NCBI GenBank assembly: GCA_049695975.1
Contig: JBAVTE010000027.1
Span: 32,972 to 96,971 of the forward strand
DNA length: 64,000 nucleotides
Direction of reading: 5' to 3'
Source of the DNA: Minisyncoccia bacterium
GTDB lineage: Bacteria; Patescibacteriota; Minisyncoccia; Phycocordibacterales; GWA1-40-21
The notes under the pieces were generated by a model. That model was not told where the DNA came from and did no database searches. It saw only the letters and a list, made by a program, of their open reading frames with translations. Below are positions 1 through 64,000 of this stretch, piece after piece. How positions within the stretch are numbered: position 1 is the stretch's first letter; every line of letters starts with the position of its first letter. The position numbers were made by a program, and so were the translations under genes.

Positions 1-2664
1 AATCATTTTGCCATTGCCGAGGAAGTGACGATCAAAGGCAACCGCACCAAACGGCCGGATATTGTCTTGTATGTGAACGGCATCGCTGTTGGCGTGATTG
101 AACTCAAACGAAGTATTGTGTCCGTGTCCGAAGGTATTCGCCAAAACATCGGTAATCAAAAAGAGGAATTTATCAAAACATTTTTCGGCACGATTCAGTT
201 GGTTATGGCCGGCAACGATACTGAAGGCTTGCGTTATGGTACGACCGAGACTCCCGAACAGCATTATCTGTCTTGGAAAGAGACCGGCCTCGGCAGTGAG
301 TCCAGATTGGACCGAGCTATCTTGCAAATTTGCGATAAGAAGCGACTTTTGGAAATCATCCACGACTTTATTGTCTTTGATAGCGGAATAAAAAAGACCT
401 GCCGACACAATCAGTATTTCGGTGTTAAGGCCGCTCAAGATTATGTAAACCGTCACGAGGGCGGAATTGTTTGGCATACGCAAGGCAGTGGCAAGAGTTT
501 GACGATGGTTTGGCTGGCCAAATGGATTCGCGAAAACATCAACGATGCTCGGGTGCTTTTGCTTACCGATCGCACCGAACTTGATCAGCAAATCAAACAG
601 GTCTTTGACGGCGTTAACGAAGAAATATATCGAGCACCAAGTGCCAGAGATTTATTGGATGAATTAAATAAAAAAGATAAGTGGTTACTTTGTTCGCTCG
701 TGCATAAATTCGGCCGAGTAAACGGGACCGGCGAACTTGATGTTGATGACTATCTTTCTGAGATAAAGAAAAATTTGCCGAAGGACTTTTCTGCTAAAGG
801 TAATTTGTTTGTATTTGTGGATGAATGTCATCGCTCCCATACCGGCAAACTGCATGAAGCCATGAAGGAACTTTTGCCAACGGCTACCTTTCTCGGTTTT
901 ACCGGCACACCGCTTCTCAAGGTTGATAAATCAAACAGCATCGGTGCCTTTGGACCGTATATCCATACTTATAAATATAATGAGGCCGTGGCCGACAAGG
1001 TGGTTTTGGATTTGCGTTATGAAGCTCGCCGAGTTGATCAAAGTATTAGCTCTCAAGATAAGATTGATGAATGGTTTGAGGAACGCACCCAAGGGCTTAC
1101 CGATGTTGCCAAAGCCGAGCTCAAGCGACGCTGGGGTACGATGCAAAGTTTGCTTTCATCCCGATCACGTTTGGAGAAAGTGGTTTTTGATATCTTGGAC
1201 GATTTCTACAAAAAGGATCGTTTAGCCAGTGGCCGTGGCAATGCCATGCTCGTTGCCAGTAGTATCTATGAAGCTTGTCAGTATTACGAGATTTTTCAGA
1301 CGATGGGCTTTACTAAGTGTGCCGTGGTGACTTCTTACGAACCCGGTGCTTTGTCTACCGATACTCGCGAATATGCGGTCTATCAGAAAATGTTAAACGG
1401 TAAAAGCACAGAAGACTTTGAGAAAGAAATCAAAAAGAAATTTATTGAGACTCCGGGTCAGATGCAGTTATTGATTGTGGTAGATAAACTTTTGACTGGT
1501 TTTGACGCACCTCCGGCCACGTATCTCTACATTGATAAGAACATGCAGGATCACGGTCTGTTCCAAGCAATCTGTCGTGTGAACCGATTGGACGGTGAAG
1601 ACAAAGAGTACGGCTACATCGTAGACTATCGGGACCTGTTCAAAAAGCTGGAGAAAGCAGTTGGCGATTATACCGCCGGTGCTCTCGAAGGTTTTGATAA
1701 AGAAGATGTGATGGGGCTTTTGAAGGATCGCATGGATGAAGGCAAAAAGGATTTGGACGAGGCGATGGAGATCGTGAAGGCACTTTGCGAGCCAGTATCT
1801 CCGCCAAAAGATTCGGCGATGTATATCCGCTATTTCTGTGGTGATGTTGAAAATCCTTACTCCCTCAAAGAAAACGAAATCAAGCGAGTGAAGCTTTATA
1901 AATCAGTCAGTCATCTACTTCGAGCTTATGCCGACTTGGCCAATGATATGGCTGGAGCTGGTTATACCAAAGATCAGGCACAAGCGATTGAGCATGAGGT
2001 TAGATATTACGAACAAGTCCGAATGGAAGTTAAACTTGCCAGCGGTGACTATATTGATCTCAAGAAATACGAACCAGCAATGCGAGTTTTGATTGATCGT
2101 TATATTTCAGCTACCGAAAGTGAAAAGTTATCGGCGTTTGATGATATGACTTTGGTGGACTTGATCGTGAAGAAAGGTGAAGACGCCTTGAATGACTTGC
2201 CGGACGCAATTAAGCAAAGTCAGGAAGCTGTTGCTGAAACGATTGAGAACAACGTCCGCAAATTGATCATTGATGAGATGCCGACTAACCCGAAGTATTA
2301 TTTGCGAATGTCTGAACTTTTGGATGAGCTGGTCAAGAAACGCAAACAGGCTGATGTTGAATATAAGGAATATTTGAAGCAGATCGTGGCTTTGTCCAAG
2401 AAGGTTAAAAACCCGATGAACGAGTCGGTTGGTGCGGAAATAAACACTTCCGCCAAGCGAGCCATTTATGACAACCTCGGTCAGGATGTGAACAAGGCTG
2501 TTGCCGTACATGATGCTGTGATCGCTTCGAGGCAAGCCGATTGGCGTGGTAATCGTTTGAAAGAGCGAGCCATTAAGATTGAAATCAAAAACGCTTTGCC
2601 GGAGATCACGGACGAGGAGTTGAAAAACCTCTTTGAGATTATTAAGAATCAAAATGAGTACTAA
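1..2664 (+). CDS. hsdR: Type I restriction enzyme R subunit (HsdR), 5'-truncated by window edge
   Basis: Frame is open from nt 1. N-terminal PD-(D/E)xK-like segment RPDIVLYVNGIAVGVIELKRS. Helicase motifs GSGKS (Walker A), FVDECHRSH (DEAH/DECH box) and FLGFTGTP. Size and order are typical of HsdR. Confidence 0.85.
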   Translation, partial: NHFAIAEEVTIKGNRTKRPDIVLYVNGIAVGVIELKRSIVSVSEGIRQNIGNQKEEFIKTFFGTIQLVMAGNDTEGLRYGTTETPEQHYLSWKETGLGSESRLDRAILQICDKKRLLEIIHDFIVFDSGIKKTCRHNQYFGVKAAQDYVNRHEGGIVWHTQGSGKSLTMVWLAKWIRENINDARVLLLTDRTELDQQIKQVFDGVNEEIYRAPSARDLLDELNKKDKWLLCSLVHKFGRVNGTGELDVDDYLSEIKKNLPKDFSAKGNLFVFVDECHRSHTGKLHEAMKELLPTATFLGFTGTPLLKVDKSNSIGAFGPYIHTYKYNEAVADKVVLDLRYEARRVDQSISSQDKIDEWFEERTQGLTDVAKAELKRRWGTMQSLLSSRSRLEKVVFDILDDFYKKDRLASGRGNAMLVASSIYEACQYYEIFQTMGFTKCAVVTSYEPGALSTDTREYAVYQKMLNGKSTEDFEKEIKKKFIETPGQMQLLIVVDKLLTGFDAPPATYLYIDKNMQDHGLFQAICRVNRLDGEDKEYGYIVDYRDLFKKLEKAVGDYTAGALEGFDKEDVMGLLKDRMDEGKKDLDEAMEIVKALCEPVSPPKDSAMYIRYFCGDVENPYSLKENEIKRVKLYKSVSHLLRAYADLANDMAGAGYTKDQAQAIEHEVRYYEQVRMEVKLASGDYIDLKKYEPAMRVLIDRYISATESEKLSAFDDMTLVDLIVKKGEDALNDLPDAIKQSQEAVAETIENNVRKLIIDEMPTNPKYYLRMSELLDELVKKRKQADVEYKEYLKQIVALSKKVKNPMNESVGAEINTSAKRAIYDNLGQDVNKAVAVHDAVIASRQADWRGNRLKERAIKIEIKNALPEITDEELKNLFEIIKNQNEY

Positions 2665-3379
2665 TTCTTATCTACAACTTGGCAGTGTCGAAGCTTTGGT
2701 CGTCCGCAAGCCGATCAAGAATTTGCATCTTTCGGTTTTACCTCCCAATGGCTGGGTGCGTGTGACCGCACCGGCCAATATGAAAGACGATGCTATCCGC
2801 ACGCTCTTAGCTTTGAGATTGCCGTGGATTAAGAAACAGCAAGCCAAATTTACCGGTCAAGAAAGGCAAACTAAGCGTGACTATTCGTCTGGTGAGAGTC
2901 ATTACTTTTTTGGCAAACGCTATCGCCTTGAAGTGGTTTATAAAGACGAAGCACCGGTTGTTACCTTGAAAGGCAAAAATAAGATTATTTTACAGGTTCG
3001 GCCAAAGAGCCCAGCAATCAAACGTCGAGAAGTGATGATGGATTGGTATCGCAAGGAATTGCATGTGATTGTTGGTGATCTAATTGCTAAGTGGCAAAAG
3101 AAAATAAGCGTAGAGGTTAAATTCTGGGGCATCAAGCAGATGAAGACTCGCTGGGGTACGTGCAATCATAAAAAGGCACGAGTCTTGATAAATTTAGAGC
3201 TGGCCAAAAAGCCGATTGCCTGCGTGGAGTATGTCGTAGTCCACGAGCTATTGCATTTGATTGAGAAAAAACACAGCGACAAATTTGTCGCCTTAATGAC
3301 AAAATATATCCCGAAATGGAAAGGCATAAAAGAAGAACTGAACAGCTTTATTTTGTCGTACGAGGAGTGGAAGTATTAA
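2654..3379 (+). CDS. DUF45/YgjP-like HExxH metal-dependent hydrolase, commonly linked to hsdR
   Basis: HELLHL zinc-binding motif and WGTCN motif. The ATG at 2654 overlaps the hsdR stop (ATGA), suggesting translational coupling. Confidence 0.6.
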   Translation: MSTNSYLQLGSVEALVVRKPIKNLHLSVLPPNGWVRVTAPANMKDDAIRTLLALRLPWIKKQQAKFTGQERQTKRDYSSGESHYFFGKRYRLEVVYKDEAPVVTLKGKNKIILQVRPKSPAIKRREVMMDWYRKELHVIVGDLIAKWQKKISVEVKFWGIKQMKTRWGTCNHKKARVLINLELAKKPIACVEYVVVHELLHLIEKKHSDKFVALMTKYIPKWKGIKEELNSFILSYEEWKY

Positions 3380-3450
3380 CCTTGACTAGTAAAAATAGGC
3401 TGTAATTTGCTATCGAAAAATTTTCGATAAACTGATATAATTATTGTAGT

Positions 3451-4518
3451 ATGAAATCACAATCCTCAAAAATTAAAGTCGTTGATTTATTTTGTGGCAT
3501 TGGTGGACTGACACACGGTCTTATCAAGGAGGGTTTAGATGTGGTCGCAGGAATTGATAACGATTCAAGCTGTAAATTTGGATATGAATACAACAACAAG
3601 GCTCAATTTATTGACAGCGACATTCTTAAGGTAACACCAGACCAAATCAATAAATTATTTGGTACAAAAAAAGGCACGATCCGTGTTCTTGCTGGTTGTG
3701 CCCCTTGCCAGCCATTTTCAAGATTGAATCTAAAAAAAGTTACCGAAAAACAACTTGAACCTTTGGGTAAATTTGCTCAACTTATCGCGGCTATTCAGCC
3801 TGACATTGTCTCGATGGAGAATGTTAGTGGTTTAGCTGATACAAATAAATATCCCGTCTTTGCAAAATTTATAAAGACACTGGATGATAATGGGTATAAA
3901 TATAAATATGAAGTAGTAGATGTCTCAGAATTTGGCGTACCTCAAAAACGAAAACGATTAGTTTTACTGGCTTCAAAGTTTGGTGAAATTGAATTGATAA
4001 AAAGAACTCACAAAGATAAGCGAGTTACTGTTCGTGATGTCATCAAACACCTTGAACCAATCAAAGATGGTCAAACAAGCAAAAAAGACCCTCTTCATAA
4101 GGCAAGAAAACTTGATCAAATAAATCTTTATCGAATCAAGGCGACTCCGCACAATGGTGGAAACTCAGAAAGTTGGAGTGAAGATTTGATGCTTGCTTGC
4201 CACAAAAAAGCATCTGGGAAAACCTATCGGAGTACCGTATATGGCCGAATGAGATGGGATGAACCAGCACCGACTATGACAACGCAATGCATAGGTCTAG
4301 GGAATGGTCGTTTTGGTCACCCAACACAAAATCGTGCTATAAGTTTAAGGGAGGCCGCAATATTTCAAACATTCCCTGAAAATTATAAATTTACCGAGTC
4401 CGAAGACTCTATGGTGGTTACTAAAGTAGCAAAGTTTATTGGAAACGCAGTACCCGTAAGGCTGGGATCAGTCATTGGCAAGAGTATCAAGAATCACGTT
4501 AGACAATATGAAAAATAA
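3451..4518 (+). CDS. dcm: DNA (cytosine-5)-methyltransferase
   Basis: Motif I DLFCGIGG, motif IV GCAPCQPFS, motif VI ENV, motif VIII QKRKR, motif X GNAVPV. Confidence 0.9.
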   Translation: MKSQSSKIKVVDLFCGIGGLTHGLIKEGLDVVAGIDNDSSCKFGYEYNNKAQFIDSDILKVTPDQINKLFGTKKGTIRVLAGCAPCQPFSRLNLKKVTEKQLEPLGKFAQLIAAIQPDIVSMENVSGLADTNKYPVFAKFIKTLDDNGYKYKYEVVDVSEFGVPQKRKRLVLLASKFGEIELIKRTHKDKRVTVRDVIKHLEPIKDGQTSKKDPLHKARKLDQINLYRIKATPHNGGNSESWSEDLMLACHKKASGKTYRSTVYGRMRWDEPAPTMTTQCIGLGNGRFGHPTQNRAISLREAAIFQTFPENYKFTESEDSMVVTKVAKFIGNAVPVRLGSVIGKSIKNHVRQYEK

Positions 4519-6211
4519 TAACACATTCTCATTCGAAATCTCATTAAGTGTTCTGAATCATCTCGGAAGGAACTTGTACAGGAATTTTATTACTGTACTT
4601 GGTGAAGCGATATCTAATTCATGGGATGCAGATGCAAATAATGTTTGGATAGATATTAATAGCGATAATAATTTTTTTATAAAAGATGATGGTTGTGGAA
4701 TGAATAACCACGATTTTCAGAATAAATTTTTGAAAATCGGCTACTCAAAGAGAAAGGGTAACGGAATATCCTCTCCGAATCATCGTCCATATATCGGTGC
4801 AAAGGGAATAGGTAAATTGGCGTTGCTTTCATGTGCTGAAAAAATAAGTGTCATATCCAAAACCAATAACACTGAATATGTCGGAGGTGTTATAGACAAT
4901 TCTGGTCTTACTAAAGCGATTGAACACGATCTGACCCCAGATAAGTATAAATTAGGAAAGGTGGATTTGAAATCATTCACGCAATATACAGCTGGGCATA
5001 AAAAAGGCACTATTATCTATTTTGATCAAACTAAAGAAGATATAAAAGGCACAATCCCGCATTTGAAGAAATTGATTGCATTATATTTTAGATTTTCTTT
5101 GATTGATGAGAGTTTTAAAATTTTTGTAAATAATGAACAAGTGACGTTTGGTGATATAAAGGACCTGTCAGATGCAACGGAATTTTTATGGAATATCAAC
5201 GACCTAAAAGATCCATATACCGACACATTATCCAAGCTCAAGAATGAGTCAATCGGTTTAAGCACTGCGTTGAAAATCAAAGGTTTTATCGCGACTGTTG
5301 AAAAACCGAGAAATTTAAAAATCGCTGGTACTGAGGAAAAAATCGGTATTGATTTATTTGTTAATGGACGATTAAGAGAAAGGGATATTTTAAAATACTT
5401 GCCTGCTTTTTCGACAAGACATATAGCGAGTTACCTTTATGGTCAAGTGCATTTTGATGAATTAGATAAGGATGGAAAAGATAGGTTTACTAGTAGTAGA
5501 GACGGGATCATTCCTGGAGATGAAAAATATAAAGGATTAATCGAAACTTTGAGAAATGAAATCCTAGAAAAAATTAGTAATAAGTGGGATGAACTTCGCT
5601 TGGCCAGAGATGAAGATGGTGATGATGAGAATCCAAGAAAAACCCTAAAAGAACGCAGAGCGCTCAGCTTGTACAACCTTTCATCAAAGGATTATTCAGG
5701 CGTTAAAAACAACAAAGTTGGTTCCTGGGTTAAAGAATTGCAACCAGATGCGGAATTCAATATCCCGTCATATGTCGACTGTTTTATATCGGAAAACCTT
5801 ATACGAAAATTTATCAAGCATAAAAAAATATCTCTTGATACCAAACGTGACACAATTAATCATTGGAAAAAAATTGAGAATACAGGAAAGACCAACGGTA
5901 ATTTGACTATTGATATAAGAGTTTCAAACGATGATATCTATTATTTGGATATGGAAAATCTTGTGAAAGTCACAGAGCCTAGAAGAGGGTTTCCTCCGAA
6001 TACTTTACTTACAGACGAAACACAGTTTACTCCTATAAGAAATGCTGTTATGCATACGGCTATGTTAACTGACCAAGCAAAGCAAAAGTTAACGACCGTC
6101 TATGAAAATATTAAAGGAAAAGTATTGATTCTTTTGGCTGATAAGAAGAAAGCTTCGACTAAAAGTATCAAAAAAACTAAAAAAGGTAGGGCAAATAATC
6201 TACTAAAGTAA
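4508..6211 (+). CDS. GHKL/HATPase_c_3 (paraMORC-like) ATP-binding protein, translationally coupled to dcm
   Basis: Bergerat-fold motifs EAISNSWDA, IKDDGCGM and GAKGIGKLA. The ATG at 4508 overlaps the dcm 3' end by 11 nt (alternative start at 4475). The C-terminal ~300 aa have no recognised domain. Confidence 0.65.
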   Translation: MKNNNTFSFEISLSVLNHLGRNLYRNFITVLGEAISNSWDADANNVWIDINSDNNFFIKDDGCGMNNHDFQNKFLKIGYSKRKGNGISSPNHRPYIGAKGIGKLALLSCAEKISVISKTNNTEYVGGVIDNSGLTKAIEHDLTPDKYKLGKVDLKSFTQYTAGHKKGTIIYFDQTKEDIKGTIPHLKKLIALYFRFSLIDESFKIFVNNEQVTFGDIKDLSDATEFLWNINDLKDPYTDTLSKLKNESIGLSTALKIKGFIATVEKPRNLKIAGTEEKIGIDLFVNGRLRERDILKYLPAFSTRHIASYLYGQVHFDELDKDGKDRFTSSRDGIIPGDEKYKGLIETLRNEILEKISNKWDELRLARDEDGDDENPRKTLKERRALSLYNLSSKDYSGVKNNKVGSWVKELQPDAEFNIPSYVDCFISENLIRKFIKHKKISLDTKRDTINHWKKIENTGKTNGNLTIDIRVSNDDIYYLDMENLVKVTEPRRGFPPNTLLTDETQFTPIRNAVMHTAMLTDQAKQKLTTVYENIKGKVLILLADKKKASTKSIKKTKKGRANNLLK

Positions 6212-6236
6212 AGTTTGGAGTCTTGATTAAAACAAC

Positions 6237-6416
6237 ATGTCCGACACCGACGATCCAATTAAAGACGAGCCAGATGAAGAAGCTCCGGACGAGGAAGTCG
6301 CCGAGCTTATGGAAACCCACGATCTCGATCAGGACACGGCCGAGCGTGTGCAGGAGATTATGGAAGATTTGGGTGTAGACGAGGACGACGCAGTCGAACT
6401 TGAGGAACTTCTTTAA
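6237..6416 (+). CDS. Small hyper-acidic protein (59 aa, about 45% Asp/Glu), absent from the ORF track
   Basis: ATG at 6237 and TAA at 6414-6416. Sequence is MSDTDDPIKDEPDEEAPDEEVAELMETHDLDQDTAERVQEIMEDLGVDEDDAVELEELL. Local GC is high. Confidence 0.45.
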   Translation: MSDTDDPIKDEPDEEAPDEEVAELMETHDLDQDTAERVQEIMEDLGVDEDDAVELEELL

Positions 6417-6426
6417 TTTATAGAAT

Positions 6427-7044
6427 ATGGAAATCTCAAAAGAAAGACTCGAAGAGTTAAGACAAATTTATAAAAAGGATTTTAATGCCGATCTTAGTGA
6501 TCAGGAATTGCACGATGCCGCTTTTAATCTTATTGGGTTTTATGACACGTTGTCAAAAATGGCATTTAAAGATATACAGAATCATCTGCGTTTGGAGAAA
6601 GAGCCGAACGGCTGGCCATTCACCGACAGTAGTGGTGACTGCAAATTTTGTGGTTACTATTTCGAGAAGAACGATTTTTGGTTTGATAAGTTCGGCTTTA
6701 AGTGTAAATTTTGCCAGAGAGCGGTCAATGACGGGATTATTCCCGGCGCAGTTTGTCGAAATAAGGAAAAATGGTTTTCTCTCGAAACTCTCAAGGAAAA
6801 ATTCGGCATTCATTCACAGACAGCTCGATCACTTATCAGAAAGGGAGAACTTAAGGCTCGGGTTATTTTAAACGATGCCGGCAAGCCACATTTTACGGTT
6901 TTTCTACGAGAAGAAAACTATAAATTTCTCAAGATTGGTAAAGACGTGCCGGTTAGCGAGCTTGAAGATTATGACTTGCAGGTGGCCAAATGGGCTGAGG
7001 ATTATAAAAAGAAAATGACCGAAGAACAGAAGTCTGGCAAGTAG
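6427..7044 (+). CDS. Hypothetical protein with Cys4 zinc-finger-like motif and possible HTH
   Basis: CKFCGYY...CKFCQ motif. The segment SLETLKEKFGIHSQTARSLIRKGELKA is helix-turn-helix-like. Higher GC than the host backbone. Confidence 0.5.
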   Translation: MEISKERLEELRQIYKKDFNADLSDQELHDAAFNLIGFYDTLSKMAFKDIQNHLRLEKEPNGWPFTDSSGDCKFCGYYFEKNDFWFDKFGFKCKFCQRAVNDGIIPGAVCRNKEKWFSLETLKEKFGIHSQTARSLIRKGELKARVILNDAGKPHFTVFLREENYKFLKIGKDVPVSELEDYDLQVAKWAEDYKKKMTEEQKSGK

Positions 7045-7573
7045 TCATATTTGCTTAACATTGCTTAACTTAAGCAAATCGTTTTAGGCTCTCAATTTTG
7101 GTCAAACCGGTGGGCTATGGTGAGGATGGTATCAAACGTCTACTCTTGATACAAAGCTCGCCCCAGGGGCAAACACGTGGCAGAAATCGGTGAGTTAAGT
7201 TCGGGCCCGGTTAGTTCCATTCACAAACTCGTAGAAATGGGATAAACTGTCATTATCTGGTAGCAAGCAGTGCTTCGTGAGCGATCTTGAGCTGATTCCA
7301 TTCGGCCAATTCTCGCAATATTTCGTTCCACCGGTTGCTTACCAAGTCCACATAAGTGAATTTCTCCGCGAAAATGAGTCCGCGCTCCGCGCGGTAATGG
7401 GAAGTTCGGCAAGAAAAGAAAAGGGCGTTTTGAAATCCACGGAGAGTGCGCTTGCGTGCAAATATAAGCAAGGACCGAAAAAGTAAGGACAGTCCTTGCT
7501 ACAGGATTATGTATTGCCATTTCTGGATTCTATCCAGAAACCGCCATATGTGTGTGCACATTACCATATAAAT

Positions 7574-7602
7574 TTGACAGAAAAACATACATCGTGTATA
7601 AT
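7574..7602 (+). promoter_or_regulatory. Consensus sigma70-type promoter (TTGACA-17-TATAAT) with strong RBS (AGGAGGTGAGG) ahead of the lipoprotein gene
   Basis: TTGACA at 7574-7579, a 17-nt spacer, and TATAAT at 7597-7602. AGGAGG lies about 8 nt upstream of ATG 7648. Confidence 0.7.
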
Positions 7603-7647
7603 ATTGAAAGACTGTTAAATTAACAAATATATAGGAGGTGAGGAAAA

Positions 7648-8022
7648 ATGAAAAAACTTTTTGTTTTTTCGCCGGTCGTAGTGTTCGTTCTGTGTTTGTC
7701 ACTTTGTGGATGCGAAGGGAGTGGTGATCGTGATGATCATTATTATAATGATCAATCATATGTTTCTGTCGTTATTCGTAACGACTGGATCAGAGATGTG
7801 CAGGTTTTTGTGGGTAATGTAAAATTTAGTCAGATTAAACCTGGTGAAAGCGGTTGGGTTTCGAGAAACCTAATCGGCGATGAACATTTATACATAACTA
7901 TCTGGTTTTGCAACTCGTACGGGTTCCCGATAATCGAAAGTGAGAAGTATAAATTTGATCGGGAGTATAGTGAGTACCACATGAATATTGAGTCACCACC
8001 AAACAATATTGATGTGTATTGA
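7648..8022 (+). CDS. Putative secreted lipoprotein
   Basis: Signal peptide MKKLFVFSPVVVFVLCLSLCGC with an LCGC lipobox-like cysteine. Consensus promoter and RBS upstream. Confidence 0.6.
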   Translation: MKKLFVFSPVVVFVLCLSLCGCEGSGDRDDHYYNDQSYVSVVIRNDWIRDVQVFVGNVKFSQIKPGESGWVSRNLIGDEHLYITIWFCNSYGFPIIESEKYKFDREYSEYHMNIESPPNNIDVY

Positions 8023-8040
8023 GAAACAATAAATAACAAC

Positions 8041-8074
8041 AAAGCGCGTGAGATATTTCTCCGCGCTTTTATTA
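8041..8074 (+). terminator. Rho-independent terminator
   Basis: AAAGCGCG-loop-CGCGCTTTT hairpin followed by a T-run. Confidence 0.6.
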
Positions 8075-8138
8075 TTGAATTAAATAATAAATAATTTATA
8101 AAAATTGCATTATATTTAATAAAAGATAGAATGAGAAA

Positions 8139-8744
8139 ATGGTTTTGTTTTTAATTGGAACTTTATTATTAATTTTTATAATTAATGTCATTCCGGCATT
8201 TATGCCACCGACGTGGATTTTACTTTCTTTGGTAGGTTATAATTTTCATTTAAACAATTACAATTTGGCGATACTGGCGGTTTTGGCTGCAGTAGCTTCA
8301 TCCGGGGGACGAGCTATTTTAGCTATTTTATCAAATAAAATTTTACGTTACAAAATTATTTCAGACGAAACTAAACAAAATTTGGATATCTTGAAAGAAA
8401 ATATCATAAAAAGAAAAAATTTTACGAAGGGTTTCTTTTTATTCTATGCTTTTTCGCCGTTTCCCTCGGGGCAGTTATTTTTAGCTTACGGTATGACTGA
8501 TCTTAAACTAAGTCTGGCAATTATTCCATTTTTTATTGGTCGTTTAAGTAGTTATTTCTTTTGGATTTTTGCTTCTTCCGAGACATCAAAAATAATTGAT
8601 TTAAATTCTTTTAAATTCGGTGCATATTTCGGTGTATATTTTATTTTGGGACAAATTTTTGCTTTATATTTGGTTTATTTAATTGCCAAAATAGATTGGA
8701 AAGTTCTATTTGAAGAATACAAATTAAGAATTATAAATAAATAA
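8139..8744 (+). CDS. Polytopic membrane protein, DedA/VTT-like
   Basis: Multiple TM helices. The PAFMPPTWILLSLVG segment resembles the DedA/YqaA re-entrant motif. Confidence 0.45.
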   Translation: MVLFLIGTLLLIFIINVIPAFMPPTWILLSLVGYNFHLNNYNLAILAVLAAVASSGGRAILAILSNKILRYKIISDETKQNLDILKENIIKRKNFTKGFFLFYAFSPFPSGQLFLAYGMTDLKLSLAIIPFFIGRLSSYFFWIFASSETSKIIDLNSFKFGAYFGVYFILGQIFALYLVYLIAKIDWKVLFEEYKLRIINK

Positions 8745-8942
8745 TTAAAAAACACTTATTTTTTTGACTTTTTTTATTCTAATTTGTTGAATATATATTT
8801 TTTAGCTTGATATATTGTTTTTAATAAAATTCAATTGCAAATTTTACTACTGGGTGATATAAATATATGGTAATTATTGGAAGGGTTAGTCCCTTTTATT
8901 TTTGTGTCAATTTATTAGTAAATTAATTTATTTTTTAAGAAA

Positions 8943-11606
8943 ATGTCAAAGAAAATAAAGTATGTGTATGCGTTTGAGGAAGGAAATAAAAGTATGAAAG
9001 AAATTCTTGGAGGAAAAGGAGCAAACCTCGCAGAGATGAAAAGTTTAGGTATCAATGTTCCACCAGGGTTTACCATTTCTACCGAAACTTGTAGAATTTA
9101 TAATGAAATTGGAAAGAAAATTCTTCCTGAAGTTGACGCACAAATACAGAGTAATCTTGTGAGTCTCGAAAAGAAAATGGGAAAAAAGCTTGGTGATGCT
9201 ACAGACCCTCTTCTTGTTTCTGTACGTTCTGGAGCTGTTGCATCGATGCCTGGAATGATGGATACTATTTTAAATCTTGGACTTAATGATAAGTCTGTCG
9301 TTGGTCTTGCAGAAAAGACGGGTAATGCGAGATTTGCATATGACTCATATAGAAGATTGATTCAAATGTTTGGTTCAGTTGTTCTCGAAGTTGAACATTC
9401 TGCCTTTGAGCATATTTTGGAATCAGTAAAAGATACTTGTGGTGCAAAGTACGATACTGATTTGACTGTGGAAAATTTGAAGGAGATTGTAAAAAAATAC
9501 AAGGAAATGGTGAAGAAAGAAACGAAGGCTGAATTTCCTCAGGATCCAAAAAAACAACTCGAACTTTCTATAAAAGCAGTTTTTAATTCTTGGAATAATT
9601 ACAGAGCTATAAGATATAGAGAAATAAATAATATAAAAGGACTCATCGGAACGGCTGTAAATATTCAGGCAATGGTTTTTGGAAATCTTGGTGATGACTC
9701 CGGAACGGGAGTTTGTTTTACTAGAAATCCGTCTACAGGGGAAGCAAAGTTTTATGGTGAATATCTGATGAATGCGCAAGGTGAAGATGTTGTTGCTGGT
9801 ATCAGAACCCCGCTTCCAGTTTCAGCATTGAAGACTCAGAGTCCGAAAATTTATAAAGAACTTGTAGATGTGTGCAATAGAGTTGAGAAGCATTACAAAG
9901 ATATGCAGGATATGGAATTTACGATTCAGCAAGGAGTACTATATATCTTGCAAGCGAGAAATGGAAAGAGAACAGCTACTGCCGCGGTGAAAATTGCTGT
10001 AGATATGGTGAAAGAAAAACTGATCACAAAAGAACAAGCAATACTTAGAATTGACCCAAATCAGCTTAACCAGCTTCTTCACAAACAGTTTGACCCTATC
10101 GCATTAAACAAGGCAGAAGCCATTGCACAGGGTCTTCCAGCGTCTCCAGGTGCAGCCGTGGGAGAAATAGTCTTTACTGCGACAGATGCATTTGAAAAGA
10201 CGAAGAAAGGCTTGGATGTAATTCTTGTTAGAATAGAAACTTCCCCAGAAGACATTGACGGAATGCACAGTGCAAAAGGAATTTTAACTGCAAGGGGTGG
10301 TATGACTTCCCATGCAGCTGTCGTCGCAAGAGGAATGGGAACTTGCTGTGTTGCTGGATGTTCAGATTTGACTATAAATGAAAAAGCAAAAACCTTGATA
10401 GTAAAAGATAAAGGAATTACTTTGAAGGAGGGAGATTTTATTTCACTTGATGGTTCAACAGGAAAAGTTTATGAAGGCAGACTCACTACAGAAGACCCAG
10501 AACTTTCTGGTGACTTTGGTACTTTGATGGCATGGGCTGATGGTTTCCGAAAAATCGGTGTTAGAACAAACGCAGATACTCCGACAGATGCAAAAATGGC
10601 AAGAAAATTCGGTGCGGAAGGTATTGGTCTTTGCAGAACAGAGCACATGTTTTTTGAAGGTAATAGAATTAAAGCCGTAAGAGAAATGATTCTTTCAAAT
10701 GATGTGGAAAGTAGAAAGAAAGCTTTAGCAAAACTTTTACCATATCAGAGAGAAGATTTTGTTGGCCTATTCCATACTATGGAGGGATTCCCAGTAACTG
10801 TGAGATATTTGGACCCACCACTTCACGAATTTTTACCTACAAAAGAAAAAGATATTGCTGAACTTTCTAAAGAAATGAAAGTTAGTGTTGAAATTCTCAA
10901 AGCAAAAATAGATGATCTTCATGAGTTTAATCCTATGCTTGGTCACAGAGGTTGCCGACTTGCCATTACATTTCCAGAAATTTACGATATGCAGACAAAT
11001 GCTGTGATAGAAGCAGCGATTCTTGTCAGCAAAAAGTGTCCTATTTGCGGAAAGAAACACAAAGTTGTTCCTGAAATAATGATTCCTTTAGTTGCTACCA
11101 CAAAAGAATTTGCTGTTTTGAAAGATAGCGTTGTCAAAATAGTAGAAGCAAGACTCAAAGAAGCAAAGATTAAAATGAATTATAAAATTGGAACAATGAT
11201 AGAAGTTCCGAGAGCAGCTCTCGTCGCAGACAAGATAGTAGAAGCTGGCGCAGAATTTTTCTCTTTTGGAACAAATGATCTCACGCAAATGGGTGCGGGA
11301 CTTTCAAGAGATGATGCAGGAAAATTCCTCAAAGAATATGTTGCACAAAATATTTATGAATTCGATCCATTTGAAGTCCTAGATCAAGAGGGGATCGGTG
11401 AGCTCATAAGAATTGCTATCAAGAAAGGAAGAGGTGTAAAGAAAGATTTGAAAGTCGGAATTTGTGGAGAACATGGTGGTGAACCTAGAACTGTGGAGTT
11501 CTGCCACAGAGAAGGATTTTCTTATGTTTCTTGCTCGCCATTCCGAGTGCCTATCGCACGACTTGCAGCAGCACAGGCGGTAGTAAAAGAAAAAGCAAAA
11601 AAATAG
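8943..11606 (+). CDS. ppdK: Pyruvate, phosphate dikinase
   Basis: 887 aa. N-terminus YAFEEGNKSMKEILGGKGANLAEM. PEP-utilising His motif GGMTSHAAVVARGMG. C-terminal PEP/pyruvate-binding domain present. Confidence 0.92.
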   Translation: MSKKIKYVYAFEEGNKSMKEILGGKGANLAEMKSLGINVPPGFTISTETCRIYNEIGKKILPEVDAQIQSNLVSLEKKMGKKLGDATDPLLVSVRSGAVASMPGMMDTILNLGLNDKSVVGLAEKTGNARFAYDSYRRLIQMFGSVVLEVEHSAFEHILESVKDTCGAKYDTDLTVENLKEIVKKYKEMVKKETKAEFPQDPKKQLELSIKAVFNSWNNYRAIRYREINNIKGLIGTAVNIQAMVFGNLGDDSGTGVCFTRNPSTGEAKFYGEYLMNAQGEDVVAGIRTPLPVSALKTQSPKIYKELVDVCNRVEKHYKDMQDMEFTIQQGVLYILQARNGKRTATAAVKIAVDMVKEKLITKEQAILRIDPNQLNQLLHKQFDPIALNKAEAIAQGLPASPGAAVGEIVFTATDAFEKTKKGLDVILVRIETSPEDIDGMHSAKGILTARGGMTSHAAVVARGMGTCCVAGCSDLTINEKAKTLIVKDKGITLKEGDFISLDGSTGKVYEGRLTTEDPELSGDFGTLMAWADGFRKIGVRTNADTPTDAKMARKFGAEGIGLCRTEHMFFEGNRIKAVREMILSNDVESRKKALAKLLPYQREDFVGLFHTMEGFPVTVRYLDPPLHEFLPTKEKDIAELSKEMKVSVEILKAKIDDLHEFNPMLGHRGCRLAITFPEIYDMQTNAVIEAAILVSKKCPICGKKHKVVPEIMIPLVATTKEFAVLKDSVVKIVEARLKEAKIKMNYKIGTMIEVPRAALVADKIVEAGAEFFSFGTNDLTQMGAGLSRDDAGKFLKEYVAQNIYEFDPFEVLDQEGIGELIRIAIKKGRGVKKDLKVGICGEHGGEPRTVEFCHREGFSYVSCSPFRVPIARLAAAQAVVKEKAKK

Positions 11607-11623
11607 ACTGAAACAGGCTTTTA

Positions 11624-11668
11624 AAACCAGCCCCCGCCAATCAGATTGGCGGGGGCTGGTTTGTTTTA
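11624..11668 (+). terminator. Strong rho-independent terminator after ppdK
   Basis: AAACCAGCCCCCGCCAATCAGATTGGCGGGGGCTGGTTTGTTTT. Confidence 0.8.
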
Positions 11669-11673
11669 CTATT

Positions 11674-11737
11674 ATCGTTGACGATAATTTATTTTGCAGT
11701 ATCATTGTACTAAGGTTTAACAATTAAATAAACAAAA
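11674..11737. repeat. 64-bp direct repeat, copy A, containing a promoter-like element (63/64 identical to 18301-18364)
   Basis: ATCGTTGACGATAATTTATTTTGCAGTATCATTGTACTAAGGTTTAACAATTAAATAAACAAAA. Contains TTGACG and TATCAT boxes and a near-palindrome ATCGTTGACGAT. Confidence 0.85.
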
Positions 11738-11819
11738 TAACAACATATAAGATAAAAGTTGACTGATTTTTTTTAATATTTATTTCATACTACTTTATCG
11801 ACGATTTTATAGAATAAAA

Positions 11820-12785
11820 TTAAGTCAAAAGAAGACCTACCATATTTTGTTTGGCCAAATCAAAGTAATACTTACTTATAGCTAGGTCAAAAATCGCCAT
11901 ACCCATAGGATTAAACATCACATTTCTTTTATTAATAAAGAAATTATTTTTTTCATTTAATATATCTACTATCGTTTTGGTATCATTTTTTTGTAGCCCA
12001 CATTCTTTTTGAAACATTTCAATATCAGTGTTTTCTCTACAAACTTCTTCCCAATCATCTACTACAATATTACCTTTTACATACTCAAATATTTTTGGTT
12101 TAAAATCTCTCAGTGAAACGTTTAGAAGCAAAGATCCTTCTTTGGGTATTTGATCAATATATCTAGAATCTGACACTGTACAAGTTATAACTATATCTGA
12201 ATCTTTATAAGCCTCCTGCCAGCTATCAGTAATTATTATTTTATCTTTATCTGTTTCATCTATATTATCTTGTTCAATCTTTTTTAAATCATATAAACAA
12301 TATTTATTTATTTTATTTCCAAATAGTTTACTACACATTTTATAATGAAATTTTCCGATTGGTCCCCACCCTATTATTCCAACAGTTAAATTTTTTCTAG
12401 CACATTGGTCTATGAAGTTTTTTATTATTAAACCACTGACTGAGGCCGTCCTAATAATACTAATGAGGGAAGTATTTATAGAACTCATAATTTCACCAGT
12501 ATCAGCATTATTAAGAACTATTATACTATTTGCTCTTGGTTTACCAATTTTTATATTTTCTGGAAAGCTTGCAATCCACTTTATGCCAGCGACATTAAAA
12601 TTTCCTCCAAGAAAAGCGGGCATTGCAATAATACGATTTTTTAAATTTTTATAACGCAGATATGGTTTTATTGGTTGAGTATAATCTCCCACAGCATAAC
12701 ATTTTACAGCTTCATTTATTATTTCTATAGTTTTATTCCAATCTATACCAATTTTTAATATATCTTTTTCGTTTAAATAAATCAT
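11820..12785 (-). CDS. Ornithine cyclodeaminase/mu-crystallin family NAD-dependent enzyme, SbnB-like
   Basis: Rossmann motif GIIGWGPIG and OCD-family length. Lies immediately downstream of (co-directional with) the SbnA-like gene, as in sbnAB. Confidence 0.65.
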   Translation of the reverse strand: MIYLNEKDILKIGIDWNKTIEIINEAVKCYAVGDYTQPIKPYLRYKNLKNRIIAMPAFLGGNFNVAGIKWIASFPENIKIGKPRANSIIVLNNADTGEIMSSINTSLISIIRTASVSGLIIKNFIDQCARKNLTVGIIGWGPIGKFHYKMCSKLFGNKINKYCLYDLKKIEQDNIDETDKDKIIITDSWQEAYKDSDIVITCTVSDSRYIDQIPKEGSLLLNVSLRDFKPKIFEYVKGNIVVDDWEEVCRENTDIEMFQKECGLQKNDTKTIVDILNEKNNFFINKRNVMFNPMGMAIFDLAISKYYFDLAKQNMVGLLLT

Positions 12786-12791
12786 AATTAT

Positions 12792-13748
12792 TTAATCTAA
12801 TTTACCAAAAAATTTGTTACACCAATTTTTATTGTAGATTGTATTAATGTATCGTTCTCCCCGATCAGGAAAAATTGTAACAACCGTTACTTTATTTTTA
12901 ATTTGTTTATTAATAAAATATTGTTCTATAGCAGAAAATACTGAACCTGAAGAACCACCAGCAAACAAGGAATGATCTTTTAATAGTTTGTGACAAGATT
13001 TTACTGCATCGTTTTCAGGTATAGTTATTATCTCATCAATTTTTGCATTTTTTAATATATCTGGCACGATACTTGATCCTATACCTGGTATGTAGCGCTT
13101 TTCGGCTTTACCACCGAAGATTACAGATCCCTTTGTGTCGACAGCAATTACTTTACAGTTGGGAAATTGTTCTTTTATTTTTCTCGAAACACCAGTAATG
13201 GTTCCTCCAGATCCAACCCCTATAAATATATAATCAATTTTTTGTAAGCTGTCACATATTTCTTTACCAAGTGTTTCGTAGTATGCTTGTGCATTATCTG
13301 GATTGGCATATTGATTTACCCAATATGAATTTATAACCCTATTTAAAAATTTTTTTACTTTTTTAATCCTGTTTATTAAATATCCTCCGCTTTTGTCTTT
13401 ATCTAATACTTTAATTACTCCAGTACTTAATTGATTAAGAAGATATTCATTAGTTTTTGAAATATTAGGATCTATGACACAATAAAATTTTAATCCATTT
13501 ATTTTGCAATAAGTTGCCAAAGATATTCCAAAATTTCCAGATGAGGATTCTATAATTGCTGTTTCTTTGGATATTTTACCAGATTTAAGTAGTTTATCAA
13601 TAATAAAAATAGCAGGACGGTCTTTTATACTTCCTGTTGGATTAAAAGATTCCAATTTTATAAAAAGATCAATATAATTCAGACTTTTAAGTTTGACTTT
13701 GACTAATGGCGTATGACCAACATTATTTAGAGATTCTACAGGTGGCAT
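12792..13748 (-). CDS. PLP-dependent cysteine synthase-fold enzyme, SbnA-like
   Basis: PLP-lysine motif SIKDR and glycine-rich loop GVGSGGTITG. CysK/CysM/SbnA family. Confidence 0.7.
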   Translation of the reverse strand: MPPVESLNNVGHTPLVKVKLKSLNYIDLFIKLESFNPTGSIKDRPAIFIIDKLLKSGKISKETAIIESSSGNFGISLATYCKINGLKFYCVIDPNISKTNEYLLNQLSTGVIKVLDKDKSGGYLINRIKKVKKFLNRVINSYWVNQYANPDNAQAYYETLGKEICDSLQKIDYIFIGVGSGGTITGVSRKIKEQFPNCKVIAVDTKGSVIFGGKAEKRYIPGIGSSIVPDILKNAKIDEIITIPENDAVKSCHKLLKDHSLFAGGSSGSVFSAIEQYFINKQIKNKVTVVTIFPDRGERYINTIYNKNWCNKFFGKLD

Positions 13749-13926
13749 AACATTTTAATATATAAGATTATAACATTATGACCCATTTGACAATGGCAAC
13801 GCTTTACACTACCATATAGTGAGTTTAGTGTTCTTTGAGATACTCTAAAATACAGTTGAGGAAAAAGCCTGTTTCTACGGAATTTCAGCAAAAACCATCG
13901 AAATCTAACCATGAAAGGAGATGTTT

Positions 13927-14931
13927 ATGAGGATATTAATTCTGTATAATCTCGCCAAGATAGTTAAGAAAGGGATTACTAACGATCTGGTTTGTGAGAA
14001 GGAGATTGAAATCATCGTGCCTTTAATAGTTGATTCATTACTTGCACGAGGACATCAAGTTAAAACACTTGAAACAGATCGAAATGTTTGGGAAAAATTA
14101 AAAAAACTCAAACCTGAGATTGATATTGTTCTTAATTTAGCCGAAGGTTTTGGGGGATGTAACATAAACGAAACATTTGTGCCAGCATTATTAGAGGCAT
14201 TAGAGATTCCGTTTACTGGAGCTTCTTCCCGAAACATGATGTTTACGATGGATAAGGAAAAAACAAATCTTGTTTTAGGTGCTTACAATATACCTACACC
14301 TTGTCGAAAATTATTTAGACAAGGACAAAGTAAATTTATTGAGTTAGGTTTGAATTTTCCCGTCATCGTAAAACCCGTTAGAGAAGAGGCTAGTATCGGT
14401 ATTACTTATGATAGTGTCGTCTCAAATCACAAGGATCTTGTTGATAAAGTAGATCGTGTGTTTAAACTTTATCAACAATCGGCTCTTGTTGAAGAATTCA
14501 TAGAGGGTAGAGAAATCTCTGTAGGAATCATTGGAAATGGCACTAATGTCCATGTTTTTCCACCACTCGAGTTTATATTTGAAGATTCTATTCCTGTTTT
14601 AAAAAGAATTAGATCTTATGAATATAAATGGGATGGTGGAAAAGAAGCTATGACCAAAGCAAAGTTACCCGACGATTTGATTACTAAGTTACAGGAGTAT
14701 ACGAAAGTTGCTTACTTAGTAACGGATTGTCGGGATTATGCAAGGATGGATTATCGGTTGACGGATAAGAACGAAATATTTTTACTTGAAGTCAACTATA
14801 ATCCTGGAATTGGACCAAATACTCATGGTCTAAATAATACATTGACCATGATGGCAAGCTTTGAAGGTCATTCATTTGAGGATCTCATCGAATGGATTAT
14901 TTTCACAGCCAAGGAAAGATATGTTTCTTGA
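13927..14931 (+). CDS. ATP-grasp ligase, D-Ala-D-Ala ligase-like
   Basis: FPVIVKP, EEFIEGREISV and the Mg-binding LEVNYNPG motif. AAGGAG sits upstream. The start could be 13921 or 13927. Confidence 0.7.
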   Translation: MRILILYNLAKIVKKGITNDLVCEKEIEIIVPLIVDSLLARGHQVKTLETDRNVWEKLKKLKPEIDIVLNLAEGFGGCNINETFVPALLEALEIPFTGASSRNMMFTMDKEKTNLVLGAYNIPTPCRKLFRQGQSKFIELGLNFPVIVKPVREEASIGITYDSVVSNHKDLVDKVDRVFKLYQQSALVEEFIEGREISVGIIGNGTNVHVFPPLEFIFEDSIPVLKRIRSYEYKWDGGKEAMTKAKLPDDLITKLQEYTKVAYLVTDCRDYARMDYRLTDKNEIFLLEVNYNPGIGPNTHGLNNTLTMMASFEGHSFEDLIEWIIFTAKERYVS

Positions 14932-14995
14932 TTGTATAATGGGGGAGGTGATTAGAAGATAATCATCCTCCCCCATTTTTTATAAAAATTAAATT

Positions 14996-16357
14996 ATGAT
15001 AAATAAAATTTCAAATATAATAATTGCTAATGAAGCAGAGGCTTTTGATAAAATTCTTTGTAGGATTAAAAATGTTAATCAGCGAACAGTAAGGATTAGG
15101 AACGAACACTATCTTTCAAATAGAGCACTTTTTTGGCAAGATGATGATAAAATTATTATTACTCCATTTCCGATTCAAAAAATATTACTTAGGATTGCAA
15201 ATAACACCTTAAATATGCAAAATGTAGAGAACTGGTATCCAAATAATATTGATATAAGTTTGTCTGCTGCAATTATTAAAGATAAGAAGTTATGGAAAAA
15301 ACTTAAAAATACTATAAAAAATAATCCTCAAGTAACTTTATCCCCCTATTCCTATACTAGTGAATTTAGTAAATTAATCAATCTTTTAAGAAAAGAAAAA
15401 ATACATTTCAATGTTGATCAGGAGTCTATTCCTAAATCTGAGTGGTTAACATCATATCTTGGCTCTAAGGTTGGTTTTAGACTAGAAAGTCTGAAATTGA
15501 GCATATTTAAGAAAAATTTTCCAACCACAAAATTTTTCATTTGTGAAAACAAAACAGAAGTAATAAATGTTGTCGCATGGTTTTATAAGAACAAAATGTC
15601 TTGTGTTATTAAGACATCTTATGGTGAGGGTGGTTGGGGATTAATAATGATTAATAAAAATAAATATAATTCAATCGCAAGATTAAAACAGTACATTAAT
15701 GATTTGATGGAAAAAGATCCTATATGGAGTGCGGGTCAATTTGTAGTTGAGGAATTAATTTTATCATATAATAAAAATTATTTAAATTCACCATCATTAG
15801 AAATCTTTGTTGATAATATTGGTCCGACTATAACATATGTATGTAATCAAATTGTAAATAAATCCGGTGAATTTATTGGCATATTGATGGGAAAAGATTG
15901 TATTGATAATAAAATTAAAAAATCTATGTATAATATCGGAAAAATAATTTCCAACAGATATTGGAGTTTGGGTTACCGGGGTTTTTTTGATATAGATTTT
16001 ATTGTTTCTAAGAATAAAACACTTTTCCCAATTGAGACTAACACAAGAAGAACTGGGGGGACACATGTCTTTGATTTGACTAAAAAAATCTTTGGTAAAT
16101 ATTGGGATAAAAAAATAGTAGTACTTTCTTTTGATTCTTTTAATTATGGAAAAACAATTTTCTCGGCTGAAATAATTATAGAAAAAATGTCAAAAATAAC
16201 CTTTCCAATAAATGGAGAAAACGAAGGTGTCGTAATTACCATTATTAGTCAGTATAAACCAGTGTTTGGTTTTATAATTTTTGCTTCAAATAAACACAAG
16301 GTAATGAAAATATACAAAAAATTGACAACTATTTGGAATAAGGATATTGTTAAATAA
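14996..16357 (+). CDS. Second ATP-grasp-fold protein (PGM1-like peptide ligase-like)
   Basis: VIKTSYGEGGWG glycine-rich loop. VEELILSY and FDIDFIV...ETNTRRTGG resemble ATP-grasp Mg/ATP motifs. Confidence 0.5.
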   Translation: MINKISNIIIANEAEAFDKILCRIKNVNQRTVRIRNEHYLSNRALFWQDDDKIIITPFPIQKILLRIANNTLNMQNVENWYPNNIDISLSAAIIKDKKLWKKLKNTIKNNPQVTLSPYSYTSEFSKLINLLRKEKIHFNVDQESIPKSEWLTSYLGSKVGFRLESLKLSIFKKNFPTTKFFICENKTEVINVVAWFYKNKMSCVIKTSYGEGGWGLIMINKNKYNSIARLKQYINDLMEKDPIWSAGQFVVEELILSYNKNYLNSPSLEIFVDNIGPTITYVCNQIVNKSGEFIGILMGKDCIDNKIKKSMYNIGKIISNRYWSLGYRGFFDIDFIVSKNKTLFPIETNTRRTGGTHVFDLTKKIFGKYWDKKIVVLSFDSFNYGKTIFSAEIIIEKMSKITFPINGENEGVVITIISQYKPVFGFIIFASNKHKVMKIYKKLTTIWNKDIVK

Positions 16358-16359
16358 CT

Positions 16360-16866
16360 ATGAAAAAAATAATTCTTAATGTAAAAGCATTTCAAGAGAC
16401 TTTGCATGCTAGTATGTGCGGACCAGCTTCTCTAAAAATCGTCTTTAGTTATTACGCAATTAATAAAAGTGAAAAAGAATTATCCCTTTTGGCAGGAACA
16501 ACAAGTGAATTGGGAACTGATGATAAAGGTATTGTTCGAGCAGCAAAATCACTCGGTTTTAAATGTGTTGTAAAAAATAGAAGTACTTTTTCTGATATTG
16601 AAAAGTGGCTTAAAAAAGGAGTTCCTGTGATTGTTGATTGGTTTACACGTGGACGTGTCGATTATTCTTCTTCTGAAGTTGCAGATGGGCATTTGTCTGT
16701 TGTTATTGGTCTTGATGATAAACATATTTATATTCAGGATCCAGAAATAGGAGAGATACGAATTATGGCAAGAGATGATTTTATGAAAGTTTGGTTTGAT
16801 TTTTCAGGAGAATTTATTAAGCCAAATGAATTGATTATTAGACAAATTATCGTTATCTATAAATAA
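16360..16866 (+). CDS. Peptidase C39-like (papain-fold) domain protein
   Basis: Catalytic Cys context SMCGPASL and downstream His (DGHLSVVIG). 168 aa, standalone domain. Confidence 0.55.
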   Translation: MKKIILNVKAFQETLHASMCGPASLKIVFSYYAINKSEKELSLLAGTTSELGTDDKGIVRAAKSLGFKCVVKNRSTFSDIEKWLKKGVPVIVDWFTRGRVDYSSSEVADGHLSVVIGLDDKHIYIQDPEIGEIRIMARDDFMKVWFDFSGEFIKPNELIIRQIIVIYK

Positions 16867-18255
16867 ATGTTTGAAAAATATCATTTATCTAATAATGCAC
16901 AAATATTAACTAGTTCTGTCCCTGGACAGGAATCCTTAAAATTATTAATCGACCAAGAAAAATATGAGAGTAATAATCGATCATATCCTAGAGACATTCC
17001 TTTGGCTTTTGATTTAGCTAAAGGATCAATTTTACAAGACATTGATGGAAATAGATATATTGATTTTACTTCTATTTGTGGGGTTTTTAATCTGGGACAC
17101 AATAATGAATATATTTTAGAAAGAATGAAATCTATGGAAGGTAAAATATCTCAATCTGTTGATTATCCTACAACTGTAAAAATTAATTTTTTAAAATCCT
17201 TACTTGAGGCTTTGCCAGAGACTTTAAAGGGAAAGTGTAAAGTAAATTTTGGAGGTCCATCTGGTTCTGATGCTGTAGAAGCTGCAATTAAGTTGGCTAG
17301 AATAAACAAAAAGAGACATTCAGTCATAGCTTTTCATGGAGGATATCATGGAATGACGATGGGGGCCTTAAGCGTAACGAGTAAACTATCTCACAGAAAA
17401 GATGCCTCGCCGTTAATTCCTGGAGTTCATTTCTTACCCTATTGTAGTTCTTATAGATGTCCATTTGCTCATGGAGAAAACGGATGCCAACAAGAGTGTA
17501 TAAAATACTTTAAATATGTTTTAGAAAACCCTCATTCTGGAATAGATAAACCTGCCGCTATCATTATTGAACCAATTCAAGGAGAGGGTGGAACATACAT
17601 TCCTCCTGAGGGATGGTTAGAAGCTATAACAAAAATTGCTCACGATAATGACATTCTTGTTATTTTTGATGAAATTCAGTCTGGTTTTTACAGAACAGGA
17701 AGATTGTTTTCTTTTGAACATACAAAAGCTGTGCCAGATATTATTACTATGTCAAAAGGTATAGGAGGAGTAGGTTTTCCTCTCTCACTAATAATATATA
17801 AGAAAGAACTTGATATTTGGGAACCAGGAACTCACATAGGTACTTTTCGAGGTAGTCAATTAGCCATGGCTGCAGGTACAGCGGCTTTACAGTTTATTAA
17901 AGATTTTAATATTGAAAATTATGTAAGTGATCTAGGAAAGAAAATGCTTGATCGATTAACTATTATTAAAAACGTATCTTCCTATATTGGAGAGGTTAGA
18001 GGTATTGGTATGATGTTTGGAATAGAATATGTAAAAGATAAAAAAAGCAAAGAACCATTTGCTGATATGGCCACTGAAGTTAAGAAAAAGTGTTATGAGA
18101 ATGGTTTAATCGTAGAAAAAGGTGGCTATTATAATAATGTAATTAGGTTTCTTCCTCCTCTTATTACTACTCAAATAATTGCACAAAATGGATTGGATAT
18201 TTTTGAAAAAGCTAATAAATTAGCAGAAGTAATGAATACGAAAAAAGATTATTAA
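16867..18255 (+). CDS. Class-III PLP aminotransferase (diaminobutyrate/omega-amino acid transaminase-like)
   Basis: DEIQSGFYRTG motif and PLP-lysine in TMSKGIGG. Start abuts the preceding stop (TAAATG). Confidence 0.8.
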   Translation: MFEKYHLSNNAQILTSSVPGQESLKLLIDQEKYESNNRSYPRDIPLAFDLAKGSILQDIDGNRYIDFTSICGVFNLGHNNEYILERMKSMEGKISQSVDYPTTVKINFLKSLLEALPETLKGKCKVNFGGPSGSDAVEAAIKLARINKKRHSVIAFHGGYHGMTMGALSVTSKLSHRKDASPLIPGVHFLPYCSSYRCPFAHGENGCQQECIKYFKYVLENPHSGIDKPAAIIIEPIQGEGGTYIPPEGWLEAITKIAHDNDILVIFDEIQSGFYRTGRLFSFEHTKAVPDIITMSKGIGGVGFPLSLIIYKKELDIWEPGTHIGTFRGSQLAMAAGTAALQFIKDFNIENYVSDLGKKMLDRLTIIKNVSSYIGEVRGIGMMFGIEYVKDKKSKEPFADMATEVKKKCYENGLIVEKGGYYNNVIRFLPPLITTQIIAQNGLDIFEKANKLAEVMNTKKDY

Positions 18256-18300
18256 TTTTTTTATAAATGACAAATTTATATAAAGTGATTATTGGATAAA

Positions 18301-18364
18301 ATCGTTGACGATAATTTATTTTGCAGTATCATTATACTAAGGTTTAACAATTAAATAAACAAAA
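18301..18364. repeat. 64-bp direct repeat, copy B, immediately upstream of the CAP-domain gene start
   Basis: 63/64 identical to 11674-11737. Ends 3 nt before ATG 18367. Confidence 0.85.
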
Positions 18365-18366
18365 AT

Positions 18367-19212
18367 ATGATAAATTTTTCTGAACAATTTGAACCAAAAA
18401 ATTCTTCTAAAAGAACGCAGACTTATAGTGCGATTGCTTTTACTTTATTTTTACTCGCGGTCATTATTATCGGTCAGACAAATATATTCCCCAATGTATC
18501 TAATTTTGTTTCTACAAAGGTTTCTACACTTGCCGATGTTATCTCTTCAGTGCTTGTTTTCGAAACAAATAATTTTAGAGCATTAAATAATGAAAATAGA
18601 TTAGTTGTGAGCTCCTTACTTACCCAAGCAGCACAGCTCAAGGCTGATGATATGGCGAGAAAAGGTTATTTTTCGCACATTTCGCCAAATGGTGATGAGC
18701 CATGGATATGGTTTGATAAAATAGGTTACAAATATGATTATGCTGGGGAAAATCTTGCTGTTGATTTTAATGAATCGACCGATGTCACTTCAGCCTGGAT
18801 CAATTCTGCCAAGCATGAAGCAAACTTATTGAATACACATTTTACTGAAATGGGTGTCGGTATTGCAAAAGGTATGTATGAAGGACATGTGACGAACTAT
18901 GTAGTTCAGTTTTTTGCTTCACCTTTGACTGCAAAAATAAACACAGCTGAAGTGAATCAAAAGAGCATAGTTCCATCTGTAGGAAATGAGCCGATCATTT
19001 TACAATTTTCTGCATTTACAAGTCCGACAGTAGCTGTCGCTACTAGATCGACTCCCTCAGACGGGGCCATTCTCGGTGCGGAAACACAAAGCAAAAAGTT
19101 AAATCAAAATACTGATAATCAAATGCAAACATTTGTGATTGCACTTATGGCCATTATTGTCCTTTTTCTCGTAGTTGTAATGACGAAAAAAAGAAAGTTT
19201 AAAAAAAGCTAA
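18367..19212 (+). CDS. Membrane-anchored CAP/SCP/PR-1-like domain protein
   Basis: N- and C-terminal TM helices. CAP motifs GYFSHISPNGDEPW and HEANLLNTHFTEMGVGIA. Confidence 0.6.
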   Translation: MINFSEQFEPKNSSKRTQTYSAIAFTLFLLAVIIIGQTNIFPNVSNFVSTKVSTLADVISSVLVFETNNFRALNNENRLVVSSLLTQAAQLKADDMARKGYFSHISPNGDEPWIWFDKIGYKYDYAGENLAVDFNESTDVTSAWINSAKHEANLLNTHFTEMGVGIAKGMYEGHVTNYVVQFFASPLTAKINTAEVNQKSIVPSVGNEPIILQFSAFTSPTVAVATRSTPSDGAILGAETQSKKLNQNTDNQMQTFVIALMAIIVLFLVVVMTKKRKFKKS

Positions 19213-19214
19213 AA

Positions 19215-28480: not shown

Positions 28481-29578
28481 ATGTCACTAAGTATTGGGAT
28501 AGTCGGATTGCCAAATGTTGGAAAATCAACGCTTTTTAATGCGTTAACTCGTAAGGCCGTACCTTGCGAAAATTATCCTTTTTGTACGATAGATCCATCC
28601 GTGGGCGTGGTTGCTGTGCCTGACGAACGACTGGGTAAACTTTCAACTTTTTCAAAATCAGCGAAAACTGTTCCTGCTGCGATAGAATTTGTAGATATTG
28701 CTGGACTTGTAAAAGGTGCTTCGGCAGGAGAAGGTCTCGGTAATAAATTTCTCACAAATATTCGTGAGACAGATGCTATTGCGGAAATGGTCCGTATTTT
28801 TGAGGATGAAAATATTATTCATGTAGCAAATAAAATTGATCCACTTTCTGATATTGAAGTTATCAATCTTGAACTCATTCTTGCCGATTTACAAACTGTT
28901 ACGAAACGACTCGGAAGTATTGAAACTGATATAAGAAGGGGTAGTAAAGATGCTGTGATAGAGAAAGAAGCTTTGGAAAAAATAAAAATATCTCTGGAAA
29001 ATGGCAAGCTCGGAAAAGTAGCTTCACTTAATGAAAAAGAAATTCCTCTTATAAAAGGGTTATGTCTTTTGACAATGAAGCCAATCCTATATGTTTTGAA
29101 TAAAAAATCTGGCGGAAAAAATCTTGACGATTTAAACGATGAACGGTATCAAAAACTTTTAACATTCTTCAGAGAAACAAACTCAAAATATGTAATCGTA
29201 GATGCAGGAATTGAAAATGAACTAAAAGAATTTGAGGGTGTAGATAAATATGATATGAGGGAAGGTTTGGGGGTCAAAGATGATGGAATAAATGATTTGA
29301 TAAAAGCCGGTTATGACCTCCTCGGACTTATCACTTATTTTACTACCGGAGAAGATGAAACTCGCGCTTGGACTATCAAGAAAGGTTGGACTGCACCTGA
29401 AGCCGGGACGGCTATTCACGGAGATTTCAAAGACAAGTTTATCAGAGCCGAGGTTATTTTCTGGCAAAACCTTTTAGATGCTGGTTCATACGGGAATGCT
29501 CGTGAAAAAGGACTAGTTCGCACAGAAGGGAAGGAATATATAGTTAAAGATGGTGATGTGGTGGAATTTAAAATATAG
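28481..29578 (+). CDS. ychF: Ribosome-binding ATPase YchF
   Basis: G1 motif [12 protein letters not shown] and C-terminal TGS domain (DGDVVEFKI). The internal Met at 28481 fits the family N-terminus. Confidence 0.9.
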
Positions 29579-29640
29579 GACCTGATTTAAATTTTATTTT
29601 GTGGTATTATTGTAGTGTTATTAGTTATTAATTTAAAACT

Positions 29641-30201
29641 ATGGAAAATACACAAACAGAACCGAAAAAATATTCTCCTGTTATCAAGTGGTCACTCGTC
29701 GTAGGAATAGTAATCGTATTAAATTTATTTTTTAATTACTTGATCTCTCTAGTTTACAAAGCCCCAGAATATAATAATTTCTGTAAACAAGAACAAATAA
29801 TGCCAGTAGCAAATACTAGGGACGCTTGTTTGACAGCTGGTGGACAGTGGAGTGAATACAATCAAATAGATCCAAACACTACACCAGCAAAAGTGATTGG
29901 TGTTACTGGAAATTGCAACACACAATACACTTGCGGTAAAAATTTTGATGTTGCAAACAAGAGTTTTGAAAGAAATGTTTTTGTCGTACTTGTTGTTGTT
30001 GGCGTGATTCTTGTCGCATTGAGTTTTATTTTAGTTTTTAATTGGATTGTTTCAGTATCTTTCTCAATGGGAGGAATTTTGTCAATTATTATTGCTTCGA
30101 TGAGATATTGGGGGAATGCAGACAATCTTATTAGGGTTCTAATATTATTCTTTGCACTTGTCGCTCTTATTTATTTTGCAATTAAAAAGTTTACAAATTA
30201 A
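29641..30201 (+). CDS. Hypothetical membrane protein with Cys-rich ectodomain
   Basis: TM helices flank a Cys-containing loop. Confidence 0.5.
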   Translation: MENTQTEPKKYSPVIKWSLVVGIVIVLNLFFNYLISLVYKAPEYNNFCKQEQIMPVANTRDACLTAGGQWSEYNQIDPNTTPAKVIGVTGNCNTQYTCGKNFDVANKSFERNVFVVLVVVGVILVALSFILVFNWIVSVSFSMGGILSIIIASMRYWGNADNLIRVLILFFALVALIYFAIKKFTN

Positions 30202-30253
30202 TTTTCAAAAATAATAAAATGTGGGTCACATTTGCTTATTGCTAGTAGAAATA

Positions 30254-30288
30254 AAAAAGCGAGTCCCGTCGTGGGGCTCGCTTTAAAA
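30254..30288. terminator. Bidirectional rho-independent terminator between convergent genes
   Basis: AAAGCGAGTCCCGTCGTGGGGCTCGCTTT. Confidence 0.65.
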
Positions 30289-30305
30289 TGATCGCATCTA
30301 AACAA

Positions 30306-30506
30306 CTAAATAACGAGTCTACACTCAATGGGAAATTTTGTTTTACATTCATCACAAACTATCCCCACACCTTCAATATGTTCCCAACTATTCTTTGAAA
30401 TGATTAGTTTGATAGGCGTATCTAAAATGTCTCCTTCCAATTCTTTTCCACAGTGGTTTCCACAAATCACAAAATACCTAAGATGTAATTTGCCTATTTC
30501 CATCAT
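30306..30506 (-). CDS. Small zinc-ribbon-like protein (CxxxC ... CxxC)
   Basis: 66 aa with CGNHC and CDEC pairs. Confidence 0.4.
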   Translation of the reverse strand: MMEIGKLHLRYFVICGNHCGKELEGDILDTPIKLIISKNSWEHIEGVGIVCDECKTKFPIECRLVI

Positions 30507-30576
30507 AAAGATCTCCTTATAATTAATTGTTTATGTTCTTCTATTAAAAATTTATCATATATGATATAACTTTGCA

Positions 30577-31800
30577 ATGACAGTTAAACAAAAAAAATCT
30601 CAAAAAGTCTTCGTGGGAATGTCTGGGGGAGTCGACTCTTCCGTTTCTGCAGCACTTTTAAAAAAGGATGGGTATGACGTAACTGGAGTTTTTATAAAAG
30701 TTTGGCAACCTGACTTTGTAGAATGCACTTGGCGAGAAGATAGACTTGACGCGATGAGAGTTTGTGCCAAACTTCACATACCTTTTTTTACACTTGATTT
30801 GGAAAAAGAATATAAAAAAGAAGTCGCTGACTATATGATAGATGAGTACAAAAAAGGAAAAACTCCGAATCCTGATGTAATGTGTAATAAATATGTAAAG
30901 TTCGGCGCTTTTTTTGATTGGGCTATAAAGCAGGGTGCTGATTTTGTGGCGACGGGGCATTATGCACGCGCAAGCAAAGTTCTAGAAGATAGTTCGTCGG
31001 AGTACGGGTTGGCTGCCCAGCGGGAAGTCAACCTCAAGTCTCGGCCTCGCTCGTCCGCTCCAGAAAGCGGACACCTGTGGCCTGTCTCGGCCTGCGAAGC
31101 CTCCAAAAACGAACTATCTTCTAGGACTTTACCTACCCAACTCTTGGCCGGCAAAGACAAGAATAAAGACCAATCATATTTTCTCTGGACTCTTACTCAA
31201 AAGCAATTACAAAAAACACTTTTTCCGATAGGCAACACCGAAAAACCAGAGGTCAGAAAAATTGCCAAAAAGCTCGGACTTTCGACTGCGGAGAAAAAGG
31301 ATAGTCAGGGTGTTTGCTTCCTCGGCAAATTTGATATGAAAGATTTTTTGAATCATTATATAAAAGAATGTCTTGGAAAAGTTTTAAATGAAAAAGGGGA
31401 GGTGGTAGGTAGTCATAATGGAGCAATATTTCTCACAATAGGGCAGAGACATGGTTTTAAAATTATAAAAAAAACAAATTCGAGCAAACCACTTTTTGTG
31501 ATAGCAAAAAATTTACAAAAAAATACAATTACTGTTTCTGAAAATCCAGTACAAGATACAGGTGAGTCCAAAGAAATTGAAATAGAGAAAGTCAGCTGGA
31601 CGGGAGGAGTGGATCCAGATTTATCAAAAAGATATTTTGCCAGAATCCGATATAGACAAACGCTTTTACCGTGTAAAATCAAAAAAAGTGTTGGTAGCGT
31701 TGTCATTTCTTTTGAAGAATCACAAAAAGCAGTTTCCTCGGGACAATCTCTAGTAATATATGATGGGGAAGTATGCCTCGGTGGCGGAATAATAAAATAA
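30577..31800 (+). CDS. mnmA: tRNA-specific 2-thiouridylase MnmA, carrying an in-frame ~50-aa GC-rich insertion
   Basis: PP-loop SGGVDSS, DQSYFLW, and C-terminal beta-barrel domain. A foreign segment lies between GHYARA and LAGKDKNKDQSYF. Confidence 0.88.
   Translation: MTVKQKKSQKVFVGMSGGVDSSVSAALLKKDGYDVTGVFIKVWQPDFVECTWREDRLDAMRVCAKLHIPFFTLDLEKEYKKEVADYMIDEYKKGKTPNPDVMCNKYVKFGAFFDWAIKQGADFVATGHYARASKVLEDSSSEYGLAAQREVNLKSRPRSSAPESGHLWPVSACEASKNELSSRTLPTQLLAGKDKNKDQSYFLWTLTQKQLQKTLFPIGNTEKPEVRKIAKKLGLSTAEKKDSQGVCFLGKFDMKDFLNHYIKECLGKVLNEKGEVVGSHNGAIFLTIGQRHGFKIIKKTNSSKPLFVIAKNLQKNTITVSENPVQDTGESKEIEIEKVSWTGGVDPDLSKRYFARIRYRQTLLPCKIKKSVGSVVISFEESQKAVSSGQSLVIYDGEVCLGGGIIK
30978..31128. mobile_element. 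151-bp GC-rich insertion with 19-bp terminal inverted repeats, in-frame within mnmA (MITE-like)
   Basis: Left end AGTTCTAGAAGATAGTTCG; right end CGAACTATCTTCTAGGACT (18/19 reverse-complementary). Interior is about 62% GC against about 33% in the host gene. Confidence 0.6.
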
Positions 31801-31816
31801 ACGGTATAATCCCTCT

Positions 31817-32668
31817 ATGCCAGAATTTTATATAACGAAATATAATGGAGACAAAGAACTTTTTGATCCACAGAAATTAAAATTATCTCTTTTAAATATC
31901 GGAGCCATACCAGACGTGGCGGATCTTGTAATGGAAGAAGTTTCTAAAAATATTAAAGACGGCTCATCTACTCGTGAGATTTATCGGATGGCTTTTGCTT
32001 TTCTGAAAAAGAGAGAAAGGCCTGTCGCTATAAGATATTCTTTAAAGAAAGCAATAGCTGACCTTGGTCCCACAGGATTTCCTTTTGAAAAATTTGTGGC
32101 AGAAATTTTTAAGGCTCAAGGTTATAATGTAGAAACAGACAAAATTATCAAAGGACATTGTGTTGAGCACGAGATAGATGTTCTGGCATGGAATGAGCAT
32201 GAATTAATTTTAACGGAAGCAAAATTTCACACTGATTTCAGTATGAAATCAGATTTGAAAGTCGCCCTATATATAAAAGCAAGATTTGATGATCTAGCAA
32301 ACACAAAGATTATGATAGGGGGCAAGGAAAGGACGATGACAGAAGGTTGGCTCGTTACAAATACCAAATTCAGCCAAACCGCCATTGAATATGGCCAGTG
32401 TCAAAATCTAAACATGGTCGGATGGAATTACCCTTTTGGAAATAATCTACATAATATGATAGAAAAGGCCGAGCTCATTCCTCTCACAGCACTTACTACA
32501 CTAAATACATCAGAAAAACATATATTTTTATCTCGTGGTATTGTCTTATCTACAAGTTTGTTAGACGAGTCTCTTTTAAAAGAGTTCAATTTTTCCGAAA
32601 CTAGAATCAAAAATATAAAAACAGAAGTAAGCGAGCTTTGCGAACATTGTAAATTACAAATAAAATAA
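31817..32668 (+). CDS. ATP-cone domain fused to a PD-(D/E)xK restriction-endonuclease-like (Mrr-cat-like) domain
   Basis: N-terminal ATP-cone (YITKYNGDKELFDPQKLKLSL). Central HEIDVLAW...LTEAKFH matches D-x(n)-E-x-K. Confidence 0.55.
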   Translation: MPEFYITKYNGDKELFDPQKLKLSLLNIGAIPDVADLVMEEVSKNIKDGSSTREIYRMAFAFLKKRERPVAIRYSLKKAIADLGPTGFPFEKFVAEIFKAQGYNVETDKIIKGHCVEHEIDVLAWNEHELILTEAKFHTDFSMKSDLKVALYIKARFDDLANTKIMIGGKERTMTEGWLVTNTKFSQTAIEYGQCQNLNMVGWNYPFGNNLHNMIEKAELIPLTALTTLNTSEKHIFLSRGIVLSTSLLDESLLKEFNFSETRIKNIKTEVSELCEHCKLQIK

Positions 32669-32669
32669 A

Positions 32670-33479
32670 ATGGCATTTGAATACAAAAAAAGAACAAGAG
32701 GTGTCTACAATCCGAGTGACAAAGAATCATTTCGTCTTTCTCGTTCTAAAATTGATTTATTTGTGCAGTGCCCCCGATGTTTTTATTTAGATATTCGTTT
32801 TGGTACAGGTCGTCCGTCATCTTTCCCATTTACATTAAACAACGCAGTAGATTTACTCATGAAAAAAGAGTTTGACATTCATCGCGTTGCTCAGACCGCA
32901 CATCCCCTTATGAAAAAGTATGGCATAGATGCTGTGCCTTTCAATGATCCACGAATGGAAGAATGGCGAGACGCAATGCGTAGAGGAATATCTTTTTTGC
33001 ACAAACCGACGAATCTCCCGATCAGAGGTGGCATAGATGATGTATGGGTAGATCCAAAAGGTCAGCTTATGATTGTAGATTATAAAGCTACAAGCAAAGA
33101 CGAAGAGATCACTTTAAATGACGAATGGAAAGACGCCTACAAACGCCAAATGGAAATCTATCAATGGCTTTTCAAACAAAACGGTTTCAAAGTATCTGAA
33201 ACAGGATATTTCGTGTATGTAAACGGAAAGACAGACAAAGAAGCTTTTGACGGCAAGCTAGAATTTGATATTTCCATTCTTCCTTACAAAGGCAACACAG
33301 ATTGGATAGAAAAAGTTATTTTTGATATGAAAAAATGTCTAGAGTCAGAAGTTCCTCCAGACCCTGCCGAAAAATGCGAATTTTGTGCATATAGGAAAAT
33401 CACCGGCCAAGTCCTCCTCGATATTTCCAAAACGCAAAAACTTAAAAAACAAGAAAAATCCGACAAAACACTTTTTTAG
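32670..33479 (+). CDS. Cas4/RecB-like PD-(D/E)xK nuclease with Fe-S cluster cysteines (standalone)
   Basis: GGIDDVWVD...IVDYKAT, QxxxY motif (QMEIYQ), N-terminal CPRC and C-terminal C-x12-CEFC. Confidence 0.65.
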   Translation: MAFEYKKRTRGVYNPSDKESFRLSRSKIDLFVQCPRCFYLDIRFGTGRPSSFPFTLNNAVDLLMKKEFDIHRVAQTAHPLMKKYGIDAVPFNDPRMEEWRDAMRRGISFLHKPTNLPIRGGIDDVWVDPKGQLMIVDYKATSKDEEITLNDEWKDAYKRQMEIYQWLFKQNGFKVSETGYFVYVNGKTDKEAFDGKLEFDISILPYKGNTDWIEKVIFDMKKCLESEVPPDPAEKCEFCAYRKITGQVLLDISKTQKLKKQEKSDKTLF

Positions 33480-33487
33480 ACAAAAAA

Positions 33488-34120
33488 ATGTCAAAATTAA
33501 AAATAATTTACAATAAGGATTTCGATGTTAAACGGGTTATAAATACAATTAAAAAAATAGATTGGTTTGTTGAGAATAAATATGAATATAAGAAATTTTC
33601 ATTCCCAAAAGTATTAGACGTAGAAAAACTGAAAGATTATTCAGATGAAGAAATAGAAAATGCTGTTATATCTGAATATGATGAAGAAGTTTATAAAAAG
33701 AATGAAACTTTTTTAATTAATCATTGGTATAAAATATCAGAAGAAATAAAGAACAGTTTTTCAAAAAGCTCTATTCCTGTACAAAATGAATATATAATAT
33801 ATTTTACAAAATATGGTACAGGGGGTAGTTATAACCTACCAAATACTGTAATTATAAATTTAACTAGCCGTTGGGAGGTTGGAATGTTGAGAACGATAAT
33901 CCACGAGATTATTCATCTTGCTATAGAAGAAAATATAATTAAATATAAAATAGGGCAAGCACAAAAGGAAAGAATTGTAGACCTATTTTTCGTCTACAAT
34001 TTTCCAAGAAGAGTATATATGCAAAATGTTTATAATTCTACAAATACAGGAAAAATTGATCAAACATTTGATGATAATTTTCCTGACATGAATGCTGTTA
34101 TTGAAAAATCTTCCCAATAA
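33488..34120 (+). CDS. Hypothetical protein with HExxH motif
   Basis: HEIIHLAIEE. No other recognisable domain. Confidence 0.4.
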   Translation: MSKLKIIYNKDFDVKRVINTIKKIDWFVENKYEYKKFSFPKVLDVEKLKDYSDEEIENAVISEYDEEVYKKNETFLINHWYKISEEIKNSFSKSSIPVQNEYIIYFTKYGTGGSYNLPNTVIINLTSRWEVGMLRTIIHEIIHLAIEENIIKYKIGQAQKERIVDLFFVYNFPRRVYMQNVYNSTNTGKIDQTFDDNFPDMNAVIEKSSQ

Positions 34121-34161
34121 AGTTTGACCGTGCAATTATCAAAAAGAATAAATATATAAAT

Positions 34162-34575
34162 ATGCAAATAAAAGCTCAAGCAATAGTTTATAAAATAATA
34201 AAAGGAGAAATTTACTGTCTATGTTTAAAGAGATGTCTTTCGGATGGTGGTTTTTGGCATGTTATTACAGGTACTTTTGAAGATGCTGAGAACGATAAAT
34301 CATGTCTTCAGAGAGAAATTATGGAAGAACTTGGTGAGCAAAAAATTCTAAATATTTCCCCGAGGTTAAAGGAATGGATATGGAAGAAAAATAATGATGA
34401 TATTGTAATATATGATTATGCTCTTTGTTTGGATGATAATGATATTATTTTAAACGAAGAACATACTGAATTTGTTTGGCTAAAACCAGAAGAAGCCTAT
34501 AATAAATATGAAAAAACTTCCGCAAAAGAAATGATTAGTTTACTGAAAAATTATTTATTTCAAATTAATGAATAA
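34162..34575 (+). CDS. NUDIX hydrolase
   Basis: Nudix box GTFEDAENDKSCLQREIMEELG. Confidence 0.8.
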   Translation: MQIKAQAIVYKIIKGEIYCLCLKRCLSDGGFWHVITGTFEDAENDKSCLQREIMEELGEQKILNISPRLKEWIWKKNNDDIVIYDYALCLDDNDIILNEEHTEFVWLKPEEAYNKYEKTSAKEMISLLKNYLFQINE

Positions 34576-35382
34576 ATGCAAGATAATTACGAGAGATTAG
34601 GTGTATATTATAAAGCTATGAAAAAAAATAAAAAAATACATATTGCCGTTTTATTTGGTGGAAAATCGGCTGAACATGAAGTATCAATTAGGTCGGCACA
34701 AAGCATTTATAATGCTCTTGATAAGCAAAAATATGACATTACTCTTATTGGCATAGATAAAAATGGTGTTTGGATTCCTTTTAATACGGAGAAATTACTT
34801 TCCAGCAAGAGAATACTTTTGAGTGAACAAAATATGAATGTTAGCACAGCTGTAGCCTCTTATGGTACTAATGGAGAATTTTTAGCAAAGAAAGGTAATG
34901 GTGGTATGAAAAAAGTTGACATTGTCTTCCCGGTTCTTCACGGTCCTTTTGGCGAGGACGGCACAATTCAAGGTTTGTTAAAGTTAGCTAATGTCCCTTT
35001 TGTCGGAGCGGGTGTTCTAGGTTCGGCGGTTGGAATGGATAAAGATGTTGCGAAGAGACTTTTACGAGATGCCGGTCTACCGACTGCCCACTTTCATGTT
35101 TATAACGAATATGAGAAAAAAACTATTTCATTTGAAAAAATTAAGGTAAACCTTGGATTACCATTTTTTATTAAACCAGCAAATCTCGGATCTTCTGTTG
35201 GTATCACAAAGGTTCATAATAAAGCTGAATTTTTAAAGGCAATAAATTCTGCATTTCACTATGACAATAAAATCCTTATTGAGGAATATATAAGGGGCAA
35301 GGAAATTGAGTGTTCTGTATTAGGTAATGGAAAGCCAACCGCATCAGTTTGTGGGGAAATTATTCCTCATCAATCCTCCTAG
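34576..35382 (+). pseudogene. ddl: D-alanine-D-alanine ligase, C-terminally truncated (about 95 aa missing)
   Basis: N-terminal and central ATP-grasp domains are intact (VLHGPFGEDGTIQGLL, FIKPANLGSSVGI). It stops just before the expected FYDYEAKY/Mg-binding region, and the truncation coincides with the left edge of the inserted island. Confidence 0.6.
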
Positions 35383-35410
35383 GATAAATAAAGTTAGCAT
35401 CAGTATAGTC

Positions 35411-35476
35411 GGGTCCTTGCGCGTCTGAATTGATATATTTAATATTTCGATTCAGATTGCGCAAGGCCCTTTTTTT
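35411..35476 (+). terminator. Long-stem rho-independent terminator
   Basis: GGGTCCTTGCGCGTCTGAATTGA-loop-TCGATTCAGATTGCGCAAGGCCC followed by TTTTTTT. Confidence 0.7.
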
Positions 35477-35673
35477 ATATTTTTTTATTTTAATTTTTTC
35501 AACTTGGACATGTCATGTCCAAGTCTAATTATCAAGTCTAAACCTTGCTACGCCTTGTAATTCCTGCGGAGGCAGGAATCCATCTTCTCTTCATCCAATC
35601 TTTTTCCGTCTGTTATTGCGAGAAAGTTTCTGACGAAGCAATCAAGTATTTTATCTTCTGACCCTAAAAGTTC

Positions 35674-36270
35674 TTAGCAAGGAATTTCCTTGCTATGTGA
35701 ATTGGAATAGTCTAAAAGATTTTTAATTTCCTTAACATAATTTGGATTTGAAATATCATGGTCTGAGTTTGAAACAATTATTCTCTTTTTCTTACCTTTC
35801 CACAGATCAAAATATTTTTTGTCACCATTTGGAAATAAATCTTTTTCTTCTGAACCACATAAGAATATTGCAGGTGTTTTTGTATTATTAGGAAAATCTT
35901 GTTTTCTAAAAGCAGTAAACCTCCTCCTACCAAGAATTTTTTCTGCTATTTTTGGCAAAAAATTAATATCATTACTGAAATATGGAGATAAAGAACATAA
36001 AATTAGTTTTGAAAAAGTATGATATTTTGTGGACAATACTGCGATATATGCACCGAGAGAAAATGCTAGAATTATAGAGTCATTTTGATAATTTTTATCA
36101 ATAATTTTATTAAAGTCCTCTAGCCATCTTTCTATTGTATTCCATTTCCATTTTGGCTGATAGAATACAACATTATATTTTTTTGATTTTAAATACTCAA
36201 TAAAATCTAAATATGGAGCATCTCTTAAACTTTCACCAAATCCAGGAATGATATAAATTGTTTGTTTCAT
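35674..36270 (-). CDS. Alpha/beta-hydrolase fold protein
   Basis: Nucleophile elbow AFSLGAY and beta-strand start IYIIPGFGES. Start is ATG at 36270 or an upstream TTG at 36342. Confidence 0.65.
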   Translation of the reverse strand: MKQTIYIIPGFGESLRDAPYLDFIEYLKSKKYNVVFYQPKWKWNTIERWLEDFNKIIDKNYQNDSIILAFSLGAYIAVLSTKYHTFSKLILCSLSPYFSNDINFLPKIAEKILGRRRFTAFRKQDFPNNTKTPAIFLCGSEEKDLFPNGDKKYFDLWKGKKKRIIVSNSDHDISNPNYVKEIKNLLDYSNSHSKEIPC

Positions 36271-36370
36271 TGATAGTATTTTATCATATAAATAAAAAAG
36301 AGGTGATACTTTGCCTACTTTTTGAAATTTGAAATAAAACAAGTGTTTTTTCTGTGCATAACACCCCCCA

Positions 36371-36399
36371 TTGACGCTAATTTTACTATTTGTTACAAT
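36371..36399 (+). promoter_or_regulatory. Sigma70-like promoter (TTGACG-17-TACAAT) driving the precursor-peptide operon
   Basis: TTGACG at 36371-36376, 17-nt spacer, TACAAT at 36394-36399. Confidence 0.55.
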
Positions 36400-36472
36400 T
36401 TACAGTAGAAACCTTAGGTGTTCTAAGGTAGAGTAGGTTAGATAAGTTCATTAACAGAGAAAGGAGGTCTTT

Positions 36473-36592
36473 ATGCAGAGCCCAACTAAGAAGATGTTCA
36501 GTAAGAAAACGTTGAAGAACTCGTTTTTGCGGAGGAGGGTGTCTAGGGTCAGGTTGACTCAGGCCCTGAATGCCAGTAAGCCGGGAAGTTAA
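36473..36592 (+). CDS. 39-aa poly-cationic small ORF (candidate RiPP precursor peptide), absent from the ORF track
   Basis: AAAGGAGGT RBS lies 7 nt upstream. Sequence is MQSPTKKMFSKKTLKNSFLRRRVSRVRLTQALNASKPGS (net charge about +11). Directly followed by a hairpin, then the RRE/rSAM genes. Confidence 0.5.
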   Translation: MQSPTKKMFSKKTLKNSFLRRRVSRVRLTQALNASKPGS

Positions 36593-36612
36593 TCCCATAT
36601 TGGTGGTTGTCA

Positions 36613-36651
36613 GGTGGAACGCTCCGTATGAGCGTTCCACCTATTTTTTTT
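36613..36651 (+). terminator. Intrinsic terminator/attenuator between the precursor ORF and maturase genes
   Basis: GGTGGAACGCTC-CGTAT-GAGCGTTCCACC, a perfect 12-bp stem, followed by TATTTTTTTT. Confidence 0.75.
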
Positions 36652-36677
36652 GTTGTTTTTTGAATAAGGAGAATATC

Positions 36678-36887
36678 GTGAATGACAAATATGTAGCTCT
36701 TGTGGAAAACTTTACGTTGAAACAGTCTGTCACTTCTAGTGTCTTGTATTGTCTGAAGAGTGGTGCAATTTATGATCTTTCATTAGATCAAGTCGAGTTC
36801 TACATTTACTTGATGGATCTCAGACTATTGATCAGGTTATTGATAAATACCATAGGAAATCTAGATCCACAGTTGTACAGTTTCTAA
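36678..36887 (+). CDS. PqqD-like RRE (RiPP recognition element) N-terminal fragment, frame-shifted relative to the downstream rSAM
   Basis: GTG start with AAGGAG RBS. YCLKSGAIYDLSLDQVEFYIY matches the PqqD/RRE core. The family continuation (LDGSQTIDQVIDKYHRKSRSTVVQFLNHL) is in the -1 frame, contiguous with ORF 36893. Confidence 0.5.
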   Translation: MNDKYVALVENFTLKQSVTSSVLYCLKSGAIYDLSLDQVEFYIYLMDLRLLIRLLINTIGNLDPQLYSF

Positions 36888-38056
36888 ACCACTTGAAAGG
36901 TATTCAGGCACTGAGACTAATCAACAAACCTGTGCCAAGATTAATGCGACAAAATCTGGTACCTGATAGCCGACTCGAATCAGTTCATTTGGAAGCGAGC
37001 GGTGAATGTAACATGAAGTGTGTTCATTGCTACCAAGCAAAGTATGTCAAATCTGGTGAAAAACTTAATCACCGTGAGATTATACTTCTTCTTGATCAGC
37101 TACAGAATATGCAGGTTAGTAATGTTGGAATCAGTGGTGGTGAACCACTAATGATGCCTGATCTTACGGAAGTTATGAGAGCTATTGAAGCGAGAGATAT
37201 GAGAATCTCAGCTCTCTTTACAAATGGCCTTCTGGTCGACGACAAGTTAATCAAGGAGACGAATGCACTGCGAAGTAAGTTCTCATTCTTCATTAGCCTA
37301 GACTCGATTCCAGGACAGACACTTGCTTTCCGTGGAGTAGGGAAAAGAGCATCTAGGGTGATTCTTGAGCGGATAGTTTCAAAGATTAGGTTGTTAATTT
37401 CCAGCGGTATCAGTGTTGTCATCAATACTGTCGTAAATCTGGAAAATATCAGCTATCTTGATAAGATGTATGATTTGGTTACTGAGCTGAAAGTTGACAG
37501 TTGGAGGCTCGGTTTTCCAAAGATGACACCTGAATTCAAGAAACACAAGAATGGTTTCTATGTTGAATGGAATAGTATTGCTGAACACTGTTTGTCCTTG
37601 CTTCAGCGGCATTTGATAGGAGGCTTACCATTTCATCTGCAGATTGAGTATTTGTTCAGGGAAGAACTCTTTAAACAGGGTATACAAGAGCTATCTGACA
37701 TGGACTTTGTCTGTGATTACGAGGGTCGTCGTTCTGAGTGTTGTGTAAAGCCCAATGGAGATGTCGTCTCTTGTGCGTACTGTTCCGAGTTACCATTGGG
37801 TAACATCAGGAAGTCGTCGATTTGGGATATTTGGTATTCAACTCAAATGAGTGATTTGAAAAAGATCCAGATCAACGACGTGGTAGAGTGCAGGGGATGT
37901 GAGCTTCGTAGTCTTTGCGGAACTGGTTGCCGTGCGAATGCTCACTTTCTTCATGGAGATTTTCACAATGCTAAAGATGATTACGCTTGTTTAGCGGTAG
38001 CTTTCTTTAAGGAGAAAGTGGTCCCTCTTTTGAGGAAGTACAGTATGATTAGTTGA
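36776..38056 (+). CDS. Radical SAM/SPASM-domain peptide-modifying enzyme, with the RRE C-terminal half in-frame upstream of the annotated ATG 36893
   Basis: rSAM cluster CNMKCVHC (CX3CX2C). SPASM cysteines CAYC...CRGCELRSLCGTGC (CX2CX5CX3C). Frame open from 36776. Confidence 0.75.
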   Translation, partial: SFIRSSRVLHLLDGSQTIDQVIDKYHRKSRSTVVQFLNHLKGIQALRLINKPVPRLMRQNLVPDSRLESVHLEASGECNMKCVHCYQAKYVKSGEKLNHREIILLLDQLQNMQVSNVGISGGEPLMMPDLTEVMRAIEARDMRISALFTNGLLVDDKLIKETNALRSKFSFFISLDSIPGQTLAFRGVGKRASRVILERIVSKIRLLISSGISVVINTVVNLENISYLDKMYDLVTELKVDSWRLGFPKMTPEFKKHKNGFYVEWNSIAEHCLSLLQRHLIGGLPFHLQIEYLFREELFKQGIQELSDMDFVCDYEGRRSECCVKPNGDVVSCAYCSELPLGNIRKSSIWDIWYSTQMSDLKKIQINDVVECRGCELRSLCGTGCRANAHFLHGDFHNAKDDYACLAVAFFKEKVVPLLRKYSMIS

Positions 38057-38152
38057 TCTTTTGACACACAAGGTATAATAAAATGCCCACTTTGAAAAAA
38101 GTGGGCATTTATTGTTTGCATTAAGATAAATAATGATTACAATGTACATTAT

Positions 38153-38890
38153 ATGAATAATTATAAAAACTTTTCAAAATATTATGACATGGCTATGGGT
38201 GACAGAACGGCAGAGGGTATATTTATTAAGAAATTAATAAAACAGTATAATTCGAAGGCAAAGACTGTATTAGAATTGGGCTGCGGTACAGGAGCCTTTC
38301 TTAAATATCTCTCAAATCATGGCTATAAAATGGCAGGAATTGATTTATCACAGGAGATGCTAGAAATTGCAAGACAGAAGGTTCCGAATGCTAATCTGTT
38401 ATGTCAAAATATGGCAATTTTTTCCTTGCAATTAAAATTTGATGTTGTTTTGTGTTTATTTGATTCAATAAATCACTTAATTGATTATAATGATTGGGAA
38501 AAGGTTTTTCTCCAGACATATCTACACTTGAATGATAGTGGTTTATTTATCTTTGACATTAATACAAAATCAAAACTAGATATACTTGCAGGGTCCGATC
38601 CAATTGTTAATGAAGTGGATAATAAAATAATTTCTATGAAAGTAATTTTGAAAAATAATATTTATAATTGGAATATTAAAATAGTTGAAAAACAACCAAA
38701 TGATAGCGAAATGATATATTTAGAAAATATTCAAGAACAATCATTTCCAATATCAATGATAGAAAAATCGCTCAAGAAAAATTTTGAAAAGGTTATTAAG
38801 ATTAGTCAAAGTGGTATGCAAGCAACTGAAAATTCTCGACGGGTATACTTCATTTGCCTTAAGAATTTAGAAAATAAATTGAAGAGGTAA
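38153..38890 (+). CDS. Class I SAM-dependent methyltransferase
   Basis: Motif I VLELGCGTGAF and motif II CLFDSINHL. Confidence 0.75.
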   Translation: MNNYKNFSKYYDMAMGDRTAEGIFIKKLIKQYNSKAKTVLELGCGTGAFLKYLSNHGYKMAGIDLSQEMLEIARQKVPNANLLCQNMAIFSLQLKFDVVLCLFDSINHLIDYNDWEKVFLQTYLHLNDSGLFIFDINTKSKLDILAGSDPIVNEVDNKIISMKVILKNNIYNWNIKIVEKQPNDSEMIYLENIQEQSFPISMIEKSLKKNFEKVIKISQSGMQATENSRRVYFICLKNLENKLKR

Positions 38891-38922
38891 TTGGAGTCAG
38901 CCATGCTCTGTAGAAAACACCC

Positions 38923-39258
38923 CTAATAAACAGGCAACACAATCATAATGTTGTGTGTCAAAACCTTTAGAGCCATTTCTCGGCATTGACACCAATATGT
39001 TTTAGAAAGAATTGACTCAGACAGATTCCGTTTCAGCATACTCATCACTGTTTCCGATTGCCATCTCTGACCATATTCCCCCTTGTCGAAATGTTCTACT
39101 ATTTCCCTTCGATATTTTCCGCTAGGCAGTTTCTTTTTTGGACGTCCTATTTTTGGATTAATAATTGAGTGTATCTGCAGTTTTTCTCGTGAATAGACAT
39201 GATTAGATTCACTATCATAACCAGCGTCGGCCGTGATTGTTTTAATGGGAAATTACTA
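38923..39258 (-). pseudogene. IS4/IS5-superfamily DDE transposase, C-terminal fragment only
   Basis: Minus-strand translation gives TITADAGYDSESNHVYSREKLQIHSIINPKIGRPKKKLPSGKYRREIVEHFDKGEYGQRWQSETVMSMLKRNL...VLPVY*. No start codon; stops lie directly upstream. Confidence 0.6.
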
Positions 39259-39263
39259 TATTT

Positions 39264-39295
39264 CATGGCAAGGTCAGACCTTGCCATTTTTTTTA
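39264..39295. repeat. Perfect palindrome CATGGCAAGG-tcaga-CCTTGCCATG plus T8, member of the GCAAGG/CCTTGC hairpin family
   Basis: Related copies at 41523-41545 (TCATGGCAAGGattgtCCTTGAT), 35695-35715 and 7469-7500. Confidence 0.6.
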
Positions 39296-39401
39296 CGACT
39301 GTCATTCCCGCGGAGGCGGGAATCAAGAATAGTTTTATTATTAAGGTTAAGCCTTGCCACGCCTTATTTCTTTTTTTACCATTTATATATATAATAAATA
39401 A

Positions 39402-40310
39402 ATGAAAATAAACAATTCAAATGAAGATGTTTCGATTGGGGTGATTGCTCCAGCACGGCCGATTTATAATATTCAAAAAGAAATCGACGATGGAATTACC
39501 GAAATAAAGAGTTTTGGTTTTAATGTTAAAAAAAGTAACAATTTGAATAAAAAATTGTTTTATTCAGCAGGAACTGTCGAAGAACGCGTGTCCGATATTC
39601 ATGAAATGTTTTCTGATAAAAAAGTCAAAGCTATTATATGTGCTACAGGTGGTGCCAGTTCTAACCAATTAATAGAACATCTAGATTTTGATTTAATAAA
39701 GAAAAATCTTAAAATATTTATGGGATATAGTGATATTACCGCTTTACTGCTTGCAATCAACAAAAAAACTAGCATGCCTACATTTTATGGTCCCATGATT
39801 AGAGACTTTGCTGGTTTAACAGATGAAGCTAAAAAATTTACAGAAGATTTACTGAAAGGAAAGAGTAAAAATTTAAATTATCTACAACCATACAAAACAT
39901 TACGAAAGGGTAAGGTTCGAGGTAAACTAGTCGGCGGAGTACTGACTGTATTTAATAGTTTGTTGGCTACACCATATATGCCAGATTTAAAAGGGAAAAT
40001 TCTTTTTTGGGAAGAGGTTGGCACTTGTCCGGCACAGATTGATTTTTTATTACAGGAATTAAAATTGGCTGGAGTGTTTAAGAAAATTAAAGGAATGGTG
40101 GTTGGATATCTATCAGATTGTACGGATAAGAAATATCCGCAAGACAATCGTTCCATTGATGAAATTATTTTAGGGCGAACTAAAGGTTTTGATTTTCCAA
40201 TAATTAAAGTTGATTATTTTGGTCATGATGTAAAAAACTTTCTTGCTATTCCGATTGGTACAGAAGCAATCATAGATACAAATAAAAAGATTTTTTCTGT
40301 TAAATTATAA
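39402..40310 (+). CDS. S66-family LD-carboxypeptidase (LdcA/MccF-like)
   Basis: IGVIAPARP N-terminus and nucleophile motif GYSDITALL. Confidence 0.75.
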   Translation: MKINNSNEDVSIGVIAPARPIYNIQKEIDDGITEIKSFGFNVKKSNNLNKKLFYSAGTVEERVSDIHEMFSDKKVKAIICATGGASSNQLIEHLDFDLIKKNLKIFMGYSDITALLLAINKKTSMPTFYGPMIRDFAGLTDEAKKFTEDLLKGKSKNLNYLQPYKTLRKGKVRGKLVGGVLTVFNSLLATPYMPDLKGKILFWEEVGTCPAQIDFLLQELKLAGVFKKIKGMVVGYLSDCTDKKYPQDNRSIDEIILGRTKGFDFPIIKVDYFGHDVKNFLAIPIGTEAIIDTNKKIFSVKL

Positions 40311-40459
40311 AAATAGGCTTATTTTTTGTCCGCTCCTGAGTAATATGTAATTATCAAGGCTAAAAAAAGCCTTGCTACGCCTCACCCAATACAAGAAAAA
40401 CACTTTAGTTGACAATTACTTGACAATTGAATACAGATTGGTTTACAATAGAGTAACCT

Positions 40460-41512
40460 ATGAAAAACAAGGAAAAGATATTGGATTTAATAAACAAAAG
40501 TGGAAAGATTACCACTTCGGAAATCACGGCCAAACTGGGCTTTTCTCGCCAGTATGTGAGTTTGATTATTTCTATGCTTGTTACTGAAAAATCTGTAATA
40601 AAATTTGGCGGAACCAACGGTGCTTTTTATGTCTCTTTTTCATACGCAAAAGAGCATCCTGAAGTTTTTCCGTCTTCATTTAAAAAAACATACAAAAATA
40701 TTTCACTTGAGGAGCATAATGTTTTGACTGAGATTGAAGAAAAATTTCCTCAATTAATAGACTCGTCTGAAAATGTTAAGAGCATTTTTGCTTTTGCTTT
40801 TTCTGAAATGTTTAATAATGCTATTGAACACTCACAAACAAAAACAATTTCTATAGAAATAGCGATGAGAAACAAAAAGCTTTCATTTGTTGTTTTGGAT
40901 TCTGGAGTTGGAGTCTTCCGCAATATTATGAAAAAGAAAGGGTTGAATTCCGAGATAGAAGCTATACAAGACTTATTGAAAGGAAAGACTACTACTATGC
41001 CAAAGTCACATTCTGGTGAAGGAATCTTTTTCACATCAAAATCAGCCGATGTATTTATTTTAGATAGTTTTGGCAAACAACTCACAGTAAATACAAAAAC
41101 AGAGGGTGTGTCAATAAATAATACTTCCATTATCAAAAGGGGTACGAAAGTAATATTTGAAATAGATGTGAATTCTGATAAACATCTAAATCAAGTATTT
41201 AAAAAATATACAAATCTAACTAACGAAAGCGACTACGGGTTTGATAAGACAGAAATACGAGTAAAATTATATACCATGGGTGGGGTTCATATATCACGTT
41301 CACAAGCACGCAGGATTCTTTCTGGTCTAGAAAAATTTAAAATAATTTTATTGGATTTTGAAAATGTTCCAGTTGTTGGTCAAGCTTTTGCAGATGAGAT
41401 ATATAGAGTTTTTCAGTATAAATATCCAGATATCAAAATTGAAGAAGAAAATATGTCTGCGGGTGTTCGCTTTATGATTGAAAGGGCAAAAAATGAGGCA
41501 AAGAGTAAATAG
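40460..41512 (+). CDS. Putative regulator: N-terminal wHTH, RsbW-like GHKL ATP-binding domain, C-terminal STAS-like (DUF4325-like) domain
   Basis: HTH ITTSEITAKLGFSRQYVSLII. FSEMFNNAIEHS...VVLDSGVG. C-terminus KIILLDFENVPVVGQAFADEI. Confidence 0.5.
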   Translation: MKNKEKILDLINKSGKITTSEITAKLGFSRQYVSLIISMLVTEKSVIKFGGTNGAFYVSFSYAKEHPEVFPSSFKKTYKNISLEEHNVLTEIEEKFPQLIDSSENVKSIFAFAFSEMFNNAIEHSQTKTISIEIAMRNKKLSFVVLDSGVGVFRNIMKKKGLNSEIEAIQDLLKGKTTTMPKSHSGEGIFFTSKSADVFILDSFGKQLTVNTKTEGVSINNTSIIKRGTKVIFEIDVNSDKHLNQVFKKYTNLTNESDYGFDKTEIRVKLYTMGGVHISRSQARRILSGLEKFKIILLDFENVPVVGQAFADEIYRVFQYKYPDIKIEEENMSAGVRFMIERAKNEAKSK

Positions 41513-41636
41513 CTAGAATAATTCATGGCAAGGATTGTCCTTGATATTTATTACCACAGTTGTCACTTGATTTATATTTTAGACAGAATACAATTGTATA
41601 TGGATTAGATTATTTTAATGCTTTTTTTAAGAAAAG

Positions 41637-42074
41637 ATGGTGAGTGTGAAAACTATCATCAGTCATCATGTTAGAATTAATCTAAAAGGAAACGGCGAAT
41701 TTGAAAAATGGCTTGTTGAAGAAACTTTTGATCTTGGTGCATATATAACAGCCCAAACTGATTGGGCCTTGAAGTGTCCATATAACAGAAATGGAGTTAA
41801 AGAAAGATATGGATGGGATGATGCAAAACTAGATGCAAACCCCAAAATAGCCGTTGCTTACTTCATTGAACAACATGGCAATGACTGGTTTAGGGATAAC
41901 CGAAGATCAAAATTCATTACAACAAAACAAGTTCTGCTTGATTGTTCCGATCAAAATTGTCCTTTTTCTATAATTCAGGATATCTGTAAAAGATGTCCTG
42001 ATTGCAAAGTTGCAAAACTTGGAATTGTACCGGAAAATATTTTAGATTTTTCCGAAATTTCTTGTGCAAAATAA
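41637..42074 (+). CDS. Hypothetical Cys-rich protein
   Basis: ORF with CxxC pairs near the C-terminus. Confidence 0.4.
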   Translation: MVSVKTIISHHVRINLKGNGEFEKWLVEETFDLGAYITAQTDWALKCPYNRNGVKERYGWDDAKLDANPKIAVAYFIEQHGNDWFRDNRRSKFITTKQVLLDCSDQNCPFSIIQDICKRCPDCKVAKLGIVPENILDFSEISCAK

Positions 42075-42088
42075 TAAGAAAGGATGTC

Positions 42089-42125
42089 ACCGCGGGTATC
42101 ATACTATGATACCCGCGTTTTTTTA
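42089..42125 (+). terminator. Rho-independent terminator
   Basis: CACCGCGGGTATCATACTATGATACCCGCGTTTTTTT. Confidence 0.8.
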
Positions 42126-42143
42126 TTATGATATAATTTTTAT

Positions 42144-42737
42144 ATGCCTACAAAAACAGAATTGATGAAAAGAATAGAAAACGAAGTCCTGAATTTAAAA
42201 AAATCTACTCTTTACAAATACAGGACTGAAAATAAATACTTTCCGGTAATAGGAGAGGGAAGTCACAATGCAAAAATATTGTTTGTCGGTGAAGCACCAG
42301 GAAGAAATGAAGCGAAAATTGGGAGACCGTTTTGCGGATCTGCAGGAAAAATACTGGATGAACTTCTGGCTTTTGTAAACATTCCACGAGAAAATATTTA
42401 TATTACAAATATTGTTAAAGACAGGCCTCAGGAAAATAGAGACCCAACGCCTAAAGAAATAGAAATTTATGGGCCATTTTTAGATAGACAAATAAACATA
42501 ATTCAACCCAGCACAATAGTGGCTTTGGGTAGATATTCTATGGGTTACATTATGAAAAAATTTGGACTTCATTCAAAAATCGAGCCGATAGGTAAAATAC
42601 ATGGTAAATCATATGATACAGAAACAAATTATGGAAAAATTAAAATTATCATCTTGTATCACCCATGTGTCGCTGTGTACAATTATTCAAAAATAAACGA
42701 TCTAAAAAAAGATTTTAAAATTTTAAAAAAGATATAA
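42144..42737 (+). CDS. udg: Uracil-DNA glycosylase, family 4
   Basis: GEAPGRNEAKIGRPFCGSAGKILDELL motif. Confidence 0.85.
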   Translation: MPTKTELMKRIENEVLNLKKSTLYKYRTENKYFPVIGEGSHNAKILFVGEAPGRNEAKIGRPFCGSAGKILDELLAFVNIPRENIYITNIVKDRPQENRDPTPKEIEIYGPFLDRQINIIQPSTIVALGRYSMGYIMKKFGLHSKIEPIGKIHGKSYDTETNYGKIKIIILYHPCVAVYNYSKINDLKKDFKILKKI

Positions 42738-42755
42738 ATATGTTATATTCTATTT

Positions 42756-44549
42756 ATGAAATCATCAGAAATTCGTGAAAAATATTTAAAATTTTTTGAA
42801 AAAAAGGGGCATAAAATAATTTCCTCTGCTTCTCTTATTCCAGAAAACTATATAATACCTGACAAAGGATCTCTTTTTACTACTGCTGGTATGCAACCGC
42901 TCATTCCATATTTACTCGGAGAGAAACATCCGGCTGGCACGAGGATTGTCGATGTTCAGAAGTGTGTCAGAACAGGTGATATTGACGATGTAGGCGACAA
43001 TCGCCACCTTACTTTTTTTGAAATGATGGGAAACTGGTCACTCGGTGATTATTTTAAAAAAGAATCTATCGCGTGGAGTATGGAATTTCTGACAGATAAA
43101 AATGAAGGCCTCGGTCTTGATCCAAAAAGACTTTTTGTCACAGTTTTTAAAGGCGAGGAGGGAATACCACTAGATGAAGATTCTATTAAATTTTGGAAAG
43201 AAAATTTTATAAAACACGATATCACCGCGGGTGTCGCTGAAAATGATGGAATTATAAAGAAAGACGTGAGAATTATTCCTCTCGGAAAAGAAGATAATTT
43301 TTGGATTGCTGGTCAAACCGGTCCTTGTGGCGGAGACACTGAGATGTTTTATGATGTGAGATCTGAAGAGGATAAACTTGAAGGAAATTTTTATGATCTT
43401 GTAAAATCCGGCAAAATTATTGAAATTTGGAACAATGTTTTCATGGAGTTCAACAAAACTGCCGATGGAAAATATGAAAAACTAGCAAAACCAAATGTAG
43501 ATACAGGAATGGGGCTCGAAAGAACGACTGTGGTAATACAAGGAAAAAATAATGTATATGAAACAGATATTTTTGAACCTATTATTTCTTATATAAAATC
43601 AAATGCCAAAAAATATGATGAAAAATCATCTCGGATAGTAGCTGACCACATCCGTTCTGCTGTTTTTATAATTTCTGATGGAGTCATTCCTTCAAACACT
43701 GAGGCAGGATATGTCCTTCGAAGAATTTTGAGAAGGGCGATAAGGTTCATAGACATACTTGATCTTTCTAGAGAATCAATTTTTGATTTAGCCAAAATAG
43801 TCATCAATAATTTTTCTTATGCCTATCCTGAATTAAAAAATAAAGAGGTAGAAATTTTGGAAGTGATTAAAAATGAAAATGAAAAATTTAGACTGACGCT
43901 AGAAAAAGGTCTAAAAGAATTTGAAAAAGGTATCGATGTCTTCAATCTGTTTCAAACTTATGGTTTTCCCATTGAAATAACAATAGAATTGGCAAAGGAA
44001 AAGGGGATTGAAATTGATATGAATGATTTTAATGAGAAAATGAAGAAACACCAAGAAATTTCCAAAGCTGGTTCAGAACAGAAATTCAAAGGGGGACTAG
44101 CTGGAACAGGCGAGATGGAGACCCGATATCACACGGCGACACACTTACTACTAGCTTCGCTCAGAAAAGTGCTTGGCGGAGAAATTGTACAAAAGGGAAG
44201 TAATATCACTACAGAAAGAATGCGTTTTGATTTTAATTGGCCAGAAAAAGTGCCTGCAAGCAAACTGAAAGAAATAGAAGATTTGGTCAATCAAAAAATT
44301 CAAGAGAAAATTCCGGTGGAACTGATTGAACTTCCAAAAGAAGAGGCAAAGAAAATCGTCACCACACTTTCATTTGACCTATCTAAATACGGAGATGTCG
44401 TAAAAGTTTATAAAATAGGCGACTTCAGCACCGAATTTTGTGGTGGACCACATGTCGCAAACACCAGTGAACTCGGACATTTTAAAATTACAAAAGAAGA
44501 AGCATCCAGCGCCGGCGTCCGAAGAATAAAAGCAGTTTTGGAGCAATAA
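42756..44549 (+). CDS. alaS: Alanyl-tRNA synthetase, short form lacking the C-Ala domain
   Basis: Catalytic core (FTTAGMQPLIPYLLG, FFEMMGNWSLGDYFK) and editing-domain HxxxH (HTATHLL). 597 aa. Confidence 0.85.
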   Translation: MKSSEIREKYLKFFEKKGHKIISSASLIPENYIIPDKGSLFTTAGMQPLIPYLLGEKHPAGTRIVDVQKCVRTGDIDDVGDNRHLTFFEMMGNWSLGDYFKKESIAWSMEFLTDKNEGLGLDPKRLFVTVFKGEEGIPLDEDSIKFWKENFIKHDITAGVAENDGIIKKDVRIIPLGKEDNFWIAGQTGPCGGDTEMFYDVRSEEDKLEGNFYDLVKSGKIIEIWNNVFMEFNKTADGKYEKLAKPNVDTGMGLERTTVVIQGKNNVYETDIFEPIISYIKSNAKKYDEKSSRIVADHIRSAVFIISDGVIPSNTEAGYVLRRILRRAIRFIDILDLSRESIFDLAKIVINNFSYAYPELKNKEVEILEVIKNENEKFRLTLEKGLKEFEKGIDVFNLFQTYGFPIEITIELAKEKGIEIDMNDFNEKMKKHQEISKAGSEQKFKGGLAGTGEMETRYHTATHLLLASLRKVLGGEIVQKGSNITTERMRFDFNWPEKVPASKLKEIEDLVNQKIQEKIPVELIELPKEEAKKIVTTLSFDLSKYGDVVKVYKIGDFSTEFCGGPHVANTSELGHFKITKEEASSAGVRRIKAVLEQ

Positions 44550-44633
44550 AAGTAAAAAATATTAATTTATTAAAATAAACAACCTATTACATGTATATGT
44601 AATAGGTTGTTGTGAGATTATGTCCGAATACCA

Positions 44634-45440
44634 CTACATCAATCTTCTGATAACTTGAATTCGATGTTCGAGTTTCTTACAAAAGCTTTCAGAAAAACGC
44701 TCTGAGCGAAAAATGGAGTTAACCATTTGTTCGTTTGAAAGATTTTTACTATGCTTTAATGAGTGTTCAACAAACATCGACCATATCGCATTTAATGCTA
44801 ATTTTGTGTTGCAAGAATCAAAAAGTATTTCTGAAGTAAGGAATTTTGTACCAAGGGCACTCAACTTGTCCTTATTTTTTGAAAAAATTCTTGCTTCAAC
44901 AATTAACACATCTGAATTTGCGATTGTACCATAGATATGTGGATAAATAATCTTTACATACTTTCGGTGCTTAAATGACCATTGAGTATCCTTAATAATA
45001 CGAGACTGTCCAATAGCTGCAATGTTTCGTATCGGCTTTACCGAACCATGTTTGGAACAAAGAATTTCAAGAACATCATTACACATTACCCGAAATCCAA
45101 TTTTGACTCCATTTACTTGTCCATACATGCGACAAATTTCATAGCTTCCATCTAATACGGCATAGAGATGATTTTTATCAATCTGAAGTCTAGTAAGAAA
45201 AACTTTTTCGACTTGATTAATAAAATTATCTAGATCGATAGTTCGAGGAATTATAATCATTAAGTCTATATCGTCAAATTTTCCACACCTTTTTCGGTTA
45301 TACCCGTAACATGAACTTCCATATACAAGAATAGAGAAATTTATACAAAACATTCTTGCATTCATTTTGAATAGAGCCACCATTTTCCTTATCAATTGAT
45401 ATCGTTTATATGGTGGAAAGAACAAAAAACCATTATTCAC
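44634..45440 (-). CDS. Nucleotidyltransferase-fold protein (ANT/Lnu-like candidate)
   Basis: GSSCYG...KFDDIDL matches the Pol-beta NTase G[SG]-x(n)-D-x-D motif. A likely internal start (MVALFK) is at 45383. Confidence 0.5.
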   Translation of the reverse strand: MNNGFLFFPPYKRYQLIRKMVALFKMNARMFCINFSILVYGSSCYGYNRKRCGKFDDIDLMIIIPRTIDLDNFINQVEKVFLTRLQIDKNHLYAVLDGSYEICRMYGQVNGVKIGFRVMCNDVLEILCSKHGSVKPIRNIAAIGQSRIIKDTQWSFKHRKYVKIIYPHIYGTIANSDVLIVEARIFSKNKDKLSALGTKFLTSEILFDSCNTKLALNAIWSMFVEHSLKHSKNLSNEQMVNSIFRSERFSESFCKKLEHRIQVIRRLM

Positions 45441-45542
45441 AGTGCACCTCTTTTTTGATTTGTTTAAAGAACACTTGTAAATAATACACTAAAAACATAG
45501 AATGTCAATTGTAAGAGTAGATCTAATTGATATAATTACAAA

Positions 45543-46259
45543 GTGAGAATTAAAATAATTACCCTGATGAGCTTAAATTTATGGCGGTTTTATGATTGGG
45601 AAAAGAGGTTGCCAAATATAATTTCTATCATTAATGAAATTAAACCAGATATTATTTTCACTCAGGAAACACAGCTTAATATTTCCATAGATCAAAGAAA
45701 TCAAGTGGAAATACTGAATGAATTTATAAAATATCCACATACATATTTTGCTCAAGCGTGTGTGAAAACGACTCGTAAAGGCGTGCCTTTGCCAAACCCA
45801 GTGGATCATGGACTCGGAATATTTAGTAAATTTCCGTTTAAACCAGAAATAATAAAATTAAAACAAGCAGTAGATGATAAAGAGAAAAGAATTGTAGTGA
45901 ATTGTGATATGAAAATAGACGGAGAAGATTATACAATCTCTGGAGTTCATTTCTCAAATTCTGATGCTTGGTCAGAAGCACATTTTAAAGAGACACTCGA
46001 GATTTATAAAAAAAGAAACATAAAACCAATTCTTGCAGGAGATTTTAATATCAAAAATTTTGGGCAGTATAAAACCCTGTATGAGAATTCATATCGACTA
46101 TCGAGCGACGAATTTTCTTATCTTTCATATCCGAAAGATGGTGTATCATATGATTATGTTATGATACCGAAACAATATGAGTTTATTGATTTTCAATGTC
46201 GTGATGAATATGTATCTGATCATCGAATGATTACAACAAAAATCAAGTTATTAAAATAA
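45543..46259 (+). CDS. Endonuclease/exonuclease/phosphatase (EEP) family protein
   Basis: N-terminal LNLW...DIIFTQE and C-terminal SDH motifs. Confidence 0.7.
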   Translation: MRIKIITLMSLNLWRFYDWEKRLPNIISIINEIKPDIIFTQETQLNISIDQRNQVEILNEFIKYPHTYFAQACVKTTRKGVPLPNPVDHGLGIFSKFPFKPEIIKLKQAVDDKEKRIVVNCDMKIDGEDYTISGVHFSNSDAWSEAHFKETLEIYKKRNIKPILAGDFNIKNFGQYKTLYENSYRLSSDEFSYLSYPKDGVSYDYVMIPKQYEFIDFQCRDEYVSDHRMITTKIKLLK

Positions 46260-46315
46260 TAATATTCCTGCTTTCATTTTCTCGTCTCAATCTAAAAGGT
46301 GTCTACGCACAACAA

Positions 46316-46352
46316 CGGAGGGTGTTGAGTTCAGTACTCAGCACCCTCTTTT
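46316..46352 (+). terminator. Rho-independent terminator
   Basis: GAGGGTGTTGAGTTCAGTACTCAGCACCCTCTTTTTTTT. Confidence 0.75.
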
Positions 46353-46406
46353 TTTTGTGTCCATAGGTTAAATAACTCCTTTATGTTTTTCTTTGGACTA
46401 AATGTT

Positions 46407-47125
46407 TCATCTATATCTTTGTTCATATGCTTTTGCACATTCATGATAATAGAAAATACGTGCGAGATCGTAATCAGAATCACCCCATTCAGCAAATTCC
46501 CAATCAAGTACTCCAGTCAAATGGTGTTGGTCAGTAAGGAGATTATGTATAATTAAATCACCATGAACAAGAGAAGGTGTTGTTTCACTAAAAACTTTTT
46601 TAGTATTATCTTCGAGTAATATGCTGGATATTTCTTTAATTATATCCTCAACTTCCGTAAATTCTTTAATTTTTAAAATTTTTGTTTCTAAACCATCAAT
46701 CAAGAATTGCCAATATTTATTGTATGAATTTCCATTATTTACAGAATAAAATTCCTTTTCTTTGATTGATTTAATATTAATTAAAAATTTGATAATGTCA
46801 TCAATAATACTATCCTTGTCTTGATTATTAAGAAATTTCCATACTGAATCAATTGTTTGCCCAGATAAACGATTTTCTATCATAACTGGAATATTTTCAA
46901 CTTCTCCCAGCCAAATTATTTGAGGAATAAGTTCCCGTTTAATTTTTGAAGAAGATTAGCTTCTCTTCGTAATAATTCAGGTTCGTCGTCTCTAAAACGG
47001 ACAACATAATTGTCAGAAATAAAAACTTTAAAACGTGTACCGGAAGAAACTGGTAAAAAGTTTTCCTTATTAAACTTTGTCATCAGTGTCTTAATCTTTT
47101 TTAATCTATTAAAATATTTGTCCAT
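46407..47125 (-). pseudogene. APH/choline-kinase-family phosphotransferase split into two ORFs by a frameshift
   Basis: N-lobe ORF 46916-47125 and C-lobe ORF 46407-46883 (LVHGDLIIHNLL, DWEFAEWGDSDYDLA) lie in different frames. Confidence 0.6.
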
Positions 47126-47217
47126 AAGTAAATATTAACATAAAACAGGTAGAAAACTAGAATTATTTTAATAAATATAAAATTGCAATAATTCCTTTAC
47201 TCCACTATAATACAGTT

Positions 47218-48429
47218 ATGTCTTTTTTTAATTTCAATAAAAAGAAAGAGAAAATTTCTTTACTTTTTGAGTTGAGGGGTGATGCTGTGGCATCTTCCAT
47301 TATTAAAACACATACAAATGACAAACCAGAAGTCCTCTATTTTAATAAAAGAGTTATAGCTTTAAGAGAAAAAATTAACCCCGAGAGATATACGCAAATT
47401 ATAATAAAAGAATTGGATAAACTAGCCGAAGAAACATACAAAGTTGGTATTTTGAAAATACTAAAAATTTCTGACAAAAATAATCAGATTTCTGAAATAC
47501 ATGTTATATTGTCTTCTCCTTGGGTATTGTCTCAAATCAAAGATATAAAAATTAAAAAAGATAAATATTTTGAAATTAATCAAGACCTCCTTTCAAATGT
47601 CATTATGAATGAAGAGCATAGCCTTATATTGCCAGAAATTTTTGAAAAAAAAGAAGTAAAACAAGAAGCCATTATAAAAATAATAGAAGAAAAAATAATC
47701 CAATCAAAATTAAATGGATACAAAATAAACTCCATTTTTCAAAAAAGAACAAACAATCTTGATATAAATCTCTTCATATCAATATCAAACAATTTGTTTA
47801 TCGAAAATATTAAAAAAACAATTAGAAAATTATTTATAAAAAAACCGGTTTATTTACATTCATTTGCACTTGTAGGTTTTTCTGTGATAAGGAATATCAT
47901 GCCACAAATTAGTAATTTTATTTTTATCGACATAGGGGCAGAAGTGACAGAGGTTTGCTTTATTACTGACGATGCAATCTACAAAGTATTTACTTATCCA
48001 TTTGGGAAAAATTCTATAATCAGAAAAGTTGCAGAAGAAACAAAAACCACTTACGACACGGCCTTGGCCTTCATAAATATGCAAAATGATGGTAAATCTG
48101 AGGAAAAAACAATGTTATTAAACGAAAATGCTTTTGACAAGAGTGTTTCGGATTGGATAAATGGTCTATATAAAATTTTCATATCTCCCATATCAAGGGA
48201 AAGTTTTTCTAGAGAGATTTTCCTTTTTGCAGACAATGAAATTACTAATCTTATCGGTAAAAAAATTAAAGAAGATGGACTAAAATCTTTTAATATTATA
48301 AATAATGATTTTAATATAACTTTAATTAATAATAAAAAAATATCTAGTTTTATTAGCGAAAAGAAATCATTTGAAGAAGATGCTATATTGAAGGTCTGTT
48401 CTATATTTTTAAATAATTTAAATCATTAA
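47218..48429 (+). CDS. Actin-fold ATPase-like protein (FtsA/PilM-like)
   Basis: DIGAEVTEVCFI...YPFGKNSIIRKVAEE resembles the actin-like phosphate-2/adenosine motifs. Confidence 0.4.
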   Translation: MSFFNFNKKKEKISLLFELRGDAVASSIIKTHTNDKPEVLYFNKRVIALREKINPERYTQIIIKELDKLAEETYKVGILKILKISDKNNQISEIHVILSSPWVLSQIKDIKIKKDKYFEINQDLLSNVIMNEEHSLILPEIFEKKEVKQEAIIKIIEEKIIQSKLNGYKINSIFQKRTNNLDINLFISISNNLFIENIKKTIRKLFIKKPVYLHSFALVGFSVIRNIMPQISNFIFIDIGAEVTEVCFITDDAIYKVFTYPFGKNSIIRKVAEETKTTYDTALAFINMQNDGKSEEKTMLLNENAFDKSVSDWINGLYKIFISPISRESFSREIFLFADNEITNLIGKKIKEDGLKSFNIINNDFNITLINNKKISSFISEKKSFEEDAILKVCSIFLNNLNH

Positions 48430-48430
48430 A

Positions 48431-49786
48431 ATGCCTAAAAAAATAATACAAGACATAATTGTAAGAAAAATAAAGAAAACAAATCTCACAAAAGAACCAA
48501 TGGTGAATATTCCTATTAGAATACAAGAACCTCGAATTTCTCAATTTGAAAAAAAAGACGCTGAAATAATAGAAAAAGTAAGAATATTTGAAACAAGAGT
48601 GCATCACCATGACGAACCAGAAAAAATTCATAAAAATGGTCAAAGGTTTATGTGGATTTTAACAGTAGTTTTTGTGGTTATTTTGATATTTATCACTAGC
48701 TCATATTTTTCTTCAGCTACTGTCCTAGTGACTCCGAAATCGTTTGAGACTTCAGCTTCTTCTACAGTAATCATATCAAGTTCACCACAGCTCGGTCTCA
48801 ATTATCAGCTCGTCACAATAGAAAGTGAAATGTCGGAAACAATTATTGCAGATAGCGAGGCACATGTAGAAAGAAAAGCAAAGGGAACTGTAATTCTCTA
48901 CAATAATTATACTACTGTTACACAAAGACTGATCAGTAATACCCGTCTTGAATCTACAGATGGCAAAATTTACAGAATAAAAAATTCGGTTGATATTCCG
49001 GGATACAAAATAATAAAAGGAGTCAGAACTCCTGGAAGCGCGTCAGCGGATGTAGTTGCAGATGCAGTAGGTGCAGAATACAATATAAAAATATCTGATT
49101 TTAAAGGTGATTTTAAAATTTATGCTTTTAAAGGAACACCGAAATATGATGCATATTATGGAAGAATTTATACTGATATTGTAGGTGGGTTTGTCGGAAC
49201 AGAAAAAATTATTTCAAATGACAAACTTACAAAAGCTCGGGCCCAAATATCAGAAAAATTAAAAATAGATTTAATAAGCAAGGTACAAAGTACCAAGCCA
49301 CTTGGTTTTGATCTTTTGCCCGGATCTTACTTTATTGAAGATCGAATCGAAGACGACGATAATACTGCCGTAGATAGCTATATAGTAAAAACAAAATCTA
49401 TTCTAAGGGCATTTTTATTTAAAAATTCAAATTTAGCAACCTTAATTGCTTCACAAAAGATAAAAGGTTTTTCAAAGACAGATAATGTATATATAAAATG
49501 GGGAGATAATAGTAGTGTATCCATTAAAGGAAAGACTTCTAAACCTTGGGAAGAACAGACGCTAAGTATGAATATTTCTGGGATTGCCCAAATTGTCTGG
49601 AATTATGATGCTGATGATTTGAAAAAGACATTGGTAGGTTTAAACAAAAAAGATGTAGCTGATATTATTAAAAACAAATTTATTAATTCTATATCAAATG
49701 TAAAATTTACAATTAGACCAGAATGGAATTCATCTTTTCCAGACAAAATAGACAAAATAAAGATCGAAAATACAATAATAGAATAA
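48431..49786 (+). CDS. Bitopic membrane protein with large extracytoplasmic domain (possible FtsA/PilM partner)
   Basis: Cytoplasmic N-terminus, single TM (WILTVVFVVILIFITS), 370-aa ectodomain. Confidence 0.45.
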   Translation: MPKKIIQDIIVRKIKKTNLTKEPMVNIPIRIQEPRISQFEKKDAEIIEKVRIFETRVHHHDEPEKIHKNGQRFMWILTVVFVVILIFITSSYFSSATVLVTPKSFETSASSTVIISSSPQLGLNYQLVTIESEMSETIIADSEAHVERKAKGTVILYNNYTTVTQRLISNTRLESTDGKIYRIKNSVDIPGYKIIKGVRTPGSASADVVADAVGAEYNIKISDFKGDFKIYAFKGTPKYDAYYGRIYTDIVGGFVGTEKIISNDKLTKARAQISEKLKIDLISKVQSTKPLGFDLLPGSYFIEDRIEDDDNTAVDSYIVKTKSILRAFLFKNSNLATLIASQKIKGFSKTDNVYIKWGDNSSVSIKGKTSKPWEEQTLSMNISGIAQIVWNYDADDLKKTLVGLNKKDVADIIKNKFINSISNVKFTIRPEWNSSFPDKIDKIKIENTIIE

Positions 49787-49847
49787 TGTTGATAAATAAA
49801 GGTTGACTAATAATCTATTTTTGATACTATAGTGTCTGCAGTTAATA

Positions 49848-50069
49848 ATGTTATCAAATAAAAAAGAAAAAACTTCCGTAGTTGGAATTGTCACAGAAGC
49901 CTTTCCGAACACTCTTTTCAAGGTAAAACCTGAAAATAGTGAAGAAGAAATGCTTACTTTTTTGTCTGGAAAAATGAGATTGCATAGAATAAGGATTCTT
50001 ATCGGAGACAAAGTAGAAGTTGAGATAGATCCATACGGTGGTAAAGGTAAGATAATTAAAAGATTTTAA
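49848..50069 (+). CDS. infA: Translation initiation factor IF-1
   Basis: S1-like fold motifs ([23 protein letters not shown]). Confidence 0.9.
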
Positions 50070-50076
50070 ATTTTAT

Positions 50077-50193
50077 ATGAGAGTAAAAGCATCAGTAAAA
50101 AAAATTTGTGCAAAATGTCAAACAGTACGAAGAAAAGGTCGTGTTTTTATCGTATGTAAGGCCAATCCACGACACAAGCAAAGACAAGGTTAA
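50077..50193 (+). CDS. rpmJ: 50S ribosomal protein L36 (38 aa), absent from the ORF track
   Basis: [38 protein letters not shown], zinc-ribbon CxxC...C...H pattern. Confidence 0.9.
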
Positions 50194-50248
50194 ATACTTG
50201 CTTTTTTTAATAAAAATGCTATCATAGCAAACTAATGTTTTCAAATTT

Positions 50249-50629
50249 ATGCGTATAGTAGGAATAACAATACCGGAAAATAAGAAATTAAAGATAGGAC
50301 TCACAGTTCTTTACGGAATTGGTTTTCCACTTGCCATTCAAATTTTGAAAAAGGCTGGTATAGACATTGATAAAAAGACCAGCGAAATAACTCCAGAAGA
50401 AGAAAACAAAATTAAAAAGATACTGGAGCAACACAAAATAGAAGGAGACCTGAAAAGAGAAGTAGGATCAAATATTAAAAGATTAAAAGATATTAAATGC
50501 TACAGAGGGACTAGACATATTAAGAAGCTTCCAGGAAGAGGACAAAGAACAAAAACAAATTCAAGAACCCTCCGAGGAAATACAAGAAAAACAATGGGTA
50601 CGGGTAGAAAAGTTGCTGAAAAGAAATAA
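50249..50629 (+). CDS. rpsM: 30S ribosomal protein S13
   Basis: MRIVGITIPENKKLKIGLTVLYGIG. Confidence 0.92.
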   Translation: MRIVGITIPENKKLKIGLTVLYGIGFPLAIQILKKAGIDIDKKTSEITPEEENKIKKILEQHKIEGDLKREVGSNIKRLKDIKCYRGTRHIKKLPGRGQRTKTNSRTLRGNTRKTMGTGRKVAEKK

Positions 50630-50640
50630 TTTTAAATAAA

Positions 50641-51069
50641 ATGGGAAAAAAAAGAATAGTAACAACTGGAACAAAAGAAGCAGATAAAAAAGAAACTGCT
50701 GCAAAAGCAAGCTCAAAGAAAAAAATTGAGGTTGGTATTCTTTTTGTACAATCCACATACAACAACACAAAAGTTATGGTGGCCGACACAAAAGGCAACG
50801 CCATCTTATGGTCTTCAAGCGGTTCTCTAGGATTCAAGGGTGCCAAAAAGGGTACTCCTTTTGCAGCAGCAAAAGTTGGAGAGCTTTTGGCAGACAAAGC
50901 AATGGCACTTGGACTTAAGGAAATCTCTGTTATTATAAATGGCGTCGGTTCTGGTAGAGAGTCAGCTGTTAGGGGTTTTACATCAAAAGGTATCAACATT
51001 ACCAGTATCAAAGATGTTACACCTGTGCCACACAATGGTCCAAAACCACCTAAACCAAGAAGAGTATAA
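50641..51069 (+). CDS. rpsK: 30S ribosomal protein S11
   Basis: GILFVQSTYNNT...TPFAAAKVGE...NGVGSGRESAVRG. Confidence 0.92.
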   Translation: MGKKRIVTTGTKEADKKETAAKASSKKKIEVGILFVQSTYNNTKVMVADTKGNAILWSSSGSLGFKGAKKGTPFAAAKVGELLADKAMALGLKEISVIINGVGSGRESAVRGFTSKGINITSIKDVTPVPHNGPKPPKPRRV

Positions 51070-51093
51070 AAATCAACAATTAAATATAAAAAA

Positions 51094-51714
51094 ATGAAAT
51101 TCGGACCAAAATATAAAATAGCAAGAAGACTCGGACCAAATGTTTTTGACAAGACAGAAACACAGAAATTTGCTTTGAAAGCAAAGATGAGAGATATGAA
51201 AAAGTCAAAAGGAAAATCAAGACCAAAAGCCAAATCCGATTTTGGATTACAACTTTTGGAAAAACAAAAAGCAAAAGTCACATATGGAATAAGTGAAAGA
51301 AAGTTTTCCAATTATGTTAAAAATATTCTTTCCAAAAAAGGAGAGAACAATCATGATGTTTTGGTCCAAGATTTGGAAATGAGATTGGACAACGTTATTT
51401 ACAGAATGGGATTTGTAAAATCAAGACAAGCATCAAGACAAATGGTATCACATGGACATATCAATGTTAACGGCAAAAGAGTAAATGTTCCTTCCTTCAA
51501 AGTTTCTATTGGTGATATCATTACTATCAGAGAAAGAAGCAAAACAAAACCTCTTTTTAAAAATTTAGATGAAGAAATAAAAGCACATACTTTACCATCA
51601 TGGATTGGTCTTGATATTCCAAAAAGAGAAGCCAAAATTCAGGGTATACCAAAAATTGCACCCTCTGAATTAAAGTTTGATATTTCCGCAATTTTTCAAT
51701 ATTATAGTAGATAA
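51094..51714 (+). CDS. rpsD: 30S ribosomal protein S4
   Basis: KFGPKYKIARRLG N-terminus and S4 RNA-binding domain (RLDNVIYRMGF). Confidence 0.92.
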   Translation: MKFGPKYKIARRLGPNVFDKTETQKFALKAKMRDMKKSKGKSRPKAKSDFGLQLLEKQKAKVTYGISERKFSNYVKNILSKKGENNHDVLVQDLEMRLDNVIYRMGFVKSRQASRQMVSHGHINVNGKRVNVPSFKVSIGDIITIRERSKTKPLFKNLDEEIKAHTLPSWIGLDIPKREAKIQGIPKIAPSELKFDISAIFQYYSR

Positions 51715-51758
51715 AATTATTTCTTTTATTAGCTTTTATAAATAATTTAAAATTTTTT

Positions 51759-52739
51759 ATGTTCGAAAAAAATAAAATATTATTGCCTTCAAAACCAAGA
51801 ATCGTCAAAGAAGAAGGTTTTTCTGGTGTTTATGAAATAGACGGTCTTTATCCTGGATATGGGCACACGCTTGGTAATTCACTCAGAAGAATTATTTTGT
51901 CATCATTGCCTGGTTCTGCTATTACTTCTGTAAAGATTTCTGGAGTAGAACACGAATTCTCCACACTAAACGGAGTCAAAGAAAGTATCATAAGTATTAT
52001 TCTCAATTTGAAAAAAATCAGAGTGAAAATTTTGACAAGTGAAGCTCAAACAATTGAATTAAAAATAAAAGGTATAAAAGATGTTACAGCTAGTGACATT
52101 ACCGTACCTGGACAAGTTGAAATACTGAACGGAGATCAACATATTGCTACTATTACAGACAAAAACACTGAACTCAAAATAGAAATGATTGTTGAGACAG
52201 GACTTGGATATGTTCCAAAAGAAGAATTACAAAAAGACAGAGTTGAGATCGGTATGATCGCCCTCGATGCTATTTTTTCTCCTATAAGAAGAGTGAGCTA
52301 CGAAGTAGAAAATATGCGTGTTGGTGATAGAACAGATTTCAACAAGCTTAGAATATCCCTAACCACAGATGGCACTATACTACCTCGAGAAGCTATCGAA
52401 GAATCTATCAGAATAATGATTGATCAACTCAAAGCAATTGTGGGATTTGTTGAAAAAGAAGAAATCAAACCAATTTTAAAATCAGAAGAAAGTATAGAAA
52501 AGAAAAAAACAGAAAAAGAATCTGGAGAACTTGATCCAGAATTTTTAAAGACAAGAATAGAATCACTTGAATTGTCTTCAAGAACCGCAAATGCTCTCTC
52601 AAATGCAAATATCAGAACACTCGGAGGTCTTACCAGAAAAAAAGAAGAGGATTTACTTGAAATAGATGGCCTTGGAAATAAAGGTATTCAAGAAATCAAG
52701 AAAATTTTAGGAAATTATGGTATAAACTTAAAAGACTAA
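51759..52739 (+). CDS. rpoA: DNA-directed RNA polymerase subunit alpha
   Basis: N-terminal dimerisation domain ([26 protein letters not shown]) and C-terminal alpha-CTD. Confidence 0.92.
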   Translation: [326 protein letters not shown]

Positions 52740-53086
52740 TGAACCACAGCAATAAAACAAAAGAATTAGGCAGAGAAAAAAATCAAAGAAATGCTTTGAT
52801 CAGATCTTTGATTAGGTCACTTATTATTGAAGGTAAGATTCAAACCACAGAGACAAGGGCAAAAGTCATCAAGCCAAGAGTTGAAAAAATGATCACAAAA
52901 GCAAAAGTTCCTTCAATTTCTGTTGAAAGAATGTTAACCTCAGCAATCGGAGAAGTAAGTGCCCACAAAATCATCAAAGAAATAGCTCCAAAATACCTAG
53001 AAAGAAAAGGAGGATATTTGAGGATTATTAAGATGGCCCCAAGATTGAGTGACAGTGCAAGAATGGCCCAAATAGAATTTGTATAA
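52739..53086 (+). CDS. rplQ: 50S ribosomal protein L17
   Basis: LGREKNQRNALIRSL...TTETRAK. Confidence 0.9.
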   Translation: MNHSNKTKELGREKNQRNALIRSLIRSLIIEGKIQTTETRAKVIKPRVEKMITKAKVPSISVERMLTSAIGEVSAHKIIKEIAPKYLERKGGYLRIIKMAPRLSDSARMAQIEFV

Positions 53087-53097
53087 ATACTATAAAT

Positions 53098-53451
53098 ATG
53101 GAAAACAAAATTTACAAAATAGATGCTAGCGGAGAAAAACTTGGACGTCTTGCAAGCAAGACAGCTGCTATTCTTCTAGGGAAAAATAGAACTGACTTTG
53201 CCAAAAACACCATCGCTCCTGTAAAAGTAGAAATAACAAATGCATCTAAAATGTCTATTTTAGATAAAAAAATAGATACAAAAATTTACACTTCTTACTC
53301 TGGATATCCAGGAGGACTTATTGAAAGAAAAATGAGTAAAGTGATTACAGATAAAGGTTTTGGTGATGCTTTGAAAAGAGCTATTTACAGAATGATTCCT
53401 GGGAATAGATTGCGAGCAAAAATAATGTTAAATTTAAAAATTAGCGAATAA
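53098..53451 (+). CDS. rplM: 50S ribosomal protein L13
   Basis: IDASGEKLGRLAS...SGYPGGL. Confidence 0.88.
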   Translation: MENKIYKIDASGEKLGRLASKTAAILLGKNRTDFAKNTIAPVKVEITNASKMSILDKKIDTKIYTSYSGYPGGLIERKMSKVITDKGFGDALKRAIYRMIPGNRLRAKIMLNLKISE

Positions 53452-53459
53452 ATATATTT

Positions 53460-53879
53460 ATGAGTGAAATAAAAACTGAAAAGGTAAGCAAAAGATACAT
53501 TGAAACCGTTGGAAGAAGAAAAACCTCCATTGCCAGAGTTAGAATTACTCCATCCACAAAGAGTTCTTTTACTGTAAACGGAAAGACACTCGATGAATTT
53601 TTCAAGACAGAAAAATTAAAAATGATAGGTACAGAAGCAATCAAAAAATTCCCATTGACTTCCGATTTTACAATTACAGCAAAGATTATAGGTGGAGGAT
53701 CAAATTCTCAGGCTGAAGCTTTGAGACACGGTCTTGCAAGAGCTATCATTATATATGATGCTACTATGAGAAAAGATCTCAAGAAAGCCGGTTTTCTAAA
53801 AAGAGACCCTCGCTCAAAAGAAAGAAGAAAATTCGGTTTGAAGAAAGCAAGAAAAGCCCCACAGTGGTCAAAAAGATAA
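53460..53879 (+). CDS. rpsI: 30S ribosomal protein S9
   Basis: C-terminal KKARKAPQWSKR. Confidence 0.9.
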   Translation: MSEIKTEKVSKRYIETVGRRKTSIARVRITPSTKSSFTVNGKTLDEFFKTEKLKMIGTEAIKKFPLTSDFTITAKIIGGGSNSQAEALRHGLARAIIIYDATMRKDLKKAGFLKRDPRSKERRKFGLKKARKAPQWSKR

Positions 53880-54022
53880 TATAAGGTATTATCCTTGTGT
53901 TCAGGTATTCTCATTCTCACCTTACTAGTCGGAATAAAAAACACTGACATTTTTTGTCTGGATATTTTTAAATAAATATTTTTGAATTTAAATATTAATA
54001 TGCTAAAATAAATATAATTAAT

Positions 54023-54631
54023 ATGAATAAAGAAGATAAAGACAAAAACGATATTGTTTATGATGAAAAAGCCTTAAAAGACGGATCAAATGTTCGTGAC
54101 ATTGATTCTGATGTGATTTCTGACGAGGGAGATGAATCCACAGAAAATCTTGTAAAAAAACTTCGAGAAAAACTTAAGATTTGTGAAAAGGAAAAGCAAG
54201 AATACATGAATGGTTGGCAAAGAGAGCGAGCTGATTTTATTAACTTCAAAAAACGTTCCGAGGAAGAAAAGAAAGAATACATAAAGTTTGCAAACGAAAA
54301 TCTGCTCGAAGAAATGCTTACTGTTCTTGAAAGTTTCGATATGGCATTTATGAACAAAGAGCAATGGAACTCTGTCCCAGAAAATTGGCGAATAGGAGTA
54401 GAATACATTCATTCTCAATTAGTCAAAATTTTAGAAGAGAATGGTCTAAAGGAATTTATACCAAAAGTCGGCGATACATTTAACCCGACACTCCATATCG
54501 CTGAAGAAACAATTTCTACAGAAAAAAAAGAAGAAGACAATATTATTTTATCTGTAAAAAAGAAAGGATATATGATGAATGGAAAAATTATTATTGCCCC
54601 AAAAGTTTCTGTTGGAGAACTAAAAAATTGA
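54023..54631 (+). CDS. grpE: Nucleotide exchange factor GrpE
   Basis: Long helical region (WQRERADFINFKKRSEEE) and C-terminal beta domain. Adjacent dnaK-dnaJ. Confidence 0.8.
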   Translation: MNKEDKDKNDIVYDEKALKDGSNVRDIDSDVISDEGDESTENLVKKLREKLKICEKEKQEYMNGWQRERADFINFKKRSEEEKKEYIKFANENLLEEMLTVLESFDMAFMNKEQWNSVPENWRIGVEYIHSQLVKILEENGLKEFIPKVGDTFNPTLHIAEETISTEKKEEDNIILSVKKKGYMMNGKIIIAPKVSVGELKN

Positions 54632-54680
54632 AGTCAAAAATATTTTTTTGACTTTTACAAAATTGTGTTATAATAGCTGT

Positions 54681-54980
54681 ATGTTATCCATACAAAGACA
54701 AATAAAATATTTTTCAAGAGTGATGACAATGCCAAACGGCTTATCTGCTTTGGTTTATTTTGAATTGATAGAAAGAAATGGCAACCTTATCGCAAAAGCT
54801 GTTCGTTTCGAGGAGATACAGTCTGAAATACAAAAATATGAAATTATTGCTTTACCAGTTTTTCACGAAAGCTTCTCATTTAAACCACTTATTAAATCAC
54901 CGTTTTCTTATTTAACTTTTTTTGCAAAAGATTTACTATTTTTTACTAGTCAAAGGACTAGAGCTCCATCTATTATCTAA
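54681..54980 (+). CDS. Hypothetical protein, possibly leaderless
   Basis: ATG 54681 lies 6 nt after a TTGACT-N15-TGtTATAAT promoter. No motif in the product. Confidence 0.3.
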   Translation: MLSIQRQIKYFSRVMTMPNGLSALVYFELIERNGNLIAKAVRFEEIQSEIQKYEIIALPVFHESFSFKPLIKSPFSYLTFFAKDLLFFTSQRTRAPSII

Positions 54981-55116
54981 CATCTCTGTTGTTGCAATTG
55001 CAAAGAATGAAGCAATCCAGATTTTTGTAATGTTTTAGATTGTTTATTCGGAATATCTCCTTCGCAAATACGGATGATTCTGGATCCCCGCATTCACGAG
55101 GATGACAGAGAAGAAG

Positions 55117-55170
55117 TGTCACTTAGACATAACATGTCTAAGTGACGAATATCAAGACTTAGTCTTGATA
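55117..55170 (+). promoter_or_regulatory. Tandem perfect palindromes upstream of dnaK (candidate heat-shock operator)
   Basis: GTCACTTAGACAT-aac-ATGTCTAAGTGAC (13-bp arms), then TATCAAGAC-tta-GTCTTGATA (9-bp arms), 50-100 nt upstream of dnaK ATG 55220. Confidence 0.5.
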
Positions 55171-55219
55171 AAAGAATGACAGAGGAAAGAATTTATTAAA
55201 TATTAATTAAAAAATAAAT

Positions 55220-57121
55220 ATGAGTAAAGTAATAGGAATAGATCTTGGAACTACATTTTCCGCCGTCGCAGTGATGGAGGGGAATTCACCAAAGATCATT
55301 GAAAATGCAGAAGGTGCGAGAACTACGCCTTCTATCGTAGCCACTTCAAAGACTGGTGAGCGACTAGCAGGACTCCTTGCAAGACGACAGGCAGTTACAA
55401 ATCCAAAAAGTACTGTCTTTCAAGTCAAAAGATTTATGGGACACCTTTTTGATGACGCTGGAGTTCAAAAAGATAAAACATCTGTTGGCTTCGATGTACT
55501 CAAATCAGCAAACGGTGGAGTTGAACTCGCAATGGGAGGTAAAAATTATAGACCAGAAGAGGTTTCTGCTATGATTTTGCAAAAGTTGAAAAATGATTCA
55601 GAAGCAAGACTTGGAGAAAAGATTACTGATGCAGTTATTACAGTGCCCGCCTACTTCAACGATTCACAAAGGCAAGCTACAAAGGACGCAGGACAGATTG
55701 CAGGTCTAAATGTTTTGAGGATTATAAACGAGCCGACAGCCGCAGCTCTTGCATACGGACTAAATAAAAATAAAAACGAGAAGATTGCAGTTTACGACTT
55801 TGGAGGTGGAACATTTGATATTTCCATTCTTGAAGTTGGAGACAGTGTAGTAGAAGTAAAATCAACAGACGGAGATAGCCACCTTGGTGGTCGTGATATT
55901 GATAAAAGAATTGTGGATTGGCTTGCCGAACAATTTCAAAAAGAAAATGGAATTGATGTTAGGAAAGACCCACTTGCACTTCAGCGCCTAGATGAATCTG
56001 CTGAAAAAGCAAAAATTGAACTTTCAACTGCGATGGAAACAGAAGTAAATATTCCATTCATTACATCAGGAAGCGATGGACCAAAACACTTGCTTATCAA
56101 ATTTACTAGAGCAAATTTAGAAAATCTCGTGAAGGATTTAATTGACCGTTCAATGGAAATTACAAAAAGAGCGATGGACGCTTCACCATTTAAGGTTGGC
56201 GAATTAAATGAAATCATAATGGTCGGAGGACAAACCAGAATGCCTGCAATTCTAAAAGCAGTGAAAGAATATTTTGGTAAAGAGCCTAACCTTTCTGTTA
56301 ATCCTGATGAAGTGGTAGCTCTCGGAGCCGCTGTGCAAGGAGGAATTCTTCGTGGGGATGTGAAAGATGTTCTTTTGCTAGATGTTATTCCACTATCACT
56401 CGGTATTGAAACAATGGGTGGGGTTGCGACACATCTCATAGAAAAAAATACTACAATTCCTACATCAAAAAGTCAGATTTTTTCTACCGCAGTCGACAAT
56501 CAAACATCTGTGGAAATTCATATTGTTCAAGGCGAAAGATCAATGGCAAGCGATAATAAGAGTTTAGGTAAATTTATCTTGGACGGTATTCCACCATCAC
56601 CTAGGGGTATGCCACAAGTAGAAGTAGGTTTTGATGTCGATGCAAACGGTATATTAAATGTGAAAGCAAAGGATAAGGCCACTGGAAAAGAGCAGTCTAT
56701 CAGAATTGAGGCAAAGTCCGGACTTACTGATGAGGATATAAAGAAAATGCAAGCTGATGCTGTCGCTCACGAGGTTGATGATAAAAAGAAGAAAGAAGAA
56801 GTGGAAATAAAAAATATTGCAGAGCAAATGGTTTACACTGCCGAAAAAGCAGTAAAAGATAATGGTTCAAAAATTCCACCCGAAATTGTAAAAGGTGTAG
56901 AGGATAAAATTGCGGATGTTAAAAAAGCAAAAGAGGGGACTGACATTCTTTCAATCAAAAATGCCACCGATGCTCTCTCAACTGAAATGCAAAAAATAGG
57001 CGAAGCAATGGCAAAAGCCCAGAAAGAAAATCCACAAGGCCAGACTGAACCAAAAAAAGAAGGTGGAGAAAATGTAAAGGATGCTGACTTCAAGGAAAAG
57101 GGTGCGGAAGATAAGAAATAG
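55220..57121 (+). CDS. dnaK: Chaperone DnaK (Hsp70)
   Basis: [22 protein letters not shown], and C-terminal substrate-binding and lid domains. Confidence 0.95.
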
Positions 57122-57245
57122 AGACTCGCTTGGGTTTGTCGTTGTGGAACACAAAAATCTGTTACTATAGACTTTCTCTGTACGGCTCCAATCGCACCTT
57201 ACAAGTTTCCATAAAGACAAAATATCACTCACTAACAATTAATCA

Positions 57246-58346
57246 ATGAATAAAGATTATTACAAAACATTAGGAGTTAATAAAAATGCCTCGAAAGACG
57301 ACATAAAAAAGGCATTTTATAAACTTGCTCATGAACATCATCCTGATAAAGCGGGAGGAAATGAAGCTAAGTTTAAAGAAGTAAGCGAAGCTTACAATGT
57401 CCTTTCCAATGATCAAAAACGCTCCCAGTATGACAATTTTGGAAGTGGTTATTCTGGTGGAAACGCTGGCGGACAATATCAAGGTCAAGGTGGCTTTGGT
57501 GGATTCAATGGTGCAGAGGGTTTTGACTTTAGCGGTTTTCAGAACGGTCAAGGATTTGAATTTGACCTGGGTGATATCTTTGGAGACTTTTTTGGTGGTG
57601 GGAGTAGGGGTCGCACAAAAACAAAGAAAGGTAGAGATATTTCTGTGGATTTAAATCTTACCTTTGCCGAATCAATTTTTGGTGTGAAAAAAACAATCTT
57701 TATTACCAAAAGTTCAAAATGTTCTGAATGCAGTGGAAATGGTTCTAAAAAAGGAACCGATCAAGTCAACTGTAGAGCTTGTGATGGTAGAGGAAAAATA
57801 AAAGAAGTAAAGAGGTCAATTTTTGGAACTTTTGCTACAGAAAGAGTATGTGATGAATGTCAGGGTTCTGGAAAAGTACCAAAAGAAAAATGTGTCAAGT
57901 GTCATGGTCACGGTGTCTTGCAAAAAGAAGAAGAAATTGAGGTAAATATTCCGGCAGATGTAAATAGTGGGGAATCAATCAGACTCTCTGGCGCAGGAGA
58001 ATCTGTGAAAGGAGGAACTCCAGGTGATCTCTACATTAAACTCCATATTGAAAAGAGTAATCTTTTTGAGAAAGATGGAAAAAATCTTATTACGGAACTC
58101 AATATAAAAATGACAGATGCTGTACTTGGTGGAAATTATAAAATGGCTACACTTGACGGAGAAATTGAACTCAAAATTCCAGAAGGAACAAATCCCGAAG
58201 ATGTTCTTCGAATCCGTGGCAAAGGTGTGCCAAAAGGAAATGGCGATAGGGGAGACATACTTGTAAATATTAAAGTCAAAACCCCTAGTCGACTTTCCGG
58301 CAAAGCCAAAAAGATTTTTGAGGATTTAAGGAAGGAAGGAATCTAG
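57246..58346 (+). CDS. dnaJ: Chaperone DnaJ
   Basis: J-domain with HPD, G/F-rich linker, four CxxCxGxG zinc-finger repeats. Confidence 0.95.
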   Translation: MNKDYYKTLGVNKNASKDDIKKAFYKLAHEHHPDKAGGNEAKFKEVSEAYNVLSNDQKRSQYDNFGSGYSGGNAGGQYQGQGGFGGFNGAEGFDFSGFQNGQGFEFDLGDIFGDFFGGGSRGRTKTKKGRDISVDLNLTFAESIFGVKKTIFITKSSKCSECSGNGSKKGTDQVNCRACDGRGKIKEVKRSIFGTFATERVCDECQGSGKVPKEKCVKCHGHGVLQKEEEIEVNIPADVNSGESIRLSGAGESVKGGTPGDLYIKLHIEKSNLFEKDGKNLITELNIKMTDAVLGGNYKMATLDGEIELKIPEGTNPEDVLRIRGKGVPKGNGDRGDILVNIKVKTPSRLSGKAKKIFEDLRKEGI

Positions 58347-58356
58347 GAATACAAAA

Positions 58357-58403
58357 ACAAACGGCCCCACGAAATCAAATTTCGTGGGGCCGTTTGTTTT
58401 TGT
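58357..58403 (+). terminator. Rho-independent terminator after dnaJ
   Basis: AAACAAACGGCCCCACGAAATCAAATTTCGTGGGGCCGTTTGTTTTTG. Confidence 0.85.
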
Positions 58404-58427
58404 ATTATTTTTTGTTATTATAGAGAA

Positions 58428-59432
58428 ATGCTAAACAAAAAAATACTTTTATCAGGCGTACAACCCACTGGCCGAGTGCATATCGGAAATTATTTTGGTG
58501 CGATGAAACAGTTTTTGGATTTGCAGGATAAGTTTGAAAGCTACATTTTTATTGCCGATTATCATGCGATGACGACAGTGCAAAACAAGGAAGAGCTTTC
58601 GCAGAAAATTATTGAAGTTGCACTGGACTATTTTGCCATCGGTCTTGATCCAAAAAAAGTGTGCCTTTTCAAACAGTCAGACGTCCCACAAGTCACTGAA
58701 TTAGCTTGGATGTTCAATTGCATAACTACTGTTCCTTACCTCATGCGTGCACACGCCTTCAAAGATGCCGAAGCAAAAAACAAAGAAATAAATGTCGGAC
58801 TTTTTGACTATCCAATTCTGATGGCCTCCGATATTTTGATGCAAGACGCAGATGTCGTGCCCGTCGGTCAGGATCAGAAACAACATGTAGAATATGCTCG
58901 CGACACAGCACAAAAGTTCAACAGAATTTTTGGTGATACATTTAGAATTCCTGAACCATATATTCTTCCAGGCGTTGAAACAGTTCCCGGAACAGACGGA
59001 AAAAAAATGAGCAAAAGTCATGGAAATGTAATTCCACTTTTTGCCACAGATGAAGAAATAAAAAAAGCCGTGATGAGTATTGCGACTGATTCAAAGGGTG
59101 TGGACGAGTCAAAAAATCCAGACGAATGCAATGTATTTCAAATCCACAAATTGCTTTTAGAAGGTCAAAAATTGGCCGATTTGAGAGCTAAATACGAGAA
59201 AGGTGGAATGGGCTACAAAGAGGCAAAAGAGCTTCTGATAGCCGATTTAAAGGCTTTCATAGGCCCTATGAGGGATAGGAGGGAAGCTCTGGCTAAAGAC
59301 CTGGGCTCTGTATTAGAAATACTCAAAAAAGGAGGCGAAAAAGCTCGTTCTCGAGCTGAAGCTAAAATGAAGGAAGTGAGAGAGAAAGTTGGAGTAAATG
59401 TCTATGATGGTCTAATATGTCCAGATAGTTAG
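58428..59432 (+). CDS. trpS: Tryptophanyl-tRNA synthetase
   Basis: HIGH-class motif (PTGRVHIGNYFGA) and KMSKS. Confidence 0.92.
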   Translation: MLNKKILLSGVQPTGRVHIGNYFGAMKQFLDLQDKFESYIFIADYHAMTTVQNKEELSQKIIEVALDYFAIGLDPKKVCLFKQSDVPQVTELAWMFNCITTVPYLMRAHAFKDAEAKNKEINVGLFDYPILMASDILMQDADVVPVGQDQKQHVEYARDTAQKFNRIFGDTFRIPEPYILPGVETVPGTDGKKMSKSHGNVIPLFATDEEIKKAVMSIATDSKGVDESKNPDECNVFQIHKLLLEGQKLADLRAKYEKGGMGYKEAKELLIADLKAFIGPMRDRREALAKDLGSVLEILKKGGEKARSRAEAKMKEVREKVGVNVYDGLICPDS

Positions 59433-59587
59433 GTTCGTGCTTGCGGTCATTCTCATCAAAAATACGGAAGTGTTATTGATAAGAGGATACAGAAAGTATG
59501 GAAATGATCACCGAGTGGCGTGACTATATTTTTTCTAGTGGCTTAGGTCACTACCCCTTTTTGTTAATATAATATATAATTGAATGT

Positions 59588-60271
59588 ATGATTTTTTCAA
59601 TAAAGACTGCTAAAAATAATATCATAGAAGAAGCGTGTCGGGTATCAATGAATGAATTAAACGACTTCTTTGGTATAAATTGGGTAGAAAACACCCCGAA
59701 TATTTTTATAGTTCCGAACCGAGAAGAGTTTGATAATTTGCTTGGGCGTAAAACTGAGGATTGGCTAATAGGCTACGGAGTCAATAAAAGCATATACGTA
59801 TTAAATAAGATAAATTTTGAAAAAAATAGCAATCATCAATATTCAAACTCAAAATATCAGCAACTTATAAAACACGAATTATGCCATCTTTTTCAGGAAG
59901 CTATATCTAGATATTTATGTCCGATATGGTTAAGTGAAGGACTGGCTGTATACCTTTCAGAGGAAATTAAAGATAATAATGGAGAATTTTCATCGTTTCT
60001 GCATAGCTATTTTACTGTAGAAAAATCATCTTATGATGAAGGAGGTTATTTTGTTAAATTTTTAATACAGAAATTTGGCAAAGAAAAGTTTATACAATTT
60101 TTATATAGAATTAATAAATTGAATTATATAACAAGTGACGATAAAAACTTAATCAAAAATCAGGAAAATTTTAGAAAAAATTTCAATAGTTTATTCAAGA
60201 AAGTTTTTAAATTCGATTTAACTTATAAAAAAATCAATGGACAATATATTGATTTTTATAAAGTTACTTAA
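59588..60271 (+). CDS. Hypothetical protein with HExxH (metallopeptidase-like) motif
   Basis: HELCHLFQE...SEGLAVY. Confidence 0.4.
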   Translation: MIFSIKTAKNNIIEEACRVSMNELNDFFGINWVENTPNIFIVPNREEFDNLLGRKTEDWLIGYGVNKSIYVLNKINFEKNSNHQYSNSKYQQLIKHELCHLFQEAISRYLCPIWLSEGLAVYLSEEIKDNNGEFSSFLHSYFTVEKSSYDEGGYFVKFLIQKFGKEKFIQFLYRINKLNYITSDDKNLIKNQENFRKNFNSLFKKVFKFDLTYKKINGQYIDFYKVT

Positions 60272-60384
60272 TAGATATTATATGTAATCAAAACCTGCAA
60301 TAATTAATTAAAAGAAAATGGAAAAAGTAAGAGAAGCAGTAGGTGTGAAGATTATTTAAAATTATTTTTTGTTATTATAAAGTA

Positions 60385-62181
60385 ATGTCAAATAAAAAAA
60401 CAGAAACTAGGAGTGCTATTAGAAATTTTTGGTATTTCAGCAAATTATCCTTCAGAGAATCACCTTGGGCTTTTGGAATACTTATTGTTTCAACAGCTTT
60501 AGATGGTATTTTGCCAGTTATTTCTTCAAAATTCTTTGGTAAATTAATAGATGAAATAGTGAAAGCAATTCAAATTAAAAGCGACTCAACAATCTGGTTA
60601 GCTTTGATTACTTATATAGTAATCAGAACCATACCACCAATCATTGATACCATCAGGAATATGTCCTTTCGTTTTTGGTATTTAAAATTTAGTAATTCAC
60701 TTGAAATTTTTTTACTGGGCAAAAGAGGAGCTTTTGATGTAGCTCATATAGAAGACCCTGTTTTTCAGGACAAGCAGATGCGAGCCTTTAATAATGGAAA
60801 TTCACCAATCCTAAACATGGTTGAAATGGGAGTAAGCAATATTAATAGTATTTTTCTTATTATTACTGCTTCCATTGCAATAATTTTTATTGACTGGAAA
60901 ATATTTTTTATTATTTTAGCTTTTTCTATCCCATCATTTATTGTAGAATCAAAATATGGCCAAAGGCTTTGGTTTGTCGGCCAAGAAAATAGCAGGGAGA
61001 ATAGGGAATATCAGCATTTGAGACAATTTTTTACTTCAAAATATTATCTTATAGAGGCAAAACTTCTAAGTATCCAGGATAATTTTTTAAACATAATCAG
61101 AAACACACTAGAGAAGTTCACCCAAAAACAAACTTCTGAAGAAAAGAAAATTACTAAAAACCGTATTCTGACCGAAATACTATCTGCGGTTGGTATTTTG
61201 ATTTCAATCTTATTAGCTATAAAGGGTTCTACATCCGGAGCTATCAGCGTGGGTTCTATTGTTTTCCTTTTTAGCATAGTTGGCAGTTTGGAATCAGCTA
61301 TATCAAAATTACTGATTAGTAGTGCCAAAATAAGCGAGAGAAATTTATATGTTAGTGATATTTTAGATATAATTGAAACCAAGCCTGCAATTCATAATTC
61401 TAAAAATCCACTAATCATTACAAATTCGACTCCGGAAATTGAATTTAAGAATATCTACTTTAAATATCCCGGAAAAGATAATTGGATTCTCGAAAATGTC
61501 TCATTTAAAATAGTACCTGGACAAAAAATTGGGCTGGTAGGACATAATGGAGCCGGAAAAACAACAATAGTGAGATTGCTTCTTAGAATACATGACCCTA
61601 GCAAGGGAGAAATTCTAATAAATGGAATAAACTTAAAAAATCTTGATTTAAAAGATTGGTGGGAGAAAATTGCTGTTTTACCTCAGGATTTTTCTGCTTT
61701 TCATTTTGCCGCCAAGGAAACTATTGCTTATGGAAATATAAATAATAAATTTGATATGGATTTAGTAAAAGAGTCAGCCAAACTAAGCACCTCTGATGAT
61801 TTTATCGAAAGATGGAAAAACAATTATGATACCACTATTGGAGTAGAATTTGGCGGAGAGGAGCTATCAAAAGGGGAAAGGCAAAAAATGGCTTTAGCTA
61901 GAATATTTTATAGAAATTCAAATTTTACAATCCTTGATGAGCCCACAGCTTCTGTGGATGCCGCTTCAGCTTCAAAAATATTTGAAAATATAAGAAAAAT
62001 GCCTGAAGAAAAATCAGCTTTGCTCATATCACATAACTTTGCAACAATCAAATTAGCTGATAGAATTATTCTTATAGAACACGGCAAGATACTTGAGGAG
62101 GGAACACACACCGAATTAATGAAATTAAACGGAACTTATGCCTGCTTATATAAACAACAAGAAAAAGATTTTACTTGCTAA
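60385..62181 (+). CDS. ABC exporter, fused TMD-NBD (type I exporter)
   Basis: Six-TM N-terminal domain. Walker A GHNGAGKTT, signature ELSKGERQK, Walker B ILDEPT. Confidence 0.88.
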   Translation: MSNKKTETRSAIRNFWYFSKLSFRESPWAFGILIVSTALDGILPVISSKFFGKLIDEIVKAIQIKSDSTIWLALITYIVIRTIPPIIDTIRNMSFRFWYLKFSNSLEIFLLGKRGAFDVAHIEDPVFQDKQMRAFNNGNSPILNMVEMGVSNINSIFLIITASIAIIFIDWKIFFIILAFSIPSFIVESKYGQRLWFVGQENSRENREYQHLRQFFTSKYYLIEAKLLSIQDNFLNIIRNTLEKFTQKQTSEEKKITKNRILTEILSAVGILISILLAIKGSTSGAISVGSIVFLFSIVGSLESAISKLLISSAKISERNLYVSDILDIIETKPAIHNSKNPLIITNSTPEIEFKNIYFKYPGKDNWILENVSFKIVPGQKIGLVGHNGAGKTTIVRLLLRIHDPSKGEILINGINLKNLDLKDWWEKIAVLPQDFSAFHFAAKETIAYGNINNKFDMDLVKESAKLSTSDDFIERWKNNYDTTIGVEFGGEELSKGERQKMALARIFYRNSNFTILDEPTASVDAASASKIFENIRKMPEEKSALLISHNFATIKLADRIILIEHGKILEEGTHTELMKLNGTYACLYKQQEKDFTC

Positions 62182-62362
62182 ATTTACGAATTGACAGAAA
62201 AATAGATATAGTGTATACTTGCAAAGTAAATGAGTCTCTAGATTATGTAATGGAAGCGGGGAATTGTTTATACACTACTTTATAATTAGCCCCGTTCAAG
62301 GTTTAAAGAGTTTTAATTAAAAAATAACAACGGAATTCGCGTAGTTTTTACGCTTTAATAAA

Positions 62363-63625
62363 ATGTTTAGAAGCAATTCAAATGGTCCGCGAAAATCGGG
62401 CACGCCTGCGCATGTAGGCTCAAATAGATTTGGAAATAGCCACAGAAGTGGCGGTTTTCAAGGTTGTAGAAGTGGAGGATTCCGAGGAGGATCTCGCGGT
62501 GGAGGAAATAGAGGGAAAACAGAAAATATAAATTTTTCTAAATTTATAAATAAAGTTCAAGTGACCGAAGAAGCTGTAATTTTTAAGCCCGAACACACAT
62601 TCGCTGATTTTAAAGTTGTTGATGAAATAAAGGATTCTATTAGAAATAAAGGTTATATATTACCAACTCCAATTCAAGATAGAACAATCCCTCAAATACT
62701 TATGGGAAATGATTTAGTCGGTGTCGCAAACACCGGTACAGGAAAAACTGCCGCTTTTCTTATTCCTCTTATAAATAAAATATTATTGAATAGAAAAGAA
62801 CAGGTGATGATCATTGTGCCTACTCGCGAACTCGCTATTCAAATAGATGACGAACTTAGACTATTTACTAAAAATATGAAAATATTTTCTGTTTGTTGCG
62901 TGGGTGGTGCACCGATAGGAAGACAAATTTCACAATTGAGATATCAATACAATTTCATAATTGGAACTCCAGGAAGAATCAAAGACCTTATTGACCGCAA
63001 GATGATTTTCCTCAATGAATTTAAAAGTCTTGTTCTCGATGAAGCGGATAGAATGCTTGATATGGGATTTGTCCATGATATGCGAGCGATAATGAAAGGA
63101 ATGCCAAAGGAAAGACACACGCTTTTCTTTTCAGCTACTATTTCCCCAGACATTGAAAAATTGATTGCAGAATTTTTGAAAAATCCGATTAGGATTTCCA
63201 TCAAAACTCAAGATGTTTCAAAAAATATTGAACAAGATGTTGTACATATTAAAAGAGGTGAAAATAAAACTGATATTCTTTGCGGATTGCTTGGCAATAA
63301 AGAACTTAGTAAGGTTTTGATTTTCGGACGCACCAAACATGGCGTAGAAAAACTTTCTAAAATTCTTTGTCAAAAAGGTTTTAAAGCCGAGTCTATACAC
63401 GGAGACAAAACTCACGGTAGTAGACAGCAAGCACTCAGACTTTTCAAAGACAATCATTCTCAAATTCTCGTGGCAACCGATGTAGCTGCTCGCGGTCTTG
63501 ATATTGCAGATATTAGTCATGTCATCAACTACGATATTCCTGCTACAAACGACGACTATGTGCATCGTATTGGTAGAACAGGCCGTGGTACTAAGAAAGG
63601 AAAGGCGATTACTTTTGTTGAGTAA
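62363..63625 (+). CDS. DEAD-box ATP-dependent RNA helicase with N-terminal Gly/Arg-rich tail
   Basis: Q-motif, AxTGTGKT, DEAD (VLDEADRML), SAT, and HRIGRTGR. Confidence 0.92.
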   Translation: MFRSNSNGPRKSGTPAHVGSNRFGNSHRSGGFQGCRSGGFRGGSRGGGNRGKTENINFSKFINKVQVTEEAVIFKPEHTFADFKVVDEIKDSIRNKGYILPTPIQDRTIPQILMGNDLVGVANTGTGKTAAFLIPLINKILLNRKEQVMIIVPTRELAIQIDDELRLFTKNMKIFSVCCVGGAPIGRQISQLRYQYNFIIGTPGRIKDLIDRKMIFLNEFKSLVLDEADRMLDMGFVHDMRAIMKGMPKERHTLFFSATISPDIEKLIAEFLKNPIRISIKTQDVSKNIEQDVVHIKRGENKTDILCGLLGNKELSKVLIFGRTKHGVEKLSKILCQKGFKAESIHGDKTHGSRQQALRLFKDNHSQILVATDVAARGLDIADISHVINYDIPATNDDYVHRIGRTGRGTKKGKAITFVE

Positions 63626-63639
63626 AAAGCTCGCTCTTA

Positions 63640-63870
63640 TTACAATTTTAAAAATTTCTCGGGGTCCTGTCGACCTATTCCATTTGAAATACGCACATAA
63701 TTTTCTGCTGAAAATTTGTTATTCCTTACAGGAACAGTACACCTTTCACATTTTGAATACAAAATGTTCAAGGTCTTTCATTTGGGTCCCTACCCAAATT
63801 TCAACTCGGCCCGTCGGCCTGCGTAATGTATTTCAAAAGGAACAGGATCGCCACCCCTAACAAAATTTTT
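63640..63870. ncRNA. GC-rich intergenic region with long-range complementarity (candidate structured RNA, class undetermined)
   Basis: About 45% GC against about 30% in flanks. GGGGTCCTGT (63653-63662) can pair with ACAGGATCGCCACCCC (63842-63857). Local hairpin CATTTTG-aataca-CAAAATG. Confidence 0.3.
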
Positions 63871-64000
63871 AAAATTGTAATACTCGCTCGTAAACAGATT
63901 TACTACGCTAACTCGTTCAGAAGCCAGAACTTAACTCACTTGCAGTCAGGAATTTGCATATTTTTATGCAAGTTGTATTATGTAAACACTAGCTAAGAAA

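Follow-up and report, generated by a model that had tools for sequence, protein, structure and literature searches.

Short repeats and hairpins recur at the edges of several genes in a Minisyncoccia genome, a few kilobases apart within the window (the whole 64-kb stretch of DNA analyzed here). This raises the question of what kind of element they are. A first-pass annotation had described three motif classes there and read them either as REP/MITE-like elements or as recombination sites that mediate the gain and loss of cassettes. All three classes were found where that annotation had placed them. A scan of the window located exact copies of CCTTGCYACGCCT at 35543, 39352 and 40370, each on the + strand; with one two-mismatch match at 56998 the observed count is 4, which was reached in 0 of 100 shuffles. 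The 20-nt hairpin ATTCCYGCGGAGGCRGGAAT has two exact matches, at 35560 and 39304 (0 expected); the two hairpin copies are a single compensatory pair apart (C:G to T:A). CAAGG-N(2-14)-CCTTG has four sites, at 35678, 39269, 40355 and 41529, all in 35.5-41.5 kb, versus 0.4 expected. Exact CCTTGCYAYG occurs six times (35543+, 35688+, 39264-, 39352+, 40370+ and 41524-), and these six sites unite what had been listed separately as “ATCAAG...CCTTGCyACGCCT” copies and “GCAAGG” palindromes into one family in two orientations. The palindrome previously given at 35695 is present, but its true span is 35675-35697; that given at 41523 as GCAAGG-loop-CCTTGC does have a hairpin, at 41529, but its 3' arm reads CCTTGA instead of CCTTGC. 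Two families, named h and c/p, cover all of the items noted, and a further, smaller cluster made up of the same kinds of motif is located upstream of dnaK at 54983-55186 (Table 1).

Table 1. Repeat copies, accompanying palindromes and neighboring genes in the window.
Feature	Position	Strand	Sequence	Remarks
h1	35556..35582	+	TGTA-ATTCCTGC-ggag-GCAGGAAT-CCA	CGTC-1/NTS-like REP; tag degenerate
h2	39300..39327	+	TGTC-ATTCCCGC-ggag-GCGGGAAT-CAAG	CGTC-1/NTS-like REP; exact dRS3 palindrome ATTCCC-N8-GGGAAT
h3	55080..55107	-	TGTCATCCTCGTGAATGCGGGGATCCAG	CGTC-1/NTS-like REP upstream of dnaK
c1	35527..35555	+	AATTATCAAG-tctaaa-CCTTGCTACGCCT	minus strand GTAG + CAAGG; hairpin degenerate
c2	39337..39364	+	ATTATTAAGG-ttaag-CCTTGCCACGCCT	minus strand GTGG + CAAGG; 38 nt upstream of ldc ATG
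c3	40349..40382	+	AATTATCAAGGCT-aaaaaa-AGCCTTGCTACGCCT	7-bp stem, -6.2 kcal/mol
p1	35675..35697	+	TAGCAAGGA-att-TCCTTGCTA + TG	
p2	39264..39295	-	ATGGCAAGGT-cag-ACCTTGCCAT	then T8 on + strand
p3	41524..41547	-	TATCAAGGA-caa-TCCTTGCCATG	minus-strand sequence
Diverged c-like copy	7467..7503	+	AGCAAGGAC-(16 nt)-GTCCTTGCT + ACA	
Symmetrical c-family relative	55150..55170		TATCAAGAC-tta-GTCTTGATA	
Probable long-loop CGTC-type variant	35607..35650	+	GTTATTGC-(inner hairpin)-GAAGCAATCAAG	weak model score
Probable long-loop CGTC-type variant	54983..55024	+		upstream of dnaK; counterpart L184 20098-20139
Palindrome P'	35502..35524		ACTTGGACAT-gtc-ATGTCCAAGT	directly before c1
Palindrome P	55118..55146		GTCACTTAGACAT-aac-ATGTCTAAGTGAC	directly before TATCAAG hairpin
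Lineage-specific mosaic block	33480..42143	+		between PDDEXK_1 and UDG-alaS; absent from sister genomes
Truncated ddl	34576..35382	+		homology ends at 35364 (residue 248/364)
Radical-SAM/SPASM maturase, frameshifted	36678..38056	+		GC 0.42 vs ~0.32 in surroundings
IS4/IS5-type DDE transposase, C-terminal 109 codons	38923..39252	-		cut off 12 nt from p2
LD-carboxypeptidase (ldc)	39402..40310	+		c2 and c3 on either side
wHTH-HATPase-DUF4325 protein (regulator)	40460..41512	+		c3 and p3 on either side

The copies of family h share a TGTC tag, an 8-bp stem opening with A-T and T-A, a 4-nt loop and a CCA or CAA tail. Published descriptions of CGTC-1/dRS3 repeats (Di Nocera et al. 2013, PMC3733652), and of NTS and Ssn-related motifs (SRM) in the 2025 Ssn paper (PMC11893778), agree with family h in the tag, the length and AT start of the stem, the 4-nt loop and the CCA tail; the (C/T)GTC tag and the C directly 3' of the palindrome are likewise shared. 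Aligned with the Neisseria NTS consensus, the h copies keep G T. A T. C ... G G. A T C invariant, and h2 matches that consensus at 25 of 28 positions. In the family alignment 98% of the stem cells are paired, with double-sided changes in four of the eight pairs and a drop to 23-58% in slid controls, pair counts being biased upward because the aligned instances were selected for forming hairpins. A covariance model (R1) scores the three h copies of the window at 42-45 bits. It also matches sequences absent from its training set, in L190 (n = 3, 43-46 bits) and in the gammaproteobacterial L124 (30-35 bits); the only other matches at E < 0.01 in 1.43 Mb are sites in L081 and L184, three of them training sequences. 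Beyond the window, the model thus has copies in sister Minisyncoccia, another Parcubacteria MAG and a gammaproteobacterium. These comparisons support the assignment of family h to the CGTC-tagged REPs of the CGTC-1 type, as are Neisseria dRS3/NTS and the “Ssn-related motifs”. The host here belongs to Patescibacteria/CPR, a lineage outside both published descriptions (PMC3733652, PMC11893778).

The match to the Neisseria dRS3/NTS hairpin is very close, but not complete. Whereas h3 fits the published SRM pattern, h1 and h2 fail both the strict NTS and the strict SRM patterns because of a G as first loop base (loop GGAG), the CAA tail of h2 and the TGTA tag of h1. The density of h is also modest compared with Neisseria dRS3/NTS, at three per 64 kb here and about one per 7 kb in the sister. 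The positions of the copies differ between relatives: h3 has a positional counterpart in L184 (20184-20223), but another L184 copy lies between an ABC and an FtsX gene that abut in the window, and in L190 copies lie in frame within the ArgRS gene and the gene of an FAD protein, like the intragenic RPEs of Rickettsia.

The six core copies of family c/p have CCTTGCYAYG in common, and their other strand reads GT[AG]G or AT[AG]G followed by the CAAGG stem. Given this head at one end, c/p, a lineage-specific hairpin with a CAAGG/CCTTG stem, is built like a GTAG-tagged REP. As in GTAG REPs, a short GC-rich stem lies in an AT-rich spacer, c1-c3 carry a 4-nt GTAG or GTGG head at one end, copies occur singly or, as with p2...c2, in inverted pairs separated by 20-100 nt, and most follow genes, with p1 supplying a stop codon, that of the minus-strand hydrolase gene it overlaps. 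Unlike GTAG REPs, which conserve the G, three of the six heads start with A (ATGG or ATAG in p1-p3); moreover, the head is partly paired (base-paired in p1 and p2), loops reach 8-16 nt, two copies hardly fold, and an additional conserved sequence flanks the 3' side (ATAATTA, read on the head-first strand), a feature not described for the known families. Outside the main region, the diverged c-like copy lies in a non-coding stretch directly after a restriction-modification island. Searches for the c motif in viral contigs and JGI metagenomes gave nothing beyond chance-like single matches.

It is possible, but unlikely, that the c/p copies serve single genes as ordinary intrinsic terminators or as hairpins at mRNA ends, resemble each other through local duplication or convergence and are not mobile. 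The majority lie downstream of a gene, p1 at a gene end; p2, a hairpin followed by T8, has the textbook shape of a canonical intrinsic terminator, and p3 resembles a weak one. A relative of p2 at a different locus of the sister species (L184 19354-19381; 96% identity over 28 nt, with a compensatory end pair) is located downstream of grpE, where convergent genes meet, and has a T-run on its minus strand. However, c1, c2 and c3 have a T-run on neither strand, and c2 and c3 are upstream of the promoter of the following gene. Strong hairpins are formed by c3, p1, p2, h1 and h2, whereas c1 (-0.9 kcal/mol) and c2 (-2.0 kcal/mol) have no thermodynamically significant fold (z about -0.3 to -0.5). Since these two hairpins are degenerate but flanked by exact sequences of 10 and 13 nt, it is the sequence that is conserved there, not a terminator fold. 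At the sister regulator locus, an unrelated hairpin replaces p3 and the position of c3 is without any c sequence.

Conservation of sequence rather than fold in c1 and c2 would also suit operators of a DNA-binding protein, for instance the adjacent wHTH-HATPase-DUF4325 protein, which has a wHTH domain and whose TTGACA promoter lies ~40 nt downstream of c3. We consider this very improbable: in the sister species the regulator promoter is kept (56 nt conserved) with no c site, the distances from c copies to promoters are inconsistent, and c1 faces a convergent gene end.

In sister genomes, the genes for Mrr, (PDDEXK), (UDG) and AlaRS are adjacent, and the window carries an extra 8.6-kb mosaic at this place. 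Its content (truncated ddl, frameshifted radical-SAM gene of foreign GC, IS fragment, ldc and regulator) includes signs of decay, and the C-terminal part of ddl was found nowhere in the 64-kb window. DNA homology covers 39383-40312 for ldc (relative L161) and 40404-41502 for the regulator (sister L190), starting 21 nt beyond c3 and ending 20 nt before p3 in the latter case. The placement of the repeats at module edges is thus borne out: they occupy spacers of a lineage-specific block, ~20-40 nt outside the homologous stretches. Such a locus in a MAG might suggest that assembly or binning has produced a chimera by joining pieces at short repeats, which we regard as extremely improbable. Over 18,765 bases that include all junctions, an independent Logan contig has the identical sequence, and the arrangement is therefore not an assembly artefact; both flanks are syntenic with sister genomes, and the longest exact stretch noted as common to repeat copies, the 13-nt CCTTGCTACGCCT of c1 and c3, would be too short to mislead an assembler.

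The same setting bears on the proposal that a site-specific recombinase uses the direct copies c1-c3 as att-like or cassette sites, and that the modules they enclose are mobile cassettes. They are sharp-edged direct repeats around single modules, homology to the relatives' loci ends close to them, and the sister genomes lack the block; imperfect palindromes 3' of single genes in one orientation also recall integron cassettes. Even so, the proposal has very little probability. No integrase or recombinase gene, nor any Ssn-type GIY-YIG or Y1/RAYT gene, was found in the window, the attC-type RYYYAAC/GTTRRRY core is absent, and a c-flanked unit was found nowhere else. Among Patescibacteria, ldc and the regulator are conserved genes; each has its own promoter, and their loci in relatives are without these repeats, as are the outer borders of the block. 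Inverted members (p2, p3) and single ones (7467, 55150) of the same sequence family are also present. The repeats are not integron-type sites for cassette recombination; they differ from attC sites in the missing intI, attI and conserved R/L cores, the genes' own promoters and the inverted and lone repeats. The first-pass annotation had correctly set integron attC and CRISPR aside. Its REP/MITE-like identification is supported and its placement of the repeats holds, with family h showing every structural feature of CGTC-1 REPs and occupying unrelated sister loci and c/p having a REP-like build; its reading of them as recombination sites for cassette gain and loss is not supported.

We therefore favor, as the probable explanation, a local pile-up of small non-coding REP-class palindromic repeats of two families in this Minisyncoccia (Parcubacteria/CPR) genome. 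Sequence identity within the families, compensatory stem changes, non-orthologous sister sites for both families and the spacer location in the block are all observed. Both families would have spread as non-autonomous elements, their single-stranded hairpins being handled by an enzyme whose gene lies in another part of the genome. The candidate for h would be an Ssn-type GIY-YIG nuclease, dRS3/NTS being the target of the Ssn ssDNA nuclease (PMC11893778); a RAYT-like Y1 enzyme is a possibility for c/p. Neither an ssnA homologue, nor a RAYT (TnpA-REP) gene of the kind that goes with GTAG REPs, nor a recombinase gene was found in ~90 kb of sister loci either, which leaves both proposed enzymes hypothetical in this lineage. 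Both families would build up in spacers because insertions are tolerated there. The repeat density at this spot would reflect repeated breakage and joining, in which the hairpins may be a cause (through microhomology, or because a nuclease nicks them as ssDNA), passengers or later arrivals.

The clusters also hold other palindromes. P and P' are related and differ by compensatory changes, and the long-loop variant in the main region is homologous to the unit after the REP at L184 3623-3655. Like Neisseria NIMEs, in which h-type copies cluster with other repeats in mosaic intergenic regions, and like E. coli BIMEs, the clusters string several unrelated short modules (h, c/p, palindrome P and the long-loop variant) together within a spacer, in an order that varies, beside genes in which relatives differ; unlike them, the clusters are far smaller (3-5 modules), as known here from a 64-kb sequence. 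A c/p copy is present in four of six spacers inside the region versus one of 31 outside, in a post hoc comparison. Six of the eight c/p copies counted in these 64 kb of genome lie within 6 kb, which differs from GTAG REPs and is atypical of a dispersed REP family.

The first-pass annotation had described three copies of an ATCAAG...CCTTGCyACGCCT-like sequence, two near-identical hairpins and several GCAAGG palindromes, lying at the edges of gene modules. A read-through of positions 35300-41800, together with pattern searches, confirmed every one of these motifs. Exact copies of CCTTGCYACGCCT were found at 35543, 39352 and 40370, all on the plus strand, a count that was reached in none of 100 dinucleotide shuffles. 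The hairpin sequence ATTCCYGCGGAGGCRGGAAT is present at 35560 and 39304 and at no other site even when three mismatches are allowed; the two copies of this type differ at two positions, which pair with each other. All four matches to CAAGG-N(2-14)-CCTTG in the 64 kb are located within 35678-41543. A chimeric assembly might have produced such a cluster, but this is contradicted by an independent Logan contig (SRR28012095): across the region, 18,765 bases of it agree with the window base for base, which excludes an assembly accident as the source of the arrangement.

In the reverse orientation, the ATCAAG...CCTTGCyACGCCT copies (c1 to c3) have the form (A)GGCGT[AG]G-CAAGG-loop-CCTT[GA]ATAAT, and the GCAAGG palindromes (p1 to p3) the form TTCAT[AG]G-CAAGG-loop-CCTTG. 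The decamer CCTTGCYAYG is common to all six (35543, 35688, 39352 and 40370 on the plus strand; 39264 and 41524 on the minus strand), and the window contains no further exact copy of it. On sequence grounds, they are one family, c/p, and not two. The window has eight c/p copies, six of them within 6 kb. In an alignment of nine members, 89% of the stem cells were paired and four of nine pairs were changed on both sides, compared with only 16-43% pairing in slid controls, although these figures lean upward because the members had been picked as hairpins. When folded as single-stranded DNA, c3, p1, p2, the hairpins h1 and h2 of the second family (family h), and a palindrome at 35502 exceed shuffled controls by far in stability, unlike c1 and c2.

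Positions of the repeats, the accessory block and other features in the window
Feature	Position	Strand	Remarks
c1 (family c/p)	35527-35555	+	
c2 (family c/p)	39337-39364	+	
c3 (family c/p)	40349-40382	+	
p1 (family c/p)	35675-35697	+	
p2 (family c/p)	39264-39295	-	
p3 (family c/p)	41524-41547	-	
Diverged seventh c/p copy	7467-7503		
Symmetrical c/p relative	55150-55170		TATCAAGAC-tta-GTCTTGATA
h1 (family h)	35556-35582	+	
h2 (family h)	39300-39327	+	palindrome at 39304-39323
h3 (family h)	55080-55107	-	upstream of dnaK
Accessory block	33480-42143		8.6 kb
Block: 210-aa ORF and NUDIX gene			
Block: ddl	34576-35382		cut at residue 248 of 364
Block: hydrolase gene		-	
Block: radical-SAM/SPASM peptide-maturase-like gene	36678-38056		GC 0.42; frameshifted near 36805-36890
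Block: methyltransferase gene			
Block: IS4/IS5-type transposase fragment			last 109 codons
Block: LD-carboxypeptidase gene (ldc)	39402-40310		
Block: wHTH-HATPase-DUF4325 gene (regulator)	40460-41512		follows ldc
Block: 145-aa ORF			
Second Ddl-like ATP-grasp gene	13921-14931		
Second extra block	44634-46883		right after alaS
Defence island	1-7044		
64-nt repeat	11674-11737 and 18301-18364		98% identical
tRNA-Val(CAC)	21891-21965		
55-nt direct repeat	21951-22005 and 22122-22176		perfect; copies 116 nt apart

GTAG-tagged REPs have an unpaired terminal GTAG (allowed variants GYAG, GYRG, GTRG, GTMG and GTGG) and a stem of 6-13 bp; they form families of high copy number across a genome that also encodes a RAYT (Y1 transposase) between such REPs. 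The c/p head is GTAG in c1 and c3, GTGG in c2, ATAG in p1, and ATGG in p2 and p3; in p1 and p2 it is base-paired, whereas GTAG REPs require an unpaired head. The stems comprise 10 bp in p2, 9 in p1, 7 in c3 and 6 in p3; those of c1 and c2 are limited to 4 bp and are indistinguishable from shuffled sequence. By its build, family c/p resembles the GTAG-type REPs and is a candidate for that class, although just half of the copies carry the head motif that defines it. The window contains no Y1_Tnp (RAYT) gene. An unrelated Patescibacteria contig (L165) encodes at 784-1638 a 284-aa Y1 transposase (IS200-like/RAYT-like) between 26-bp inverted repeats (GGGGTCAGGTCTTTACATTTAACATT).

Some of these copies could instead be plain intrinsic terminators, i.e., hairpins followed by a T-run. 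This fits p2, which has ten pairs and T8, and in part p3, which has the form weakly, and p1, but it does not fit c1, c2 and c3, which, like h1 and h2, lack the terminator form. Copies of the p2 type may double as terminators. The DUS-like sequence CGTCTGAA in the terminator after ddl was treated as chance. Readings of the palindromes as dif/Xer-type or CIRCE-type sites were rejected by eye because their sequences and spacings do not fit, and a tRNA origin of the c motif was dropped, the look-alike in locus L173 being only a T-arm-like fragment.

Rfam searches at gathering and permissive thresholds gave nothing relevant in the region, and a distant blastn of the whole region against the plasmid collection produced no match. 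Viral contigs scanned for AARCCTTGCYACGCCT gave 78 single matches, none with hairpin context, many of them being (GCCNN)n pentamer arrays or conserved coding sequence. Such GCCNN arrays (e.g., GCCTT GCCAC GCCTC ...) are present in L005, L016, L025, L056, L057 and other IMG/VR viral contigs, and are noise in the motif scan. JGI metagenomes scanned for TATCAAG-N(3-13)-CCTTGCYACGCCT yielded 18 matches in unrelated GC-rich contigs, approximately the number expected by chance.

A literature search with the core sequence of h2, which with its flanks reads TGTC-ATTCCCGC-GGAG-GCGGGAAT-CAAG, led to a paper on the Ssn nucleases (PMC11893778). According to this work, the Neisseria dRS3 repeat is ATTCCC-N8-GGGAAT and the longer Neisseria NTS is CGTCATTCCCGCGMAVGCGGGAATCYRG; the most critical base for SsnA binding is the C directly 3' of the palindrome, and cleavage of single-stranded DNA is governed by the three bases 5' of it (PMC11893778). 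Di Nocera et al. classed dRS3 as CGTC-1 REPs, which have a CGTC tag (often TGTC), an 8-bp stem beginning with A-T and T-A, a 4-nt loop and a CCA tail (PMC3733652).

The palindrome of h2 is exactly that of dRS3; the literal pattern is missed by h1 (ATTCCT...AGGAAT) and h3 (ATCCTC...GGGGAT), which are variants with compensated changes. The 8-bp stem opening with A-T and T-A and the 4-nt loop are present in all three window copies and in four copies from sister species and other relatives. When the window copies were aligned with those of relatives and with the NTS consensus, 98% of the stem cells were paired, and four of the eight pairs showed double-sided changes, with pairs 1 and 2 invariant (AT/TA). 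The unpaired 5' tag, for which CGTC, TGTC or CCTC is accepted, is TGTC in h2 and h3 and, one base off, TGTA in h1; the tail is CCA in h1 and h3 and CAA in h2, so that a C follows the palindrome in all three. The h3 sequence, TGTCATCCTCGTGAATGCGGGGATCCAG, matches the published SRM pattern, from which h1 and h2 depart in the tail and in the first base of the loop, and h2 has three mismatches to the NTS consensus, where the published search pattern allows at most one. By every structural criterion testable on the sequence, family h belongs to the CGTC-1/dRS3/NTS kind. For the first-pass label "REP/MITE-like", this build bears out the REP part; the c/p and h units in the window lack the terminal inverted repeats and target site duplications of MITEs.

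From this alignment we built a covariance model, which scored the three window copies at 42-45 bits and gave no other significant match in the window. Among 1.43 Mb of other loci, it found at E < 0.01 only sites in L081 (a relative's locus) and L184 (a sister locus), three of which are training sequences, and two matches in the gammaproteobacterial locus L124. A further sister locus, L190, yielded three new copies at 43-46 bits. Elements of this kind typically occur in large numbers across a genome; the 64-kb window has three h copies and two weak long variants, and the 43 kb of L184 and L190 have six strong ones. The sister loci L186-L189 contain no h-type copy, so that the load differs between close lineages.

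The sites also differ, which speaks for movement or turnover of the families. In L184, one h-type copy fills a 52-nt spacer between an ABC gene and ftsX, genes that abut in the window; another lies after ftsX, and behind it comes the same long-loop unit as behind h1 in the window. A third, upstream of dnaK, has the position and orientation of h3. In L190, CGTC/NTS-like hairpins at 16142-16177 and 13413-13448 are located in frame inside the called ArgRS gene and a gene for a FAD-binding protein, giving the peptides ...EEMDSVLQRNDRGEN... and ...MDSGLRRNDRKEEGNDRG..., respectively, much like the palindromic elements (RPEs) within Rickettsia genes. Directly after the intact ddl of L081, positions 11086-11237 form a MITE-like unit, in which a 17-bp TIR (GTCAGACTGTCTAAAAA) surrounds two inverted CGTC/h-type hairpins. 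The heptamer TTAGACA is common to this unit and a window palindrome at 55118-55146.

Family c/p has one strong and one weak copy in the sister loci, both at other positions than in the window. The strong one (L184 19351) lies between grpE and an extra convergent gene, and its segment 19354-19381 is 96% identical to p2, with a compensatory A:T to G:C change of the end pair. The weak one (L184 9323; 9330-9356) overlaps the end of the Mrr-like gene, the junction at which the window has its insertion. In mnmA of L186 (526-540) and L187 (5540-5554), TTCATGGCAAGGT-tca-ACCTTG shares 12 nt (TTCATGGCAAGG) with p2 and p3; this match was not counted and is probably a coincidence, and it is not an insertion, since the protein is as long as its orthologues. 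Taken together, these comparisons show two short palindromic families, with conserved unpaired ends and compensated stems, at non-orthologous sites in related Minisyncoccia.

In NCBI, the window's proteins carry the name of a Minisyncoccia MAG. The sister species were found via AlaRS at 80-84% identity. Their backbone is MnmA - Mrr-like - (PDDEXK_1) - (UDG) - AlaRS - two unknown genes - IF1 - S13 ... GrpE - small ORF - DnaK. In the window, the PDDEXK_1 gene ends at 33479 and the UDG gene starts at 42144, and the 8.6 kb between them is missing from the sisters. Homologues at 60-80% identity to the ldc and HATPase-DUF4325 genes of this block number in the hundreds to thousands; both are conserved genes of Patescibacteria, but their neighbourhoods in relatives are quite different, and the contexts of the ldc relatives show neither synteny nor c sites. 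The closest Ddl relative among reference genomes, from a Parcubacteria MAG (68% identity), is likewise without synteny, and the c motif was found in none of 80 loci of Ddl relatives in the reference-genome scan. The block is thus a mosaic, built by rearrangement and including some foreign DNA, with visible decay. The missing 3' part of ddl, sought as proof of an insertion into this gene, is not in the window.

Three further points were noted in the window. The N-terminal part of the radical-SAM/SPASM gene continues in another frame. The second Ddl-like gene appears complete, with 27% identity to the Ddl of the relative, and could compensate for the truncated ddl. The extra block after alaS, also missing from the sister genomes, contains a 268-aa minus-strand ORF, an Exo_endo_phos protein gene and a truncated APH-type kinase gene (minus strand).

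Within the 8.6-kb block, DNA homology to the relative's ldc locus covers 39383-40312, between the end of c2 (39364) and the start of c3 (40349), and homology to the sister regulator locus covers 40404-41502, 56 nt of promoter included, between the end of c3 (40382) and the start of p3 (41524). The IS fragment is truncated 12 nt away from p2. Both families are concentrated in the spacers of the rearranged block. By a rough gene list and a post hoc comparison, four of six spacers inside the region contain a c/p copy, against one of 31 elsewhere. The first-pass annotation was therefore right to place the repeats at module edges. The outer borders of the block (33480 and 42075-42143) have none of these repeats, only an ordinary terminator at 42091.

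A reading of the c sites as operators of the neighbouring regulator is contradicted by the sister locus, which keeps the regulator promoter without c3; this locus shows no c sequence upstream, and an unrelated hairpin occupies the position of p3. The first-pass proposal of recombination sites for cassette gain and loss is not supported either: there is no recombinase in the window, no core-site structure and no second c-bounded unit, and this idea should not be carried forward without strain comparisons. Its accompanying exclusions do stand. The window encodes no integrase, the c sequences lack the GTTRRRY core of attC, and the regulator has its own TTGACA-18-TACAAT promoter; the c copies are 3809 and 1018 nt apart with genes between them, instead of the regular ~25-40 nt spacers of CRISPR. 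As a whole, the arrangement resembles, on a small scale, the mosaic intergenic clusters (NIMEs) of Neisseria.

The nuclease of an Ssn-type system is a single-domain GIY-YIG protein (cd10448) encoded in the genome, often flanked by the repeat. No such gene turned up in the sister loci, or in the window by regular expressions or by Pfam on its main ORFs, and neither the window nor ~90 kb of sister sequence encodes a candidate enzyme, Ssn-type or RAYT-like. The GIY-YIG genes of two other CPR loci (L104 and L116) have no flanking h-type hairpins. By analogy with the Ssn and NTS/SRM literature, an Ssn-type GIY-YIG nuclease could act on family h in its single-stranded hairpin form, and this family could spread or be maintained in the manner suggested for NTS/SRM elements; for family c/p, the enzyme may be a RAYT-like Y1 protein, as has been suggested for GTAG REPs. 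Speculatively, the hairpins might contribute to shuffling through nicks in single-stranded DNA or microhomology.

Minisyncoccia and other Parcubacteria are thought to depend on DNA uptake. A far-reaching reading, which we consider improbable, is that they have an Ssn/NTS-type system in which a GIY-YIG nuclease encoded elsewhere would cut CGTC hairpins flanking accessory modules on incoming single-stranded DNA, deciding which pieces recombine. The CAAGG family would then represent another REP type, not described before and served by an enzyme of its own, and together they would drive the module shuffling seen here and in-frame insertions such as that in argS of the sister.

Descriptions of REP-type hairpins and of the Ssn/NTS pair come mainly from Proteobacteria, and our literature search turned up none of such repeats for Patescibacteria. 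Candidate-phyla-radiation bacteria with tiny genomes are now seen to have the same CGTC-1 hairpin, almost unchanged in its bases, and its copies differ in place between sister species and even lie within essential genes. Should they also have the cognate nuclease, these bacteria would offer a second, very distant setting for testing hairpin gating of imported-DNA recombination. For annotation, the hairpins yield spurious small ORFs ("...IPAEAGI..." and "...RLRGND..." peptides) and mark spacers with unreliable gene order.

Other repeats and islands were noted elsewhere in the window. The restriction-modification/defence island at its start encodes HsdR, a YgjP-like peptidase, a C5 cytosine methylase and a HATPase_c_3 protein, has a GC content of 0.40-0.45 compared with ~0.32 elsewhere, and is followed directly by a c-like hairpin. 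The 64-nt repeat is promoter-like (TTGACG-17-TATCAT) plus a leader; its second copy adjoins the ATG of a CAP-domain gene, and the first lies after the PPDK terminator with no plus-strand gene beyond. The 55-nt direct repeat includes a hairpin with a 12-bp stem, and its first copy starts in the last 15 nt of tRNA-Val(CAC); this resembles a duplication of the att type, or a scar left by an element that had integrated at the 3' end of the tRNA.

Follow-up and report, generated by a model that had tools for sequence, protein, structure and literature searches.

A probable three-gene peptide-modification cassette of RiPP type, built around a radical-SAM/SPASM maturase, in CPR bacteria and DPANN archaea

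Within the window (the whole 64,000-nucleotide stretch of DNA analyzed here), a 39-codon open reading frame, a radical-SAM/SPASM gene, and a class I methyltransferase gene lie one after another, each at the position reported in an earlier note on this DNA. The following features were mapped, all on the forward strand.

36371–36399, +: TTGACG-17-TACAAT, a putative sigma-70-like promoter whose -10 box is extended by TG; 10 of 12 consensus matches
36460–36468, +: strong Shine-Dalgarno sequence of the peptide gene, AAAGGAGGT, read from the sequence
36473–36592, +: putative precursor peptide gene, 39 codons plus stop, MQSPTKKMFSKKTLKNSFLRRRVSRVRLTQALNASKPGS; gap-free alignment with homologues and synonymous changes
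36506–36538, +: leader motif K12–R22 (KTLKNSFLRRR), presumed RRE-binding segment
36551–36589, +: core R27–S39, RLTQALNASKPGS, presumed modification site on grounds of conservation
36612–36651, +: 13-bp GC-rich hairpin (36612–36642) plus T8, a putative leaky intrinsic terminator in the gap between the precursor and maturase genes
36666–36680, +: GTG start of the maturase gene with its ribosome-binding site, AAGGAG; the homologue alignments begin here
36678–36800, +: 5′ part of the maturase gene, read in frame 1 and encoding the first half of the N-terminal RRE-like domain
36800–36801, +: frameshift, one base missing where a Phe codon meets a Leu codon (TTC CTA reads TTCTA)
36800–38056, +: 3′ part of the maturase gene in frame 3, with the rest of the RRE-like domain, the radical-SAM barrel, and the SPASM domain
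38081–38110, +: terminator-like hairpin with a weak T tract, 3′ of the maturase gene
38153–38890, +: class I SAM-dependent methyltransferase, 245 aa, third cassette gene (MGB8816175.1 at NCBI), assigned by Pfam

Both the promoter and the ribosome-binding site with its 39-codon ORF had been claimed before and were recovered. Promoter-like sites are no commoner in the window than in shuffled sequences (19 versus 17 ± 5.2), so the consensus match proves nothing by itself. Comparable promoter-like sequences can be read by eye 5′ of the peptide gene in other cassettes. A near-identical GAAAGGAGGTGA box stands ahead of the peptide ORF in seven other loci (L008, L009, L143, L144, L146, L147, and L149). 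A likeness of the 5′ untranslated region to 23S rRNA was a by-eye similarity only and was dropped. The block had also been described as uniformly GC-rich (~43%), methyltransferase included, which proved incorrect: only the peptide and radical-SAM genes are GC-rich (40.6% at 36371–38060), the methyltransferase segment (38061–38890) has 28.2%, and the block as a whole has 36.5% versus 33% in its flanks. The 3′ part of ddl, which would mark an insertion boundary, was not found within the window.

The peptide gene is absent from a protein collection built on public annotation, and an exact look-up of the window peptide and of variants of the radical-SAM ORF in that collection found neither. The window peptide and 35 others align without a single gap. 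When 10 cassettes are compared, the codons of the seven invariant residues (RLTQALN) differ at third positions in 7/7 cases and at second positions in none, while first positions show synonymous changes only. Because these codons vary at third but never at second positions, the 39-codon ORF is, on its codon pattern, a genuine gene selected at the amino-acid level. A non-coding RNA at 36400–36650 was considered and rejected in view of this protein-level selection; Rfam at gathering thresholds returned nothing for the whole window, and at E ≤ 10 on 36300–36720 it gave chance, hairpin-driven matches.

The peptide has no match in Pfam or NCBIfam. An exhaustive profile search of 1.84 billion (1.84e9) proteins recovered only 21 representatives, all of them short except for one of 185 aa, in which the peptide forms the C-terminal end and which looks like an over-extended gene call. 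When the DNA of family members was fetched, the peptide always lay just 5′ of a radical-SAM gene. The possibility raised in the earlier note, that the small ORF is a housekeeping gene, is contradicted by this rarity and this linkage. We also scanned metagenomes at the DNA level with a degenerate VRLTQALNA pattern. It gave 54 hits, of which 6 were true cassettes, each with a radical-SAM gene ~100 nt downstream and then a methyltransferase gene (6/6); the other 48 arose by chance, inside unrelated genes or in recurrent short frames such as RSVSFTQAFNASGV.

The maturase gene is interrupted. Residues 7–46 of P0001 match 36681–36800 in frame 1; this match ends, and the frame-3 match begins, at 36800, with the base shared and no residue lost. 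In all ~89 homologues, a single ORF encodes the whole protein, which is about 460 aa long. What had been taken for a separate PqqD-like RRE gene is the N-terminal domain of one ~460-aa radical-SAM/SPASM protein, the 1-nt deletion having been overlooked. Programmed frameshifting was rejected: there is no slippery heptamer at 36795–36805, and no homologue is split there. The window gene is either a pseudogene or the product of an assembly error. With the deletion at 36800 lying in the RRE-like domain, this copy is probably inactive or decaying, unless the assembly is at fault. The closest relative, L150 (71% identity), has its radical-SAM and methyltransferase genes fragmented in the assembly and is uninformative. 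An intact cassette is found in GCA_021824045.1, contig JAKALR010000003.1 (L001).

Apart from the lesion, the catalytic domains are as previously described, with CX3CX2C at 37007–37030 (CNMKCVHC), CX2CX5CX3C at 37889–37930, and Pfam matches to Radical_SAM (PF04055, E = 7e-17) and SPASM (PF13186, E = 1.8e-8). C116, C120, and C123 are invariant across 24 homologues, and eight further Cys outside the radical-SAM motif are invariant in the homologue alignment. The SPASM motif suggests that these eight are the ligands of two auxiliary clusters, which would leave no open site for a substrate thiolate.

The ~89 full-length homologues (35–68% identity) come from CPR bacteria and DPANN archaea and form a family sharply set off from the next radical-SAM proteins (261 versus 116 bits). 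A contig scan with the maturase alignment was swamped by generic SPASM patterns, with L009 the only true family member. Among the 78 NCBIfam families that match the maturase, the best 25 all lie far below their cut-offs, including MftC (TIGR03962, 88.5 bits versus a cut-off of 265), PqqE (TIGR02109, 73.7 versus 381), and the anaerobic sulfatase maturase (TIGR03942, 59.8 versus 349). Grouping with anaerobic sulfatase maturases or cofactor maturases, raised earlier as an objection to a peptide-modifying role, is not borne out by these curated cut-offs, and the best structural matches are SuiB, TigE, and CteB. In the AF2 model (pLDDT 93.6), the first ~80 residues consist of several short strands followed by helices, which we read as an RRE-like winged-helix fold. 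Full-length Foldseek matches were SuiB (E = 4e-19 over 466 columns), TigE (E = 7.6e-18), and CteB, all of them RRE-bearing peptide maturases. In a profile search of the PDB, the N-terminal domain aligned to CteB and TigE; SkfB was closest by sequence profile (E = 1.3e-18), and SuiB had E = 2.5e-17. Pfam PqqD gave a sub-threshold match to the N-terminal domain in 3 of 10 members (E = 0.003–0.11). Viperin hits reported by PADLOC cover the generic radical-SAM core only, with no match to the SPASM or RRE regions, and hence do not indicate membership in a defense system.

Alignment of the 36 peptides reveals a leader consensus, K-x-L-x-x-S-x-L-x-K-R, placed exactly 9 residues ahead of a core, L-x-x-A-(L/I)-(N/H), with fixed spacing between them. 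Counted from the first core Leu, the leader has L at -14 (28/36), S, A, or G at -11 (33/36), L or I at -9 (36/36), and mostly K or R at -7 and -6. The core has L0, L/I+4, and N/H+5 in every peptide and A+3 in 34 of 36. All 32 type-1 peptides have RLTQ and N without exception; type-2 cores share L0, A+3, L/I+4, and N/H+5 with them. The T-Q pair is invariant in type-1 cores and absent from type-2; in rotapeptides, TqqB forms an ether between Thr-O and a Gln α-carbon. The peptides are Lys/Arg-rich, 26–47 residues long, and mostly end in PG(S/T/E). The type-1 core RLTQALNAS lacks aromatic residues, no Cys occupies a conserved position in the 36 peptides, and none of them contains Trp.

These patterns bear on the chemistry proposed earlier, in which the radical-SAM enzyme would form three-residue cyclophanes on Phe-x-Lys and Phe-x-Arg triads, as in triceptides. 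Triceptide maturases are indeed radical-SAM/SPASM enzymes, and the window peptide contains FSK and FLR. However, F9 and F18 belong to the variable leader, and homologues do not conserve them: L001, L008, and L089 have no aromatic residue there, and the L001 peptide, like the type-1 core, has none at all. With no triceptide-type family among the best 25 of the 78 NCBIfam matches either, we regard this chemistry as exceedingly improbable.

The intergenic hairpin claimed in the earlier note, a 12-bp stem and T-tract at 36613–36651, stands as a terminator-like element, with the stem measuring 13 bp. The whole transcript folds with z = -3.6 relative to shuffles, and no promoter-like site was found in the window from the hairpin to the radical-SAM start codon. 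Of 11 cassettes folded, 10 have a stable hairpin after the stop codon of the peptide; L009, L151, and the second L144 cassette show one as well. The gap between stop codon and hairpin ranges from ~4 to 26 nt. Attenuators, too, classically consist of an upstream ORF, a terminator hairpin, and downstream genes, so that the small ORF could be a regulatory leader or ribosome-arrest peptide whose stalling controls read-through, the real substrate of the radical-SAM enzyme and methyltransferase being something other than this peptide. Most of the conservation falls in the last ~14 residues, the N-terminus differs from peptide to peptide in both sequence and length, and the peptides often end P-G-(S/T)-stop; arrest peptides of the SecM or TnaC type likewise have a conserved C-terminal part and a variable N-terminus. 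We consider this explanation very unlikely. Given the variable gap, a ribosome halted at the stop codon would not always be in contact with the hairpin, and arrest has no need of a conserved leader motif at a fixed 9 residues from the core. The RRE-like peptide-binding domain that the model and alignments suggest for the maturase also speaks against arrest. The same core, moreover, occurs in Nanoarchaeota and in bacteria despite their differing ribosomal tunnels, and the core type switches with the third gene.

Small ORF, hairpin, and radical-SAM gene occur together in 19/19 distinct cassettes inspected, an arrangement far beyond chance, and conservation of the small ORF beside homologous maturases, on which the earlier note had made its case depend, is thereby confirmed. 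The third gene is a methyltransferase in 17 of the 19 and a HEAT-repeat gene in 2; core type changes together with it. The L148 and L009 enzymes, 58% identical, pair with different cores, and the match of core to enzyme is therefore not simple. A Nanoarchaeota cassette has the same core as bacterial cassettes. Flanking contexts are unrelated to each other, and the cassette is sporadic, with toxin-antitoxin genes, defense genes, and IS remnants as neighbors; it looks mobile. No conserved protease or exporter was found in the cassette neighborhoods inspected.

The methyltransferase, predicted as class I in the earlier note, matches Pfam Methyltransf_25 (E = 2.5e-17) and is a conserved partner: in all type-1 cassettes it sits next to the radical-SAM gene. 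Sugar N,N-dimethyltransferases are among its closest relatives of known structure, with BamL as a weaker one; its best NCBIfam match is the daptide methyltransferase, at 52 bits versus a cut-off of 175. BamL (plantazolicin) and the daptide enzyme are N-methyltransferases of RiPPs, and the resemblance, with matches well below the cut-offs, serves as a lead. Proteusins offer a further parallel: as proposed here, a radical-SAM enzyme (the epimerase PoyD) and a class I methyltransferase (the Asn N-methyltransferase PoyE) act on a ribosomal peptide. PoyD is not a SPASM enzyme, however, and the NHLP leader of proteusins is absent from the peptides described here. By analogy, the invariant Asn (or His) of the core is a possible N-methylation site.

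Among characterized systems, SuiB/SuiA (streptide, PDB 5V1T) provides the best full-length structural match to the maturase, N-terminal RRE included, and shares with the window cassette a short precursor gene directly upstream and two auxiliary clusters. Identity is only ~16%, however; the third gene is here a methyltransferase, the hosts are CPR and DPANN, and the Lys-Trp pair required for streptide has no conserved counterpart in the Trp-free peptides. CteB (PDB 5WGG) and SkfB (6EFN), thioether synthases of the sactipeptide type, follow the same cassette logic, and CteB aligns including its RRE, but these enzymes need a core Cys. The conserved Cys donors that define sactipeptide and ranthipeptide cores are missing from all 36 peptides. 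Anaerobic sulfatase maturases have no RRE and recognize (C/S)-x-P-x-R in a sulfatase, whereas S-x-P is not invariant in the core described here, as in NIGPVPD, NAGDPGT, and NQEDPGT. TigE and TvgB (PDB 8VPO) are RRE-radical-SAM-SPASM cyclopropylglycine synthases that act on aliphatic Val and Ile in cores lacking Cys and aromatic residues (PMC10878394, PMC9062424). TigE is a top structural match, with its N-terminal domain aligned by profile, at ~15% identity and with a similarity not above that of SuiB; the TigE/TvgB precursors carry repeated TVGG or TIGSVS motifs, whereas the core here is single and unrepeated.

Conservation in this family is inverted relative to most RiPPs, with an invariant core and a loose leader. 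Such a pattern is more in keeping with a cofactor precursor or a regulatory peptide than with an antibiotic RiPP, and it counts against a RiPP-type cassette, as do the lack of a conserved protease or exporter, the sub-threshold PqqD matches, the pairing of 58% identical enzymes with different cores, and the frameshift in the window gene. In a special case of the RiPP-type explanation, the peptide would not itself be the product but would be consumed as the scaffold of a small peptide-derived cofactor or signal, as PqqA is for PQQ and MftA for mycofactocin. As in the mycofactocin (MftA/B/C) and PQQ (PqqA/D/E) systems, there is a tiny precursor, a presumably RRE-guided radical-SAM/SPASM enzyme, and no exporter; nor is there an immunity gene. 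As in PqqA and MftA, the core is invariant, here among enzymes just 40–68% identical, and the mycofactocin maturase is among the better, sub-threshold NCBIfam matches. We nonetheless judge a scaffold role improbable. The MftC and PqqE scores fall far short of their cut-offs, and the RRE, separate in those systems, has its presumed counterpart fused to the maturase here. No conserved peptidase or further tailoring enzyme that could excise a cofactor accompanies the cassette, and no conserved candidate for a cofactor-dependent enzyme lies nearby. The sporadic distribution, amid toxin-antitoxin genes, defense genes, and IS remnants, is unlike that of a metabolic cofactor pathway. Finally, the mycofactocin precursor ends in Val-Tyr and the present peptides mostly in PG(S/T/E), and the Glu-x3-Tyr motif of the PqqA type is absent from them.

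We conclude that the locus is likely to belong to a three-gene peptide-modification cassette of RiPP type, spread over CPR/Patescibacteria and DPANN archaea; our literature searches found neither the motif nor the family described. The precursor, hairpin, RRE-radical-SAM/SPASM, and methyltransferase module proposed in the earlier note thus recurs as a layout in homologous cassettes, and the radical-SAM enzyme and methyltransferase probably modify the 39-residue basic peptide. The mechanism we propose is as follows. The promoter and very strong ribosome-binding site would yield a short mRNA for the Lys/Arg-rich peptide, and the hairpin would pass only part of the transcripts into the maturase gene, so that precursor is made in excess. 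The RRE-like winged-helix domain of the ~460-aa maturase would bind the leader, and the core, exactly nine residues on, would then reach the active site; beyond the N-terminal domain the protein comprises the radical-SAM barrel and a SPASM domain whose two putative auxiliary clusters would be fully Cys-ligated. There a 5′-deoxyadenosyl radical may abstract hydrogen at a position common to both core types. Because the core has neither Cys nor aromatic residues, the chemistry is likely to take place on aliphatic or polar residues, with epimerization, cyclopropanation, a Thr-O or side-chain-N cross-link, and dehydrogenation as candidates. The methyltransferase would then methylate the product, most plausibly on nitrogen; the product may be a basic methylated peptide, an alternative offered in the earlier note. 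As to its role, our guess is a cationic effector peptide for microbial conflict or host interaction.

More specifically, and only tentatively, L-x-x-A-(L/I)-(N/H) could be the target of an undescribed radical-SAM modification measured off nine residues from the leader, for example a cross-link from an aliphatic residue to an Asn or His nitrogen, or an epimerization, followed by N-methylation, the resulting cationic peptide being passed horizontally between CPR and DPANN for interaction with hosts or competitors. Were this true, a modified peptide would link two great radiations of ultra-small episymbionts.

For the source genome the message is smaller: its copy is probably dead. For the family, the analysis defines a compact cassette of ~2.5 kb and three genes with a strict leader-to-core ruler, whose invariant core excludes the best-known radical-SAM cross-links (thioether, Lys-Trp, and cyclophane). 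Intact homologues suit heterologous expression and offer a realistic route to new radical-SAM chemistry. Little work has been done on RiPPs in CPR bacteria or DPANN archaea, and the dealings of both with their hosts are largely obscure; the cassette would provide a first molecular handle on a peptide common to ultra-small bacteria and archaea.

The elements that an earlier note had read from the sequence alone (promoter, RBS, a 39-codon precursor ORF, hairpin, rSAM gene and methyltransferase) were each found where it had placed them. The features that concern the peptide and its maturase, the radical-SAM/SPASM protein encoded by the rSAM gene, are listed here; P0001 is a homologous maturase.

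36371-36399, + strand: promoter-like site TTGACG-17-TACAAT, with TG upstream
36460-36468, + strand: peptide RBS, AAAGGAGGT
36473-36592, + strand: 39-codon peptide ORF
36612-36642, + strand: GC-rich 13-bp hairpin followed by eight T
36681-36800, + strand: 5' part of the maturase gene, frame 1, matching P0001 residues 7-46
36800-38053, + strand: 3' part of the maturase gene, frame 3, matching P0001 residues 47-464

A short basic ORF was always present upstream of homologous maturases in the cassettes inspected. Across ten cassettes, the seven codons of the invariant RLTQALN motif vary at third positions in 7/7 and at second positions in 0/7, and first positions show synonymous variation only (AGR/CGN and TTR/CTN), a pattern indicating selection on the amino-acid sequence and not on RNA. 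Judged by this coding-type substitution and by its conservation beside maturases, the proposed precursor ORF is a genuine conserved gene. When a peptide profile was compared with all 1.84 billion representative proteins, just 21 matches were obtained at E <= 0.001; these are 30-63 aa long, with one exception of 185 aa, apparently a gene call that runs too long. A word-indexed search gave 23 peptide clusters at 90% identity. In a scan with a degenerate DNA pattern, each of the six genuine matches had an rSAM gene ~100 nt downstream, followed by a methyltransferase. The protein collection has no entry for the window peptide or the rSAM fragments; it does include the methyltransferase, as MGB8816175.1, and the gene after it, as MGB8816176.1, both annotated on a 126,553-bp contig of a Minisyncoccia (CPR) MAG.

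To describe the peptide, 36 sequences were aligned by anchoring on the core, and the alignment was gap-free for all of them.

Conserved positions in the 36 core-anchored peptides, counted from the invariant Leu (position 0; negative numbers, leader side)
-16: K/R, 32/36
-14: L, 28/36 (remainder M, I or F)
-11: S/A/G, 33/36
-9: L/I, 36/36
-7 and -6: K/R, conserved
0: L, 36/36
+3: A, 34/36
+4: L/I, 36/36
+5: N/H, 36/36

Two kinds of core were seen. Type 1, RLTQALNAS-x-PG(T/S/E), occurs in 32 of the 36 peptides, including those of the window and of one Nanoarchaeota cassette; type 2, QLK(V/I)(A/G)IHPVG, was found at loci L009, L146, L149 and L151. The leader and the nine-residue distance from L-9 to L0 are the same in both. 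Such a conserved leader, set at a constant distance from a conserved core, would be expected of a substrate that a recognition domain grips and measures out into an active site.

The earlier note had placed the RRE (RiPP recognition element) in a gene of its own. Against this, the ~89 homologues collected with the repaired (frame-restored) window sequence are single proteins of ~460 aa that span 97-100% of the query. In the window, base 36800 is shared by the two frame matches with no residue lost, and exactly one base is absent between a Phe and a Leu codon (TTC-CTA has become TTCTA). The remainder of the gene is free of stop codons. Either the split maturase gene is a pseudogene of recent origin or the missing base reflects an error in the assembly.

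Pfam bore out the proposed radical-SAM/SPASM gene (PF04055, E 7e-17; PF13186, E 1.8e-8) and the class I methyltransferase downstream of it (Methyltransf_25, E 2.5e-17). The CX3CX2C motif never varies in 24 diverse maturase homologues, nor do eight additional Cys; this would fit a complete SPASM domain whose two auxiliary clusters are both fully ligated, the ligands being assigned from the canonical motif. Among the best 25 of 78 matching NCBIfam families, no cut-off was reached: the best match was ScmE (99 bits vs a cut-off of 400), and scores were likewise low for MftC (88.5/265), PqqE (73.7/381) and anSME (59.8/349). The nearest solved proteins by sequence profile are SkfB (1.3e-18), SuiB (2.5e-17) and CteB (2.2e-14), and the profile alignments to CteB and TigE take in their N-terminal domains. 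In the AlphaFold model of P0001, which is confident (pLDDT 93.6), the N-terminal ~80 residues consist of several short strands and then helices, which we read as a predicted winged-helix RRE fold. Foldseek aligned this model over its full length with SuiB (E 4e-19, 466 columns), and also with TigE and CteB, at ~16% identity; each of the three maturases acts on a peptide and has an RRE. Pfam PqqD matched the N-terminal domain in only 3 of 10 proteins, with sub-threshold scores, so the RRE assignment rests on structure, not on a curated sequence model.

The kind of system is probably one of RRE-guided radical-SAM modification and subsequent methylation: the leader, held by the RRE, would guide modification of the core, methylation would follow, and the product would be a modified cationic peptide. 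The target is most likely one of the positions that the two core types share: L0, A+3, L/I+4 or N/H+5. Since the core contains neither Cys nor aromatic residues, the precedented chemistries that may be considered, in no order of preference, are epimerisation, cyclopropanation (as for TvgB/TigE), a Thr-O ether, dehydrogenation, or a new cross-link through Asn or His nitrogen; the T-Q pair relevant to the ether is found in type 1 cores only. The triceptide pattern proposed previously relied on suggestive Phe residues of the window peptide. These are unconserved and lie in the variable leader, and the peptide of locus L001 has no aromatic residue at all; we regard a triceptide as extremely improbable. 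A sub-case of RRE-guided core modification, in which the peptide would be a scaffold of the cofactor type, is very unlikely. No protease or exporter is conserved in the cassettes inspected.

The methyltransferase follows the rSAM gene in every type 1 cassette and in the type 2 cassettes L009 and L151. In the other two type 2 cassettes (core IHPVG), which belong to one subclade, a HEAT-repeat protein replaces it (L146, 4942-5604; L149, 3271-3873). Its nearest solved relative is 1y8c, an uncharacterised SAM-dependent methyltransferase, followed by amino-sugar N,N-dimethyltransferases of the TylM1/DesVI type; BamL, the plantazolicin N-methyltransferase, matches more weakly. The top NCBIfam match is the daptide methyltransferase (52 bits vs a cut-off of 175). 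These relatives hint that the enzyme may carry out N-methylation.

Promoter-like sites are no commoner in the region than in shuffles (19 vs 17 +/- 5.2), so the promoter upstream of the peptide is a plausible assignment only. Between its predicted start and the next gene, the transcript folds more stably than 200/200 shuffles (z = -3.6). A stable hairpin of 9-13 bp, in most cases trailed by a T-rich stretch, comes after the peptide stop in 10 of 11 folded cassettes, one of them archaeal, and the same kind of hairpin is visible in L009, L151 and a second cassette at L144; the stem sequence is conserved only in part. In the window, the T tract lies 26 nt from the rSAM start codon, and there is no promoter-like site between the hairpin and that start, so the maturase could be transcribed only by read-through. 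Together, the conserved hairpin and the lack of such a site support the partial terminator suggested earlier, which we infer sets a high precursor:enzyme ratio. The small ORF might instead be a regulatory or arrest leader peptide, in which case a stalled ribosome would control the hairpin. Against such control, the spacing between stop codon and hairpin ranges from ~4 to 26 nt across cassettes; this explanation appears very unlikely.

Base composition agreed in part with the GC-rich block described in the earlier note: the description holds for the peptide and rSAM gene (36371-38060, 40.6% GC) but not for the methyltransferase (28% GC). GC3 is 0.70 for the peptide, 0.40 for the rSAM gene and 0.26 for the methyltransferase, which in both measures resembles host genes. 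When the window (36473-38890) was compared with L001, L004, L008, L143, L145, L147 and L148, the rSAM gene lay 8-19 GC points above the adjoining methyltransferase in 7/8 cassettes, independent of host GC (22-68%); at L143 the gap was only 1.5 points.

Flanking genes vary among cassettes, and toxin-antitoxin or defence-type genes (AbiEii, PIN, HicB, Fic) are frequent. An identical maturase, P0015, occurs in two distinct upstream contexts (L004, L005, L006), and the L005 cassette is bounded by ~640-bp direct repeats encoding a 170-aa protein. The window cassette is bordered by a truncated ddl, short repeats and what remains of an IS4/IS5-type transposase. Variable flanks, the two P0015 contexts, repeats, the transposase remnant and the GC contrast fit a horizontally moving accessory cassette.

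In the window, 35383-39400 looks like a rearranged variable island. The D-Ala-D-Ala ligase gene (34576-35382, +) ends after 268 aa, partway through the C-terminal ATP-grasp domain (profile 1-108 of 204), and a search of the whole window did not recover the lost 3' part. The DDE transposase remnant (38923-39240, -), directly downstream of the methyltransferase, retains the C-terminal ~105 aa (...ITADAGYDSESNH...RWQSETVMSMLKR...) and lacks the N-terminal two thirds. Short repeats lie at 35540-35582, 39300-39364 and 40367-40382, so that copies flank the cassette region on either side; they include a palindromic unit, TTCC(C/T)GCGGAGGC(G/A)GGAAT (translation 'IPAEAGI'), and three copies of a 16-nt box, AAGCCTTGC(T/C)ACGCCT. 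Farther upstream, a 407-aa ORF (30577-31800, +), taken by eye as a tRNA 2-thiouridylase (mnmA), contains a ~52% GC stretch, peaking at about 30900-31200, against 33% GC for the genome; the stretch resembles an in-frame insertion of ~50 aa (VLEDSSSEYGLAAQREVNLKSRPRSSAPESGHLWPVSACEASKNELSSRTLPTQ), and there was no Rfam match.

At other loci, a 58-nt repeat marks the left cassette border and two further places in L006. The Nanoarchaeota contig L144 (1-2318) carries another, different rSAM cassette in tandem immediately upstream, preceded by a peptide ORF with a Cys-rich end and a hairpin with the same stem as in the window, GGTGGAA...TTCCACC. In the homologue table, many family members are on contigs only 2.5-3.0 kb long, roughly one cassette in length, suggesting that multi-context or strain-variable insertion interrupts assembly at the borders of the cassette.

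The cassette layout is canonical for SPASM-dependent RiPPs, and the peptide motif is absent from the searchable literature. An invariant core with a loose yet strictly spaced leader is an unusual pattern of conservation. The host range is also unusual, named members coming from Nomurabacteria, Kaiserbacteria, Kuenenbacteria, Parcubacteria, Patescibacteria, Nanoarchaeota and Aenigmarchaeota. While the broken local copy tempers the weight of the window cassette, the family bears on RiPP enzymology and on CPR/DPANN biology.

Follow-up and report, generated by a model that had tools for sequence, protein, structure and literature searches.

A single-base frameshift in the RRE-coding part of a radical-SAM/SPASM peptide maturase gene

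INTRODUCTION

Two ORFs in different reading frames occupy positions 36678–38056 of the 64-kb stretch of DNA analysed here (hereafter the window), the first one short and the second one encoding a radical-SAM/SPASM protein. The question raised by this locus is whether the two ORFs are separate genes or one gene with a broken frame and, in the latter case, whether the break is a mutation of the organism, an error of the assembly, a working division of the enzyme or a site of recoding. A first-pass annotation had read the pair as a RiPP recognition element (RRE; RiPPs are ribosomally synthesised, post-translationally modified peptides) cut off by a frameshift from the radical-SAM catalytic domain to which it belongs, and had proposed recent pseudogenisation, a sequencing or assembly indel, or programmed frameshifting as the cause.

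RESULTS

Layout of the two reading frames

Frame 0, read from GTG 36678, is an ORF of 69 codons (translation VNDKYVALVENFTLKQSVTSSVLYCLKSGAIYDLSLDQVEFYIYLMDLRLLIRLLINTIGNLDPQLYSF*) that starts VNDKYVALVENFTLKQSVTSSVLYCLKSGAIYDLSLDQVEF..., goes on as YIYLMDLRLLIRLLINTIGNLDPQLYSF and closes at TAA 36885–36887. Its homology to the orthologues ends at codon 41–44 and the remainder up to the stop is junk, so that both the ORF layout and the orthologue alignment agree with the earlier description of a partial RRE running into unrelated sequence. Beyond a TGA at 36773–36775, the −1 (+2) frame stays open from 36776 to the stop codon at 38054–38056; it reads ...RVLHLLDGSQTIDQVIDKYHRKSRSTVVQFLNHLKGIQALRLINKP... 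and ...RVLHLLDGSQTIDQVIDKYHRKSRSTVVQFLNHLKGIQALRLINKPVPRLMRQNLVPDSRLESVHLEASGECNMKCVHCYQ... directly into the radical-SAM/SPASM ORF, the end of which is at 38056, and its translation confirms that the continuation is contiguous with that ORF, as had been claimed. Both frames are open over 36776–36887. One detail has to be corrected: the codon at 36893, previously annotated as ATG, is TTG. It is the first ATG, GTG or TTG codon of the −1 frame, the first ATG of which is at 36944. No Shine-Dalgarno sequence precedes either of these codons, and a product begun at TTG 36893 would be devoid of the entire RRE. The features of the locus are collected in Table 1.

Table 1. Features of the maturase locus, in window coordinates
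Feature	Position	Strand	Remarks
Promoter-like site	36371..36399	+	5′ of the precursor gene; TTGACG-17-TACAAT, extended TG; consensus match only, and such matches are not enriched over shuffles
Precursor gene, 39 aa, intact	36473..36592	+	MQSPTKKMFSKKTLKNSFLRRRVSRVRLTQALNASKPGS; Shine-Dalgarno sequence AAAGGAGG at 36460–36467
Terminator-like hairpin	36612..36652	+	strong; between precursor and maturase; 13 bp, 8 G-C pairs, hairpin 36612–36642, followed by a T8 run
Frame-0 maturase remnant	36678..36887	+	Shine-Dalgarno sequence AAGGAG at 36667–36672; codons 1 to 41–44 correspond to RRE β1–β3 and the start of α1
−1 frame of maturase	36776..38056	+	remaining RRE (α1–α3, repaired residues ~43–82), linker, radical-SAM core, SPASM
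Frameshift site	36797..36807	+	one base missing relative to orthologues; HMM scoring and codon alignment
TTG, first start-type codon of −1 frame	36893..36895	+	5 nt past the frame-0 stop
Class-I SAM methyltransferase, intact	38153..38890	+	conserved downstream partner of the maturase
DDE transposase relic	38926..39252	−	C-terminal ~60% only; PF01609, profile positions 78–198 of 200

The homologues are single fused proteins

A search of a collection of 5.8 billion proteins with the 459-aa protein obtained by repairing the frame (see below) returned 89 specific relatives. About 75 of the 89 are single ORFs of 455–500 aa that cover 97–100% of the query, with identity up to 68%, and most of these belong to bacteria of the candidate phyla radiation (CPR) or to DPANN archaea (the few named sources being Nomurabacteria, Kaiserbacteria, Kuenenbacteria, Parcubacteria and ‘Patescibacteria group’ on the one side and Nanoarchaeota and Aenigmarchaeota on the other). 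The N-termini of the homologues (MNKKYVSLSENFT...) line up with GTG 36678. Given that the repaired protein matches full-length single-ORF homologues at E 1.6e-213, and that it scores 701.8 bits against the family HMM as compared with 623.5 bits when the 387-aa downstream ORF is scored by itself (a gain of 78 bits), the split is not a matter of chance resemblance. Orthologues in which a two-ORF arrangement includes a separate, full-length RRE ORF were looked for, and none was found among those examined. The ancestral state of the gene at 36678–38056 is a single ORF of about 459 codons, encoding an RRE fused to a radical-SAM/SPASM peptide maturase, which upholds the fusion originally postulated.

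Two shorter homologues were ruled out as split genes: P0080 (locus L005) is an intact ORF whose start had been called at an internal Met, and P0062 (L109) is an ORF cut by the end of its contig. The shorter calls at L085 and L088–91 are independent disruptions that are described below. A metagenome scan with the repaired protein gave no relative above 66% over a full-length match, and neither the 387-aa ORF nor the methyltransferase had an exact match in the public protein index. A profile scan of genome contigs with the family alignment was dominated by generic radical-SAM/SPASM patterns and contained a single true member, L005.

Position and repair of the lesion

An HMM built from 74 full-length homologues was used to score all the 1-nt insertions and 2-nt deletions that can be made from 36770 to 36830. 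The best repair, which attains the 701.8 bits mentioned above, is a 1-nt insertion at 36797–36801 (gag ttc [c/t]ta cat tta, giving EFLHLLDG), followed by an insertion in the TTT run at 36804–36807 (EFYILLDG; 697.7 bits). Repair by a 2-nt deletion was rejected, its best score of 693.0 bits being ~9 bits below that of the 1-nt insertion. The addition of one C or T after 36800 yields a gap-free, codon-for-codon alignment with the six orthologous loci L002, L087, L093, L103, L105 and L107, and, depending on which insertion is chosen, the repaired protein would read ...SLDQVEF[L/Y][H/I]LLDGSQTIDQVIDK across the junction. The first-pass annotation had placed a single-nucleotide indel at 36800–36812. 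One added base indeed restores the fusion, but the zone, 36797–36807, lies slightly more 5′, since insertion at 36797–36801 outscores insertion in the TTT run by 4 bits. The lesion sits in a run of 2–3 nt, with no homopolymer of 4 or more there, and the loss of a C or a T (CC to C or TT to T) at 36798–36801 is the most likely event behind the missing base. In terms of structure, this position falls in helix α1 of the RRE (residues 36–43) and separates the β-sheet from helices α1–α3.

An uncurated family of radical-SAM/SPASM maturases

The enzyme matches PF04055 (radical SAM) with 62.9 bits against a cutoff of 29.5, and the CX3CX2C motif (C111-NMK-C115-VH-C118) is invariant in 60 sequences. In the SPASM subfamily, seven Cys near the C-terminus, among them those of a CX2CX5CX3C motif, serve two auxiliary [4Fe-4S] clusters; correspondingly, PF13186 (SPASM) is matched with 35.3 bits against a cutoff of 21.5, and C346, C355/C356, C366, C405-x2-C408-x5-C414-x3-C418 and C438 are invariant or nearly so. 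All 38 of the 38 family-invariant residues are retained in the repaired protein. The curated NCBIfam equivalogs (ScmE, NirJ, MftC, PqqE, StsB, GeoRSP, WgkB, DynA and others) all scored far below their cutoffs, the highest being ScmE with 99.3 bits against 400; the family is thus uncurated, an uncharacterised family of a well-known kind. An AF2 model of the repaired protein, based on an alignment of 60 sequences, reached pLDDT 94.8 and pTM 0.92, and its best whole-chain structural matches are SuiB, CteB, TigE and SkfB.

The N-terminal domain has the fold of an RRE

The designation of the N-terminal domain as a ‘PqqD-like’ RRE was sustained by fold, whereas by sequence the PqqD label was not: the repaired domain of the window protein has no Pfam match at E<=1, PqqD (PF05402) included, weak PqqD matches were obtained in 9 of 51 family members (best E 0.0011), and the family profile of the domain gave only marginal winged-helix and PqqD matches among PDB sequences (PqqD E 0.18). 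As neither Pfam nor NCBIfam gave a PqqD match for the N-terminal fragments of the window, fold prediction was relied on. In the full-length AF2 model the elements follow the order β-β-β-β-α1(36–43)-short strand-α2-α3. The isolated 95-residue domain was modelled with pLDDT 86.8 (E5–8, E12–16, E21–25, E31–34, H36–44, E46–50, H51–56, H60–75, E79–82), and its top 22 Foldseek matches in the PDB are all RRE-containing RiPP proteins. The best of these is TbiB1 bound to its leader (TM 0.67–0.71, rmsd 2.4 Å), and further matches include PbtF, lasso B1, ThcOx, LynD/TruD, TigE, SuiB and CteB. Since the top matches are exclusively RREs, the domain as modelled is an RRE at the level of fold, that is, a winged helix-turn-helix.

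All complete homologues keep this domain, with nearly invariant positions (L8, L23, L34, Q38, G47, Y58, S62 and L73), which argues that it is under selection. In known RREs both the β-sheet and the helices are required for leader binding. The fold, together with a conserved and co-located precursor, suggests that the N-terminal RRE binds the leader of its cognate precursor.

The precursor cassette

A peptide of 26–46 aa containing RLTQALNA is encoded immediately 5′ of the maturase in the window and at L001, L002–4, L085/L093, L103, L105 and L107, and wherever such a peptide was detected it lay upstream in this manner, as in a RiPP cassette. A precursor profile search recovered 25 further proteins of 30–63 aa, all with RLTQALNA and most with RLTQALNAS. 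Their leaders are variable and basic, with L-x-N/H-S-x-L-x-K/R-R, and most members have PG near the C-terminus. Cys occurs in 3 of the 25, in the leader, the rest being free of it, and the invariant core has neither Cys nor an aromatic residue. No Pfam or NCBIfam model covers the precursors, which are all annotated as ‘hypothetical’ or unnamed, and a literature search on the RLTQALNA precursor motif and on CPR radical-SAM RiPPs found nothing specific, the motif being absent from the papers of the library searched.

The order maturase–methyltransferase is shared by L002–4, L085, L089, L103, L105, L107 and L109, the pair being conserved down to 43% identity, and the complete order precursor–hairpin–maturase–methyltransferase is found, as in the window, at L002–4 and L085/L093. 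Hairpins equivalent to that of the window stand at the corresponding place in L002 and L085; the hairpin is presumed to be an attenuator that sets the ratio of precursor to enzyme. The cassette occurs in contigs of both Patescibacteria and DPANN type. The DDE transposase relic of the window lies between the methyltransferase and an S66 peptidase gene, and the neighbouring ddl is 3′-truncated (Dala_Dala_lig_C positions 1–108 of 204), no remainder having been found downstream.

In the intact system, an abundant precursor transcript would issue from the promoter and read-through of the hairpin would provide less of the enzyme; the RRE would dock the precursor leader, the radical-SAM/SPASM domain would act on the invariant core via H-atom abstraction, and the methyltransferase would add a methyl group last. 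A core lacking both Cys and aromatic residues makes a Thr/Gln/Asn-based crosslink or epimerisation the obvious candidates for its chemistry. So strict a core of this composition is unusual for radical-SAM/SPASM substrates, and would be a reasonable biochemical target.

DISCUSSION

Origin of the split

There is nothing out of the ordinary in a one-base frameshift that splits a gene otherwise found fused, and the issue is where the base was lost. We lean, with modest confidence, towards a genuine and very recent loss-of-function deletion, the gene being a nascent pseudogene or the consensus carrying a loss allele; the reading frame is disrupted relative to intact orthologues, as in a pseudogene. 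Ribosomes starting from the strong Shine-Dalgarno sequence and GTG 36678 would then make a 69-residue peptide, ~42 residues of it native and ~27 junk, and end at TAA 36885. With TTG 36893 as the earliest start codon of the −1 frame, RRE helices α1–α3 would be untranslatable, and weak reinitiation would at best yield an RRE-less enzyme. As such an enzyme would be unable to dock the precursor leader, the precursor–maturase–methyltransferase cassette would be functionally off.

The chief competitor is a sequencing or assembly indel, in which case the gene of the organism is an intact 459-codon RRE–radical-SAM/SPASM ORF from which the consensus has lost a base. We regard this as a serious contender, if somewhat less probable than a true deletion. 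In its favour, the addition of one base is enough to give a protein in which no family-invariant residue is missing, the precursor and methyltransferase genes are intact, and the maturase gene itself bears no further decay. Moreover, the similarity of the window protein to its homologues equals or slightly exceeds that of the homologues among themselves, both in residues 1–42 (0.54 versus 0.54) and 73–459 (0.66 versus 0.64) and in residues 43–72 (0.39 versus 0.39), the 30 codons that would be untranslatable if the shift were real. As no segment of the gene has relaxed constraint, the lesion is either very recent or artefactual; an intact precursor and methyltransferase and unrelaxed constraint, compatible with a fresh deletion, are exactly what a functional gene would also show if the indel had arisen in the consensus or the assembly. 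Noisy assemblies of the cassette do exist, as exemplified by L001, where maturase and methyltransferase are chopped into several pieces.

Several observations nevertheless weigh against an artefact. The ORFs of the window are long, tightly packed and contiguous, and no other frameshift was detected in its 64 kb; ORFs that overlap or adjoin each other carry distinct full-length Pfam domains, and the largest intergenic gap holds four tRNAs. With the rest of the window so cleanly assembled, a noisy assembly is unlikely. The site itself is a run of 2–3 nt, unlike the long homopolymers in which indel errors tend to cluster. Genuine decay is present in the flanking DNA, in the form of the truncated ddl and the transposase relic, and related populations at L085 and L088–91 have suffered independent disruptions of the same gene.

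Alternatively, the two ORFs may constitute a functional split, in which termination–reinitiation at TTG 36893 or ATG 36944 yields an RRE-less enzyme that still modifies the precursor. TTG 36893 follows the frame-0 stop at 5 nt, the product from ATG 36944 would keep a complete radical-SAM core and SPASM domain, and the 5′-truncated copy at L088–91 is a 406-codon ORF beside an intact methyltransferase. We nonetheless consider this improbable: neither candidate start is preceded by a Shine-Dalgarno sequence, in contrast to GTG 36678 (AAGGAG) and the precursor gene (AAAGGAGG), and every complete homologue retains the N-terminal domain. The precursor gene is also lost at L088–91, which points to decay rather than to a new architecture.

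Programmed −1 ribosomal frameshifting or transcriptional slippage, which could exploit the overlap at 36776–36887 to make the fused enzyme (a −1 shift near 36797–36807 would give the native protein), is very unlikely, and of the causes first proposed it is disfavoured relative to pseudogenisation or an assembly indel. Slippery heptamers of the type X XXY YYZ are absent from 36770–36885; the sole sequence that comes near, AGGAAAT at 36854, lies so far 3′ that a shift there would not regain homology. Homopolymers in 36776–36887, on which the polymerase might slip, do not reach 4 nt. No stimulatory structure is present, the folding of the next 95 nt being no better than that of shuffled sequence (z = +0.85), the −1 frame offers no restart codon upstream of TTG 36893, and 0 of the ~75 orthologues are frameshifted here.

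For the purposes of annotation, the two ORFs represent one disrupted RRE–radical-SAM/SPASM maturase gene and not a small hypothetical protein followed by a 387-aa radical SAM protein, and the cassette of the window should not be counted as functional unless sequencing reads prove it so.

Disruptions in related loci

If the frameshift of the window is genuine, the maturase has been inactivated in three independent lineages by lesions in the first 10% of the gene, which codes for the RRE: a nonsense codon at position 27, the frameshift at codon 42–45 and a rearrangement at codon 45. At L085 the conserved Gly27 codon is TGA, while L093, 99.97% identical over 7.4 kb, has GGA there. Recoding of UGA as Gly (genetic code 25) in L085 was rejected, its precursor ending in TGA at a family-typical length and L093 having GGA. 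At L088–91, which come from four samples, the maturase is 5′-truncated at ~codon 45 and preceded by unrelated DNA; from ~codon 45 onward these loci are 99.87% identical to the intact L087. In both relatives, therefore, near-identical intact alleles exist alongside the broken ones.

It is tempting to speculate that the frameshift of the window is one case of a recurrent on/off (loss-allele) polymorphism of an uncharacterised cassette with a wide distribution among CPR bacteria and DPANN archaea, although we hold this to be rather doubtful. If true, recurrent loss could reflect selection for ‘cheater’ or cost-avoiding variants that do not themselves make a shared peptide, or a shared cofactor derived from a peptide. 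Ascertainment bias or chance may instead lie behind the recurrent disruptions. Only these disruptions and the strict conservation of the precursor core are mildly surprising features of the locus.

Comparison with known systems

Among characterised enzymes, the closest whole-chain counterpart of the repaired maturase is SuiB (PDB 5V1Q/5V1S/5V1T), which installs the Lys-Trp crosslink of streptide and likewise combines an N-terminal RRE with a radical-SAM core and a SPASM domain (Foldseek E 1.8e-18, TM 0.65–0.67, 471 aligned columns; profile E 1.7e-16). However, identity between the two is 16%, and the window precursor has neither a Lys/Trp pair nor the KxxxW motif. CteB and the sactisynthases (5WGG/5WHY), SkfB (6EFN) and TigE (8VPO) are also RRE-fused or N-terminally extended radical-SAM/SPASM RiPP maturases. 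The profile alignment with CteB starts within the RRE of the latter (query 21–216 to chain 16–222), and the RRE of TigE superimposes on the isolated domain of the window with TM 0.69. Sactipeptide and ranthipeptide chemistry, though, requires a core Cys, which RLTQALNA does not provide.

The stand-alone lasso RREs TbiB1 (5V1V/5V1U) and B1 protein (6JX3) share the three-strand, three-helix winged helix-turn-helix with the domain of the window (TM 0.67–0.71, rmsd 2.4–2.9 Å, 79–83 columns). They are, however, separate small proteins with ~15% identity to it, while the window domain is the N-terminus of an enzyme; unlike them, the apparent ‘stand-alone’ ORF of the window is a truncated fragment made by the frameshift.

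Finally, PqqE/PqqD and MftC/MftB resemble the window system in that a radical-SAM/SPASM enzyme and a PqqD-type RRE act on a very short precursor with a highly conserved core. PqqD is also the commonest, albeit weak, Pfam match of the N-terminal domain of the family, accounting for the nine members mentioned above. MftC aligns over residues 108–425, with a score of 88.5 against a cutoff of 265, and PqqE scores 73.7 against 381. In contrast to both pairs, the RRE of the window family is fused rather than separate, its partner is a methyltransferase, and its hosts are CPR bacteria and DPANN archaea.

The precursor-peptide family

The precursor gene of the window belongs to a family of short peptides (26–63 aa) that carry no annotation and for which neither Pfam nor NCBIfam holds a model. 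The leader is basic and variable in sequence, and three members have a Cys in it. The core RLTQALNA is invariant across the family and is followed in most members by S; most members also have a PG close to the C-terminus. Cys and aromatic residues are missing from the core, and no mention of the motif was found in the searchable literature. At the loci whose context was checked, the gene for the RRE-rSAM/SPASM maturase lies directly 3′ of the precursor gene.

Coordinates of the features in the window and in related loci (L handles) carrying maturase homologues
Feature	Location	Strand	Remark
Precursor-peptide gene	window 36473-36592		
Precursor-peptide gene	L002 5780-5899		
Precursor-peptide gene	L085 3699-3821		
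Precursor-peptide genes	L103, L105, L107		5′ of maturase
Precursor-peptide family members	P0121-P0145		25 proteins from profile search
Small HExxH protein	window 33488-34120		
Small HExxH protein relative	L089 2391-2849	-	abuts truncated maturase
Weakly similar gene	L103 2157-2669		just 5′ of precursor
S66 LD-carboxypeptidase/MccF-like peptidase	window 39402-40310		
S66 LD-carboxypeptidase/MccF-like peptidase	L105/L106 5444-6436		
D-Ala-D-Ala ligase gene, 3′-truncated	window 34576-35382		C-terminal ATP-grasp domain, profile positions 1-108 of 204
DDE transposase relic	window 38926-39252	-	PF01609, profile positions 78-198 of 200
Short repeat copies	window 35540-35583, 39302-39364, 40367-40382		
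Type I restriction R subunit, YgjP-like metallopeptidase, C-5 cytosine DNA methylase, GHKL-ATPase protein	within window 25-6211		

Maturase disruptions in related loci

The same maturase gene has been independently disrupted in relatives, again inside its RRE-coding 5′ end. In L085 (positions 3983-3988) the Gly27 codon reads TGA, as against GGA in L093, the two loci being 99.97% identical. Compared with L086 and L087, the copies in L088-L091, from four samples, are 5′-truncated at about codon 45 and the precursor gene is lost; L087, at 99.87% identity, is intact. The 5′ clustering of the disruptions may reflect nothing beyond ascertainment bias.

Genomic surroundings of the cassette

The small HExxH-motif protein encoded in the window falls into no Pfam family. 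With the product of the L089 gene next to the truncated maturase it shares 35% identity (E 5e-19), and it is weakly similar (E 1e-4) to that of the L103 gene immediately 5′ of the precursor. It may be a recurrent neighbour of the cassette and is possibly a leader peptidase. The S66 peptidase gene lies 3′ of the maturase–methyltransferase pair both in the window and in the Parcubacteria loci L105/L106; none follows the pair in L002, L085 or L103. Its placement could represent conserved synteny, or the gene could have an accessory role in processing or immunity.

A restriction-modification and defence-type cluster (25-6211) opens the window. Beside the cassette, the D-Ala-D-Ala ligase gene is likely a pseudogene or gene remnant, no remainder being present downstream of it in any frame. 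The DDE transposase relic, devoid of its N-terminal part, sits between the methyltransferase and S66 peptidase genes. The short repeat consists of the palindrome attcc[t/c]gcggaggc[a/g]ggaat together with ccttgc[t/c]acgcct, and its translation yields the spurious peptides 'IPAEAGI' or 'SFPRRRES'. Since copies of this repeat flank the hydrolase–precursor–maturase–methyltransferase block, their arrangement suggests that the block is located in a rearranged or mobile region.
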